DNA from: Malacoraja senta
Taxonomy: Eukaryota
Direction: 5' to 3'
Assembly: GCA_038087875.1 (NCBI GenBank)
Contig: CM075989.1
Span: forward strand, 18,106,001-18,170,000
Length of the DNA stretch: 64,000 nucleotides
Made by a program: the position numbers and the translations under genes. Positions 1-64,000 of the stretch are shown one piece after another (positions within the stretch are counted from its first letter, which is position 1; each line of letters opens with the position of its first letter). The notes beneath the pieces are model-generated. The model had not been told where the DNA came from. It worked only from the letters and a program-made list of their open reading frames with translations, and ran no database searches.

Positions 1-314
1 ATTCCCCCACGCCCCTGCCTCAAGTGTAATTGCTGCCAGACCCAAACCTCTGTGGCACATCTGGAGTTAACCAGGCAACACTTGTAAACATAGAAGAATC
101 ATTCATTCCAGATTTGCAACAGATTAGATAATGTTGTCCGCTGGACACGGTTTTATCCTTGCAATAAAACCACAATGGAGTAAACTTTGTCCCAAACATG
201 TTTGCTGTGTGACTGAGTTCATCTTTTATTGCGCACCTTGACACAGCATCACCATGCACCACTGTAACACCAACACGTTAGGGGCAATATTTTGCACATC
301 ATCGTCAACTCTAA

Positions 315-935
315 GTGTGTCGGAAGGAACTGCCGATGCTGGTTTACACTGAACGTGGACACAAAAACGCTGGAGTAATACAGCGTGGGTCAGGCAGCAT
401 CTCTGGAGAAGAGGAATAGGTGAGGTTTTGGGTTGAGGCCCTCCTTCAGACTGAGAGTCAGGGGAGAGGGAAACTAGAGGTAATAAAAGGTACAGAAACA
501 ATTCAGAGCTGGCACCGATGACCAAGGAAAGGTGGAGCCCACGATGGTGCATTGTTGGCTGCGGAAGAGGTGATAACGGAGGGTTACGAACAGTGAAACT
601 AGCAGGATGACTACGGTGGCGGAGGGACGGGGAGAGAGGGAATGCAATAATTATTTGAAATTAGAGAAATTAATATTAATATTAGCTTTGGCAGCTTGTA
701 ACCCAGCTATATGAATACTGATTTCGCTAATTTCAAGTAATTTCTCGAATTAGTCCGCATTTCCCCTGACTCCGTCCCATTGGTTATTGGTGCTGGGTCT
801 ATGCCTTTTCACACCTCTAGTTTCCCCCTCTCCTGACTCTGTCTGAAGTTGGGTCTCGGCCCGAAACGTCACCTATCCATTTTCTCCAGAGGTGCTCCCT
901 GACCTGCTGAGTTGCTCCAGCATTTGTGCCTGGCA
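315..935. mobile_element. Penelope-like element (PLE) 3' end present as an inverted pair
   Basis: 315-680 is the reverse orientation and 685-935 the forward orientation of the same repeat. Both arms contain the GIY-YIG C-terminal coding end (forward: GSL*PSYMNTDFANFK*) and a degenerate hammerhead-like motif (421-449 minus, 843-870 plus). Confidence 0.75.
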
Positions 936-1057
936 TCAATTCTAAAGCTGCCTCTAGCATCCCAGTGAGAAACAAAACATGGAGCAACTGTGTCTGTACT
1001 GCTCGAGCAACAACAATATGCTGGTGGAACTCAGCGGGTCCGGCAGCATCAGTGGAC

Positions 1058-1457
1058 AATAGACAGAGTAGGCCATTTGGCCCTTCGAGCCAGCACTGCC
1101 ATTCAATGTGATCATGGCTGATCATCCACAATCAGTATCCCGTTCCTGCCTTCTTCCATATCCTTGACTACGCCATCTATAAGAGCCCTATCTAGCTCTC
1201 TCTTGAAAAGCATCCAGAGAACCAGCCTCCACCGCCCTCTGAGGAAGAGAATTCCACAGGCTCATCACTCTCTGTGAGAAAAAGTGTTTCCTCATCTCCG
1301 TTCTAAATGGGCTTACCCCTTATTCTTACCCCTGGTTCTGGACTCCCCCAACATCGGGAACATGTTTCCTGCCTGTTGTGTGTTCAAACCCTTAATAATC
1401 TTATACGTTTCGATAAGATCCACTCTCATCCTTCTAAACTCCAGAGGATACAAGCCA
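1058..1457 (-). mobile_element. CR1-type (HER1-like) LINE 3' fragment
   Basis: Reverse complement of the CR1 RT C-terminus and 3' UTR seen forward at 59133-59717. Confidence 0.85.
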
Positions 1458-1789
1458 GCGCTCCATTGGACAGACGATGTTTCGGGTCGGGACCCTTCTT
1501 CGGACTGTACTGATGTGTACTGCTCCTCCTGCTAGTCGTTACTGATTACTCCAGCAGGGAGATGCTCCATTTCCACTGACTGATATCATTGAGCAGTGAC
1601 ATCCCAACTAAAAACCACCACAGTGATGCAGGAAAATTGAGTCCAATTAGTTTAATGTCAACAATAGTGTCTCAAAAAAAATGAGACACAGATGTAGAAT
1701 ATTGTCTCATTTCATTTTTATTACCAAGTTTTGATATCTCTTTACAATTGTTCTCTGTAGAAAATAATCAAGAGTGTTTACTTGTCATA

Positions 1790-2385
1790 CAGAGTCATAG
1801 ATCACGGAAACAGGCCGTTCAGCCCAATCTGCCCATGCTGGTCAAGTTGCCCCAGCCAAACTAGTCCTAATTGCCCGAGTATCGTGCATACCCCTCAAAA
1901 CATTTACTATCCGTATACTTGTCCACTTGTGAGTTGTTCTGGCCTTTTCTCGTCTCGAGTTTCCCTCCCTCCCACCTCTATCTTTCAGTCTGAAAGAAAG
2001 AAAGGTTCCAACCCGAAAAGTCACCTTTTCTTTTTTCCAGAGATGCTGCCTGACCTGCTGAGTTACTTTTGTGTTTATCTTCAGTATAAACCAACATCTG
2101 CAGTTCCTTCCCACACCACCTGTCCAGGTGTCTTCATTTGTTGTTATTGTACCTGCTTCAACCTCCTCCGGCAACTTGTTCCATACATCCAACATTCTCT
2201 GTGAGAAAAATGCCCCTCTCACCTTAAACCTATGCCCCTAGTTCTTGATTCCATTACGCTGGGGAAAAGACTATGGTTCACTCTACCTAATGATTTAATA
2301 CACCTCTATAAGATCACCTCTCAGCCTTCTGCACTCCAAGGAATAAAGTCCTAACCTGCCCAATTTCTCCGGCCCTCGAGTCCTG
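1790..2385 (-). mobile_element. CR1-type LINE 3' fragment interrupted by a PLE repeat (~1930-2118); resumes after 2849
   Basis: Minus ORF FFSQRMLDVWNKLPEEVEAGTITT is a CR1 RT C-terminal motif. Confidence 0.75.
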
Positions 2386-2386
2386 A

Positions 2387-2848
2387 TACTGTTGCCAACT
2401 GTCTCGTATTAGCTGGGACAGGCCGTATATTGGGCTAAAATGGTTTACTGCTCGGGTTGAGGGACAGGTGAGGTCGGGTCGTAGCGCCGCATCCAGCCCC
2501 GCCTCACCTGTCCCGGCGTTTCGCAGCAGCAGCGCCTCGCCCGTGGCCCCGTCGGTCGGCAGCTGTCTGACCTTCGGACCTTCGCTTACCGCCGACACCA
2601 CCACCCCTCCTTCTCACGGCCGATCATCGGTTCATGAGTTGGATGGGGTGCCGGACTTTGCGAGCGACGTCGCGCGCCCAAAACTCCTCAGCTGGCCCGC
2701 CGGCTGGGCTTTGTGTGCAGTCCAGCACCCGGGCCAACTCATCGTTCACCCAGCCACGGCCGAGTCGGTCAACGAATTGCCGTCGGGAATTTGTCCCTTA
2801 TTTTGACCGTTTGTCCCTTATTTGGGAGTGAGAAAGTTGGCAATCCTG
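2387..2848. mobile_element. Non-autonomous DNA transposon, hAT (Blackjack-like)
   Basis: Inverted ends GTTGCCAACT (2391-2400) / AGTTGGCAA (2835-2843), subterminal TGTCCC/GGGACA repeats and a CpG-rich core. It splits the CR1 host (gagtcctg|acaacatc). Confidence 0.6.
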
Positions 2849-3590
2849 ACAACATCTTCATAAATCTTCTCTGCCATCTTTCCACTTTAATGGCATATTT
2901 CCTTTCGCTGGGTGAGCAGAATGTACACAATGTTTAAATGCAGCCTCACGAATGTCTTGTACAACTGTAACATTAACATACCAACTTCTATCGATGCAAA
3001 ATGCTGGAGTAACTCAGCGAGTCGGGCAGTATCTCTAGAGAAAAGGAATAGGTGACGTTTTGGCTCAAGAACCTTCTTCAGATTCCCTTACTGATGAAGA
3101 CCAGTATGCAGCAAAACGCCACCTTGCACCCGCATCTACCTGCAACCCCACTTTTCAATGAACTATGTACTGAAATGAACCTGAACAATGAAATTCTTAC
3201 CAAGATTTACAAGCAGATTAAATGCAACAACAACTGAAAATATATAAATATACAATAAAATATCAGTTATTCTAAGTAAACGACCTTGTCAGTGTAAAAT
3301 ACAAAGTACCTTGTGCAAACGTGGTAGTCAAAGTCCTTTGTGGGTAATGGTTAGGGTTGTACAAGTGTTTCAAGAACTAGATGGTGGATGGCAAGTTTGG
3401 GCTCACTACTGCTTGTGAACTTATCCTTTTTCATTGAACATTCTGCACCCAATCTTGATGATTCATGTACACATCTACTGTAATTGTAAATGCTAATTTG
3501 TTGTCAGTGGGATGATCTAGGTTTAGTGCCAAAAGGTGTCTGGTTTAGACAATTTCAACATGTGCCATTTGATAATTATGTTCTTTGTTA

Positions 3591-3902
3591 GGGAGGCACA
3601 GTGGCAGTGTTGCTGCCTTACAGCGCTTGCAGCGCCAGAGACCCGGGTTCGATCTCGACTACGAGTGCTGGCCTGTACGTTCTCCCCGTGACGCCGTGGG
3701 TTTTCTCTGAGATCTTCGGTTTCCTCCCACACTCGAAAGACGTACAGGTGTGTAGGTTTAATTGGCTTGGGTTTGTATACTTGGTATATGTGTAAAGTTG
3801 TCCTTAGTATGTGCAGGATAGTGTCAATGTGCGGGATCGCTGGACGACGCGGACTCGGTGGGCCGAAGGGCCTGTTTCCACTCTGTATCTCTAAACTAAA
3901 CT
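3591..3902 (+). mobile_element. HE1-type tRNA-derived V-SINE
   Basis: tRNA-like head with B box GGTTCGATC, V-domain core (GTACGTTCTCCCCGTG...GGTTTCCTCCCAC), CR1-like tail GGGCCGAAGGGCCTGTTTCC and (CTAAA)n. Confidence 0.9.
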
Positions 3903-4310
3903 GGAACTACCTAAACACGACACCAAGTGCTGGAGGAACTCAGCTGGTCAGGCATCATCTGTGGAGGGAATGGACAGACAATGTTTTGGGTTGGGACCCC
4001 TCTTCAGGCTGTGTTTTGCACAAGATTCCAACAAGATTCCACTTTCTAGCGTCTCGCTTCTTGAAACCCTGATTTCTATTTCACAGATCCTGCTCTGGTC
4101 TGTGCTTAGTAAAGGCCTTCAGTGACTGCAAAGAAGTTTTCGCTCATCGTGCGGCTGGCAGCAACAATTGAAAAGGAAAAAACAAAAACAAAATTTGGAG
4201 ATCACCTTTCACAAGATCATCCAAGCGTGTAACGGGCTAATCTTCCCCAACTTTGATCAATGTCGAAACCAAATCTGTTCTATTAGCAACATGTTGAAAA
4301 CAGACCATGT

Positions 4311-4350
4311 TACTACTACTAATAATAATAATAACAATAATAATAATAAT
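4311..4350. repeat. (ACT)/(AAT)n microsatellite
   Basis: Direct reading. Confidence 0.9.
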
Positions 4351-4589
4351 GAAAGGGTGCCTCGGGGCTCGCTTCTATCCAGAATTTGAAACGAGAAGAA
4401 AGGGCAATGATCAGTAACACAGCACTCGGAGCTGCTGTGTCTGGCCACCGCTGATAAAGCGCTTGAAAGCCTAGTGATGTTAATTGATGCAAACACTCAG
4501 AGGTAATTACAACAGCTTTCCTTAACCTTCAAAACTTTCAAGGTTATGGTTACTTTATTTCTGAGCGCTTCTTGTCATCAGTTTATCCT

Positions 4590-4663
4590 GCGCACGCATA
4601 CGCATACGCACGCACATACACACGCGCACACACACACGTGCGCGCGCACACACACACGCGCAC

Positions 4664-4706
<43 letters not shown>
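4590..4706. repeat. Compound (CA)/(CG)n microsatellite
   Basis: About 115 bp of alternating purine-pyrimidine sequence. Confidence 0.95.
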
Positions 4707-5134
4707 GCAACATCCAACTGGGAACTAATTGCATTGCTTCCTCAGTCACGTGGACCCCAAGTAGACACTGCTTATCGAATCAAATTACCTGCGTAATATC
4801 AAATATATATGTATTGTGGATAAGTGGGTTTGGAGATGGCTCTTAACATTTTTTGAGACTGTCCCGTAAGGGTGATCATTTCTACAATGTGCTGTGATTA
4901 CAATGAGTTGTAGAGAATAATGAGCAAAAACCAATGCATCTCCAGCCTAACAAACCTGGCTAATTGGCGCTCTGGCTGCCACTCTCATTGCCACTTCTTC
5001 CATGTGTAGTACTATTTAATTTTGTAAACTTGAAGTTTGATTATGAAGTTGGAATTAAAATGCAAGCAAGTCACGATGAATATTCAAACCGTCAGGGCTG
5101 CCTCAACTCATTGGTTTCACTCATCAGCTTTTTG

Positions 5135-5386
5135 GTTTAGATTAGAGATACAGCGTGGAAACAGGCCCTTTGGCCCACGCCGACCATGGATCTATCCTAC
5201 ACAGTTTGCAGAAGCCAAGTAACTTTCAATTCTGTACGTCTTTGGAATGCAGGACGAAACTGGAGCACCTGGAGAAATCCGGTCACGGGGAGAACGTGCA
5301 AACTCTGTACAGACAGCGCCATTGTCAGGATCGAACCTGGGTCTCTGGCGCTGTCAGGCAGCAACTCTACCGCAGCGCCACCGTGC
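5135..5386 (-). mobile_element. HE1-type V-SINE
   Basis: Reverse complement of the SINE consensus. Confidence 0.85.
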
Positions 5387-5874
5387 TCAAGCGTGCCATT
5401 CCACCAAAACCTATAACAGCCAGATTAAGCAGAGTGTGGTGTCCATTCACAGCAAGCTGTTAGATTGGTGAAAGATGTACAAATTCACCTCAAGACTAAC
5501 ATTTCACCCGTCTGTTTAGATTCGGATCACACTGAATGTTCCAAGTTTACACTCGAGTGGCTTGACCATGGCACCATTTGGCTTTACATTGTCAAGGAAT
5601 TCCATTTGCTTTTGCACTAGCATGGGGTAAAATGCTGATCCAAAACTAATCAACAAACTTACCCGCTTATTGTCCCTGATCAATAACTCCGGCTCAGTTT
5701 TAGGGTGTGATACACAACATAAAAAGTGGAGCAGGGAAATAAATAAAGCCAGCTGAACCAGCTCGGGTAGATTGAAGCCAAAAGCTCTTTGGACGGGTTA
5801 AATGTCCTTAGCTTACCCTGCTGAATAACTGTATCAATCTCCCACAACGATGAGATGTGTTGTTGTTCAACTTA

Positions 5875-6175
5875 ACTTAGTTTAGAGATACAGCGCGGAA
5901 TTCGGCCCACCAGGTCCGTTTCGACCAGCGATCCCCGCACACTAACACTATCCCACACACACATGAGGGACAATTTACAATTAAACCAAGCCAATTAACC
6001 TACAAACCTGTACGTCTTAGGAGTGTGGGAGGAAACTGGACCACCCCGAGAAAACCCACGCGGTCATGGGGAGAACATACCAACTTCGTACAGACAAGCA
6101 CCCGTAGTCAGGATCGAACCCGGGTCTCTGGCGCTCTAAGGCAGCAACTCTACCGCTGCGCCACTGTGCCGCCCC
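5875..6175 (-). mobile_element. HE1-type V-SINE (full length)
   Basis: Reverse complement of the SINE consensus, A and B boxes present. Confidence 0.9.
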
Positions 6176-7180
6176 ACAATATTTCTGTTCCATCTGGAAA
6201 TAGCAGACTTGATGGGTCAAATTCGGATCCAACGTCTTATATAAATATAAAATGTGATAACGTATAAACAAAGTGAACATTAACATTTTAAACAGAACTG
6301 GCCTGAAAATCCTAATTTAGGAAGATTTCAGTTGCAATAACTTTTTAGACCATCTTATTACCTGTTGCAACAGTGTAGCCCAGAAGGAAAACCAAATAAA
6401 CCTGTTTGAGAACATTTAGTGTTGAATAATGATATTCAGAAGTACCTCAGTATGTGATTAAAAGCCAGGGCCACTGTGCCTTCTGCTCTGCGACTTGAAG
6501 TTTTGCTGCACTAACATTTTAATGATTTTGTTTCCAGGCTATACTCTCAACAAGTGAGGTCCTGAATAGAATTTTAAGCTTTGAAGATTAATGTGATTGA
6601 GGTTTCGCTGTGTCTGGATGGATAATGTCTGAAAATGCAGCCTTTGCACTGAATGCACGCACATAAGGGAGTTGCCTTCAGAAAGGGTTTACAGACAAGC
6701 TTGGCACATAATCCTTTTACCCAGTATGTACTTGTTCAAAACCACCACAGAACGACAGAGCTCAATCCTAACCTGGAACTAAAGTTTATAGAATCACAGC
6801 CAGAACATGAAATGAGGATCTTTTTCAAAACAGCAATTATCGTAAAATCCTGCATTCTTAAGGCTGGAGAACAATTTAAGTGACTTAATCAATCAATCTA
6901 TCTTGACATCTCAGGGCTCACTGTGTTTCAGATTAGGTGGGCACGCTTTAACAAATCGCATTAGTAGGGTGCATTCACCATGCTGATTTACTGAAATATT
7001 TTGTGCACCGTTCAGCAGCAATGTTACCAGTTAGTTGCAGGGAACTGCAGCCCAGTCAACTGATTCAGTCAAATTCCATTCAAGACCAAAGGCACAATGT
7101 ATCCCACGGGTGCTTTGATGATTTGGATTTCTGACTATTGTCTGTATCTTATTATTTATTTGTTTCACACACGCGCAAAT

Positions 7181-7481
7181 GGGCAGCACGGCGGCGCAGC
7201 GGTAAAGTTGCCGCCTTACAGCCCCAGAGACCCGGGTTCGACCCTGACTATGGGCGCTGTCTGCACGGAGTTTTCACGTTCTCCCCGTGACCTGCGAGGG
7301 TTTTTCTCCGGGAGCTCCGATTTCCTCCTGCGCTCCAAAAACATACAGGCCTGTCGGCTAATTGGCGGTGAAATTGTAGATTGTCCCTGGTGTGTGTCGG
7401 TCGGATAGTGTTAGTGTGTGGGGATCGCTGGTCGGTGGGGACTCGGTGGGCTTGTTTCTGCACTGCCTTTCTAAACTAAAC
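7181..7481 (+). mobile_element. HE1-type V-SINE (full length)
   Basis: GGGCAGCACGGCGGCGCAGCGG head, GGTTCGACC B box, CTAAA tail. Confidence 0.9.
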
Positions 7482-7504
7482 ACAGAATTGATTGATATGG
7501 AATC

Positions 7505-8262
7505 AGAATAATACTGCATGGAAAACAGGCTCTTCAACCCAAATCGTCCATGCAGACCAAGATGCCCCATCTAAGTTACTCATTTCCTTACCGTTGGCCC
7601 ATATATCCCTTTAAACCTTTCCTATTCACGTTCCGAACCAATTGTCTTTTAGATGCTGTTGTCTTAACGGCCTCAACGACCTCCCTGGCAACTCGTTCCA
7701 TACCTAACCCTATGTTTTTGCCTTTTAATTACTCAGCCCAGTGACTGGAGTAATGAATCACCGGGCTACATCGGGGTTCTTTACTTTTCTTTAATCACAG
7801 TAGCAGGTAACTCAACGTGCAATCTCGGGGACTATCGGTGCAACGCAAAATAAGTCCCTAATACAACTATCGCTGGTGGGAACCAAATTCAGCGTGGGGC
7901 GAGTCTGACTCACAAAGATCTTATACAATAACGCAGTTCGTTATCTAACAGTAACTATAGCAATAATACCGTACAATAAACAACAAAAATACAATGCAAT
8001 AAACGCAGATTTCACATTTTCACATAGACCGGCCACTCTCTGAGTGAAAACAATTACCACTCAAGTTCCTGGTAAATCTTTCTGCTCTCACCTTAAGCCG
8101 ATGTCCTTTGGTTTTTGATTCCCCTACTGTGGGTAAAATTCCGTGTATTTCCCCCTATTTTTTTAAAACCGTATTACCCCTCAGCCTCCTGTGCTTCGAG
8201 GAATAAAGCCCTAGCCTGCCCAACCTCTCCCTATAGCTCAGGACCCTCGGGTCCCAGCAACA
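7505..8262 (-). mobile_element. CR1-type LINE 3' fragment containing an unrelated ~312-bp insert (7713-8024)
   Basis: Both flanks match other minus-strand CR1 3' ends in the window (e.g. 39215-39580). Confidence 0.65.
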
Positions 8263-8514
8263 TAAGAAATGTGTATGAAAAATAGATTTATCTAGAGGGC
8301 CAGTGGCTAGCACTTGAAACTGACGGCAGCAACCTAGTGTGGATGGTACTGGGCGTGGAACTCAAATACCATGACCAGGACAGATTGCAAACAACCCTCT
8401 GATATCTGGTACCATGCATCCTCAAATTCCTTCAGGGAAGGGAAGGGTATCTGGTTTTAGCAGCGGCTCATTGCATAATCTAAACCTACACTGGGATAAG
8501 CAGTGAAAATGTGT

Positions 8515-8732
8515 GCGCACACAGACAAAAACACATACACAGACACACACACACACACACACACAGACATACACACAGACACACACACACTCATACACAG
8601 ACACACACTCACCACAGACACACAGACACACAGACACATATACATACACATACACACACAAACAAAGACACACACACACAACCACACATACAGAGAGACA
8701 CACACATACACACCACAGACACACAGAGACAC
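8515..8732. repeat. Degenerate (CA)/(CAGA)n microsatellite
   Basis: Direct reading. Confidence 0.9.
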
Positions 8733-9108
8733 TTCTGGCTGGCCAAACAGGGTGCATCGGTGCCCCTCCCAGTGGTTTACAGGAGGACATGACATATTTT
8801 GTCAATGTCCAATCCTGCTGTTAATTATTAACGAAAAAGATTTAGAGCTTTAAAAGTCCAAATCCAGTTGTTTTTTTCAGATCGTGCAAACAAAAGATTG
8901 TTTTCTCAGATCCATCGGACTGAAAACATGCTGACCAAGATTCCTGCATCTCCTTCCTCTGTTCTTCACTGACGATTCTGAGACTTTGCTTGTAAACGTC
9001 GAACCCTTTCCCGGATTTGTGTTCAGTTCCCCTGTCCCTCCACTGCCCGGCTTCCCGACACCAGCTTCTCGACTCCGCGGCAACATCCCGCCAATTGCAC
9101 CCCATATA

Positions 9109-9318
9109 TAGACATAAAGAACTGGAGTAACTCAGCGGGACAGGCAGCATCTCTGGAGAGGAATGGGTGACGTTTCAGGTCGAGACCCTCTGCAGACTGG
9201 TATCGACCCGAAACGTCACCTATTCCTTCTCTCCAGAGATGCTGCCTGTCCCGCTAAGTTACTCCAGCTTTTTGTGTCTATCTTCAGTTTAAACCAGCAT
9301 CTGCAGTTCCTTCCTACC
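9109..9318. mobile_element. PLE-derived mini-element, near-palindromic
   Basis: 9109-9198 is the reverse and 9203-9318 the forward orientation of the same repeat; the arms meet at the hammerhead-like motif. Confidence 0.8.
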
Positions 9319-9519
9319 CCATTCCGCCCCATTCTCCCCTTCTCCCCCACACTGCTCCACTCCCTTTCCATAATCCACTGCCCAAACCACAACTCATGCA
9401 CACAGTCCAGCACTGCGGAGGAGTGGAACCTGCTTTTGCATTTATTTGCACTGCTTTTGAGATGCAAGATTAATTTTTTTTATAGAGTCAATGCTTTCAT
9501 AATGTTCAAAAGTTAAACG

Positions 9520-9660
9520 AGAAATTCCTGATTCTTGATTCGTACAGGTGTCAGGGGTGATGGGAGAAGGCAGGAGAATGGGGTTGAGAGGGAAAGATAG
9601 ATCAGCCACGACTGAATGGCGGAGTAGACTCGATGGGTCGAATGGCCTAAGTCTGCTCCT
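9520..9660 (+). mobile_element. CR1-type 3' end fragment
   Basis: GGAGAAGGCAGGAGAATGGGG...GATCAGCCA...GAATGGC motif shared with many copies. Confidence 0.8.
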
Positions 9661-10810
9661 AGAACGTACGAACATGAATTCATTAAATAAAATTGGCGGA
9701 TTATTCAATTACAGCAGGAAATCAATAACTTTATTGAAAATAAAAGCATCTCACATCTATTTAACCTCAGTCACCTCTGTGTCAGCATTTGACCAAAGCA
9801 AACAGATGCCAGGTTCAGGTGGAGAGTGTTTGGTGAGAAGATGGGGGTGCAGGTGTGCGTGTTCAGCTTGCTCAACACAAGCCAAGGCCACCAGACAAAG
9901 GCACTTCACGATTTGGATGTTAACTTTAGTTACTCGAGCCGGACAATACGACTAGTGGCGTGGAAGAAATAAATAGCTGGAGCCAGCTGTGCTGTTCATA
10001 GTCGGATGATCTTTGTGTGGCTGGGAATCATCATGGAACCTGTTTGTGCCTGAGGACAGGATGATGAATGAATTGGGCACACTATCCCATTGCACAGAAT
10101 GCTGCTGCAAGTTCACTTTAAGTCTATTAAAATGCTAATTTCTCTTGGTTAACAAAAAAGTCCAGAAATTACGTTGGAAAATAAACGCTGAGGGCATGCT
10201 GTGTCACTTTTCAGAAAACACTTTTTGTTGCTGCGTTTCCAAACTTTTTTGAGTTTATGCACAAAATGCGACCCGTTTGCCGACCGAAGTTTAATCGTTC
10301 CAGCGAAAACCGAAGTCTGCAGGCCAACATGTTTCGCTGGAATTAGAAACTCTCTGATCCATTCATGCTGAACCACAGAGTATTGAGCAGAGTACACACG
10401 GTCTCAGGAGGGGGTGGTGACGGGTCAACTGTACAAAAATAATGGTTGACTTAAATTAAACCTCCATTAAATAGGAGGTTGAATTTTCACAACTATCTAG
10501 GTGGAGTCTGCACATTAAAAGCTGTTAAATCTCAGTGCACGGGAAACGATGAGATATTTTAGGTTTCCCAACAAAACTCAGGCAACTGATAGTCCGGTAC
10601 CTCCCTTAATCCGGACCAAAATTACGGGAGCGCACTTAAAATTCCCTGGGCAACCACAGATGGCGTTGCGTGTGCCGCGCTCTTTCCAGACGTGTCCCTC
10701 TGCCCTGAAAGAGTTATTTGGTTCTATCGGCAGTTGTTGCCGATGATCCCTCTGGCTCAGCGGTCGAGTTGCTGCCTTTACAGCGCCACAGCCCTGGGTT
10801 CGATCCTGTT

Positions 10811-10957
10811 AGAGAGTCATAGGGCTGTAGAGGATGGAAAAGGGCCCTTCGGCCCATCTTGTCCGTGCTGTCCAAGTTGCCATATTGGGCTAGTCCCATA
10901 TCCTCCTACATCCTTCCTACCGATATATCTGTCCAAACATATTTTACATTTAAAAAA
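10811..10957 (-). mobile_element. CR1-type 3' end fused to the downstream SINE
   Basis: Reverse complement of 55268-55417. Confidence 0.8.
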
Positions 10958-10958
10958 T

Positions 10959-11227
10959 GGTGGCCCAGTGGTAGAGTGGGGTTCGATCCTGACTACGGGT
11001 GCTGTCGGCACGGAGTTTGTACGTTCTCCAAGTGACCACGTGGGTTTTCCCCGGGTGCTCTGGTTTTCTCCCACATTCCAAAGACGTTCAGGTTAATTGT
11101 CTTCAGTAAAGATGTAAATTGTCCTTAGTGTGCGGGATAGTGCTAGTGTCTGGGGATTGCTGGTCGGCACAGACCTGGTGGGCTAAAGGGCCTGTTTCTG
11201 CGCTGTATCTCCAAACTAAACTAAACT
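10959..11227 (+). mobile_element. HE1-type V-SINE with internally deleted head
   Basis: Head GGTGGCCCAGTGGTAGAGTGGGGTTCGATCCTGAC, then V-domain and tail. Confidence 0.9.
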
Positions 11228-11277
11228 CAGTTTTGTGCAATTCTTAGCTTATGTTGCTTTCATTTTTATTAATTTTT

Positions 11278-11430
11278 TTAGTTTAGAGATACAGTGCAAA
11301 AACAGGCCCTTCGGCCCACCGAGTCCGCACCGACCAGCGATCCCTGCACATTAACGCTATCCTACACACACTAGGGAACATTTACACTTATACCAAGCCA
11401 ATTAACCTACAAACCTGTACATCTTTAGAG
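11278..11430 (-). mobile_element. HE1-type V-SINE 3' half
   Basis: Reverse complement of the SINE tail. Confidence 0.85.
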
Positions 11431-11749
11431 TACGTTTTAACACTCAGCAAGGTCCCAGTGAAAGTCATTTAATTTCCTTCGCTCCATAGATGCTGCTGCA
11501 CCCGCTGAGTTTCTCCAGCATTTTTGTGTACCCAGTGAAAGTCATGTGTCCAGCATAAGCACATTTAATATTTGTTTTATGTACGTTTCTAGCAGTCCAG
11601 GGTGCTTTAGAGATACACAAGGGGGGGTATAATTAGTGGGTCCGAGGTGTGTTGTATCAATATTATGTAATCTAAAATGATGCAGCAAAATTGATAATTC
11701 AGCAAGGTTCTGGAACCAAGGGTGCTGGAAAATGAAAAGGCTCTGTCTT

Positions 11750-12035
11750 ACGTGTTTGCGGTCATCGGCGGTGAAGCGCGGCTTCGCCTGTAGAGTGGAC
11801 CGCACGGCAACGGCGAGAGCGCCGAGCCTATCCACGGGAGCGCCGCACGGATGCTGCGCGGGGGCCGAGTGATTCAAATACGGCTGGTCCCACGTGCTTG
11901 CGGTAAGTAAAAAATAGGGCAGGCCGACTGCGATGACGTCGGCCCGCCGCACGTGACTCACTAGCGTCGCCAATGACCGCAGACTCGTGAGACAGGCCTT
12001 TAAATCCACACACCAGTCAATTGTTCGCAGTGTTG
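11750..12035. promoter_or_regulatory. CpG-rich regulatory cluster (promoter or enhancer candidate)
   Basis: CACGTG 11891-11896, TGACGTC 11934-11940, CACGTG overlapping TGACTCA 11950-11960, CCAAT 11970-11974 and TTTAAAT 11999-12005. CpG density is high relative to the flanks. Confidence 0.5.
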
Positions 12036-12222
12036 ATCAACATATGACACGGGAAATTTGTTTGGTGATCTGCTTTCATTGACTTTTCAGCTGCCGCAGA
12101 TTTGAGTCATAAAGCACACACAGGCTCTTTTGCCCAACTCGTCCATGCCGACCAAGATGCCCCATCTAAGCTAGTCTCCATTTCCTGATGGAGAGATTCA
12201 GAGAGTCTGCTGCAATCAGACT

Positions 12223-12450
12223 GCACGGGGTGGCACAGTGGGTAGAGCCACTGCCTCAATGAACCCGGGAACAATCCTGACCTCGGGTCCTGTCTGTGTG
12301 GAGTTTTCAGGTTCGCCATGACCACGTGGGTTTCCTCCGGGTGCTCTGGTTTCTCCCCCCCCCTCCCCCCACTGCCCAAAGACATGCGATCGTAGTTTAA
12401 TTGGCCTCTGTAAAAATTGCCCTCAGTGCGAAGGGAGTGGATGAAAAAGT
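12223..12450 (+). mobile_element. Degenerate V-SINE
   Basis: Diverged tRNA-like head and V-domain. Confidence 0.7.
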
Positions 12451-12472
12451 GGGACATCAAAGAACCAGTGTT

Positions 12473-12860
12473 CCGTTGAGTTTGTCACATGTACCGAGGT
12501 ATGGTGAAAAACTTTTATTGCTTGCTATCCAGTCAGCGGAAAGACAATACATGATTACAATCGATCCGTCCACAGTGTACGGATACATGGTAAAGGGAAT
12601 AATGTGAATAGCCTTTAGTGCAAGATAAAGTTCAGTGACATCCGATCAAAGATAGTCCAAGGGTCTCCAATGAGGTAGTTAGTAGCTCAGGACTGCTCAC
12701 TAGTTGTGGTAGGATGGTTCAGTTGCCTGATAACAGCTGGGAAGAAACTGTCCCCGAATCTGGAGGTGTGCATTTTCACATTTCTGTACCTCTTGCCAGA
12801 TGGGAGAAAGGAGAAGGGGGAGTGGCTGGGGTGCAGCTTGTCCTTGCTTATGCTGGTGCC
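12473..12860 (-). mobile_element. Rex1/Babar-type LINE 3' end
   Basis: Minus ORF ...CENAHLQIRGQFLPSCYQA; the 3' UTR ends ttcaccatacctcggtacatgtgacaaac and matches 31790-32200. Confidence 0.7.
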
Positions 12861-14278
12861 CTAGTGTGAACAGGTGATCGATGGTTAGCATGGACTCGGC
12901 GAGTGGAACGGCCTGCTTCAATGCTGTATCTCTAAACTAAACTTAAAAGCAATTTGGTGCGTCTCACCTAGTTCCTGATGGACAGATCCATGCAGTGAGC
13001 TGCAACCAGGTTGCCCGATCCCTCTCCTGATCAGGTAGGACAAGACTAACCAACGGGGCGAGAATATAACCAACAGGAATACCCTGGGAAATAAATAATT
13101 TTATCTGCCTTATCTTCAATGCTAATGCTACACGACACACAACAACCCTGTCATTTGAAGGCTATATTAAATTTATTTTACCATTTCAACCAACACATGA
13201 AGGGATAAAATTTGGACAGTGTATACACGCACATGGTTATGGTTTATTAACAAATGTAATTTTACCAAATATAGATTACTGTAACTAATAAATCGCTTCA
13301 TATTGCCTCTCAACACTGAACAATTTGGGAGAGTACATTTTAACTGACCCTATCTTCCAGTCAGCAACATTTCCCAAGGATCGGATATTGTTCAGATCGT
13401 GCTGTCAAGTCAGTGTTGAATTAGTTTTGTTTGGAAGTTTAATTGATTGGAGCAGAGCTGCAATCCCGAGGAAATGGCTGGCTTTGAAGTCCCGAATGAA
13501 GCAAAACTCAGTCGACAAATCAAGAACGGCATCTCGGACGCCTGTTGTGCCCACTGTGAACAAGCCAACCCCGTAACAAATTAGAAGCCTTTAAAGGCAG
13601 ACTCGACGCAGATTCCCTTTTGCACAATTCAACAGAAGCATGCGCCAATTTTTAATTTACAAACTAACATCTCCTCTCTAACCAGAGCTCCCTTAAAACA
13701 TTTTAAATTCTCTCTTTAAAGATCAAATACCTGCACATACACTGTTACCCATAATTGATGAGCAGGTTAGAGCACAGGCGTCTTTCATCAATAGAGCTAG
13801 AGCTGCCTTTTGTGACAGGACAGTGTACCAGCACCTCTAATGTGACACGTATGTTTATTAATCGTGCTTGGCTAATGGATAATCTAAGCGAATGAAATAG
13901 AACGTTTGTTTAGACTTAGCTTTCAGTTATTATATTACAAGTTAAAAGTGCTCCCAATGTTCGGTGTACTGATGGAAGGAAAAAAATAAATTGGTGATAA
14001 ATGTAGCTAGATTTGTAATTGATAATGCTTACCAGCACATTTATGTTGAGATGAAAAGCCAACATGTTTCCTATCTGGGATTTATCAGAAAGCAAATCCC
14101 GATAAAATCTGTCCCTTTCCCTTCCTCCCTTGGCACACACACCTGCCCCACCACTCACTTTGCCAAATATTTTTAGAGACTTGCCTCCCTGTGAAACATT
14201 GGGTTGAAGTTTCAAACAGAATTGTGTTCACATTCTGAAACGGCATCAAAGCCATCTTGTTCAATGTCAATACATCGC

Positions 14279-14500
14279 GTGTAGGAAGGAACTGCAGATG
14301 CTGGTTTAAACCGTAGACACGAAAAGCTGGAGTGACTCAGCGGGACAGAAGAAGGAATGGGTGACGTTTTGGGTTGAGATCCTTCTTCAGACTGAAAGTC
14401 ATGGGAAAGGGAAACGAGAGATATAGACGGTCATGTAGAGAGATATAGAAAAATGAATCAAAGATAGTCAAAAATGTTATGATGATAAAGGAAACAGGCC
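14279..14500 (-). mobile_element. PLE-derived repeat with hammerhead-like motif (14363-14390)
   Basis: Starts GTGTAGGAAGGAACTGCAGATGCTGG; reverse of 56305-56567. Confidence 0.8.
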
Positions 14501-14523
14501 AATATATCATCATTCAATATCCT

Positions 14524-14805
14524 TTAGTTTAGTTTAGAGATACAGCGTGTTAACAGGCCCTTTGGCCCACCGGGTCCACGCTGACCTTAAGTCACCCATA
14601 CACTAGTTCTATCCTACGCCCCAGGGTCAATTTACAGGAACTGATAAACTTAAAAACCCGCATGTCTTTGGGATGCGAGAGAAAACCAGAGCACCTGGAG
14701 AAAACCCATGTGGTGACAGAGAGAACGTGCAAACTCCGCACAGACAGTACCCATAGTCAGGATTGAACCGTGGTCTCTGGCGCTGTAAGGCAGCAGCTCT
14801 ACTGC
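14524..14805 (-). mobile_element. HE1-type V-SINE
   Basis: Reverse complement of the consensus. Confidence 0.85.
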
Positions 14806-15261
14806 TAAGTGACAAAGGATTAAATGACAATACAGGTGGACCTGCAGATAGCCATGAGGTGCACTGTCAAATGGAAATTAAGCTACGTTGGTGGAACAAC
14901 TTGCCCAGAGTCGTCTGTAAGCAAATTATGACTTCTTGTGTTACATCCAATTTATTGTAGAACAGAATTAAATGCAAATATTTTTCATAAAAATTCTCAA
15001 AGACCGAACTGTGGAGAGACATGGTATTAGCGTGTCCCGACGTGAGCGGGCTCTGACCGTTACATGCCCTGGTGAGTGTTTGTACATGTTCTATGTGTGG
15101 GCATGGAGTAATCGGAAGATCAAGATAAACATTTTTTTTAATGGGTTTACACAAATGAACTCTTGTGCCAAAGCATGTGCTAACAGATGGGTGACACAAC
15201 TTAGTACCTGGAAATATAGATAAAAGAGGAGGTGAATGTAAAATGCAAGGAGAGGTCAAAA

Positions 15262-15805
15262 AGCTGTACAGCATGGAGACAGGCCCTTCAGCCCACCTTG
15301 TCCATGCCAACCGAGTTGACATATTGGGCTAGTCTCCTTTGGCCCACATCTGCTCTCTGCTATCCATATATCTGTCCAAATGTATTTTAAAAGACATAAT
15401 TGTTTCCACTTCGATAGCTTCCTCTGGCAGCTCATTCCAGATGCAGACTATCCTCGGAGTAAAATGGTTGCCCTCGAGGTCCTCTCTCCTCTCACCTTAA
15501 GCCTGTGCCCTCGAGTTTTAGAATCCTCTACCCTGGGAAAAAGACTATGAACATTCACTTTATCCGTGCCCTTCGTGATCTTGTATACCTTAATAAGATC
15601 ACCACAGGTTTAATGTGAAGGGGGAAAGATTAAATAGGAACCAGAGGGGTAACTTTGTTTGCACAAAGGGTGGTGGGTATATGGAACAAACTGCCAGAGG
15701 TAGTCAAGGAGGGTACAATATCAACATTTAAAAGACATTTAGACAGGTACATGGATAGGTCACATTTAATGGTATATGGACCAAATTCAGACAGATGGGA
15801 CCAAC
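15262..15805. mobile_element. Two CR1 3' fragments in opposite orientation (15262-15603 minus, 15605-15805 plus)
   Basis: Plus ORF FAQRVVGIWNKLPEVVKEGTISTFKRHLDRYMD. Confidence 0.8.
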
Positions 15806-16300
15806 TTAGTTTAGTTAGTAAGTTTAGTTCATTGTCACATGTACTGAGGTATATTGAAAAGCTTTTTGTTGCGTGCTATCCGATCGGGGGAAGACTATAC
15901 ATGATTACAATCAAGTCGTCCACAGGAAAAAGGGAATAATGTTTAGTGCAAGATAAAATCCAGTAAAGTCCGATTAAAGATAGTCCAAGGATCTCCAATG
16001 AGGTAGATGGTAGCTCAGTTGCTGATGGGATGGTTTGCTGGGAAGAAACTGCCCCTGAATCTGGAGGTGTGCGTTTTCACACCCTCTTGCCTGATGGGAG
16101 AGGGGACATTTGGGAGTGAGACTCATCCTCGATTATGCTGGTGGCCTTGCCGAACCAGTGTGAAGTATAGATGGAGTCAATGGAAGGGCGATGGTCTGGG
16201 CTGCGTCCACAATACCCTGCAATTTGTTGCGGTCTTGGATGGAGCTGTTCCCAAACCGTGCTGTGATGCATCCCGATAAAATGCATTCTACAGCGCAAAT
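15806..16300 (-). mobile_element. Rex1/Babar-type LINE 3' fragment
   Basis: Minus ORF CAVECILSGCITARFGNSSIQDRNKLQGIVDAAQTI (DUF1891-type RT C-terminus). Confidence 0.8.
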
Positions 16301-17094
16301 GTAGAGATGGGGCATCTTGGTCAGTATGGACGAGTTGGAGCGAAGGGCCTGTTTTCTTGCTGCGTGACTCTTGAAAAAGCTTTTGAAAACATGAGAATCA
16401 GGATTGAAGAGCGTTTTATTTTGATGGGTGCAGTGTTTAGTTCCTCCGGCACTTTTGTTTTGCATTTCCATAGATCTGCTGCACAGAGGTCCGGCCACGA
16501 GTTAGTAACTCTAAATGCCACGTCAGGGCAATATTGGTCGGCATCTCACCTTGAGCTTTTCTTAAACTCAACCTCATGTCGTCGGCTGTCCACATTTACA
16601 CCTAGTCTTCTCCCCCATCACCTCTGCTCGTGAGCAGGGACACAAATTTAAAACTCCCATTCATGGTTACGCTACTCGCCAAGGCCCAACACTCGAATAA
16701 TTCAAGTCAACAGTATTTTATTGTCATATGTCCCAGATAGAGCAATGAAATTCTTACTTGCAGCAGAACACAATATGTAAACATAGTACACTGTAAACAA
16801 TATAATAAAAGAGAAAAAAAAGTTTAGTGTGTGTGTATATATATATATATATATATCACCCACGCCTTGATTTTCGCCAAGCACGAACTGCCTTGTCTTT
16901 GGGTGCGGCAATTCCCTCCCTCTCCCTTTGAAAGGCATCTTTAACACTGACCGACCGACCGACCACATTCTGCTCTAACTCCAATCACAAGTTTTTCAGG
17001 TGACACCACTGCAGTGGAGAGGGGACAGAGTACAGGAAAGAGATTGAGAGCTCAGAGACATGGTGTCAAGACAGCAACCTCTCCCTCAATGGCA

Positions 17095-17300
17095 GCAAGT
17101 GGAATTCATTGCCACAGAAGGCTGTGGTGGCCAAGTCAATGGATATTTTTACAGGCAGAGCTAGATAGATTCTTGATGAGTAACGATGTCAGGGGTTATG
17201 GGGAGAAGGCAGGAGAATGGAGTTAAGAGGGAAATATAGATCAGCCATGATTGAATGATGGAGTAGACTTAATGGGCTTAATTCTGCTCCTATGACATGA
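17095..17300 (+). mobile_element. CR1-type 3' fragment
   Basis: ...QAELDRFLMSNDVRGYGEKAGEW. Confidence 0.85.
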
Positions 17301-17304
17301 ACTT

Positions 17305-18455
17305 ATCAAGATGAAGGAGCTAGTTATTGACTTCAAGAAGCGAGGTGATGTACATGCCCCAATGGAACCAAAGTGGAGATGGTCGTGAGCTTCAGGTTCC
17401 ATGGCTTAAATACCACCAAACAATTTGTCCTGGATCAACCACATTGAAACTCGGGCCAAGAAACCACACCAACATCTCGACATATACCTCCTCAGAAGAC
17501 TAAGGAAGTTTGTCAAGTGTCTGATAACTCTCACCAACTTCTACAGATGTACCGTAGAAAACATCCCACCAGAGTGCATCACAATTTGGTTTGACATCAC
17601 CTCTGCTCAAGAACGCCAAAAAATACTGAGAGTTGAGAGTGTAGCCCAGTTTAGTTTATTGTCACGTGCACAGAGGTACAGTGAAAAGCTTCTGTTATGT
17701 GCTAACCAGTCAGCGGAAAGACAATATATGATTAGAATTGAGCCATTCACAGTGGATAGATAGATGCATGATAAGGGAAATGCAGGGTAAAGCCAGTAAA
17801 GTCCAACCAAAAATAGTCTTTGGTCACCAATGTGGTAGATAGTAGTTCAGATATTAGATAGTAGTTCATCACACAGGCCAGAGTCTCCACCATCAACACT
17901 ATCTACACTTCATGCAACCTTGGGAAAACAGTTAACATAATCAAGGATCTTTCACACCATGGTCATTCCCTCTTCTCCTCTCTCCCATCAGGTAGAGGAT
18001 ACAAAAGCTTGCAAGTGTTTACAGCTAGATTCAGGAACAGCTTCTTCCTTGCTGTCATCAGACTCCGGAACGGGCTTCCCATAAGTTACAGTGTAGTCCC
18101 GATCTTCCAACTTACCTCATTGCAGACCATGTGTTTAAGAAAGAACTGCAGATACTGGAAAAAGGTAGACAAATATGAAGGTAGACAAAAATGCTGGAGA
18201 AACTCAGCGGGTGAGGCCTCACCCACTGAGTTTCTCCAGCATTTCTGTCTACCTTCATTGCAGACCATGGGTTTGTTCCACTGTAACTGTAATGTAATAA
18301 CACTAGTTTCAGTGCTATTGTATTTTTCTCTTTGCACCTCCTGTAGTTGTGAAATGGCTTGATGTTACTCATGTATGGTATGATTTCATTGGACTGGATA
18401 GCACGCTAACAAAGCTTTTCATTGTATATCTCTACACACGACGATAATAAACCAA
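17305..18455 (+). mobile_element. Rex1/Babar-type LINE 3' portion with nested insertions (17648-17865, 18132-18254)
   Basis: SWINHIETRAKKPHQHLDIYLLRRLRKF...TLTNFYRCTVE and TARFRNSFFLAVIRL motifs; 3' UTR ends gataataaa. Confidence 0.8.
18132..18254. mobile_element. PLE-derived mini-element with inversion and 15-bp TSD
   Basis: TCATTGCAGACCATG at 18117-18131 and 18255-18269. Confidence 0.8.
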
Positions 18456-18602
18456 GATCAATACACATATATAATCACCCTTTCCCAATAGATGGGCTGC
18501 TTGAACTTTGCTCAGTCTGGTAACTGCAGGACGTTGCACTAGGTTCAAGGTACTGTAAGCAATTAAGATGTTGTTTCATTCAATAAAGGACTTGCTTTTA
18601 TC

Positions 18603-18891
18603 AGTTTAGTATAGTGAGACAGCGCAGAAACAGGCCCTTCGGCCCACCGAGTCTGCACCGACCAGCAATCCCCGCACATTAACACTATCCCACACACACA
18701 TACATTTATACCAAGCCAATCAACCTACAAGCCTGTGCGTCTTGGAGAATGGGAGGAGACTGAAGATATCCGAGGAAACCCACGCGGTCATGGGGAGAAC
18801 ATACAAACTCCTCATGCACGAGCACCCATAGTCAGGATCGAACCCGGGTCTCTGGCGCTGTAAGGCAGCAACTCTACTGCTGCGGCACCAC
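18603..18891 (-). mobile_element. HE1-type V-SINE
   Basis: Reverse complement of the consensus. Confidence 0.9.
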
Positions 18892-19933
18892 ATTGAAGAT
18901 ATAACTGGTTATTTTAAAGAGTAAAAAAACAAGTGCTAGAGTAACCCAGCAGGTCAGGCAGCATCACTGGAGAACATGGACAGGTGACATTTTGGGTCAG
19001 GACTTTTTCCCCTTGTTTTATCCCCAAATGCGAAATGAATGCATGCGTCACATTGCCTTTGTCAACCGAACTGCATCAGATGCATTACAATTTTCTGAAA
19101 ATTGCTCATTGAAGTGCTCTGGGGAGAACATTAGTTGGAGCGCCCTGCCACCGCATTGCCTTTTTGACAATCCCGTTTTCAGTCAGGGCTTTGAAAGAGA
19201 AAAATAACAACTTTAATTCCCTCTATAATTACAATATAATATTGCATTATCACATTTGCCAAGCCGCAGTGTATTACATGTTGAAAAATTCATAATTCCC
19301 ATCCGCAAACCGCGACTTGCTGGAAGATGTGTAAAAGTTCAATAAGGCTCCAACTCTTCCAATTATCTTCATTGTTGGAATTGGGTATATTTTCTCCTAC
19401 ATAATTCATGTCAGTATCAAATATAGTTCCCTTTATATCCAAGGATATTGCTAGTTGTGAATAATAGAAAGCTCATAATGTTACATGCCTCGCAACTATT
19501 CAAAGTAATGCTAGCTGAATGAATGGGTGCCTTTTTTAAAAAAAATCCTGCTCTTCAATCAGTTCAGTCGTTTAAACAAAAGGTGAACAAAAGTTCAATT
19601 GGAATTACCAGCCTGAACAAGATAACCCAACGATCACCGGGACCTCGAGAACACATCCATTGTCTTGTTGGAAAGTATAACCTTAGAAGTTCTGTGCTTC
19701 CTTTCCAAAGATTGTTACATACCTACAGATACCAGTTGAAGCACAACATCCCAAACAGGCAAAACCATAAACATTTCATAATGGAAGGTGGACCATTTGA
19801 CCATTTTACAGATAGATTACAGATTAGTTTGTCGTCACCTAGACCAGAGTGTAATGAACTTCCTTGTTCACATGAAGCTGACTGAATAAACAATACACAT
19901 TCAGTGGAGATAAGTATATTGACTAGTTTCCGT

Positions 19934-20312
19934 GGATGAGGGGTGATCTGATGGAGATGTACAAGATCATGAGGGGAATTGATGGGACAGATGTACAGAG
20001 TCCTTTACCTAGAGTAGGGGAATCTGGATTCAAAAACAGAGGACATAGAGTTGAAGTGAGAGGGGAGCGATTTAATAGTAATCTGAGGGGTAGCTTTTTA
20101 AACACAGAAGATGGTGTTGTATGGAATGAGCTGCCGGAGCAGGGAGTTGCGGCAGGTACTATAACAACGTTTAAAAGACATTTGGACAGGTACATGTATA
20201 GCAAAGGGTCAGAGGGATGTGGGCTAAACACAGGCAGGTGGGACTAATGTAGATGGGGCACCGTGGTCGGCATTGGCAAGCTGGGCCGAAGGGTCTGTTT
20301 CTGTGCTGTATG
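19934..20312 (+). mobile_element. CR1-type LINE 3' fragment
   Basis: MRGDLMEMYKIMRGID...WNELPE...TFKRHLDRYM. Confidence 0.9.
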
Positions 20313-20611
20313 AAAATGTCCAAGCACAAAACAGCAGAATGCTGCAAAGGTTTAGTGCAAAAGAATATTAAAGCACAACAGCGGATTGACAACAACTCGG
20401 GAATGGGTGTGAAATAGATGATTGGTTCAGGAGTTGTTTAGCAGAGGGGAAGAAGCTGTTCTGTATTCTGGCTGACTGGGCGTTCAAGCTTCTGCATCCA
20501 CTCCCAGAAGGCGAAAGAGAGAAGAGGCTATAGCCTGCTTGGCAGGCATCCTTGACAATACCGCCAGCATCCCTCATGCCACGCACTGTGGAAGGGAGCG
20601 TTGAGCCCTTA

Positions 20612-20847
20612 AGACTTTAGAGATACAGCACGGATACAGGCCCTTCGGCCCACCGAGTGTGCGCTGATCAGCAATCACCCCGTACACTGTACTATCCTAC
20701 ACACACTCGGAACAATTTACAATTTTACCAAAGTCAATGAACGTACAGACCCGCACGTCTTTAGAATGTGGGAGGAAACCGGAGCACCCGGAGAAAAACA
20801 ACGCGGTCACAGGGACAACGTACAAACTTCTTACAGACAGCACCTGC
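20612..20847 (-). mobile_element. HE1-type V-SINE, 5'-truncated
   Basis: Reverse complement of the consensus. Confidence 0.85.
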
Positions 20848-22129
20848 AACTAGGCCATTCGGCCCATCAAGTCTACTCCGCAATTCAATCATGGCTGATC
20901 TATCTCTCCCTCTCAATCCCATTCACTTGCCTTCTCCCCATAATCCCCGACACCTTTCCTCACAACCCTACGTTATTCGGTCGGTCCCAAATGATAGTCC
21001 AAAGGAGCGAGTCCTTTCCTCCGCCTCTAGAGGCAGCGAGTGGCAGAATCTTTACAAAAACAGATACAAATCATTGTTCAACACTTGAATCATTGAATTA
21101 CTGATTTTGAATGCAAACTCTCCCCATTGCCAGCTACCACTGTACATATCACATGAACTCAGTGATGCGAATGTGCATTTTCTACAATAAACCCACTCTT
21201 ATTTTCGCAGTCACGGTGCATGAAACAGTAGCTGAACATCGAGTGCATTTGGGTAGCGCACCGGCTAAGGTGTTACAGGGAAATGAGACCGGGGTTAAAC
21301 TGGCTCGGTGACCAGTTGCCAGATTCGCTATGCCTTACACTTTGTAAGTCAGACCCTGATTAAAAACTTTTAAAAAAGTAACTGAGTAAACAAGGAAGAC
21401 ATATTCTGAACTGGGTTCGTGGACACAATGCAAATCTCCCCTGCAAACACAGAGAAATCACCTGAGCACCGAGCATTATATTTCTGAAACTTCCCAGCTT
21501 AGTACTCATGTGCAATTTCGTTCCTGCGAGCACATTAAACTTTGCTAACCTGTTTAAAATGCAGCAACGTCGGGGCATGCCAAACTGCTGCCGCCGCCGC
21601 TGGCTGGAGTTGTGTTTTATTCCACACACCTCGTTGCCTTTAGCATCCAGGAGGATGTGAGCCAGGGCTTTCAATCCAGCGGTTCAGGTTGAGGGGATCC
21701 ATTGTTCGCTTGTTGTACAACTGCTTTCCACCAGCCTCTGCCGGGAGCAGCTCACCGCTGTTTGCCCCCCACCCAAGTTAGGCTGAAGCCTCTGCTCGCT
21801 GCTTCCTCCCCCCTCCTCCCCTTCCCCTTTTCCCCGAGACCTAGGTCCCTGTGGGTCCCAGCCAAAAGCTTGCTGATCTTCAGAGACCCAGCAGCGATCA
21901 GATGTCAACTCTGCCCCCCACCCTCCCCTCCACACTTGCCCACAGCACCCCCTCCTTAACACGCCAGCCCACCTCTGGAAACAACAAGCCTGTGGCTCCA
22001 GCTCACGTTAACTTTACTTTCCAGAAACTCCAAGGACAATTCATTCCGTGAAAGGCAGCGAGTAAAAATAGCACTTTCCCTGCTATTCCTGCACCCTCCC
22101 TGGTTCGCATTGCCTGCGTCCACTTTAGC

Positions 22130-22900
22130 CCCGCGTTCAGCCCGCTGCACTGATACTGATAGCCGGCAGCGTTGCACTTCATTCACCGGCTTGTATTTAT
22201 TTCGCATTGTGTGACTGCACACGGAAAGCAGCAAACAACAGCCCTACCTCACACGCTCGCCATAGGGCTCAGAAGTTGCGCTCTCGCCTGGCAAACTATC
22301 CGCTCCAACCAACTCTTGGCTCCTCCAAATCACGGGCACGCCGAGAGAGAAAAACAAACTGATCCACGGCGAATGGTGTAATCTGATCCGTCTCACTCAC
22401 ACCCCCCCGTGCATGGAGGCTGCAGCTGCCAATGAGGCGGCCGGGGCAGGCTCGGCCCACCTCCACGTCCCTCCTCCCCCCCCCTTCCTCTGTCCCTCCT
22501 CTCCCTTCCCCCTGCCTCCTTCACTCACCCCCCTCCTATCCTCTCCACCCTGCCTGCCTGCCTGCCCTCCCCCTCTCTCCCCTCCTCCCCTCCCAGCACC
22601 GGTGTAAATAAACCACGGCTAGTGCAGCGCCTGCCGTCCACCCCCCCCCCCCCCCCAGCTCTCGCTGACCCCCTTCCTGGCCCCCAAACCCCAGCAGACT
22701 CCCCCCGCAAGCCCTCGCACCGCGGTTAGTTAAAGGCACAGAGTACCGTTCGCTCGCTGCTGGCAACAAATACAAACTCCATCTAGTTCGGGCGAACCAC
22801 TGCGCTGCTCGGGATAATATTTACCTGAATGAATAACAACCCTGTTCCTACTTTCCCCCCCTCTCTCCTGAACGCGCTCGCCGCTGCCAACAACAGCAAT
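22130..22900 (-). promoter_or_regulatory. CpG/GC-rich putative promoter of an unidentified gene
   Basis: Repeat-free, CpG-enriched block with a CCAAT box (22429-22433), GC-box-like motifs and a long C-rich tract (22461-22710). Confidence 0.5.
22248..22410 (-). other. Putative first (5' UTR) exon
   Basis: Minus strand reads ...ATGGCGAGCGTGTGAG|GTAGGG, a splice-donor match with GT at 22247-22246. It lies just downstream of the CCAAT/GC-rich block. The 5' boundary is a guess. Confidence 0.35.
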
Positions 22901-23094
22901 TGCAACACTGGCTACTTCTCCAGCCAGCTCCTAAAACCATAAGACTTCATTCCCGCCGAGTTACCCCAGCGTTTTGTGTCAGATTTCTTTCTAACCTCAG
23001 CAACCAGTAAAGCCTTCGGTAATAACTCTTCCTTCCCGCCCATTTTGTGCTCAGATGGTCCCCAGCCCATCTTCATCCCCCTCCCCTAGAAACA

Positions 23095-23300
23095 CAGAAA
23101 ATAGCCTGTTTCCTTTATCATCGTCACTTTTTTGTGTTGCTTATCTTTCATTCATTTGCTCGACATCGCCGTTTCTATCTCTCGTTTCCCTCACCCCTGG
23201 CTCTCAGTCTGAAGAAGGGTCTCGACCCGAAACGTCACCCATTCCTTCTCTCCAGAGATGCTGCCTGTCCCCGCTGTTACTCCAGCTTTTTGTGTCTATC
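23095..23300 (+). mobile_element. PLE-derived repeat
   Basis: Matches 56305-56567. Confidence 0.8.
23209..23236 (+). ncRNA. Minimal hammerhead ribozyme motif (PLE type)
   Basis: CUGAAGA-A-GGGU(CUCG)ACCC-GAAA-CGUC: conserved core, helix II and palindromic ACGU in place of helix III. Confidence 0.65.
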
Positions 23301-23419
23301 CCAGTAAAAGAGTTAACTGTGGCATTGCTGACTACTGTTGGCTAACATGTGTGTGTTAGACCCGGGGTGAGGGGAAGAGCCGGTGCCAATGTGTAGAAAG
23401 GAACTACAGATTCTTCTGC

Positions 23420-23612
23420 AGTGGAATTCTTTGCCACAGAAGGCTGTGGAGGCAAAGGCAGTGGATATATCTAAGGCAGAGATAGATAGATAGATTCTTG
23501 ATTAGTCCGGGTGTCAAAGGTTATGGGGAGAAGGCAGGAGAACGAGGTTAGGGGGGAGAGATAGACCAGCCATGATTAGACTTGATGGGCCGAATGGCCA
23601 AATTCTACTCCG
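23420..23612 (+). mobile_element. CR1-type 3' fragment
   Basis: GTGGAATTCT..GCCACAGAAGGCTGTGGAGGC...GGGCCGAATGGCC. Confidence 0.8.
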
Positions 23613-23907
23613 TTCACTTATGATGCTGGTTTTACACCGAAGATAGAAACAAAATATTGGAGTAACTCAGCGGGACAAGCAGCATCTCTGGAGAAAATAC
23701 GTGGGTGACCTCTAATAATGGCGAGCAAAACACAAACTGCTGGAAGAACTCAATTCCTTCTCTCCCCAGAGATGCTGCCTGTCTCGCCGCCGGTGCCAAT
23801 GTCCCGGGCTGAGACGGCCAACCCCGCCGATCAGGTGTCCAGTTTCCCCGCGTCCCATGTGTCCAACAGACACACGGGCTAAGAGCCACTAGAGTTGGCA
23901 GCAACCT

Positions 23908-23941
23908 TCCCTCCCTCCCTCCCTCCCTCCCTCCCTCCCTC
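23908..23941. repeat. (CCCT)n microsatellite
   Basis: Direct reading. Confidence 0.9.
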
Positions 23942-24561
23942 GCTGGCAACGCTCTCCGTCATCATCGGTTCACAAGCCACGGATGGTTTTAAAATCTTTT
24001 TTTTTTCTCCCTCTCTCCAAATGGATTTCTAATGTTTTCACATATTTCACCATAGACTGCGCGCAAGGAGGCGAACTGAGGGCAGATTTTCTGTGACTGC
24101 CTGCCGCATAATGATTAATTTTAACTAAGTAATTAATTATAAAGTCAGCTGAAAAAAATGATGGTGTTAATTATTTAAAAGCAGCAGGTTCTACTGATGC
24201 AAATATTCCGTTCCAGGAGCGTGTCACCTTAATAGATGCCAGACGAATGAAAAATCAATACATTTTAATTGTGCCTCATATTTAAACCTTAATCAGCCTT
24301 GCCAAAAAAAACCCATAAGTTTCCCGAATTTGGTCAGTAATGATACCCCGTTTGGGACTGAAGGGGCGGGGCGAGTTGCATTTAGCTTAACTATTATTGA
24401 TTCTAGAATAATTTCAAGTCTATTGAATTCGCTTTTGGCGCAACGAGCAGCTTTCGGAGATCTGGGATGGGAACACTCCGTCGTGTGCTGGCTGTTGGCC
24501 AGTCCAAACACAAACCGCTGCAGGAACTCAGCGGGTCAGGCAGCATCCGTGGAGGAGATGG

Positions 24562-24798
24562 TCCAAGCGTAAACTAGGCGATGGTTTCGCCCTACACTTG
24601 CCCTCGGTCCGCCAAGGCCTGCTGGGTCTCCCGTTTGCTAGCCATTCCCATTCCCTTTCCCACACTGACCTTTCTGTCCAGGGACTCCTCCATTGCCAGA
24701 GTGAGGACACAAACAAACTGGAGGAACAGCTCCTCGTATTGCTCTTAGGTCGCTTACAACCCAATGGTATGATCACTGAATTCTCCAATTGCAAGTAA
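24562..24798 (+). mobile_element. Penelope-like element GIY-YIG endonuclease C-terminal fragment
   Basis: ...HSHSLSHTDLSVQGLLHCQSEDTNKLEEQLLVLLLGRLQPNGMITEFSNCK*. The PLE 3' region continues at ~25180-25550. Confidence 0.8.
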
Positions 24799-24974
24799 TA
24801 CCCTCCTCACCCCCCTCCTCACCTCCCAAGCATACACATTTCCCCTCTCATCTCTCACCACCCCACTCTCTCTGCTCTTTCCCCCTCCTCCATACACCCT
24901 TCTCCTACCCCCCAGGCCCAATTTTCTCTCTAATCCCCTCCCCTGTTCCCTTCCTCCCATATCCATTTTCATAA

Positions 24975-25175
24975 ATTATAGGATTAGAATTAGGCCATTT
25001 GGCCCATCGTCAGATCAGCCATTCACTCATGGCTGATCTATCTTTCTCTCTCAACCCCATTCTCCTGCCTTCTCCCCACAACCCCTGACACCCGTACTAA
25101 TCAAGAATCTATCAATTTCCACCTTAAAAATATCCATTGACTTAGCCTCCACAGCCTCCTGTGGCAATGAATTCC
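24975..25175 (-). mobile_element. CR1-type 3' fragment
   Basis: Reverse complement of the CR1 3' end. Confidence 0.8.
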
Positions 25176-25589
25176 TCCTGGAATATCCCTCCATCTGGCT
25201 CTGTATTTCATTCCTCCTCTTCTTTACTTAATGACAACCTTTTGTTTCCTTTTCACCTCTAGCCTTTGTCATTTATTGCATCCAGCTGCTAATCAGCCCT
25301 CTTCAACTGTATCCACCCATCGCATGCTAGGCTTTGTCCCACCTCCACCTGTCTTATCCAGCTTTCTCCCCACCCCCACCCACCCACCCACCCCCCAGTC
25401 CACCCCCACTCCCCCACTCCATCGGTCTAACGATGGGTCCCGGCCTGAAATGCCATCTGATCCATCCCCTCCGCAGATGCTGCCTAACCTGCTCATTTCC
25501 TATGGCATTTTGTTCAAGATTCCAGCGTCAGCAGTTCCTTGCGTCTCCATTGTTTTATGAGTTGCATAATTGCAATGAACAGTTATTAG

Positions 25590-25880
25590 TTTATAGTTTG
25601 GAAATACAGTGTTGAAACGGGCGCTTTGGCCCACAGAGTCCATGCTGACCAGCGATCACCCGTACGCTAGTTCTACCCTACATACATAAGGACAGTTTTG
25701 CAGAAGCCAATTAACCGACAAACCTGCACATCTTTGGAATGTGGGAGGAAAGCGGAGAAAACCCTCGTGGCCATGGGGAGAACGTGCCAACTCCGTACAG
25801 GCAACACCCGAGGTCAGGATCAAACCCAGGTTCCTGGCACTATGAGGTAGCAACTCCACTGCTATGCCACTGTGTCGCCC
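25590..25880 (-). mobile_element. HE1-type V-SINE
   Basis: Reverse complement of the consensus. Confidence 0.85.
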
Positions 25881-26407
25881 CTTAAAGTTAAAGGTTACTG
25901 GACAGATGAATAAAACAGTTACTTATTTATTTATTATGATACAGAGGGAGGCCTCCTGAGTTACCCCAGCTTTTTGTGCCTTTCTTCAGAGGGAGACTAT
26001 ATGAGCTGTTGCTAGCTCCTAGCAGTTCTATTCACCTACTTATTTTCTTTTAGCTTATCCTCTCTCATACGCCCATTCATCAAGCTACATATCGGGGTGA
26101 TTTATCGGAGCCACTTAACCTACCAGCACATCTTTGGAATGTGTCAGAGCACCCAGCCACCACACGCACACACACACACACAGTCACAGGGTGTACATGC
26201 AAACTCAGCACAGACCCTAACCAAGGGCAGGATTGAATCAGTATCACTGGAGCAGCACTAACTGCTGTATCACTGTGCTGGCCATTGTAATAAAACAATT
26301 GAGGACGCATCGTTGAGTGAATCAAAGGATTTGGATTATTTACTGTGATTATACCTTGACCTAATTGATGTGATGGGACAGGCTTGAGGGGCTGAATGGC
26401 CTTCCAT

Positions 26408-26740
26408 AGAAACATTGAAAATAGGTACAGGAGTAGGCTTTTCGGCCCCTTCGAGCCAGCACCGCCAATCAATATGCTCATGGCTGATCATCCAAAATCA
26501 GTACCCCGTTCCTGCTTTCTCCGCCATATGCCTTGATTCCATTAGCCCTAAGAGCGAAATCTAACTCTCCCTTCAAAACATCCTGTGAACTGGCCTCCCT
26601 TGCCTTCTGTGGCAGAGAATTCCACAGATTCACAACTCCCTGGGTGAAAAAGCTTTTCCTCATCTCAGTACTAAATGGCCTACCCTTTAATCTTACACCG
26701 TGACCCCTTGTTCTGGACACCCCCAACATGGGGAACATTT
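26408..26740 (-). mobile_element. CR1-type LINE 3' fragment
   Basis: MFPMLGVSRTRGHGVRLKGRPFSTEMRKSFFTQGVVNLWNSLPQ. Confidence 0.9.
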
Positions 26741-27182
26741 GCACCTGGATAACTTCCCTATCCTACGATCCTTCCCTGTGGAGTGCGAACATGGGTGGGT
26801 CACTGAGGCGGGGTGTGGTAGGCTCTGGTGTTCAGTGACATTGATTGAGGGACAGAGATTATCCAGAGCGGACTTGGCGGCTCTTCTTACAGATAGTGGT
26901 CCCCAGATTAAGTTTACATCTGAAATGTGGCATCTTCAACACCACTGTAATGCATTGGGAGTTCCTGTCTGGATTTCCAAGTCTCCAGACTGCCTCTCAT
27001 AGCCTCAGAGCTGAGAGCTCTACCGACTGATTCATGGCTGACTTTAACAACAGCATTGCTCTTTACTCACTCATTCTACACGCATTTGTGACACATTTGC
27101 CTGTGGGGGTCATCACCGCTAAGCTTGATTTCTCCTTTAGTTTTCAATCACACTTACATTCCCCCCTTGGAAGAATTTCACC

Positions 27183-27503
27183 TTAGTTTAAGGATACAGC
27201 ATGGAAACAGGCCCTTCGGCCCACCGAATCCACACCAACCATCGATCACCCACTCGCACTACCTTTCTGCTATCCCACTTTCCCATCCACTCCGTACTCA
27301 TTAGAGGCAATTTTATAGATCCCAATCAACTTACAAACTCGCATATCCTTGGGATGTGGGAGGAAACTAGAGCACCCAGAGGAAACCGATACGGTCACAG
27401 GAAGAAGGTGCAAACTCCACACTGAACAGCACCCGGGGTCAGGATCAAACCTGGGTCTCTGGCACTGTGAAGCAGTGGCTCTACCAGCTGTGCCACTGTG
27501 CCA
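27183..27503 (-). mobile_element. V-SINE (older subfamily)
   Basis: Reverse complement of the consensus. Confidence 0.85.
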
Positions 27504-27909
27504 CTCTTAATGTCCTGATACAGTGTCAGAATTTTGCCTAATGACTTCCACTCACTGCTCCCAGAGTGTGAATCCAATTTCAAGGCCAGCATACATCTAA
27601 AACGAGAAGGCAGAGATTCAGGAGGCTAATGGGGAAGCAGAAGGTAAATAGACACAAAGTGCTGGAGTAACTCAACCGGAAGCATTACAGCAGTGGAAAT
27701 AAGCAGGATGAGCAGTCAGAATGTATCTTGGCTTCAAACATGTCACCAAGGTTAGAAACACCCTGGTTTAGACTCAGATGGTTGAAAGCTGGTGAATTCC
27801 TGTACATTGGTGGAGCTGCATACTAAATCTCGTTGCACTGACGTGCAATGACAATAAAAGATATTATTATTAATTGGAGTCAATGGTTATTAATTGAATT
27901 GCAGAAAAT

Positions 27910-28170
27910 GACAGAGCGCTGGAGTAACTCAGCGGGTCAGGCAGCATCTCTGGAGAACATGGATAGGTGACGTTTCGGGTCGGAATCCTTCTTCAGACTG
28001 GTCTAAGGGGAGGAGTTCAGAGGGGATTCGAGGAAGAAGGTTTTCAGCCAGAAGTTAATTGGAAGCTTGAAGGTAGACAAAAGTGCTGGAGAAACTCAGC
28101 GGGTGCAGCAGCATCTATGGAGCGAAGGAAATAGGCAACATTTCGGGCCGAAACCCTCCTTCAGACTGAG
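27910..28170 (-). mobile_element. Two PLE-derived repeats from two subfamilies, each with a hammerhead-like motif
   Basis: Motifs at 27969-27996 and ~28137-28164. Confidence 0.75.
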
Positions 28171-28978
28171 AAGCTTGCCTGAGGGATGGACGATAAAATC
28201 TTTCACAACCTTTAAGAAGCATTGACAGGAGCACTTGAAAGATCAAGGAGTAGAAGGTTAGTGAAGGACTGCAGGCTTTCCCGGAGAAACTATGTGTTGC
28301 AGGCAGTATATCATGGAATGCTCCATGTTGGAATGGTTGTGGGCTCAGGCTCTGCTTCCAGAACCTGGGTACAGAATGCCACATGGCACTGCTGAAGAAA
28401 TGATTCCCAGAGAGAGCTGCATCCTATGACGTTAGATGACAAATGGATAGAAGATAAAGCACAAAAAGCTGGAGTAACTCAGCGGGTCAGTCCGCATCTC
28501 CGGAAAATAGGTGACATTTCGGGTTGAGACCCTTCTTCAGACCTATGGATAGGAAAGGTTTAGAGGGATGTGGGCCAAACATGGGCAAATGGGACTATCT
28601 TAGATGGGGCATCTCGGTAGAATGGGCAAGTTGGGCTGAAGGGTCTGTTTCTGTGCAGTTTGACACTATGACCAGGACAGCAATGCCTTCCTAGTGGGAT
28701 GTCAAAGATCCCTCGGCTTGCCCTTGAAGACAAGTTATTCCCTTTATGATATATCTGCACACTGTGGATGGCTCGATTGTAATCATGTATTGTCTTTCCG
28801 CTGGCTGGTTAGCACACAACAAAAGTTTTTCACTGTCACCTCAGTACACGAGAATAAAGGAAAGTAAAATAAAGTAAACAAGTCGGGAACACCCTGAACA
28901 TCCTGTCCCATCAACACCACTGGCCAACATTGTGTCTGAAGAAAGGTCTCGACCCGAAAAATCACCCATTCCTTCTCT

Positions 28979-28980
<2 letters not shown>

Positions 28981-29012
<32 letters not shown>

Positions 29013-29971
29013 TTTTTTTTTTTAATAATTTTTTAATAGAAGTACGGTAGATTACAGTAATGTACAACACGTATATATTAATACATTTTTTGTACCGCTT
29101 CACTTTTTTAAACTTTAAGAAAGAAAAAGAAAGAAGTAAGAAAAGTGAAGAAAGTGCGCAAAGGTTGTGAAGTGCAAAAGAGTGTTGGGAAAAGAAAGCC
29201 CCTTAGAAAAGAAGTTAGAGAAGGAAGTAAAGTTAGAAAATAGACCCTAGAAAAGAAAGAGAAAGAAAGAAGGAACAATCGCTCTATTATAACTCTTATA
29301 ACATACTTCATAGAGAAGGAACTACCAACCAAGTCTGTTTTTGTTTTACCTCCCATTACCAGGTCCAGATACCTTTTATTTATTTATTTGTTTTTCTAAA
29401 TTACTATTGCACCTCATGCTTGTAATAGGTCCAAAAACGTAGACCACGTCTTTTGAAATTGGTCTACTTTGCCTACTAGGAGGAATCTCATCTCTTCCAG
29501 ATGTAATGTTTCCAACATATTTGATGTCCACATTTTTATTGTTGGTGTGGGCGCATTTTTCCAGAATTTAAGTATAAGCTTTTTTCCCATTATTAGCCCA
29601 TAATTGAGTAAATTCTTCTGATACACGTTTAATTCAGGAATATCTTCCGATATTCCAAAAATAATCCATTCTGGTTTTGGTACCAGTTTTATTTTGATTA
29701 ATTTTGAAAAAATATCAAATATTTCAAACCAGAATTTTTGGATTTTTGTACAAAAAACAAAAGAATGTGCTATGGTAGCTTCTTGACATATACATTTATC
29801 ACAGATTGGTGAGACGTTAGGAAAGATTTTATTTAGTTTGGTTTTTGAATAATATAATCTATGTAATGTTTTAAATTGGATAAGCGTATGTCGTACGTTG
29901 ATCGAGCATTTATGCACCTGTAATAAATGATTATCCCAACTCTCTTTTGAAATTTTTATACCTAGATCTTG
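28981..29971 (-). mobile_element. 5'-truncated L1-clade LINE (ORF2 C-terminus, 3' UTR, poly(A))
   Basis: Open frame ending at 29414: FKTLHRLYY...CDKC...HSFVFC (CCHC knuckle)...ILKFWK. Poly(T) run 28981-29022; TSD TTCTCTCC at 28973-28980 and 29972-29979; inserted in a PLE repeat. Confidence 0.9.
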
Positions 29972-30424
29972 TTCTCTCCTGAGATGCTGTCTTTCCCGCT
30001 GAGTTACTCCAGCTTTTTGTGTCTGTCTTCGGTTTAAACCAGCATCTGCAGTTCCTTCCCTGCACATCACACATCTGTTTGCGGGAGATAGCCGTGCTTA
30101 AATTCAATGCCCTTTCTCCCACATTAGAACAGTATAAACCATTACTGAAAGCATGTTATATAAATGTTATATAAACACGTCTTTAATGCATTGGACACGA
30201 GTGCAGAACTGAAGGGAGTCCATCGGAGTGGGAAAGTGGCACAGAAATTGTTCAAAGCTCGGATGGGCAGGTCAGTTAGGAAAGAAAGAATACTTTATTG
30301 TCACTAGTTTCAAGTCACAATGAAACTCTACGCTTGCATACCCAAGGTATGCAAATAGTCGCTACATAAGGGCACTGACAAAGTTACAAAGTATACACAG
30401 TATCCACGCCAGGTTCCCCTTTGT

Positions 30425-30549
30425 GTGGGAAGGAACTGCCGATGCTGGTTTAAACCCTAGACACAAAAAAACCTGGAGTAACTCAGCGGGACAGGCAGCA
30501 TCTCTGGAGAGAAGGAATGGGTGACATGTCGGGTCGAGACCCTGTTTCT
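30425..30549 (-). mobile_element. PLE-derived mini-element with 16-bp TSD
   Basis: CCAGGTTCCCCTTTGT 30409-30424 vs CCAGGTCCCCCTTTGT 30550-30565. Confidence 0.8.
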
Positions 30550-31482
30550 CCAGGTCCCCCTTTGTCCTCCCCCTCTCCTCACCTCCCCCCCCCCCACGCC
30601 GGGTCCTGCAGTGTCCATTGTTCTCCCCCCTCCCTCACGGCCCCCCCCCCCCCCATGCTGGGTCCTCCTTTGTTCCTTCCCTAGGAAGGAAGACATTGAG
30701 GAAATACCAGGAGAATCTGAGTGTAACTCATGGGGAATGAACTGGACTGAGTGGTGTGATTTTCCTTCAAGGAGGCAGAGCAGGATGCCAGATAGATGTT
30801 TGTTACTGTTTGGCCGGCTTATAGAGAGGCACAGGCTGGAAAAGCAGGGGGGGGGTGGGAGATGTCCTATATCTGTGACATTTGGAGAATCTTTGCTAAA
30901 TTTTGTTATGTGCAGGATAATGAAAACAGTCTTTAATACTGGTCCCGCCTCAGATAATTGTTTTTCTTCTCGCTTTTATGAATAGATAGATGGCTCTTCC
31001 ATCCAAAATGGATTTTGCCGCTTCATCAATTTAACTCGAGTCTTGAGGAACTTAATTTCCACAATTAGAAACGTCTCCACTTCAAGTTGGAAACATTGAC
31101 GGAGCATGTATAATAACAGAAAGCTTGAGCTAAGGTTACAATTTTCCTTCCGGGAGGCTGATTATCAAACTCATCTGGGAACAGCAAACTGGTGAAATCC
31201 ATGTTCAACTCATTATCACATGGGGGGGTTACCATCTGGGCGTTATATAAGGCAATTCTGGGCACTGGGGTCGATAAACCTGGATGACCCTGTGCCCCGT
31301 TTAGATTGGCCCAAGTTTTGGCAGAAGGTTTGGGGATGGAAAGGAATTAAAGTCCGATTTTGGAGAAATTTTAAACCCCACCTGAATGTGAGGGTTTTGG
31401 ATTTTAATGAACCGAGACCCAAATCCGACGCAGGTTGCAGGTTTCTGGCGAGTTCAGGAGGGGGTCCAGGGAAGAACCACAC

Positions 31483-31767
31483 TTTAGTTTAGTTTAGTTT
31501 AGAGATACAGCGAGGAAACAGGCCCTTCCGCCCACCGGGTCCGTGCCGACCAGCGATCCCCGCACAGTAACACCATCCAACACACGCTAGGGACAATTTT
31601 TACATTTACCAATTAACCTACAAACCTGTATGTTTTTGGAGTGTGGGAGCAAACCGAAAATCTCTGAGAAAACCCACGCAGGTCAAGGGGAGAACGTACA
31701 AACTCCGTACAGGCAGCACCCGTAGTCGGGATCGAACCCAGGTCTCCGGCGTTGCATTCGCTGTAAA
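31483..31767 (-). mobile_element. HE1-type V-SINE
   Basis: Reverse complement of the consensus. Confidence 0.9.
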
Positions 31768-31784
31768 GATGTATTGTGTTCAGT

Positions 31785-32206
31785 TTTGACTCCATTTTTA
31801 CCTGACGCTGCCTTGACAAGGCCAGCAGCATAATCAAGGTCGAGTCGCACCCCAGCCACTCCCTCTTCTCCCCTTTCTCTTCGGGCAAAAGATATAGCAG
31901 TGTGAAAACGCACACCTCCAAATTCAGTAACAATTGTCGGGCAATTGAATCATCCCACCACAACCAGAGAGCAGTCCTGAACTACTATCTACCTCATCGG
32001 GGACCCTCTTACTACCTTTGGACTTTACTGGCTTTATCTTGCACTAAATGTTATTCCCTTATCATGTATCTGTACATTACGAATGGCTCGATTGCCATCA
32101 TGTATTAACATTCCACTGACTAGTTAGCACGCAACAAAAGCTTTTCACTGTATGTCGGTACATGTGTCAATAAACTAAACTGAACTAAACTAAACTGAAA
32201 CTGAAC
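31785..32206 (+). mobile_element. Rex1/Babar-type LINE 3' end
   Basis: KTHTSKFSN motif; 3' UTR ends ...ttcactgtatgtcggtacatgtgtcaataaa(ctaaa)n. Confidence 0.75.
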
Positions 32207-32394
32207 AGTTTTGAACACCCTGCTACAGAAAAGTTAATAAATTCATGTTATAGGAGCCAAATTTGGCCATTTGGCACATCAAGTCTACTCTGCCATTCAA
32301 TCATGGCTGATCTATCTTTCCCTCTCAACCCCATTCTCCTGCTTCTCCCTATAACCCCCTGACACCATTACTAAAAGACCTAAAAAATGCCTTT

Positions 32395-32810
32395 AATTGG
32401 AAAGAGTGCAGAGGAGATTTATAGGTATATTTCTAGAACTCGAGGGCCTGAGTTATAGGGAGAGGTTGGGCAGCCTTGGATTTTATTCTTTGGAGCGCAG
32501 GAGGTTGAGGAGTGATCTTATAGAGGGGTACAAATTCACGAGGGGAACAGATATGCACAGTCTTTTATTCTGGGTTTGGGAATCAAGAACAAGAGAGCAA
32601 AGGTTTAAGGTGAAAGGGGAAAGATTTCATAGGAACCCATAGGTGGTGGGTATATGGAACGAGCTGCCAGAGGAGGTAGTTGAGGCAGGTACAATAACAA
32701 CATTTAAAATACATTTAGACAGGTACATGGAATGGGAAGGTTTAGAGGGATATGGGCCAAATGCAGGCTGGTGGGATTATGTAGTTGGGGCATCTTGGTT
32801 GGTAAGGACA
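32395..32810 (+). mobile_element. CR1-type LINE 3' fragment
   Basis: ERVQRRFI...LSYRERL...SLERRRLRSDLIE...WNELPEEVVEAGTITTFK. Confidence 0.9.
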
Positions 32811-33067
32811 AGTTCTCGATTCCTCAATGCATTTATCCTATCTATTCTTCTATTCATCTCATGAGCTTATAAACCTCTATAAGATTGGCCCTTATACTCT
32901 TGCATTCTAAGGAATAAACTCCTAGGCTGCTCGACCTCCCCCTTCAGCTCACATCCTCGAGTCCTGGCAAAACGACAAAACTAAAGCCAACATGGACTCA
33001 AAGGCCCGAATGGCCTCATTTGTATGTGGAATGGGAAAATGAGTGCATGCAATGCACGTACGCTACC

Positions 33068-33247
33068 TCCCTCTTTCAAGAGGGAGTTACATATATCTCT
33101 TAGGGCTAAAGGAATCAAGGGATATGGGGAAAAAGCAGAACGGGGTACTGATTTTGGATGATCAGCCATGATCATATTGAATGGTAGCGCTGCCTCAAAG
33201 GGCCGAATGGCCTACACCTGCACCTCTTTTCTACGTTTCTATGTTTC
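33068..33247 (+). mobile_element. CR1-type 3' end
   Basis: Matches the end of 59133-59717. Confidence 0.8.
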
Positions 33248-33517
33248 TCCTCCAATGAAGTATAGTTAGACTACCTCCCCCCCAGTAATGATGTTTATTA
33301 GAATAAGTTTAAACAGAGCCTGCCCAGTTTAGTCTGATCTAGTCCAAGCCTGGGGGGCTTATGATTTTTTTCAATGGTATCAAGAACGCCACACCCGTCT
33401 GGGATGGGTTTTGACAGCCAGGCTCAGCGAGGGAAGCCCATACTGCTCCATGATCCATGTATCATCACATCATCATTTGGGCGGCTGTTCTTAGTGCTCA
33501 GAATGGATCGCTGGCAG

Positions 33518-33519
33518 GT

Positions 33520-33553
<34 letters not shown>
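33518..33553. repeat. (GT)n microsatellite
   Basis: Direct reading. Confidence 0.95.
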
Positions 33554-33556
<3 letters not shown>

Positions 33557-34367
33557 CCATTAAAACAGGTTCTGACGGATGCTGGGAGCTACGGAACATG
33601 TACCAACTCCTCATGAACAACTGCGTGTAATTGTGTCATACATGTGATTACACATCATTGAGTCACATGCATCCAACTCATTCACACATTAAACAAAAGA
33701 CAACATTCAGCTCATCTGATGCGTCTGCACCTGGGTGGAATTACAGTGGGAGGTCGTTTATAACTGGAGGTGGCAGGAACTGTGAGTTTACAGAATGTCA
33801 CAACTCACCTTCAGGTGGAACTTATTACAGTTTCTTGGCACCGCAAGTTGCTTCATTCCTTGGAATGGAAGCTTTTCCAGTTCATATACATTTTGTTTTC
33901 AACATTATTATTGGACACAGACCCTTTCCAATGTATTGGCCAGCCTAAACTGTCTGTTGTACCGCCTGCTGGTTAACAATCAAAGCGCTGGAGGAATCCA
34001 GCGGGTCAGGCAGCAGTTAGTTTAGTTTATTGATGTCACATGTGTCGGGGTACAGTGGAAAGCTTTTGTTGCGTGCTAACCAGTCAGCCTAAAGACAATA
34101 CATGATTACAATCGAGCCGTTCACTGTGTACAGATACATGATAATGGGAATAATGTCAGGAATGTGGAGGAATTGGACAGACGACGTTTCAGGTTGGGAG
34201 CAGACTAATGACGTGGCGGGGGTGGGGGGGGGGGGGGGATGGAGCAAAGCCTGGTAAGTGATACATAGATACAGGTAAGGGGGGGGGGGTTTAATGGGGG
34301 AAGAATCTGCCCATTCCCTCCCAAGATACTGCCTGACCCGCTGAGTTTGTCCAGTGCTTTGTGTTTT

Positions 34368-34645
34368 ATAGACAATAGACAATAGGTGCAGGAGTAGGCC
34401 ATTCGAGCCAGCACCGCCATTCAATGTGATCATGGCTGATCATCCCCAATCAGTACCCCGTTCCTGCCTTCTCCCCATATCCCCTGACTCTGCTATCTTT
34501 AAGAGCCCTATCTAGCTCTCTCTTGAAAGCATCCAGAGAACCGGCCTCCACCGCCCTCTGAGGCAGAGAATTCCACAGACTCACCACTCTCTGTGAGAAA
34601 AAGTGTTTCCTCGTCTCCGTTCTAAATGGCTTACCCCTTATTCTT
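34368..34645 (-). mobile_element. CR1-type LINE 3' fragment
   Basis: RIRGKPFRTETRKHFFSQRVVSLWNSLPQRAVEAGSLDAFKRELDRAL. Confidence 0.9.
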
Positions 34646-34832
34646 TTGTTCAAGGCTCCAGCATCTGCAGTCTTCTGTGTCTCAAATCATAGCTCAGGAT
34701 ATTGTTGTGAAGGGAAAATGCAGATAAGAGTTGAAGAATCTCAGCACAAATAGGTTTCTGGCAATGGATATTCCAATCTCTGCACTCCAAGTGCATTAGA
34801 TTATCTTTGGAGGGCACCGTTGAAACCTATTG

Positions 34833-35267
34833 CTTTAGACTTTAGACTTCAGTGATACGGCGCGGAAACAGACCCATCAGCCCACCGTGCCAACCAGTGA
34901 TCACCCTGTATACTAAACCATACACACTGGGGACATTTTACAATTGTTGAATCAATGCATATTAATCTACTTTGTAGCTTCCTTGTGCTCTGGTATTATA
35001 TTTCATTCTTCACATGTTTAAATTATAATGTTTTTAATTGTCTACTATATATCGTGTTGTTACTTGTGAGCAAAGCACCAAGGCAAATTCCTTGTATGTA
35101 TACATACTTGGCTAATAAAATGTATTCATTCATCTACAAACCTGTACGTCTTAGGAGTGTGGGAGGAAACCGGAGAACGTACAAACTCCGTACAGACAGC
35201 ACCCGTAGTCGGGATCGATCCCGGGCCTCTGGCGCTGTACGGCAGCAACTCTACCCCTGCGCTGCAC
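34833..35267 (-). mobile_element. HE1-type V-SINE interrupted by an AT-rich retroposon 3' tail (~34946-35132)
   Basis: SINE halves flank an insert ending aataaaatgt(attc)n. Confidence 0.75.
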
Positions 35268-35429
35268 TCTTGTATGAAGCTACATCGAGTGTTGTAGAAA
35301 CACAATTAGTTATTGTTAATGTATCAGGAACAAAGTTGTAGTCTCTTGAAATCCAAGCTGCATTGAGGTAATCACACGGGCAGATGTTCAGCTTTCCAGA
35401 GCACACAGTTAATTTAACAAACCTAGAGG

Positions 35430-35800
35430 AGGTGTGTATATGGAACAAGCTGCCTGGGGGAGGTGGTTGAGAACAGCATATAAAAAACATTTGGACAGGA
35501 ACATGGACAGGAAATGTTTAGAGGGATATGGGCCAAACACGGGCAGGTGGCACTAGCTTAGCGGGAACATTTTGGTTGACATGGATGAGTAGGGCTGAAG
35601 GGCCTGTTTCCATGCTGTATGATATAGAAACATAGAAACATTGAAAATAGGTGCAGGAGGAGGCCATTCGGCCCTTCGAGCCAGCACCGCCATTCATTGC
35701 GATTGTGGCTGATCGTCCCCAATCAATAACCCATGCCTGCCTTCTCCCCATATCCCTTGATTCCACTAGCCCCTAGAGCTCTATCTAACTCTCTCTTAAA
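35430..35800. mobile_element. Two CR1 3' ends tail-to-tail (35430-35622 plus, 35625-35800 minus)
   Basis: Match other CR1 3' ends in the window. Confidence 0.8.
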
Positions 35801-37010
35801 TCAGTCTATCACTCTGTGACTCTCGTTTAGGAGTGATAGACTGAAGGGTCTCGACCCGAAACGTCACCTATTCCTTCCCTCCAGAGATGCTGCCTGTCCC
35901 GCCGAGTTACTCCAGCATTTTGTGTGTATCTTCGGGATGGAGTATTTCAGATTTTCTCCGCACCACAGCTTAAAATGCTTTAAACACAGCTGTTTTTAAC
36001 ACACAGCTAGGATGCTGCCAAGATGCTGCCCAACCCAGGCGACTGTTTGCGCGCTAGCCACAGAAGCAGATCTCCAATCACATATTACAATCACTCCACA
36101 CTTAAATCTATCCATACACTGGCTCGATTGTAATCATGTATTGTCTTTCTGCTGACTGGTTAGCACACAACAAAAGCTTTTCACTGTACTTCGGTACACG
36201 TGACAATAGACTTAACTGAACTGAAACTGAACTGAATTGAATAGAATAGAATACTTTGTTGTCACAAGTGACAGGTCACAGTGAAGTTCTTTGCTTGCGT
36301 ACCTTGCCAAGGTATGCGAATAGCCACCCACAAGGGGCGCTTACAAAGTTACAAATCCCCCCCCCCCAGTCCAGTTCCCCCTTATTCTTTCCCCCCTCCT
36401 CCCCCCTCACGGCGGTCCTCCCAAGCTGGGTCCTCCTGGCTCTACCCCCTCCCCCACTACAGTCCTCCCAAGCCGGGTCCTCCTTTCTTCCTTCCCTCCG
36501 AACATCTGCAGCTGCTTAGATCCTGCTACGGGGCTGTGACCCTGTGACCTGCGTACACTTCTCTCCAACTTTACACTCGCCAGCCATGAAGCCGATCCCT
36601 GTGGTGAGGAGGAGGCTCCACTGATAGAGTGCAAACTCCGACCACAAATGCAGGGATGGTTTCCCTGGCTAACGTATAGAAGTGGCCGTAACCTACGGTG
36701 TGTGAGTGTACTTGAGTTCTCTCAGCCCCCTGCTTTAAAGGATGGGTGATTCCAGTGGATCGGATATCTTATGTAAGGAGTGCCGTCGACAAAGAATTGA
36801 TTATTTGTCTTTGGTTAAACACTACTGGTGTTACGCACTATTACTCCCAAAAGATTGCTGGGATATAATTTTGTGGAATGGGTAACCTTTAAATGATGAA
36901 AATAGTATTGATGTTATAGATAAATAATGTTGACAAGTATACAAACCTAAAGGAGATTGTTTGATTAGAAGAATATTTAAACAACTGCTACTGTTACACG
37001 ACAGTAACAA

Positions 37011-37776
37011 TAGGGTGGCACAGTGACACAGCGGTAGAGTTGCTGCCTTAAGGGCCTGTCCCACGAGCATGCGACTCCATGCGGCAAGCGTGACCTAACG
37101 TGGTCGCTTGAGCCGTACGGCCTCGCGGGGCCGGTCCCACTTCGATCGCCGGAGCCGTATGGAGTTGTGCGGAGCTGGTCCCGACATCGCGCGGGGCTCC
37201 GAAAAACTGACCGTGTTCAAAAATTCCGCGCGGCAACGGCCTGCCGGCCCGCAGCCACCTCGGCGCCATGCGCACCGCCTCGACGGGCGTGCGCAGCGTC
37301 TTGACGCCGTACGTCACGCGCGGACTTCGCTCGAACTTCACGTCACTCACTCGACCTCCGCGCGGCCCCCGCTTCCGGTTTGGTCGCGCTCACCGCTTGC
37401 AGGCGCATGCTGGTGGGACCGGCCCTGTACGGGGATCACTCGACCTCCGCGCGGACCCCGCTTCTGGTTTGGTCGCGCTTGCCGCATGCAGGTCGCATGC
37501 TCATGGGACAGGCCCTTTACAGCGTCAGAGACCCGGGTTTAAACCTGACTCGGGGTGCTGTCTGTACCCAAGCAGTCTCCCTGTGACTGCTTGGGTTTTC
37601 TCCGGGTGCTCCGGTTTCCTCCCACACTCCAAAGACGTAAAGGTTTGTAGGTTAATTGACTTTAGTAAAATTGTAAATTGTCCCTAGTGTGTAGGATAAC
37701 GCTAGTGCACGGGGTGATCGCTGGTCGGTGCGGACTCTGTGGGCCGAAGGGCCTCTCTCCGTGCTGTATCTCTAAC
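37011..37776 (+). mobile_element. HE1-type V-SINE split by a MITE
   Basis: Head ...GTTGCTGCCTTA resumes as CAGCGTCAGAGACCCGGG after 37519. Confidence 0.9.
37051..37516. mobile_element. PIF/Harbinger-type MITE
   Basis: About 50-bp imperfect TIRs starting AGGGCCTGTCCCA; TTA TSD at 37048-37050 and 37517-37519; CpG-rich. Confidence 0.85.
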
Positions 37777-38553
37777 ATAAAGTACTGTTGACGACAGGGT
37801 AGCTGCAGATACCAGATTGTCCAGATCATCCTCGTCTCCTCGCTCTGCCATTTCAGCAGGAATGATGCATTGATTTTCAGCATGGACATTTCAACCAGAA
37901 ACAAAACCACTGGTAAACCAAAGAGACCGGGCAAGATATAAAATCAGTATCCTCCACACAGAATAGGCAAATTCTTACAGGGATAGGCAGGAGATAAAGT
38001 GCAGTATTATTTACCAAGTAAAAACTAATTTCTACATGTGCTGTTCATTCAATGTCGATATGCAACTATTGTCGATAAATACGCTGGCGGTGAAAATGAA
38101 CCTGCCAGTACAATGCCACTATGTGCGTAGGAAGCCTAAAGCAAATGATACAAATTGAAAATGCATTATCAATAATACAACCCACACAGCAAACGATTGA
38201 CAAAATCTCACCGCACAGCCCTTGAAAGTTATCAATATTTAAAATCAAGATGTATAGCCCAAATTCAAATTCCCCCATTGAGATGAAAAGATCATTCACG
38301 TGCAAAAATCCATTATTATTTTAAGGTAACACTTAAAGATAATCAATTTTATGCTATTTCTTGTTCTGGATGTTTGATTTTTTAATATGGTGTAAAACAG
38401 AGAGAGGAAAATCAATGTAAACCTGCCTGGAATTACCACACAGCTGTTCATTGATATATATTTTATAAACTACAGTAAGAGTTATGTTCATTTCAGTGTC
38501 TTTGAGAGAGATCAACTTTCTCTCATTAATTCTGTGCATTTTCACTTCTCATC

Positions 38554-38700
38554 CTCCCCGTTGGATTGCAACCTTGTCGTGGTCGGGGAGCTTGTGTGTC
38601 TCAGTGACCCCTAGAGCTATGCCAGCGGGAGATTCATCTCCTGTTAGGGTCTCCCATGCTGGACAGGTCGAAGGGTAGAGGCGAGACGAAGAGCGACCCA
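38554..38700 (+). ncRNA. Candidate HDV-like pseudoknotted RNA at the RTE 5' end
   Basis: P1 CUCCCCG/CGGGGAG, P3 ACC/GGT around UUGUCGU, P2 UGGAUUGC/GCGACCCA (7 of 8 pairs), long P4 region, and CGAA upstream of P2'. Confidence 0.4.
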
Positions 38701-39070
38701 CTGGTCCTCCAGGTTGGAGGTTGAGCACAGGGCTAACAACCCTGTCTCGTAAAACAAATATGTTATGGAAACAGCAACTGAAGGAATCAACACTACTGTG
38801 CTTGATGGACTTCCAGGGCTATTGACAGATGCTAGGATGAATGTCAACCAGAGAGCATCCCAAGAATAGCCCTGCACTGGACACCGGAAGGGAAAAGGAA
38901 AAGAGGGAGACCCAAAACCACTTGGTGTCGAACTGTAGAGGAGGAAATGAAAACAATGGACTTGACCTGGGGTAGTGTCCAGAGGATAGCCCAGAACAGA
39001 CAGGAGTCGAGGACCTTCGTTGCTTCCCGACATGCCAGGAGGCATAATAGGCAGTAAGTAAGGAAGTAAG
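38554..39070 (+). mobile_element. Bipartite non-autonomous RTE retroelement (5' UTR joined to ORF C-terminus)
   Basis: 12-bp TSD TCACTTCTCATC at 38542-38553 and 39071-39082. The 3' part encodes IPRIALHWTPEGKRKRGRPKTTW...IAQNRQ (RTE RT C-terminus) and ends in a (TAAG)n tail. Confidence 0.85.
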
Positions 39071-39211
39071 TCACTTCTCATCAAACAGTGCCCAAGTTTG
39101 TTAATGTTCACTCTCGTTTTCCAATCCCGTTTGCCTTGCCGAACTCTGGAATCCTCTCCCACATTCAATTCCTCCAATTCTGATCTCTTATCCATCCTTC
39201 AGTTTATTTAG

Positions 39212-39580
39212 TGTCATAGAGTCTTACAGCATAGAAACAGGCCCTTCAGCCCAACTTGCCCACACTGGCCAACATGTCCCATCTACACTAGTTCCACCTG
39301 CTCGCGCTTGGTCCATATCCCTCCAAACCTGTCCCATCCACGTAAGTGTCTAAATGTTTCTTAAACGTTGCAATAGTCCCTGCCTCAACTACCTCCTCCT
39401 GCAGCTCGTTCCATACATCCACCACTCATTCTGTGAAAAAAGTAAACCCCTCAGATTCCTATTAAATCTTTCCCCATCACCTTAAACCTATGTCCTCTGT
39501 TTCCCGATTCCCCAACTCTGGACACGAGACTCTGATCTGTTCTCTCATGATTTTGTACACCTCTATAAAATCTCTCCTCT
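39212..39580 (-). mobile_element. CR1-type LINE 3' fragment
   Basis: Reverse complement of 60965-61320. Confidence 0.85.
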
Positions 39581-40467
39581 ACTGATGACCCTAACTCCCG
39601 GCTTCAAAGGCTCCAAGCTCAAAATCCCTTCCATAAAACTCTCCTTCCTCTTTTCAGACGCCCATCACAGGCATCGGTGACCAAGCTTTTGCCCATCAGC
39701 CTTAATATATCTTTCCATTGTTGTGTTAAACTGTGTTTGATAATGCTCTTATGAAGCTATGTTGAGGTGTGTTAGAAACACAAGTAGCCATTGTTGTTAT
39801 GAATGTATCAAGGACAACGTTTCAATCTCTTGAAATCCAAACTGCATTGAGTTAATCTTCAGCTTTCCAGAGCACACAATTAGATTAAACAAGTCTAGTT
39901 CAATGGGGGGGAATTGATTCTTTCAGCGATGCTCCGCTCCGCAGCTTAAGGTGCTGTTAACTTCTGTGTTTGCTTGGATTCTACCTCAGGACAGTCACCT
40001 TTGCAGAATTCTCTTCCACTTTAAAACCACCAGTCAGGAAGCCAGTCCTTGCTGTGAGATGGAGCTCAACAGGATCAATAGTTCAATGGTGGTTCAATGG
40101 TACTTTTATTGTCACTCGTAAAAGACAGAGAAATTATTTTCTTACATACAGTCCGGTAAAGTATTGCCAAGCCCAAGCAAAGAGTACAGAAATAGTCCAC
40201 TGAGCCCACTTGCAAGAGGCATAAGGCTTTGACGCCATTTTCAATCACGCTGCCAATGTCAGCAACCAGGACATCAAACACTATTTAACGCTGGGTTCCG
40301 AACAAATATTTTGAAAATTCTTCTCCCTCCACAGATGCTGCCTGACCCGCTGAGATCCTCCAGCACTTGGTCTATTGCTCCAGATTCCAGCGTTTGCAGT
40401 CTGTTGTGTCTCAATTCTCTCCATTTAATTTGGTTTTAAGAGCCAAGGTGATGTCATTAAATACATT

Positions 40468-40670
40468 GTATAGGAAGGAACTGCAGATGCTGGTTTACAA
40501 CACAGATAAAGACACAAAAAGTTGGAGTAGCTCAGCTGGTCAGGCAGCATCTCTGGAGAAACGGAATAGGTGATGTTTTGGATCGAGACCCTTCATCAGA
40601 CTTCAGCCTGTCTGAAGAAGGGTCTCAACCCGAAATGTGACCTTTTCCTTTTCTCCAGAGATACAGCCTG
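40468..40670. mobile_element. PLE-derived mini-element with inverted hammerhead-like motifs
   Basis: Minus motif ~40572-40599, plus motif ~40612-40640. Confidence 0.75.
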
Positions 40671-41754
40671 AAGTAGTCTTAAATCTGGAGATAGTCGAAC
40701 CCGCAACACCTTCCCAATTCTCTTTCACTTCCCAGAGATCCCATTATATTTTGGGATTGTTTAATAATTTTCTAATAGAAAGGCATTAAAGTAAGGCTGC
40801 TTTCAACACGAGAGACTGAAATGATCACACAAGTTCAAAAGCTTTCAGACAATCGGTGGTTAAATACTAATGCTGCGATTGATGCTATTCCCTGTAGACT
40901 GAAAATAATAAATTACCGTCATGCCAGTCAAGAGACACTGAGCCCCTTTGTGTTGGGAACCCTTTGATCCCCTCCCTGGCTGCCCCTACACAGATATAAG
41001 AAAGGCTTTTTCTAACAACAAACTGCGAGTCAGCAGGTCCAGCAAAGACAGCAAGAAGTGAAGGGGCCTGAATTGCGAGTCTTGATACAGCGGCTTTCTC
41101 CCATCCAGGTGGAAGTCAACTTTAAAAAACAAAATAGCGTAATTAATCAGATCACCAATCCCATATTGTGGAGAGCATAACTTATTTTTTGGCACTCGAA
41201 GCTTCGCAGGAAAAATCCTTTTTAGAAAACATGGGCTCAGTCAGGCACCATTGGCCAGACATAGTTTGGGTTTTATCATCGAACCTTGGTGTCCTTGTAC
41301 GCAAGTCTGTTCAGTTCGGGTTTCAAGGCTGCGCCCTCAATCTGTTACAGTGTCGCAGGCAGGGGCGAGGGTGAATGGACAATCAGATGCAAACGGCTTA
41401 AATCATTTACAGGACCAACACAATGCAACAAAACCTCAGGACAGAACAGACCCTGCCTGAATCACCTTCACAGAGCGTGTTCTCTGTGCTGGGACATTTT
41501 CTATGGCAGTACTATATATATATACTGCTCATACTCAGACACAAACACACACACACATATATACTGGAAGGAACTGCAGATGCTGATTTAAACCGAAGAT
41601 AGACACAAAAAGCTGGAATAACTCAGCAGGACATAAATATACTTACACATACATACATATATTTTGATATATATATATATATATACTTATACAAACACAT
41701 ATATATATACACTTACATACACAAACGCACGCGCGCACATATATATATCTTTAT

Positions 41755-41882
<128 letters not shown>

Positions 41883-42039
41883 TTGAGATTTGTAATAGAA
41901 AAAAAAGATCATATGTGGTTAAAGTGCACATTGTTAGATTTTAATATAGGCCATTTTAATACATTTTGGTTTCACCATGTAGTAATGACAGCAGTGTTTG
42001 TACATAGTCCCCCCAGAATGAAAGGCGGTTAGTAGTGGA

Positions 42040-42590
42040 GAATCGCAGTTCTTGACCCGCAATTATTCACTATTTACTTTAATGACCTGGCGGAAGTAAC
42101 AACGTGTAAGATTGCCAAATTGGTCATTGATATGAAAATAGGTGGAAAGGCGTGTTATGATAAGGCTCCTGTGATTCTGTAGCAGGATATAACATTGGCT
42201 AGCAGGATACAACACTGAGCGATTGGACAAAGGATTGGCATAAGGAGCTTAATGTGAGGAAGTATGAGGCCGTGCACTTCAGTGGGAGAATCAAAAGGCA
42301 AATCATATTCCCAATGGAGAGAGACTGCAATTGATGTTCCGAGGGATCTGAGTGTTCTTGAGCATGAATCACAAATAGCTACAGGCAGGTTCAACAACGG
42401 TTGAGAAGGCAAATGGCATTTTGGCCTCCATTTCAAAGATGACATGAAGGAACTGCAGTTACATGGATAGGACAGGTTTGGAAGGATATGGGCCAAACGC
42501 GGGCAGTAGGGACTAGTGTTGCTGGGAAATGTTGGCTGGTGTGGGCAAGTCGGGCCGAAGGGCCTGCTTCCACACTGTATGACTGACTCT
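42040..42590 (+). mobile_element. Old degenerate CR1 RT fragment plus a younger CR1 3' end
   Basis: Residual LFTIYFNDL...CKIAK and RDLSVL motifs; CR1 tail at 42462-42590. Confidence 0.6.
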
Positions 42591-42594
42591 ATAC

Positions 42595-42930
42595 TGATTT
42601 ATACCGAAGATAGACTCGAAATGCTGGAGTAACTCAGCGGGTCAGGTGGCATCTCTGGAGAAAAAGAATAGGTGACGTTTCTGGGTCCGAACCCTTCTTC
42701 AGACTGAAAGATTAAGAGATGGTGGGGGAGAACTGGAGGCAAGAATAGACCGGCCTTGTTTTGTTCTGGCCTTTTCTCACTTCCACTCCCCTCCCCCTCC
42801 CCCCCTCCCCTCCAACCCACCTCTATCTTTCAGTCTGAAGAAGGGTTCCAACCTGAAGTGTCACCTATTCCTTTTCTCCAGAGATGCTGACTGACCAGCT
42901 GAGTTACTCCAGCATTTTGTGTCTGTCTTC
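42595..42930. mobile_element. PLE-derived element as an inverted pair
   Basis: Minus arm 42595-42745, plus arm 42760-42930. Confidence 0.75.
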
Positions 42931-43138
42931 ATTCCAAATATGTTTATTTTTAAACATAGGTATGTTATGTTGCAATTGTTCAGGGTGTGGGCGAGGCCTT
43001 ATCTGGAATACTGCTTACAGTATTGGTCCCCTTATCTAAAAAAGATATAGTAAGGTTGGAGGCAGCCAATGCCTGGAGCGAGGGAGTTGTCTGTCCAAGA
43101 GAGACGAAACATTTGGGTTTGTTTAGTATATATATTTT

Positions 43139-43416
43139 TTAGTTTAGAGATACAGAGCGGACACACAGGCCCTTCGGCCCACCGAGTCCGCACCGACCAG
43201 TGACGCTACCCTGCACACACTCGGGACAATTTTTACATTTATACCTACAAACCTGTACGTCTTTGGAGCGCGGGAGGCAACCGAAGATCTCGGAGAAAAC
43301 CCACGCGGTCACGGGTAGAACGTACAAACTCCGTGCAGACAGCACCCGTAGTCGGGATCGAACCCTGGTCTCTGGTGCTGTAGGCGCTGTAAGGCTGCAA
43401 CTCTACCGCTGTGCCA
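43139..43416 (-). mobile_element. HE1-type V-SINE
   Basis: Reverse complement of the consensus. Confidence 0.9.
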
Positions 43417-44454
43417 TCGACTATCCCACTCTAACAGGTGGTGAATTTATATTTAAGTATTGAATTAAATCTGGAATTAAAAGGGTTCGTGTTAGAAATG
43501 GTGAGAACCCTTGTGTATATGGCTTAACCTATAAAACTGTTCTCAATGGGCTAACGCCATCCACTTGGTTCACCTTCGTGACATTCCTTCTAAGGCAGCT
43601 AAACACTTTCCTAGACAGCAACAATACTCCAGGTGTCCGTGATTCAAGTGCTATATAATCACACGAAGACCTAACAACCTTAGCACACTTCCGACACAGT
43701 TTTTTTCCTTCTGTACAAGGAAATTCAATGAAAATCAATCATGTCCGCCTGTGTGCATCACCCACCTCTGCATGCATGCATACAGCCATATGCAGTGACT
43801 TTAAATGGTGTACAATTCATATTCTGCTGTGGCTCAACATGTACCTGGTCGTTTCCACAAAGCATTATCTTCTGTATCCCTTGGATGCAAGATCCAAGGA
43901 TCGGGAATACTGCTTAAAGTTTTGGTCCCCTTACCTGAAAAAGATATAATAACGATGGGGGCGGTCCAGAGGAAATTCACCCGGCCAATTGTTGGAACGA
44001 GAGAGCTGTCTGTCCAAGAGAGACTAAATATTTTGGGTTTGTTTATTTTAGTTTTTTTTTAAAGTTTAGTGATACAGCGAAGGAAACAGGCCCTTCGGCC
44101 CACTGAGTGAAGGGTCTGGCCCGACGGGGCTCTGCATGTGGATACACTGTGTACATATCCACCTGTATGTAGGGTCTCTTAAACAATTCCATTCACTCCT
44201 CACTACCATTTTGCTCCATTCTTGTAATGTCCCTCAGTAGCCCCCATCATTGGAGCCCAACCAGCTGATCCTAACTCACTCCTCAGCCCAGAACTACCGA
44301 CTGCACTCCCTCCCACTCAACAAAACTCTGATCTTCTCAACAACCACCGCTTCTTTCAAATGCATCGCCACATCCCCTGAGACTCAAGAAAGGTCTCGAC
44401 CCGAAACGTCACCCATTCTTTCTCTATGGAGATGCCGCCTGTCCCGCTGAGTTA

Positions 44455-44957
44455 TAAGTATAAGTATTTTTATTAGTCGCATTCACATACACCCAGGTGT
44501 AGTGAAGTGAAGTGCTTCTTGCCATTATGCAGCACACAAAAGAGGAGAATACAAACATCACACCAAGATAGTCTTAACACTAAACATCCCCCCACAATGG
44601 CTCCCACCATGAGGGAAGGCACAAAGTCCAGTCCCCAACCCCAGTTCACCCATAGTCGGGCCCATTGAGGCCTCCACAGTTGCCTCTACGGAGGCCCGAT
44701 GTTCCAGGCCGTTCTAGCCGGGTGATGTTCCTCCGGCGTCGGGAGAGTCCTCCCAGCGGCCTGGGAACCCTGGAACGGCCGCTTCCGCACTGGGGGCCGC
44801 GGCTTCCGAAGCCAACAAGGCCGCGCCGGTTGGAGCTCCACAACTGGCGATCTCATCTAGAGATCCCAGGCTCCCGGTGTAAAGTTCAGCGCCGCCAAAC
44901 CCGCAGCTGGTCGCTCCACAGTCCCGCAGCTCCGCGATGTTTTCCCCAGCGATCCTC
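44455..44957 (-). mobile_element. Unclassified GC-rich non-coding retroposon inserted in a PLE repeat
   Basis: AGTTA duplicated at 44450-44454 and 44958-44962. The minus-strand 3' end reads ...gactaataaaaa(tactta)2. The host repeat resumes after the insert. Confidence 0.65.
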
Positions 44958-45214
44958 AGTTACTCCAGCACTTTGTGTCTACCTTCGCTGTAAACGTGCA
45001 TCTGCAGTTCCTTCCGACACATCCCCTTGTTGAGGCAACACTGCCGTCTGATGCTCACAAAGCAAACACGTATTGGGTTCACCAGTGAATTGCAGGTATT
45101 ATTTGCCTCTTTACTTACAGAGTGCACCATTCATTCCCCATACGCCTTTACCAATTAAAAACTATTCAGCGCTTGTGCTATTCTTAATCAGGTGTACAAC
45201 CTCAAGTTTCATAG

Positions 45215-45636
45215 ATTCATAAGGAGCAGGATTTGGGCCACTCGGCCCATCAAGTCCACATCGAGTCTACTCCACCATTCAATCGTGGCTGAGATATCTT
45301 TCCCACTCAACCTCATTCTCCTGCCTTCTCCCCATAACCCCTGACACCCGTACTAATCAAGAATATATCAATCTCCACCTTAAAAATATCCATTGACTTG
45401 GCCTCCACAGCCTTCTGTGGCAATGAATTCCACAGATTCACCAGCCTCTGACTGAAGAAATTCCACCTTATCTCCGTTCTAAAGGTACGCCCTTTTATTC
45501 TGAGGCTGTGGTCTCTGGTCCTAGACTTCTCCACATCCACTCTATCCAGGCCTTTAACTATTCGGTAGGTTTCAATGAGGTCCTCCCTCGTCACTCTAAA
45601 CTCCAGCGAGTACAGGCCCAGTGCCGCCGAACGCTC
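45215..45636 (-). mobile_element. CR1-type LINE 3' fragment
   Basis: ALGLYSLEFR...DLIETYRIVKGLDRVD...FFSQRLVNLWNSLPQKAVEA. Confidence 0.9.
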
Positions 45637-45671
45637 AACAAATTTCTTCACATTCCGTTCCATCGTCCATG

Positions 45672-45905
45672 TTCTGCACCCCAGCTGCTTGAACATTGAC
45701 CTCCAATTTCCGTTAGCCCTTGCTGTCTCCTCCCCTTCTCAGCTCTCCCTCAGCCCTCCTCTTCCTTTCTTCTTCCCTTCCCCCCCCCCCCCCCCACCCT
45801 GCATCAGTCTGAAGAAGGGTTTCGGCCCGAAACGTTGCCTATCTCCTTCGCTCCATAGATGCTGCCTCACCCGCTGAGTTTCTCCAGCACTTTTGTCTAC
45901 CTTCT
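45672..45905 (+). mobile_element. PLE 3' end with hammerhead-like motif (45809-45836)
   Basis: GIY-YIG tail LHPSCLNID followed by CUGAAGAAGGGU(UUCG)GCCCGAAACGUU. Confidence 0.8.
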
Positions 45906-46564
45906 TTTCCCTTTTTACCTAACTCATCCACGTCGCACTGCGGCCTCTTTCGTTCCTGTCAGCCAACTCCCCAGCTCCGCAAGGACTCCAACAGTTGAGC
46001 AAAAGTTGCAGAACCCCCCTGGGCTGATGTTTGGCCCCCAAGCAATGTCTGACCATGAGCCGCTCTCTCTGAACGGGAATCACAAAGCCACAAGGACATC
46101 ACTACTTTCCTATTTATTCACAAACAATACTTTTCAATTATTTAATTTTCAATGTTTTTTTAAAATTACTTCTGAATGTCAGGGACATTCAGAGCAGTCA
46201 ACAAACCGTGCCAACTTTGACAGGTGGCGTAACTGGGAGTGTAGATTTCTTCATGGAGTTTGTTGGCAGAGCTAGTTCAAATCCACCCATGTGCCCCAAT
46301 CAGCTCACTGCCTAAGAGGGCTCACATTTACTACTTGTACATAGTTAAAGAACTCCAATCTGTTTTTTTAAAATCTATTGATAGTTTATTCTGATGTTCT
46401 ATTTCACTCCATTAATTTCTTGGCCATCATTTGCGAGATTAAAATTCGCCTGTTCGTCAGCATTCCTACTTCCACGATATTAGTGCACAATGCAAATATA
46501 TTTCTGACTTTCCACAGAACAAAAATGAAACTTGGATTGTTAGTACGCACCGATCAATTGGAAT

Positions 46565-46879
46565 TTTAGACTTTAGACTTCAGCGATACAACGGAGGAGC
46601 AGGCCCCTCGGCCCACCGAATCCGCGCCGACCAGCGATCACCCCGTACACTAACACTATGCTACACACTAGGGGCAATTTCCAATTTACAGAAGCCAATT
46701 AACCTACAAACCTGTACGTCTTTTGAAGTGTGGGAGGAAACCAGAGCTCCTGGAGGAAACTCACGCAGTTACAGTGAGAACGTACAAACTCCGTACAGAC
46801 AGCACCCTTAGTCAGGATCGAACCTGGGTCTCTGGTGCTGTAAGGCAGCAACTCTAACGTTGTGCCACCCTGCCGCCCT
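46565..46879 (-). mobile_element. HE1-type V-SINE (full length)
   Basis: Reverse complement of the consensus. Confidence 0.9.
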
Positions 46880-47055
46880 ATTCATTTAATATTCATTTAT
46901 AATGTGTTTTGGTCCTCCATGGTTGTGGTTGGCTCTACCTGAAGTGATCAGGGCAAGTGTTCACGTCACCTGCAGCGCAGGCTTGGATTTTCAAAGAGCT
47001 GAAGGTATCTCTCTAGTTCTGATGTTTTCATTGTGAGGTAAAAAAAAGTACAATT

Positions 47056-48130
47056 ACAGGCTCACCACCGATTTTCCGGCAACTGATGGTGCGGCACCTC
47101 CTTAAATCCGGAACAAATTACTAGAGCGCACTTGATATTCCCTGGGCGGCCACAGATGGCGCTGCGTGTGGGGCGCACTCATTCGGGCCTTGTCCCACCG
47201 TCCCGATAGACTTCGCAGTGCTTGGCGATCGTTTCGCCGAACACCTCCGGTTGGTCCGCAATAACCAACCTGAGCTCCTGGTGGCTCAGCACTTCAACTC
47301 CCCCTCCCATTCCATATCTGACCTCTCTGTCCTGGGTCTCCTCCATGGCCACAGCGAGCAACACCGGAAATTGGAGGAAATGCACCTCATATTCCGCTTG
47401 GGCAGTCTACATCCTGGGGGCTTGAACATTGAATTCTCCCAATTCTGCTAGCCCTTGCTGTCCCCTCCCCTTCATCAGCCCTCTGGTTGTCTCCTCCCCT
47501 CCCCCAGCCCTCGGGCTCCTCCTCCGCCTTTTTCCTTTTTTCCTTTCTTCCCCCCACCCCCTATCAGTCTGAAGAAGGGTTTCTGCCCGAAACGTTGCCT
47601 GTTTCCTTCGCTCCATAGATGCTGCTGCACCCGCTGAGTTTCTCCAGCATTTCTGTGTCCCAATAGACTTATTTGTTTACATCTGTTTTCATCGATTCCT
47701 AGGTTTTGTGCAAGTCTTAGCTTATTTTGCTAACATTTGACCCCAGTCATGGATTCGAAGCAAGACAGTCATTGTGTCATAAGTTCATAGGTTGGCGGAG
47801 CAAAATGAGGCCATTTGGCCCATCGATTCTACTCTGCAATTCAATCACAGCTGATCCTGACACTGTTACTTATCAAGAATCTATCAATCTCCGGGGATAA
47901 TTGCCAAGCGTATTTAATTCACATTTAATACTTGTTTTACATAGGTTTCTAGCAGTCCAGGGTTCTTTAGAGACACGGGAGGGGTATAATTAGTGGGTCA
48001 GAGATATGTTGTGCTATTATTACTGTTATTATGTGACCTCCGTTGGTCCATAAAAATGGATAATCTGTCAAGGTTCTGGAACCAAGGAGTGCCGGAACAT
48101 CGCTGGTGGTCGGTGATCGGTGGTCCGGTA
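47056..48130. mobile_element. TcMar/Tigger-like non-autonomous transposon, copy B, with nested PLE and CR1 pieces
   Basis: Imperfect inverted ends (TA-CAGG..CCACCGATTTTCCGGCA / TGCCGGAACATCGCTGGTGG..CCGG-TA); homologous to copy A at 10575-11745. Confidence 0.6.
47218..47660 (+). mobile_element. Penelope-like element 3' end: GIY-YIG C-terminus plus hammerhead-bearing terminal repeat
   Basis: LGDRFAEHLR...VAQHFNSPSHSISDLSVLGL...RKLEEMHLIFRLGSLHPGGLNIEF; motif at 47569-47596. Confidence 0.85.
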
Positions 48131-48862
48131 AATGAAACGTTACATAAAGACAAGGGGCTTGACTGAATGCTCTCAGTCAACGCTGACTGTCCTCTGCACT
48201 AGTATCACTGTTGTCATTACAGAAACCACGCTTCCGGCTACAAGTTGCAATCTCCCTCTTGCTGAGGGGCTTGCGCAAGGTTGAATCTTTCCGACAATAA
48301 GCACCAAAGAACTATAATTGAAATGGGCGTAAGACCATATTTTCCTCCCACGGAAAATCACTCTCTGCCTTTACACCAAATCAATGTGTATTGAAATGAT
48401 CTTTTTCTGAAGACTGGGCATTTTTTTACACAGTAGAAATTCGTGCCAGGATTTTACAGATTTTCCTTTTATTGACCATGGAAGTACAGTTTATATCCCT
48501 TGGATAACGGACTTAGAACATTTTAATTTCCGTCACTAGTTGTACCACCTCAGAAAATCCATACTTTTGATGTCTGTGGAGTTATTCGCGGAAAATAATT
48601 GTCTCAATGTGGCGGGTAGATATTGAGCGGTTATTTCTCAGTACAATTGCATTATTTTATCAGCAGAAAGTAGTTACAGGATCATAATTGCAGAATTACA
48701 GGTGTCATTTACTCACCGTTCCAGGAGGTAAGTGGAGATCTGCCTGGGAATAATCGCTCGATGAGGATGTTTCACTGTTGGAGCGTTGTCGAGCTTCAAC
48801 AGAACGCTGTCCTGTCAGTAGAGCTTTGCTTCAGTAGCTGAGCACTCTGTTACACATTGAAT

Positions 48863-49112
48863 AGGGACCGGGGAAGGGTGGAGGACAGGAGAGGGGGGGG
48901 GAGTGTGGGGGGTAGAGAGAGGGGTAGGGGGAGAGAGAGAGAGAGGAGGGGGGAATGAGGGGCAGAGGGGAGAGGGAAGGGAGGGAGAGGAGGGAGGGAG
49001 ATGGAGGAATGTAGGGAGGGAGGGAGGAAGGGAGAGAGGGAGAGAGAAGGAGAGAGGGAGAGAGGGAGAGGAAGGAAGAGAGGAAAAGGGAGAGAGGGTG
49101 AGGGAGAGAGAA
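48863..49112. repeat. Polypurine (GA/GGA-rich) low-complexity tract
   Basis: About 250 bp almost entirely G and A. Confidence 0.9.
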
Positions 49113-49671
49113 CATGTTTAGAACATCAAAATCAACACCAGGCTTTAATGTGTGCAAAACTATTAAGCTATAGTTAAGTATAATAGAGAATAAAGCTATT
49201 AAGATAGAATTTTAATTTATCTTTTCAATGACTTTAATTTGCCTTCTACAAGATGCCTTACGATTGCATGAATAAAGGCTATTCCCTGATGTCTCCTCCA
49301 CTGTGCCTGAGCTATAATGCTGAGTTTACAGGCTATTTTATTGTATTGAAGGCTTGGATGTCACGGTCATCTTTGATATCGTCCACAATGTCGCGCTAAC
49401 CGTCCCTGTGTCAGCGGAGGCTCAGTCTGCAATGGGCTCGGCTTTGAATCAGATGACGGCAGGATCAAGCCCAGCCCCAGTTACTGGAGCAGGCATCCCT
49501 GGCCCCGGTTGTCCAATGCAGCGATGGGTCAGTGTTGCAGAGTCCCCTCTTTTCAAAGAGGCGCACACACAAAGGCGCTCGTCTCTCTTCGCTGGATGCA
49601 AAAGATCCTGTAGCACTGTGCCACAACAAGCACATTGTCCCTGGAGTCATTCCCTGTTATTTATCTCTTGG

Positions 49672-49910
49672 AGCATCGAACAGTACAGCACAAGAACAGG
49701 CCCTTCGGCCCACTATGTCTGTGTCGAACACGATGCCAAGAACAACTCATCTACCTGCACACAATCCACATCGCTCCATTCCCTGCATACCCATGTGCCT
49801 ATCCAAAAGTCTCTTAAAACACTTTTATTGTATCTGCCTCCACTACCGCCCATGGCAGCACATTCAAGGCACATACCACCCTCTGCTTATAAAAACACCC
49901 TTCTCACCTT
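49672..49910 (-). mobile_element. Old CR1-type 3' fragment
   Basis: cagtacagcacaagaacaggcccttcggccc... tail. Confidence 0.7.
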
Positions 49911-49934
49911 CATGGGAGGTGGTCTTGGAGGGGA

Positions 49935-50232
49935 GGAGCATCTTTGTCAATGCAGCTCACCCTCTACATGACACCGTAGGAGTAACTTCAGCAACTGACT
50001 GGTTCCACCAAGATCGTTCTTCCCTGTGACTATCAAACTGTACAACTCCTCCCCCTTCTAGACTGACTCCCCCCCCCCCCCCCCACCCACCTCTCCCCAA
50101 TCTTTGCACATCCCCAATCCTTTCCACTCATCATTTTAATTTCATGTTTCATGTATCTTGTGTTTTTATGACTGCTGGCAGATCAATTTCCCCCCTGGGA
50201 TAAATAGACTTCTTTGTATCGTGTCGTGTCGT
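49935..50232 (+). mobile_element. Rex1-like LINE 3' end
   Basis: NAAHPLHDT...RSFFPVTIKLYNSS motif; tail gggataaata...(tcgtg)n. Confidence 0.65.
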
Positions 50233-50491
50233 AACATAAAGCAATGCCCTTGAGTTTTTGATTTTTTTCATCTTGGAAACAACAATTTGTTGCTGCACTC
50301 TCTCAACCTTTCTCCGAAAGTAATGCACTTTTCCCACCTCTTCCAGGAAGTCAAAGTTTATTTTATTGCTACATTGTTCAATGTCAACCTTGATGGGTTT
50401 ACACTGTGTGTTTACCAATACATTATCCAATACTGATGGGTTATTTTAGGACACCGCCCAAAGATATTTCCCAAAACTTACTTCTGTTTAT

Positions 50492-50755
50492 TCTAGAGAT
50501 ACAGCGTGGAAACAGGGTCTTTGGCCCAGCGAGTCCGTGCCAACCAGTGATCAGCCAATACACACCACGGACAATTTACAGAAGCCAATTAATCTACAAA
50601 CCTGCATACCTTTGGAATGTGGGAGGAAACTGGAGCACCTGGAGAAAATCCATGGAAAACGTACAAACTCCATACAGACAGCACCTGCAGTCAGGATCGA
50701 ATCCGGGTCTCTGGCGCTGTAAGGCAGCAACTCTACCGCTGCGCCACCGTGTCGA
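50492..50755 (-). mobile_element. HE1-type V-SINE
   Basis: Reverse complement of the consensus. Confidence 0.9.
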
Positions 50756-50759
50756 CCTA

Positions 50760-51075
50760 ACATCTTTCCAATGCTGTTATACTACCTGCCTCAACTACCT
50801 CCTCCAGCAGCTCGTTCAATATATCCACCACCGTCCAAGTAAACATTTTGCCCCTCAGATTCCTATTAAATCTTTATCCCTCGCACCTTAAACCTATGTC
50901 CCCTGGTTCATGATTCCTCTACTCTGGGGAAAAGATACTGTGCCTTCTCCCTATCTATTGCCCTCATGATTTGAGACACTTTAATAAGATCACTCCCTCA
51001 GCTTCCTGCGCTGCAAGGAATAAAGTCCAAGGCTGCCCAACATCTCCCCATGGCTCAGTCCTCGAATCCTGGAAT
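50760..51075 (-). mobile_element. CR1-type fragment
   Basis: Matches the other minus-strand CR1 copies. Confidence 0.8.
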
Positions 51076-51232
51076 TGCCAGCTATCGCGGTGCTGTGGAC
51101 ATCCTCTGCTGGGTGGGAACTGTTCACGGTGATATCTGAATGTTTGAGTTAAGTTCCCTGGTTTAACAACGCGATGAACAGGTAGGCCTATGTATATATT
51201 TTAACATATTGCTAGATGGCCTATATATTGCT

Positions 51233-51532
51233 GAGGTGGCGCAGTGACGCAGCGGTAGAGTTACACCTTATAGTGCTAGAGGCCGGGTTCAATCCTGACT
51301 ATGGGTGCCATCTATATAGAGTTTGTACGTTCTCCCCGCGACCACATTGGTTTTCTCAGGGTGCACCGGTTTCCTCCCACACTCCAGAAACGTACAGGTT
51401 TGGAGGTTAATTGGCTTCGGTAAAAATTGTACATTGTCCCTAGTGTGTAGGGATGATCATTTGTCGGCACGGACTCGCTGGACTAAAGGGCCTGTTTCTA
51501 TGCTGTATATCTAAACTAAACTAAACTAAACT
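51233..51532 (+). mobile_element. HE1-type V-SINE
   Basis: Head, V-domain and (CTAAA)n tail. Confidence 0.9.
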
Positions 51533-52780
51533 GTATCTCTTTAAACATTTCTGTCTTGCGAACAATTCAGGTGACGCACATAGCCCTGTTGTTGGCACAA
51601 GCAACTGCAGATGCTGGTTTACTCAAAAAAACGACCCAACTGCTGGTTTAACTCAGCGGGTCAGGCAGCATCTCTGGAGAACATGGATAGGCGACGTTTC
51701 GGGTTGGGAACCCTCTTTGGAACTCTGTTGTAAATGGGGGCGGCCTGCATTCAGTAGAATGGATGGCCATGAAGCCTTCCTCCAGTTACTGAGAAGATGC
51801 ATGCTTAAAGCGAAACAATATGGCATGTAACAGTTCCCCATTGATTTCCACGGGTAAACTGTTTGACAGCCCAGGCACGTGTGTGATGTCCACTGCCAAG
51901 CTGCAACATCGCTGTCAGGCAAAATGATCGCTCTCGTCCCTTAACCTTGAGCTCCACCGATAACAAACGAGTACAGTACGATATAATCCCCCTCCAACAC
52001 AAGGTAGGCACATCATTTACATGTCGATCTTGAAGGAAGACAAGGGAGCTGCTTCACTAATCTGTGTGAAATGGCAGAAATATTCTTCTTCGGTTTTGAA
52101 AACATTACAGTGACACGGGATGGAGGGTTGTCTCATTTACTCAGTAAACCTAGTGTTGACAAGTTTTGTCAAATATAGAATTCTAAGTAAATGATAATGG
52201 CTGAGCTCTGCTTTTAACTGAGGGTTGTATAGTAAGAATAGTCATGGATTTAGCAGGCTGCAATTGTACAAACAACTGGTGGTTCTCATGCGAATAAGAG
52301 GCATTATTCAAAGGCAAGGAAGATTTAAACCCGGTCATTCACGGGCACACAAAACAATGTAAGTTGTCCAATCAACGACTCAAATCAGCGACAGCTTTCG
52401 AGCTGTTTGCTGGGTACTTTGCAACAACCCTCGACGTGATGCTCCATATCTGCATATTAAAATGTGTCATGAGAAATTGGTGTTGTCGCTTCTGTTGGCA
52501 TCTCTGATCGAAACACTTTCCAAGTTTGAAAGCGCGCTGACAGATCATTCTTTCTCGCGGGCATCAGCCCCACTCTGAAGGACATTACTGTTGGGAAACT
52601 GGAATTTCACAATTTTGTTGAAATGTTCTTCCGGTGGTTAATGCATGGAAACAGAAGTGGGAGAGGAGTCTACCTACATCTGTGTCAGCCACGATTTTAA
52701 GGAGTGACAGCTATAAATCAAACAACACCCGAAGAACATATAGAAAATTACTAGACACGATGAATACAATTTCACTAATG

Positions 52781-53153
52781 TGCAGGGAGGAACTGCAGAT
52801 GCTGGTTTAAACCGAAGATAGGCACAAAAGGCTGGACTGAAGAAGGGTCTCGACCCGAAACGTCACCTATGCCTTTTCTCCAGAGATGCTGTCTGACCCG
52901 CTGAATTAAGGGCCTGTCCCACTTGGGCGTCACTTGCGCGTCATTTACGCGACATCATTTACGCGTCACGACGCACGACGCACGCATGGTGTGCATTATG
53001 CGCGCATGGCGCGTGGTGAGAGGTGGTGGCGTGGGCAGTGACGCGCGGCGCCCCAGGATTTTGGGATTCAAAAAATCTTCGCTCGCCACCAGCGTGACGC
53101 GCAAATGACGCCCAAGTGGGACAGGCCCTTTACTCCAGCTTTTTGTGTTCACC
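52781..53153. mobile_element. PLE-derived mini-element with inversion, 16-bp TSD and nested MITE
   Basis: TACAATTTCACTAATG 52765-52780 vs TACAATTCTACTAATG 53154-53169; intact hammerhead motif at 52837-52864. Confidence 0.8.
52909..53129. mobile_element. PIF/Harbinger-type MITE
   Basis: About 35-bp TIRs AGGGCCTGTCCCACTTGGGCGTCA..; TTA TSD at 52906-52908 and 53130-53132. Confidence 0.85.
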
Positions 53154-53577
53154 TACAATTCTACTAATGGTGGTTTAACGGACTGCTCATTGATTAGGCT
53201 GACTTCCTTACTATACTACTTTTAGCAATTCAAATTAGACAGCGATCTTAAAATACACATACAGCAGATTGCTCACAGACGTTGGAATGGTTATGTGAAA
53301 CACATACTTTATAATGTGGGGGAATTCACAGTCGCAGTGATCTCCATAATCCATTTGGTTGCCTGAGTACAAAACTCTGCTACATTTCTGCAGTTGAAGG
53401 CATTTTAATGGATAGTGAGGAAATATATAACACCAGTTCCAAATGATGTATGCTCCCTTGCACAGACTTGTTGTCACTCATTGTTTACAAGAACACACTT
53501 ATCCTAAAATAGAGTTCCGATTTTGGGAGATTTGGGAATAATGTGTTCATATTTTCTCATTCTCATTCTCTCCCCAA

Positions 53578-53925
53578 CGGGCCTGGATAGAGTGGCTGCA
53601 GAGAAGATGTTTCCACTAGTGGGAGAGTCTAGGACCAGAGGCCATAGCCTCAGAATAAAAGGACGTACCTTTAGAAAGATGAGGAGGAATTTCTTTAGTC
53701 AGAGGTTGGTGAATCTGTGGAATTCATTGCCACATAAGGCTGTGGAGGCCAAGTCAGTGGATGTTTTTAAGGTTGCGATTGATAGGTTCTTGATTAGTAC
53801 GGGTGTCAGGGTTTATGGGGAGAAGGCAGGAGAATGGGGTTGAGAGGGAAAGATAGATCAGCCATGATTGAATGGCGGAATAAACTTGATGGGCTGAATG
53901 GCCTAATATTGCTCCTATAACCCAT
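53578..53925 (+). mobile_element. CR1-type LINE 3' fragment
   Basis: GLDRVAAEKMFPLVGESRTRGHSLRIKG...FFSQRLVNLWNSLP. Confidence 0.9.
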
Positions 53926-54803
53926 GAACTACTCAATGCCAATACTCCTCAACTCCTCAGCCTGACCCTAAACATCACCTATCCTATGAGCTGATCTTGT
54001 GGCCAGCTCACAAGGGTGAACAACCGCTCCCTCTCGCTCTGATGCCTATCACTGGCAGACAGGCCAGGAGACACCGGTCCTCAGCATCATTGGTGGTAAC
54101 AGCTGGGTCCGTTTCACAGATCTAGGTTTGGCCACCAGAACCTTGTCAGCCTGCTCCTTGTAAAATATATCACGTGAGTTCACCCCACTGTGAGTGTCGG
54201 TGTGGACACTGCCGAACCCGGAGCCCTCACCTATGCCACAACGGTAGAAACAAGGAGCTGCAGACTGTGGTTTAGAGAAAAAGGCACAAAGAGCTGGAGT
54301 CACTCATTGGGTCAGGCAGCATCTCTGGAGAACACCACCCCTTTACGCAGAGTGTGAACGAGCTGCCAGAGGAGGTACAATAACACCATTTAAAAGACAT
54401 TTGGACAGGTACGTGAAAAGGAAAGGTTTTGAGGATATGGGCCAAACACAAACAGGTGGGACTTGTGTAGATGGGACATCTTGATGGGCGTGGGCATGTA
54501 GGATGAAGGGCCTGTTTCTGTGCTGTATGACTCTATGATTCTAAATTATTGTAATTCAGCAAGAGCTGAACTGGGAAGCAACAGGTCTTGCATAAATGGG
54601 TAATTTCCTTTCATTTATTCAGTCCATTTGTAAGTTTGGAACTGCAAAATGTTAGAACTATTGTTGTTTCTGAAACTGCTTTGAAAAGATGCTCCCCCAA
54701 ACTGGGAGGTGGGTACCATCCAAGTATGTATCATTTAAATTAGGAAGCAAAATATTAATCATATATTAGGATATCTTTAGTTTAATTTAGTTATATTCTA
54801 TCC

Positions 54804-54805
<2 letters not shown>

Positions 54806-54856
<51 letters not shown>
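54806..54856. repeat. (TA)n microsatellite
   Basis: Direct reading. Confidence 0.95.
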
Positions 54857-54859
<3 letters not shown>

Positions 54860-54957
54860 GTTATAGTTATGTTATTATTGGATAAAACATTATCTATGAT
54901 GGTTATTTTAAGACATTGCCCAAATATATTTCCCAAACTCACAAATTTACTTTAATT

Positions 54958-55417
54958 TGGTTTAGATATACAGCGCGGAAACAAGCCCTTCGGCCCACCG
55001 AGTCCGTGCCGACCCGCGATCCGCATACACTAACACTCTCCTACACACTTTGGACAATTTATAATTTTTATCGCAGCCAATTAATCTACAAACCTGTGCG
55101 TCTTTAGAATGTGGAAGGAAACCGGAGCACCCGGAGAAACCCGGACGGAGACAACCCACGCGGTCACTTGGAGAACGTACAAACTTTGTACAGACAGCAC
55201 CCGTAGTCCAGATCGAACCCGGGTCCCAAGTGTCAGGATCGAACCCCACTCTACCACTGGGCCACCGTTTTTAAAATGTCTTTAAAATATATTCGGATAG
55301 ATATAGAGATAAGAAGGATGTAGAGGGATATGGGACTAGCCCAGTATGGCAACTTGGACAGCACGGACAAGATGGGCCGAAGGGCCTTTTTCCCATGCCG
55401 TACAGCTCTATGACTCT
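54958..55417 (-). mobile_element. V-SINE (54958-55266) fused to an opposite-strand CR1 3' end (55268-55417)
   Basis: Inverted homologue of 10811-11227. Confidence 0.85.
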
Positions 55418-56304
55418 GTCAATGTTACAATTTCTGCACCAAATTGCACATCATTCAAGAAAATGGGCATATTTATTTCCACTGCTCTCACTTTATTGCA
55501 CCTGCCTTGAACTTGGTACTATGTGGCAAGCAATAAAATGGTCATTTATGGAAGCTCTGTTCAGGAGCTACTGGAGGAGTGTCTAGTTCCTCAAACACAC
55601 TCCGTTTTACACAGCCGCCCTTAAATCAGTGACTTTCTCTGAGCAGGGCTGTCAATGAAACGCCTCACACGCAAGTTCAGGGCAAGAAACTGGAAAATTG
55701 TATGAATATTTTATCAAGCACATCAAAAGCCAATAAATTACTTTCGATATGTGGTCACTGTTTTATGGGCGAGGGTGGCAGCCAATTTGTAAATCACCAG
55801 CTCCCACAAACAGAAAAGAGATACGTGACTCGTTCATCTATTAAGGGAGAGATAATTAAATGTTCGTAAGAAGTGAGAAAATAGCTGTGTTGGTCTTCGA
55901 CTGGCACTCGGGCACAACAGTGGCGGTACTTGGTATCAGAGAAGGTAACAGCACAGCTGCCTGCCATTCGGCCCTTCAAGCTCATCCTAGCCCATAATTG
56001 ATATGTGCCATCCTATTTACAAGCCTGCGATCCACCGCCTTGCAGGTTACAATGCTCATTTCGGTGCGTTCGAAGTGCGACATCATCTCCATCATCCTTT
56101 CAGACTGTCACTGCTCCTTGGGTGAAGTATAATTTTCCTCAACTCCCTTCTAATCCTTTCACCAAGTAACTTAAAGCTTTGTCTGCCAGTCGTCAAACGC
56201 CTTCCAAGGAAACACTTCACTCTGTCTGCAGCACTCACAAGTTTATATCTCAGTTTATATCAAGTAAATATCTCAGAGTTCCAAGAAAAACAACCCCCAT
56301 GCTT

Positions 56305-56567
56305 TTCCCCCAACAAACAGCTAACAATGGCCTGTTTCCTTTATCATCGCTACTTTTTTGCATATCTTTCATTCATTGTTCTTTATCTCTCCACATCATC
56401 GTCTATATCTCTGGTTTCCCTTATCCCTAACCAGTCTGAAGAAGGGTCTTGACCCGAAACGTCACCCATTCCTTCTCTCCAGAGATGCTGCCTGTCCCGC
56501 TGAGTTACTCCAGCATTTTGTGTCTATCTCCGGTTTTAAACCAGCATCTGCCGTTCCTTCCTACACA
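56305..56567 (+). mobile_element. PLE-derived repeat with intact hammerhead motif (56436-56463)
   Basis: CUGAAGAAGGGU(CUUG)ACCCGAAACGUC; ends ..CCAGCATCTGCCGTTCCTTCCTACAC. Confidence 0.85.
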
Positions 56568-57044
56568 GCGCATTAGCTAGGCAGCCTTCCCATCTTGTCG
56601 TATTCCTTATCTCACTGGAAGCCGCAGATAATTCCTGGGGGTGATGTTATCACCACATATGAGATACTGGATCATATTGGAGTTGTAGTATCTCACAATC
56701 TCTTCACAGCTGTATAATCACTGATACAAAACAGTGCAATTTGATTCCAAAGCCTGAGGAATCTACAGGCTTCAACCATGTTTGGCGTGGACATGGCAAT
56801 TTTTTTTTTAAGTGCCATGAAATTTTTCGCCACTGATCTTAACTTCAGCTCACTATCATGTTCTTGAGAAACAATCATTTTAACACAGGCAGGTCCACAA
56901 CCCTGTGGAGGTTATTTGCAGCACTTAGAAAACTATTATTCTTTGCCACCAATCATTCAGGAATCATATTGCAAGTAGACAGGCCCTCGAGCTGTGCGGG
57001 CGACAGGATTATGAAACATCTGTTGCATTGTTAACGGTCAACTA

Positions 57045-57565
57045 CGAAGTGAAGTAGGTGACGCTGCCCGGTCCATCACGGCCGCTGACCTCCCCATCAC
57101 CATGGAAGCGATCTACAGGAGTTGCTGCCTCAAACATGGCAGCCAATGTCATTAAAGACCCACACCACCCCGGCCTCACTCTCATCGCGACAAGATGGCT
57201 ACCGGCCGTAGCCTCATTAAGACCACCCATGGGCTGAAGGTACAGAAGCCTGAAAACCATGACCACCAGGATCAAGACCAGCTTCTTCCCAACAACTAGG
57301 CTCTTGGACACTGCACAACACTAACCTCAACAACTATGGTCTTCTGTGTACTGTGTCTTTGGTTACACTATGGAGGTTTCAGTTTTGCGCTGTTATGGTT
57401 ATCTAATATTTCAATTATTAACTTATTGTATTATTGATTATTATATATTTATTTGTGTCTTATTTTGTTAACGGGCCAGTTAAGCTGCAGCAGGTAAGAA
57501 TTTCATTGTTCAGTTGACGGTACATATGACAATTGAACACTCTTAAATCTCTTGACTTTGATCTT
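57045..57565 (+). mobile_element. Rex1/Babar-type LINE 3' end (old)
   Basis: IKDPHHPG...RYRSLKTMTTRIKTSFFP; 3' UTR ends aatttcattgtt...atgacaatt. Confidence 0.7.
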
Positions 57566-57884
57566 GAACTATTAAAGATTAAAATTCAAGTCAATGACTC
57601 TCGATCTAGTTGTCAGGAACAGCGCCAGGCGTGTCAGGGGTTTTCCTGGCAACTAAATCTCCATTTGCCAGCACAGTTAACAATTCCAGACGTCTTGGGA
57701 AGATTTTCTTCTGTAGATAGACATAAAAAGCTGGAGTAACTCAGCGGAACAGGCAGCATCTCAGGAGAGAAGGAATGGGTGACGTTTCGGGTCGAGACCC
57801 TTCTTTTCTGCGCCTTCGGGTTGCAGTTTGTGCGCATTCCCTAATGCTGTTCTGAATTCTACCACCTACGTAAATAGACAGCAC

Positions 57885-58152
57885 CAGCTTAGTCATAGAA
57901 CTCCTGCCGTTGAGGAAGAGATTCATGGGTTCAAATCCCTGTGACCACGTGGGTTTTCTCAGGGTGCTCTCGTTTCCTTCCACACTCCAAAGACGTGCAG
58001 GATTGTAGGCTAGTTGGCTTTGGTAAACATCGTAAATTGTCCTTCATGTGTAGGATAGTGCAAATGTACGGGGATGATCGCTGGTGAGCGCGGACTCGGT
58101 GGGCCGAAGGGACAGTTCTGTGCTGTATCTCTGAAATCTAAAGTCTAAAGAC
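57885..58152 (+). mobile_element. Degenerate V-SINE
   Basis: V-domain and tail. Confidence 0.75.
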
Positions 58153-58597
58153 CTCTAACATAACATAATTACATTTTAAATAAAAAAACTCAATAGATGT
58201 AGATTATGTTGAGACATTATAAATAATAAAATCTGCAGCATTTATGCAAGGTTGTATTTTACTTTTAGGGGGATTCATAAAATGAATCGAGCCCACTGAC
58301 TAAGCCGTGCGGGGTCTCAGTGGGTCCGCCCTGGAGAGAACAGACACTGTTATCCCCTCAGTAGGAACAGAACGGCCAGTCAGTCCCCATTATTTATGAG
58401 TTGTTATTGCCGCTTTTTGCCCACTGAATGGCAAATGTCCCCAAAGAGTTTAAACAGGTTAGTACGGGTGTCAGAGGTTATGGGGAGAAGGCAGGAGAAT
58501 GGGGTTAGGAGGGAGAGATAGATCAGCCATGATTGAATGGTGGAGTAAACTTATTCTACATATATTCCTTATGACAACCCATTTTTGCTTCAGAGTC

Positions 58598-59022
58598 ACT
58601 TACAGCGCAAGAGACTCGTGTTCGATCCTGACCACGGGTGCTGTCTGTATGGAGTTTGTACGTTCTCCCCGTGACCTGCATGGGTTTTCTCCAGGATCTC
58701 CAGTTTCCTCCCACACTCCAAAGATGTACAGGTTTGTAGGCTAAGTGTAGGAAAGAACTGCAGATGCTGGTTTAAACTGGAGAAGGGTCTTGACCTGAAA
58801 CATCACCTGTTCCTTTTCTCCAGAGATGCTGTCAGACCCGCTGAGTTACTCCAGCCTTTCATGTCTATCTTCAGGTTTGTAGGCTAATTGGCTTCGGTAA
58901 AATTGTAAATTGTTCCTAGTGTGTGTAGGGTAGTGCTAGTGTACGGGATGATCGCTGGGTCGGCCCGGACTCGGTGGGCCAAAGGGCCTGTTTCTGCGCT
59001 GTATCTCTAAACTAAACTAAAC
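58598..59022 (+). mobile_element. HE1-type V-SINE split by a PLE mini-element
   Basis: The consensus resumes after 58887. Confidence 0.85.
58745..58871. mobile_element. 127-bp PLE-derived mini-element with inversion and perfect 16-bp TSD
   Basis: CAGGTTTGTAGGCTAA at 58729-58744 and 58872-58887. Confidence 0.85.
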
Positions 59023-59132
59023 ACGTCATTTACAGGAAGAAATGGTGGTTTATGGTAGCCAAAATGTACAATGGTTTGACACAACCGCCAGTCTGCAACA
59101 TGTACATCTATGTGAAGTCCCTAACACTACCT

Positions 59133-59717
59133 AACAATTGTACAGGGCCCGAGTGAGACCACACCTGGAGTATTGTGTGCAGTTTTGGTCTCTAAATTTG
59201 AGGAAGGACATTCTTGCTATTGAGGGAGTGCAGAGTAGGTTCATTAGGTTAATTTCCGGGATGACGGGACTGTCAAATGTTGAAAGAATGGAGTAACTGG
59301 GCTTGTATATACCGGAATTTAGGATTAGAGGGGATCTTATTGAAAGATATAAAATTATTAAGGGATTGGACACGTTAGAGACAAGAAACATGTTCCTGAT
59401 TTTGGGGGAGTCCAGAGGCAGGGGCCACAGTTAAAGAATAAGGGGTATGCCATTTAGAACGGAGATGAGGAAAAAACATTTTCACCCAGAGAGTTGTGAA
59501 TCTGCGGAATTCTCTGCCTCAGAAGGCAGTGGAGGCCAATTCTCTGGATGCTTTCAAGAGAGAGTTAGATAGAGCTCTTAACGATAGCAGAGTCAAGGGA
59601 TATGGGGAGAAGGCAGGAACGGGGTACTGATTGTGGATGATCAGCCATGATCACAGTGAATGGCGGTGCCGTCTCGAAGGGCCGAATGGCCTACTACTGC
59701 ACCTATTGTCTATTGTC
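59133..59717 (+). mobile_element. CR1-type (HER1-like) LINE 3' fragment
   Basis: VRPHLEYCVQFWS...RKDILAIEGVQ...RGDLIE; 3' UTR ends (ctattgt)n. Confidence 0.9.
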
Positions 59718-60344
59718 AACCTTCATGAAGGCACTGGAAAAATCCACTGTTTCAAATTCCTCCAAAATATAGCCCATGTAATTTAATTTTACCTTACCAA
59801 CCATAAAGACGTAAATCACTACTAATGCATCTCATAAGCACTGGTCTGCTGCTGCACAAAACGACATGTTCTATGATTATTGAATAAAGTTATTAAAAAC
59901 CTATTCAGTTCACATTGGAAATCTAAAGCTGAGAACATTTCGTATTATGATTGATTCAATTCAGACTTTTCCAATATTTTGTGGACAAGCATTTCATAAT
60001 TAACTTCTGTATGTGACAGTTTTAAAATGAATGCCAAGCAAGTTCTTATCTATCAAAAAAACAAAATACCAAGAAAAACATTATTTGCTTTCCGATAATT
60101 AACGTAAACACTGAGTGCTTCAGTGCACCCCTGAAGGCAAGATAATGTTGTGGAATCACTGGGTGTTCAAAGATTGCCAGCAGTTCACCCATGAAGCCAA
60201 CTTTGAGTACGAGTGGCTGCTTGCATCAGCTACGCTCCACCATGCACTAACTTAGTGTCTATCGCATGGACAATTCACCATTGGTTATTGCATGAAGAAA
60301 TCACTATGGTTTTCAGGTTCTCTAGTCAAACCTCTCTTGTTCCA

Positions 60345-60912
60345 GTCTTGTTTTTGGTCAGCTTATCTGAGGAAGGATGTGCTGGCTCTGGAGTGGGTCC
60401 AGAGGAGGTTTACAAGAATGATCTCAGGAATGAGTAGGTTTACAAGAATGATCCAGGAATGAGAAGGTTAACATATGATGAGCGTTTGACGGCACTGGGC
60501 CTGTACTCGCTGGAGTTTAGAAGAATGAGGGGGGAACCTCATTGAAACGTACAGAATAGTGAAAGGCTTGGATAGAGGATGTTTCCACTAGTGGAGAGTC
60601 TAGGACTAGAGGTCATAGCCTCAGAATTAAAGGACTTTCTTTTTAGAAGGAGATGAGGAGGAATTTCCTTAATCAGAGATTGGTGAATCTGTGGAATTCT
60701 TTGCCACAGAAGGCTGTGGAGGCCAAATCAATGTATATTTTAAGGCAGAGAGAGATAGATAGATTCTTAATAAGCAGGGGTGTCAGAGGTTATGGAGAGA
60801 AGGCAGGAGAATGGGATTAGGAGGGAGAGATAGATCAGCCATGATTGAATGGTGGCATAGACTTGATGGGCCGAATGACCTAATTCTGCTTTTATCACTT
60901 ATGATCTTATGA
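60345..60912 (+). mobile_element. CR1-type LINE 3' fragment
   Basis: ...TYDERLTALGLYSLEFRRMRG...; includes a ~30-bp internal tandem duplication near 60405-60468. Confidence 0.85.
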
Positions 60913-60964
60913 TTTTATTGAATGTGGGCAGGATCATACCAATGACTCCACCTTTAACTATGTA

Positions 60965-61330
60965 ACCTCATGGTCATGAGAGGAATAGATCGGGTAGGCG
61001 CACAGAGTCTCTTGCACAGAGTAGAGGAATCGAGAACCAGAGGACATAAGTTTAAAGTAAGGGGGGAAAGATTTAATAGGAACCTGAAGGGTAACTTTTT
61101 CACGCAAAGGGTCGTGGGTGTGTGGAACGAGCTGCCGGAGGAGGCAGGGACTATCGCAATGTTTGAGAAACACTTAGACAGACACATGGATAGGACAGGT
61201 TTAGAGGGATATGGGCTAAATGCAGGCAAGTGGGACTAGTGTAGATGGGACATGTTGGCCGGTGTGGGCAAGGTGGGCTGAAGGGCCTGTTTCCACACTG
61301 TATCACCCTATGATTCTATGACTATGACTC
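60965..61330 (+). mobile_element. CR1-type LINE 3' fragment
   Basis: MRGIDRV...RTRGHKFKVRGERF...FFTQRVVGVWNELPE. Confidence 0.9.
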
Positions 61331-61772
61331 AATATCAGCAAGACATAGGAGACTGTGATCGACTTCAGGAAGCAAAGTGGCGCACATACCCTGGTGTACA
61401 CAGCTGGCACTGAGGTAGAGGAGGTTGATGGTGTCAGGTTCTTGGGAAGAAATGTCACCAGCAAATTCTTCCTGTCCCAGCCACATGGTAGCAATGGCCA
61501 AGAAAGCACACCAACGCCTCTACTTCCTTAGGAGGCTCAGGAAATTCGCCATGTCCCCCCAACAACTCTCACCAACTTCTACAGAGCGCCGTAGAAAGCA
61601 TTTTATCGGGATGCCTCACAGCATGGTTTGGGAACTGCTCAATCCGAGATGGCTAGAAATTACAGAGAGCTGTGGACGCAGCCTTGTCCATCGCGCAAAC
61701 CAACCTCCCTTCCATTGACTCCATCTACACTTCACGCTGCCCCCGGCAAGGCCAGCCGCACAATCAAAGATA
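61331..61772 (+). mobile_element. Rex1/Babar-type LINE RT C-terminal fragment
   Basis: NISKT*ETVIDFRK...AKKAHQRLYFLRRLRKF. Confidence 0.85.
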
Positions 61773-62517
61773 AACGGAGCGCTCAGCAGTGGCAACAATT
61801 TCTGCCGTATTTACAAGTTATTCTGCTCCAACAGAACTTGGGTTTTTTGTTGTTGTATTTTCGGGACATCAATCTGAAAGGATGACTGATAATTAGGAAT
61901 GCTTTAGATTAAACAGAAGCAAGGCATTGATTCTAAGTAAATAGATTGAAGAATGTCCTTGCGACAAACGCCTTGTTCAGCAGCGCCCTGTTCAGGCTGC
62001 AGAGGAAGGGAAAAAATGACAGTGTAGATTCTCAGTTATCTGATTCCTGTTTCAGATATCGGGCACAAAGGAAGATGATGTACAGAGGTGCCTATCTCGC
62101 AGTGATGCCCTATCGATCTGTTGAAGTAAATAAATTTCAAAAGCTCACTATTTTTAATCTCAATTCTACCGTGAGCAGGGGCACTTTGTCACTGTCACTC
62201 AGCTCTCTCGTTTGAGTTATTTAATCTTATTTTAATCAAATATTTTTGTTTCCTGACCAGTCAATCAGGTCGGCTTGTGTCAGATAAAGGTTGACAAATG
62301 GTATTACAAGACCTTTCGCTTCTGAATGGGGGCTGGGGAGAATGTTGGGTCATCTGGTGGAAAATCATTTTATTTTTTGCTTGTTAGTGGAGATTGGGTG
62401 CATTGGGTCCCTGAGTAAAACTAAACCGCACGGCCCAGCTCCCGTAGACATCAGCTGCAAATGTGTACGCTGTGTACACAGCACTTCCTGACCTCGTGCC
62501 CCTTGAAACCAACCCCA

Positions 62518-62872
62518 TTCTCCAGACGTCTGTGTTCCCTCTCCGCCAGCTGTCTATCTTCTCTTATCTCCAGCGTCTGTGTTCTCTCATCAGCATCTGT
62601 ATTCTCTCTTCTCCAGCCATCTGTGTCCTCTCTTCTCCAGCCGTCTGTTTCCTCTCATCTCCCAGCCGTCTGTTTCCTCTCTTCTCCAGCCGTCTGTGTT
62701 CTCTCTTCTCCAGCCGTCTGTGTTCTCTTTTCTCCAGACGTCTGTGTTCTCTTTTTTTCCAGACGTCTGTGTTCTCCCTTCTCCAGCCGTGTTCCCTTTT
62801 CTCCAGACGTCTGTGTTCTCTCTCCTCCAGCCGTCTGTGTTCTCGCTCCTCTAGCCGACTGTCTTCCCTCTC
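62518..62872. repeat. 24-bp minisatellite, about 15 degenerate units
   Basis: Consensus CTCCAGCCGTCTGTGTTCTCTCTT. Confidence 0.9.
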
Positions 62873-62919
62873 CTTGAAGGTTGGGTAGGCTGAGACTTTT
62901 GACTTTGGGGCGTAAAGTC

Positions 62920-63255
62920 TTGGGATAAAGTGAACGCTCACAGTCTTATTCCCAGGATCGAGGATTCTACAACTTGAGAGCACAGGCTTAAGGTGAGAGG
63001 GGAGAGATTTTAAGAGGGAACTCAGGGGCAATATTTTCACTCAGAGGCTAGTCTGTATCTGCTGAAGAGTTGTAAGAGGAAACAGATACAATTATGACTA
63101 TTGGAAGACATTTGGACATATAAAAGGATAGGAAGGGGCCTAGAGGCCATGCCCCATATGCTGGTAGATGGGACTAGCCCAGTATACCAACTTGGTCAGC
63201 ATGGACAGGTGGGCTGAAAGGCCTATTTCCATGTTGTACAGTTCTATGACTCTCT
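62920..63255 (+). mobile_element. Old CR1-type 3' fragment
   Basis: ...LKVRGERFKRELRGNIFTQR. Confidence 0.75.
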
Positions 63256-63424
63256 GATTGTGTCCTTGAAACAGCAATCCCAATCTCTACACCCTCTTGT
63301 CCTGCCCCTGTCCCCCCTAGCCCTTGACATTCGGATAGTTCCCAGCTTCACAAAATGTCTCGTGTTCAAGATAAGGATGCCACGTCTTTGTTCGTCAACA
63401 GGGACCATTTTTATCGTTAAAGAA

Positions 63425-63747
63425 GGGGCAACACAGTAACGCAGCGGTAGAGTTTTGTTGCCTCACACCTCCAGAGACCCGGGCTCCATCCTGAACTATA
63501 GGTGCTGTCTGTACGGAGTTTGTACATTCTCACTGTGACCGCATGGGTTTTCTCCAGGTGCTCCGGTTTCCTCCCACACTCTAAAGACGTGCAGGTTGTA
63601 GTTAATTGGCTTTGGTAAAATAGTAATTGTCCCTCGTGTGTAGGATAGTGCTAGTGGACGGGGGGGGGGGGGGTCGCTGGTCGGCATGGACTTGGTGGGC
63701 CGAAGGGCCTGTTCCCGCGCTGTATCTCAAAAGTCTAAAGTCTAAAG
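63425..63747 (+). mobile_element. HE1-type V-SINE
   Basis: Head, V-domain and (AAGTCT)n tail. Confidence 0.9.
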
Positions 63748-64000
63748 ATGGCAGCAGGCCTGCCCTGTGCTGTCGAGGAATAGCAATAACTAGGAGGATT
63801 TTAATTGTTTCCTAAGAACCACCTGCAGGATGAAAGGCTGATTCTTTTCCCTATCGCAGAAGATATGATTGAAGATTTTAAACTAATGAAAGGATTTGTT
63901 CTGATCGTAGCAGAGAGAGCTGTAAGGTGGGTAACCTAAAGAGCATTAAGAACACAAGAAGAACTGGTTTAAAAAAAGGCTAGTGTCAGACAAAAGAAGG

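Follow-up and report, generated by a model that had tools for sequence, protein, structure and literature searches.

Short decaying copies of a minimal hammerhead motif in a skate genome, read as pseudo-LTR ends of Neptune-like Penelope elements

A stretch of 64,000 nucleotides from the skate Malacoraja senta (contig CM075989.1, positions 18,106,001 to 18,170,000; hereafter, the window) contains many short and decaying copies of the known minimal self-cutting RNA motif that characterizes the ends of Penelope-type elements. We consider it very probable that these copies are the 3' pseudo-LTR (pLTR) ends of several subfamilies of Neptune-like Penelope-like elements (PLEs), and this confidence extends to the mechanistic account given below as a whole. 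The finding is mostly ordinary in kind: Penelope pseudo-LTRs with minimal hammerheads, most often found as truncated single copies, are an established and widespread class, described for metazoan PLEs by Cervera and de la Pena (2014; PMC4209133) and by Lunse et al. as summarized in a review (PMC6765202). Two features are unusual, namely how densely the copies occur and how many of them start right at the motif. A literature search, with most subscription papers and Repbase/Dfam outside its range, found no paper on hammerheads of skate or shark PLEs, and two of the three supplement files of PMC4209133 hold no shark or skate entry.

The 28-nt hammerhead pattern matches the window exactly at 23209, 45809, 52837, 56436 and 47569. 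A preceding sequence-only reading had called the first four copies intact, and each is indeed exact at its coordinate; 47569, which had been entered as a diverged copy, is a fifth exact match. The label "intact" is justified for the core and fails elsewhere, since helix I of copy 52837 comprises 0 bp and copies 45809 and 47569 carry GUU instead of GUC. All 20 positions previously proposed as diverged copies were recovered with an offset of at most 2 nt. When up to three mismatches were allowed, 20 motif matches were found in the window versus 0 in 100 dinucleotide shuffles, and a fuzzy search returned 31 hits at up to six edits, 27 of which lie at five edits or fewer, a level never reached in five simulated controls. 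Profile searches with a unit of ~97/135 nt identified 50 fragments (24 plus, 26 minus) that cover 4,441 nt, or 6.9% of the window, and the same profile gave 0 fragments in the reversed window. Judged by eye from abutting model coordinates, four fragment pairs each represent one copy that a later insertion has interrupted (1468/999, 28933/29972, 34163/33967 and 44380/44955). The counts given here rest on 29 hammerhead-anchored copies, leaving out the partial-motif fragments 18915, 34163 and 40290. The very high copy number claimed before is supported, and the copies are mostly short and ORF-less, as had also been stated. Of the 21 Rfam matches with E of 5 or better, none was to a hammerhead family, and a scan of metagenome and viral contigs with the exact pattern yielded 0 loci. 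As a separate observation, 41% of the window matches itself, mostly through a ~300-nt, putatively SINE-like repeat and putative CR1-like 3' ends.

The focal copy (plus strand) illustrates the layout of the unit. Its upstream part, 23100..23208, is a pyrimidine-rich PLE 3'UTR/pLTR that ends in TCAGT, the 5' strand of a 2-bp helix I; this end is Inr-like and also resembles a 3' splice site. The same upstream sequence is common to copies 56436 and 14363, and by eye it is homologous to the endonuclease-linked UTR of copy 422. The minimal type-I hammerhead follows at 23209..23236 as an exact pattern match, with CUGAAGA at 23209-15, an extra A at 23216, stem II at 23217-28, GAAA at 23229-32, the palindromic ACGU at 23232-35 and C17 at 23236, which places the predicted cut at 23236/23237. 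A conserved downstream body, 23237..23300, stops at the first of two 3'-end sites (~+92), without a tail.

Among the 29 copies, the core CUGANGA...GAAA...UH is kept with its spacing in eight, six of which also retain ACGU; the column table of all copies confirms the palindromic ACGU helix III that had been described. A palindromic loop-less helix III, the extra base before stem II and G10.1-C11.1 are all present, as in the consensus of minimal hammerheads. Shared with the published class (PMC4209133; PMC6765202) are the type I topology, the absence of loop 3, the palindromic 15.2-16.2, the extra base between 9 and 10.1, G10.1-C11.1, the pLTR location and the occurrence of mostly single motifs from truncated PLEs. 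The two differ in helix II, which has 4 bp here versus 7-8 bp in Schistosoma, and in helix I, with 2 bp here versus the typical 4-5 bp, although Drosophila virilis also has 2 bp. Stem II is 92.6% paired; much of the variation in its loop (CUUG, CUCA), which the sequence-only reading had set against a kept stem, is CpG decay. Helix I had been described as weak, and it indeed reaches no more than 2 bp in 27 of 29 copies (a few zeros reflect indel offsets), the exceptions being 3 bp at 25427 and 6 bp at 28513. The latter copy (28450..28544, minus strand), the only one with a 6-bp helix I, draws this helix from the flank and has a broken helix III (AUGU).

Taking four helices together, stem covariation did not exceed shuffles (149 of 500 reached the score), and hammerhead pairs changed on both sides amounted to 2 of 20, a value equalled in 194 of 500 shuffles; the latter test has little power with closely related, decayed copies. 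RNAalifold predicted 0 pairs from 27 rows, and seven of eight single-copy folds were no better than shuffles. For three wild-type copies, folding models predict that the purine-rich core pairs with downstream pyrimidines, with probabilities of ~0 for stem II and helix I and of at most 0.02 for helix III in a dimer, in models that ignore tertiary and protein effects. A GCUGAG/CUCCAGC hairpin recurs among copies, with no compensatory change. Self-cleavage by the hammerhead is probably low. Published minimal hammerheads cleave weakly even as dimers (PMC4209133), and one of nine Xenopus dimers cleaved (Li et al., bioRxiv 2026.07.22.740005).

The unit lies behind the stop codon of a GIY-YIG endonuclease and a pyrimidine-rich UTR. 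Endonuclease codons are reached in 5 of the 29 motif-anchored copies, which supports the link between the minimal type-I hammerhead and PLEs drawn by the sequence-only reading. The clearest case is a 5'-truncated PLE at 47221..47660 (plus strand), which consists of the GIY-YIG C-terminus at 47221-47448, where coding sequence had been claimed, a short UTR, the hammerhead at 47569-47596 (GUU) and the body. Leucoraja proteins match its frame at 83% (76 aa) and 71% identity, and a Rhincodon RT+GIY-YIG protein does so at 61%, values that by themselves point to a probable skate-like host; the fragment alone has no Pfam match. A second 5'-truncated PLE at 45672..45904 (plus strand; 76% identical to 47420-47656) carries a UTR, the hammerhead at 45809-45836 (GUU) and the body; the GIY-YIG sequence claimed ahead of it is present as the last ~14 C-terminal codons, which are frameshifted and were not reported by tblastn. 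Translation also placed terminal endonuclease codons directly upstream of copies 422 and 843, as for 45809. The remnants at 422 and 843 are absent from the earlier description, as is a further endonuclease remnant detected by tblastn at 24562-24790, within an older PLE end at 24500..25548 (plus strand). Here, an inverted body piece (24500-24560) precedes the remnant, and a UTR interrupted by another repeat (~24961-25175) is followed by a decayed hammerhead at 25427 and a tail.

No RT or full-length PLE is present in the 64-kb window, so that a 76-aa fragment is the basis on which both the driving element and its clade were inferred. A loose pattern for the CX2-5CxxC linker matched 121 of 124 related proteins; the linker is absent from the window. 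This linker is reported to mark Neptune and Nematis (PMC8557442), and the PLEs found in vertebrates are, according to Li et al. (bioRxiv 2026.07.22.740005), Neptune and Poseidon; together, these points make Neptune the likely clade, as judged from protein relatives. As described by Craig et al. (2021; PMC8557442), Neptune elements share with the copies here a C-terminal GIY-YIG, 5' truncation, inverted partners and a 30-40-bp tail; their linker is represented by the loose pattern in relatives, and neither linker nor RT occurs in the window. They differ in that microsatellite targeting is not apparent here and that 5' ends accumulate at the hammerhead. In a zebra-shark protein with RT and endonuclease, the reading frame continues into the UTR, and its last part is, by eye, a peptide like the translated motif, a match that blastp did not report; this resemblance suggests that a second elasmobranch carries a hammerhead in the corresponding position. 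Separately, shark and ray gene models that bear host-gene names (RTP3-like, DIPK1C and CHID1 isoforms) contain PLE RT or endonuclease sequence, which reflects either exonisation or annotation error.

The structure of the insertions matches known hallmarks of PLEs (PMC8557442; PMC11167929), which are often truncated and have a tail of 30-40 bp as well as inverted partners that lack their 5' part; both the tail and the inverted partners are present here. The longest copy of the main subfamily (56298..56567, plus strand) comprises UTR, hammerhead (56436-56463), body to 56529 and a 38-nt tail (56530-56567), and another main-subfamily copy (14276..14501, minus strand) has UTR and tail and a mutated G12. 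Head-to-head pairs are common. One, at 314..954, unites a minus copy (hammerhead 422-449, with tail) and a plus copy (843-870), both of which continue upstream as far as the terminal endonuclease codons and the stop (~650-741). Other pairs are joined at the hammerhead (9095..9321), begin 2-3 nt ahead of C3 in both copies (40465..40671) or have a UTR in both (42591..42932), and a head-to-head insertion at 18117..18269 consists of two body pieces without a hammerhead inside a 15-bp target duplication. Two short plus-strand insertions combine an inverted tail piece with a copy starting at C3: at 52778..53148, the piece 52778-52836 is fused directly to the copy at 52837, the body of which is split by a later inverted-repeat element, and at 58729..58887, a 16-bp target duplication encloses a tail piece joined to the copy at 58777. 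Exact 14-16-bp duplications flank three insertions (11454-11545, by eye; 18117-18269; 58729-58887), and flush duplications of at least 10 bp occur at only 3 of 41 clusters (five hits in all; control rate 5.7%).

Other repeats were also noticed in the window. Long terminal inverted repeats with TTA/TAA duplications delimit 52908-53133, inside copy 52837, and ~37029-37517, inside a SINE-like repeat; both are presumably Harbinger/PIF-like MITEs. A minus-strand LINE 3' end with a poly(A) tail at 28981-29971 (zf-RVT E 0.00075, below cut-off) is inserted in copy 28936 and separates it from 29972-30060. At 62518-62872 lies a 24-nt minisatellite of 15 copies; its unit is similar to the CTCCAGC..TGTGT segment of the PLE body, from which it may derive. 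Finally, the two-copy repeats 10578-10715 / 47075-47213 and 11560-11733 / 47920-48100 are found near B-subfamily PLE pieces.

Copy ends fall into distinct classes. At the 5' side, assigned partly by eye, 11 of the 29 copies extend into the pyrimidine-rich UTR (5 of them to endonuclease codons), 12 start at -7 to 0 from C3, 5 start at +3 to +11 and 1 is ambiguous. Within 8 nt at the hammerhead start, 12 of 38 ends pile up (scan p 0.0008); split copies were counted separately, and merging them would make the pile-up stronger. The 3' ends of the 50 fragments are bimodal, 22 of them falling at +80 to +104 and 13 at +130 to +132, and define two sites ~38 nt apart (+85 to +97; +130 to +132), the interval between which is the PLE "tail". 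An 8-bp complement between 56483-56490 and the tail at ~56543-56550 encloses the first site and shows no covariation; it is a candidate stem-loop for the RT start. Contigs of four sequencing runs aligned to 56270-56620 (352,104; 328,301; 248,064; 28,218 records) displayed the same boundaries. Among the best six loose ends per run, beyond which there are 1,689 further ends, 5' ends occur at 56432-56434 and 3' ends at 56521-56536, with 56529 first in all four runs, and contig joints recur at 56567. Loose letters at 56433-56434 agree only to 0.31-0.32, as for unrelated flanks; those at 56432 are pyrimidine-rich and include UTRs of other subfamilies. A loose end at 56476 was rejected as a true boundary, the consensus there being sequence of another subfamily. 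The cut site 56463/64 is absent among the best six loose ends per run. By eye, eight ends lie just past the cut site (+25 to +38), two of them at split points of interrupted copies. This number is close to the uniform expectation of ~5; a minor class of cleaved templates may be represented among the ends. Anolis Poseidon (Frangieh et al., 2024; PMC11167929) likewise has two adjacent 3'-end sites ~90-130 nt past the hammerhead and no ends at the cut site; it differs in belonging to another clade and in that its ORF starts in stem II, whereas for the unit here an internal ORF start was rejected, as none of its translations matched the 124 related proteins at E below 0.1.

An alternative is that the main subfamily forms a separate, non-autonomous and SINE-like mini-PLE with its own master loci, mobilized by PLE protein in trans. 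Such a unit would be ~260 nt long if it extended from ~-125 as far as the tail, or 97-135 nt if it began where the hammerhead does. The main subfamily is the commonest, none of its 11 copies reaches coding sequence, its three longest copies share sequence only to ~-110 to -128, and non-autonomous PLE derivatives are known, as in Chlamys (PMC8557442; also Li et al., bioRxiv 2026.07.22.740005). However, the boundary at the hammerhead start recurs in at least three subfamilies, one of which includes endonuclease-linked copies (28137 versus 47569), and is therefore not the accident of one founder; in addition, the UTR is homologous to the endonuclease-linked UTR, three copies cannot fix the 5' end, and a tRNA-like head is lacking. 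A Pol III SINE head (tRNA, 5S or 7SL) was sought and gave 0 tRNA genes and no such Rfam match, a search that decayed heads could escape. We regard a mini-PLE as possible, though doubtful, for the main subfamily, and it is compatible with the preferred reading for the others. The SINE-like character proposed by the sequence-only reading may apply to the main subfamily alone. The remaining ones run into endonuclease codons, so that short PLE insertions are the better reading for most copies.

The same reading had also suggested a retrozyme-like family, for which the arrangement of the copies gives no support. In such a scheme, tandem monomers of non-LTR retrozymes would be cut by dimeric hammerheads, circularised and reinserted. 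The palindromic helix III would suit a dimer, retrozymes derive from PLE pLTRs and are reported for one chondrichthyan (Li et al., 2026, bioRxiv), and contigs contain joints of the type "goes back 94-136"; these joints were not counted as tandems for want of known spacers. Yet no tandem array of the unit occurs among 30 TRF rows, same-strand spacings are irregular (168 nt to 14 kb), and DNA ends are not piled at the cut site (+28). The closest same-strand hammerheads, 28137 and 27969 (27902..28168, minus strand), belong to two subfamilies, lie 168 nt apart and form the only near-dimer in the window, with a helix III pairing probability of ~0. Moreover, the fold probability of the hammerhead is near zero in three wild-type copies, and helix I has at most 2 bp in 27 of 29 copies, unlike canonical retrozyme hammerheads (PMC7229834). 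Known non-LTR retrozymes (Cervera and de la Pena, 2020, PMC7229834; Li et al., 2026) resemble the units here in being type-I, non-coding and PLE-related, but are tandem with mostly canonical hammerheads, whereas the copies here are dispersed or head-to-head with PLE-type ends. A retrozyme origin is accordingly very improbable, and we retain the reading as PLE ends.

Inserted copies are dead and decay neutrally. Non-CpG mismatches affect 15 of 282 core positions (5.3%) versus 53 of 939 in the non-diagnostic body (5.6%; Fisher p=1.0). The unfiltered body rate, 149 of 1360 (11%), is twice that of the core and largely reflects subfamily differences, and restriction to non-diagnostic columns lowers it. 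The catalytic G12, a CpG position, is changed in 5 of 29 copies (body CpG control, 7 of 54), and G>A at G12 accounts for 13.8/16.4/15.1/13.4% of contig depth in the four runs (X1/X3/X5/X23), similar to 12.2/14.2/13.6/10.2% at a control body CpG in the same runs. Except for G12, no core column has a variant in more than two copies, as many body columns do, which fits selection acting in the source lineage only. Better conservation of the core than of the flanks, as expected earlier, is therefore seen between source lineages or subfamilies and not within copies.

This decay also weighs against the idea that the host has exapted some of the copies as ribozymes that cut pre-mRNA, for instance the focal copy next to a promoter-like, GC-rich region. 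The focal core is intact and abuts a GC-rich stretch (GC 0.54 at 22001-24000), and sheer density places many copies in transcripts; against this stand the neutral decay, the absence of strand bias (15 plus / 14 minus), the lack of a host exon and the fact that the focal copy is a lone one without a dimer partner and folds otherwise. A comparison of 297 of 325 candidate ORFs with Pfam gave four weak hits, none at the curated cut-off; the other 28 ORFs were low-complexity or repeat-derived and were omitted or had been scanned earlier. We saw no sign of a host function, and exaptation appears extremely improbable. The region at ~21300-23100, which the focal copy adjoins, is repeat-poor, GC-rich and promoter- or first-exon-like, with no Pfam match. 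A run search with 21000-23400 found no RNA run among those listed; run X23 is putatively RNA, and its contigs cannot show RNA ends.

For PLE ends, the observations suggest the following mechanism. The PLE protein would nick both target strands, and RT would begin internally on the RNA, past the ribozyme, using one or the other of two sites separated by ~38 nt. This would produce the two 3' ends, as Anolis PLE work suggests, in which the tail was mapped to internal RT start sites (PMC11167929). Head-to-head pieces lie within one target duplication, and priming from both strands could account for them. Most cDNAs would end early, many at the first hammerhead base, where the pile-up is observed. 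The template would be uncleaved RNA, and the ribozyme, if working at all, would do so in tandem source transcripts, either slowly as a dimer or assisted by protein; for the Anolis PLE, the main template is reported to be uncleaved RNA and the ribozyme to need protein (same source).

Four causes of the 5' pile-up were weighed. Our tentative first choice is that RT runs off at a 5' end of the RNA located in the Inr-like TCAGT; stalling of RT at the pyrimidine tract is possible, a 3' splice site appears unlikely and an alignment artefact improbable. The letters of TCAGTCT double as a polypyrimidine-CAG acceptor. TCAGTCT is also compatible with initiator consensuses, and a DPE-like GTCA is located at +29 to +32 from its A. 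Copies 44383, 52837 and 58777 start at C3 itself, two of them directly behind an inverted piece; no constant upstream exon was seen on short copies, and no strong donor was found by eye in the 130-nt UTR. As a start at C3 itself is incompatible with splicing and a constant exon is lacking, run-off and RT stalling were ranked above splicing. In D. virilis Penelope (Schostak et al., 2008; PMC2377424), a 3'-splice-site-like sequence also stands right before helix I, but transcription starts 121 nt upstream (46-nt exon plus 75-nt intron ending at helix I). The joint reading, that transcription of elasmobranch Neptune elements starts at an initiator TCAGTC (A at -3) overlapping helix I, with internal priming by the PLE protein at the tail sites near the mRNA 5' end and run-off at the cap, is speculative and on balance rather doubtful.

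If 29 copies per 64 kb were typical, the genome would contain 4.5x10^5 motifs per Gb. The ratio of motif depth to single-copy depth ranges from 5x10^4 to 1.6x10^6 and varies with k-mer overcounting; contig depth is no copy number, so the abundance, roughly ~10^5-10^6 motifs per genome, is an order of magnitude only. Published counts of minimal hammerheads are ~4,000 in coelacanth and ~9,000 in Xenopus (PMC4209133), both with a strict descriptor, and up to 120,000 in axolotl (PMC7229834). The density here is far above the coelacanth and Xenopus values, but those counts used the strict descriptor.

Skate-like genomes may thus hold ~10^5-10^6 motifs that form a natural population data set for PLE insertion. 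Their copy ends indicate, in vivo and for a second PLE clade, where RT starts internally, as has so far been shown in vitro for one lizard element, and the accumulation of 5' ends at the hammerhead could lead to the Neptune promoter or to a short-cDNA pathway. Should the initiator reading be true, "strong-stop-like" cDNAs of 97-135 nt would integrate by the hundred thousand and give rise to SINE-sized repeats without a SINE master. The DPE-like GTCA would then fall within helix III and the cut site, and, with its truncated helix I, the ribozyme at the 5' end would stay inactive unless completed by protein or by an upstream partner.
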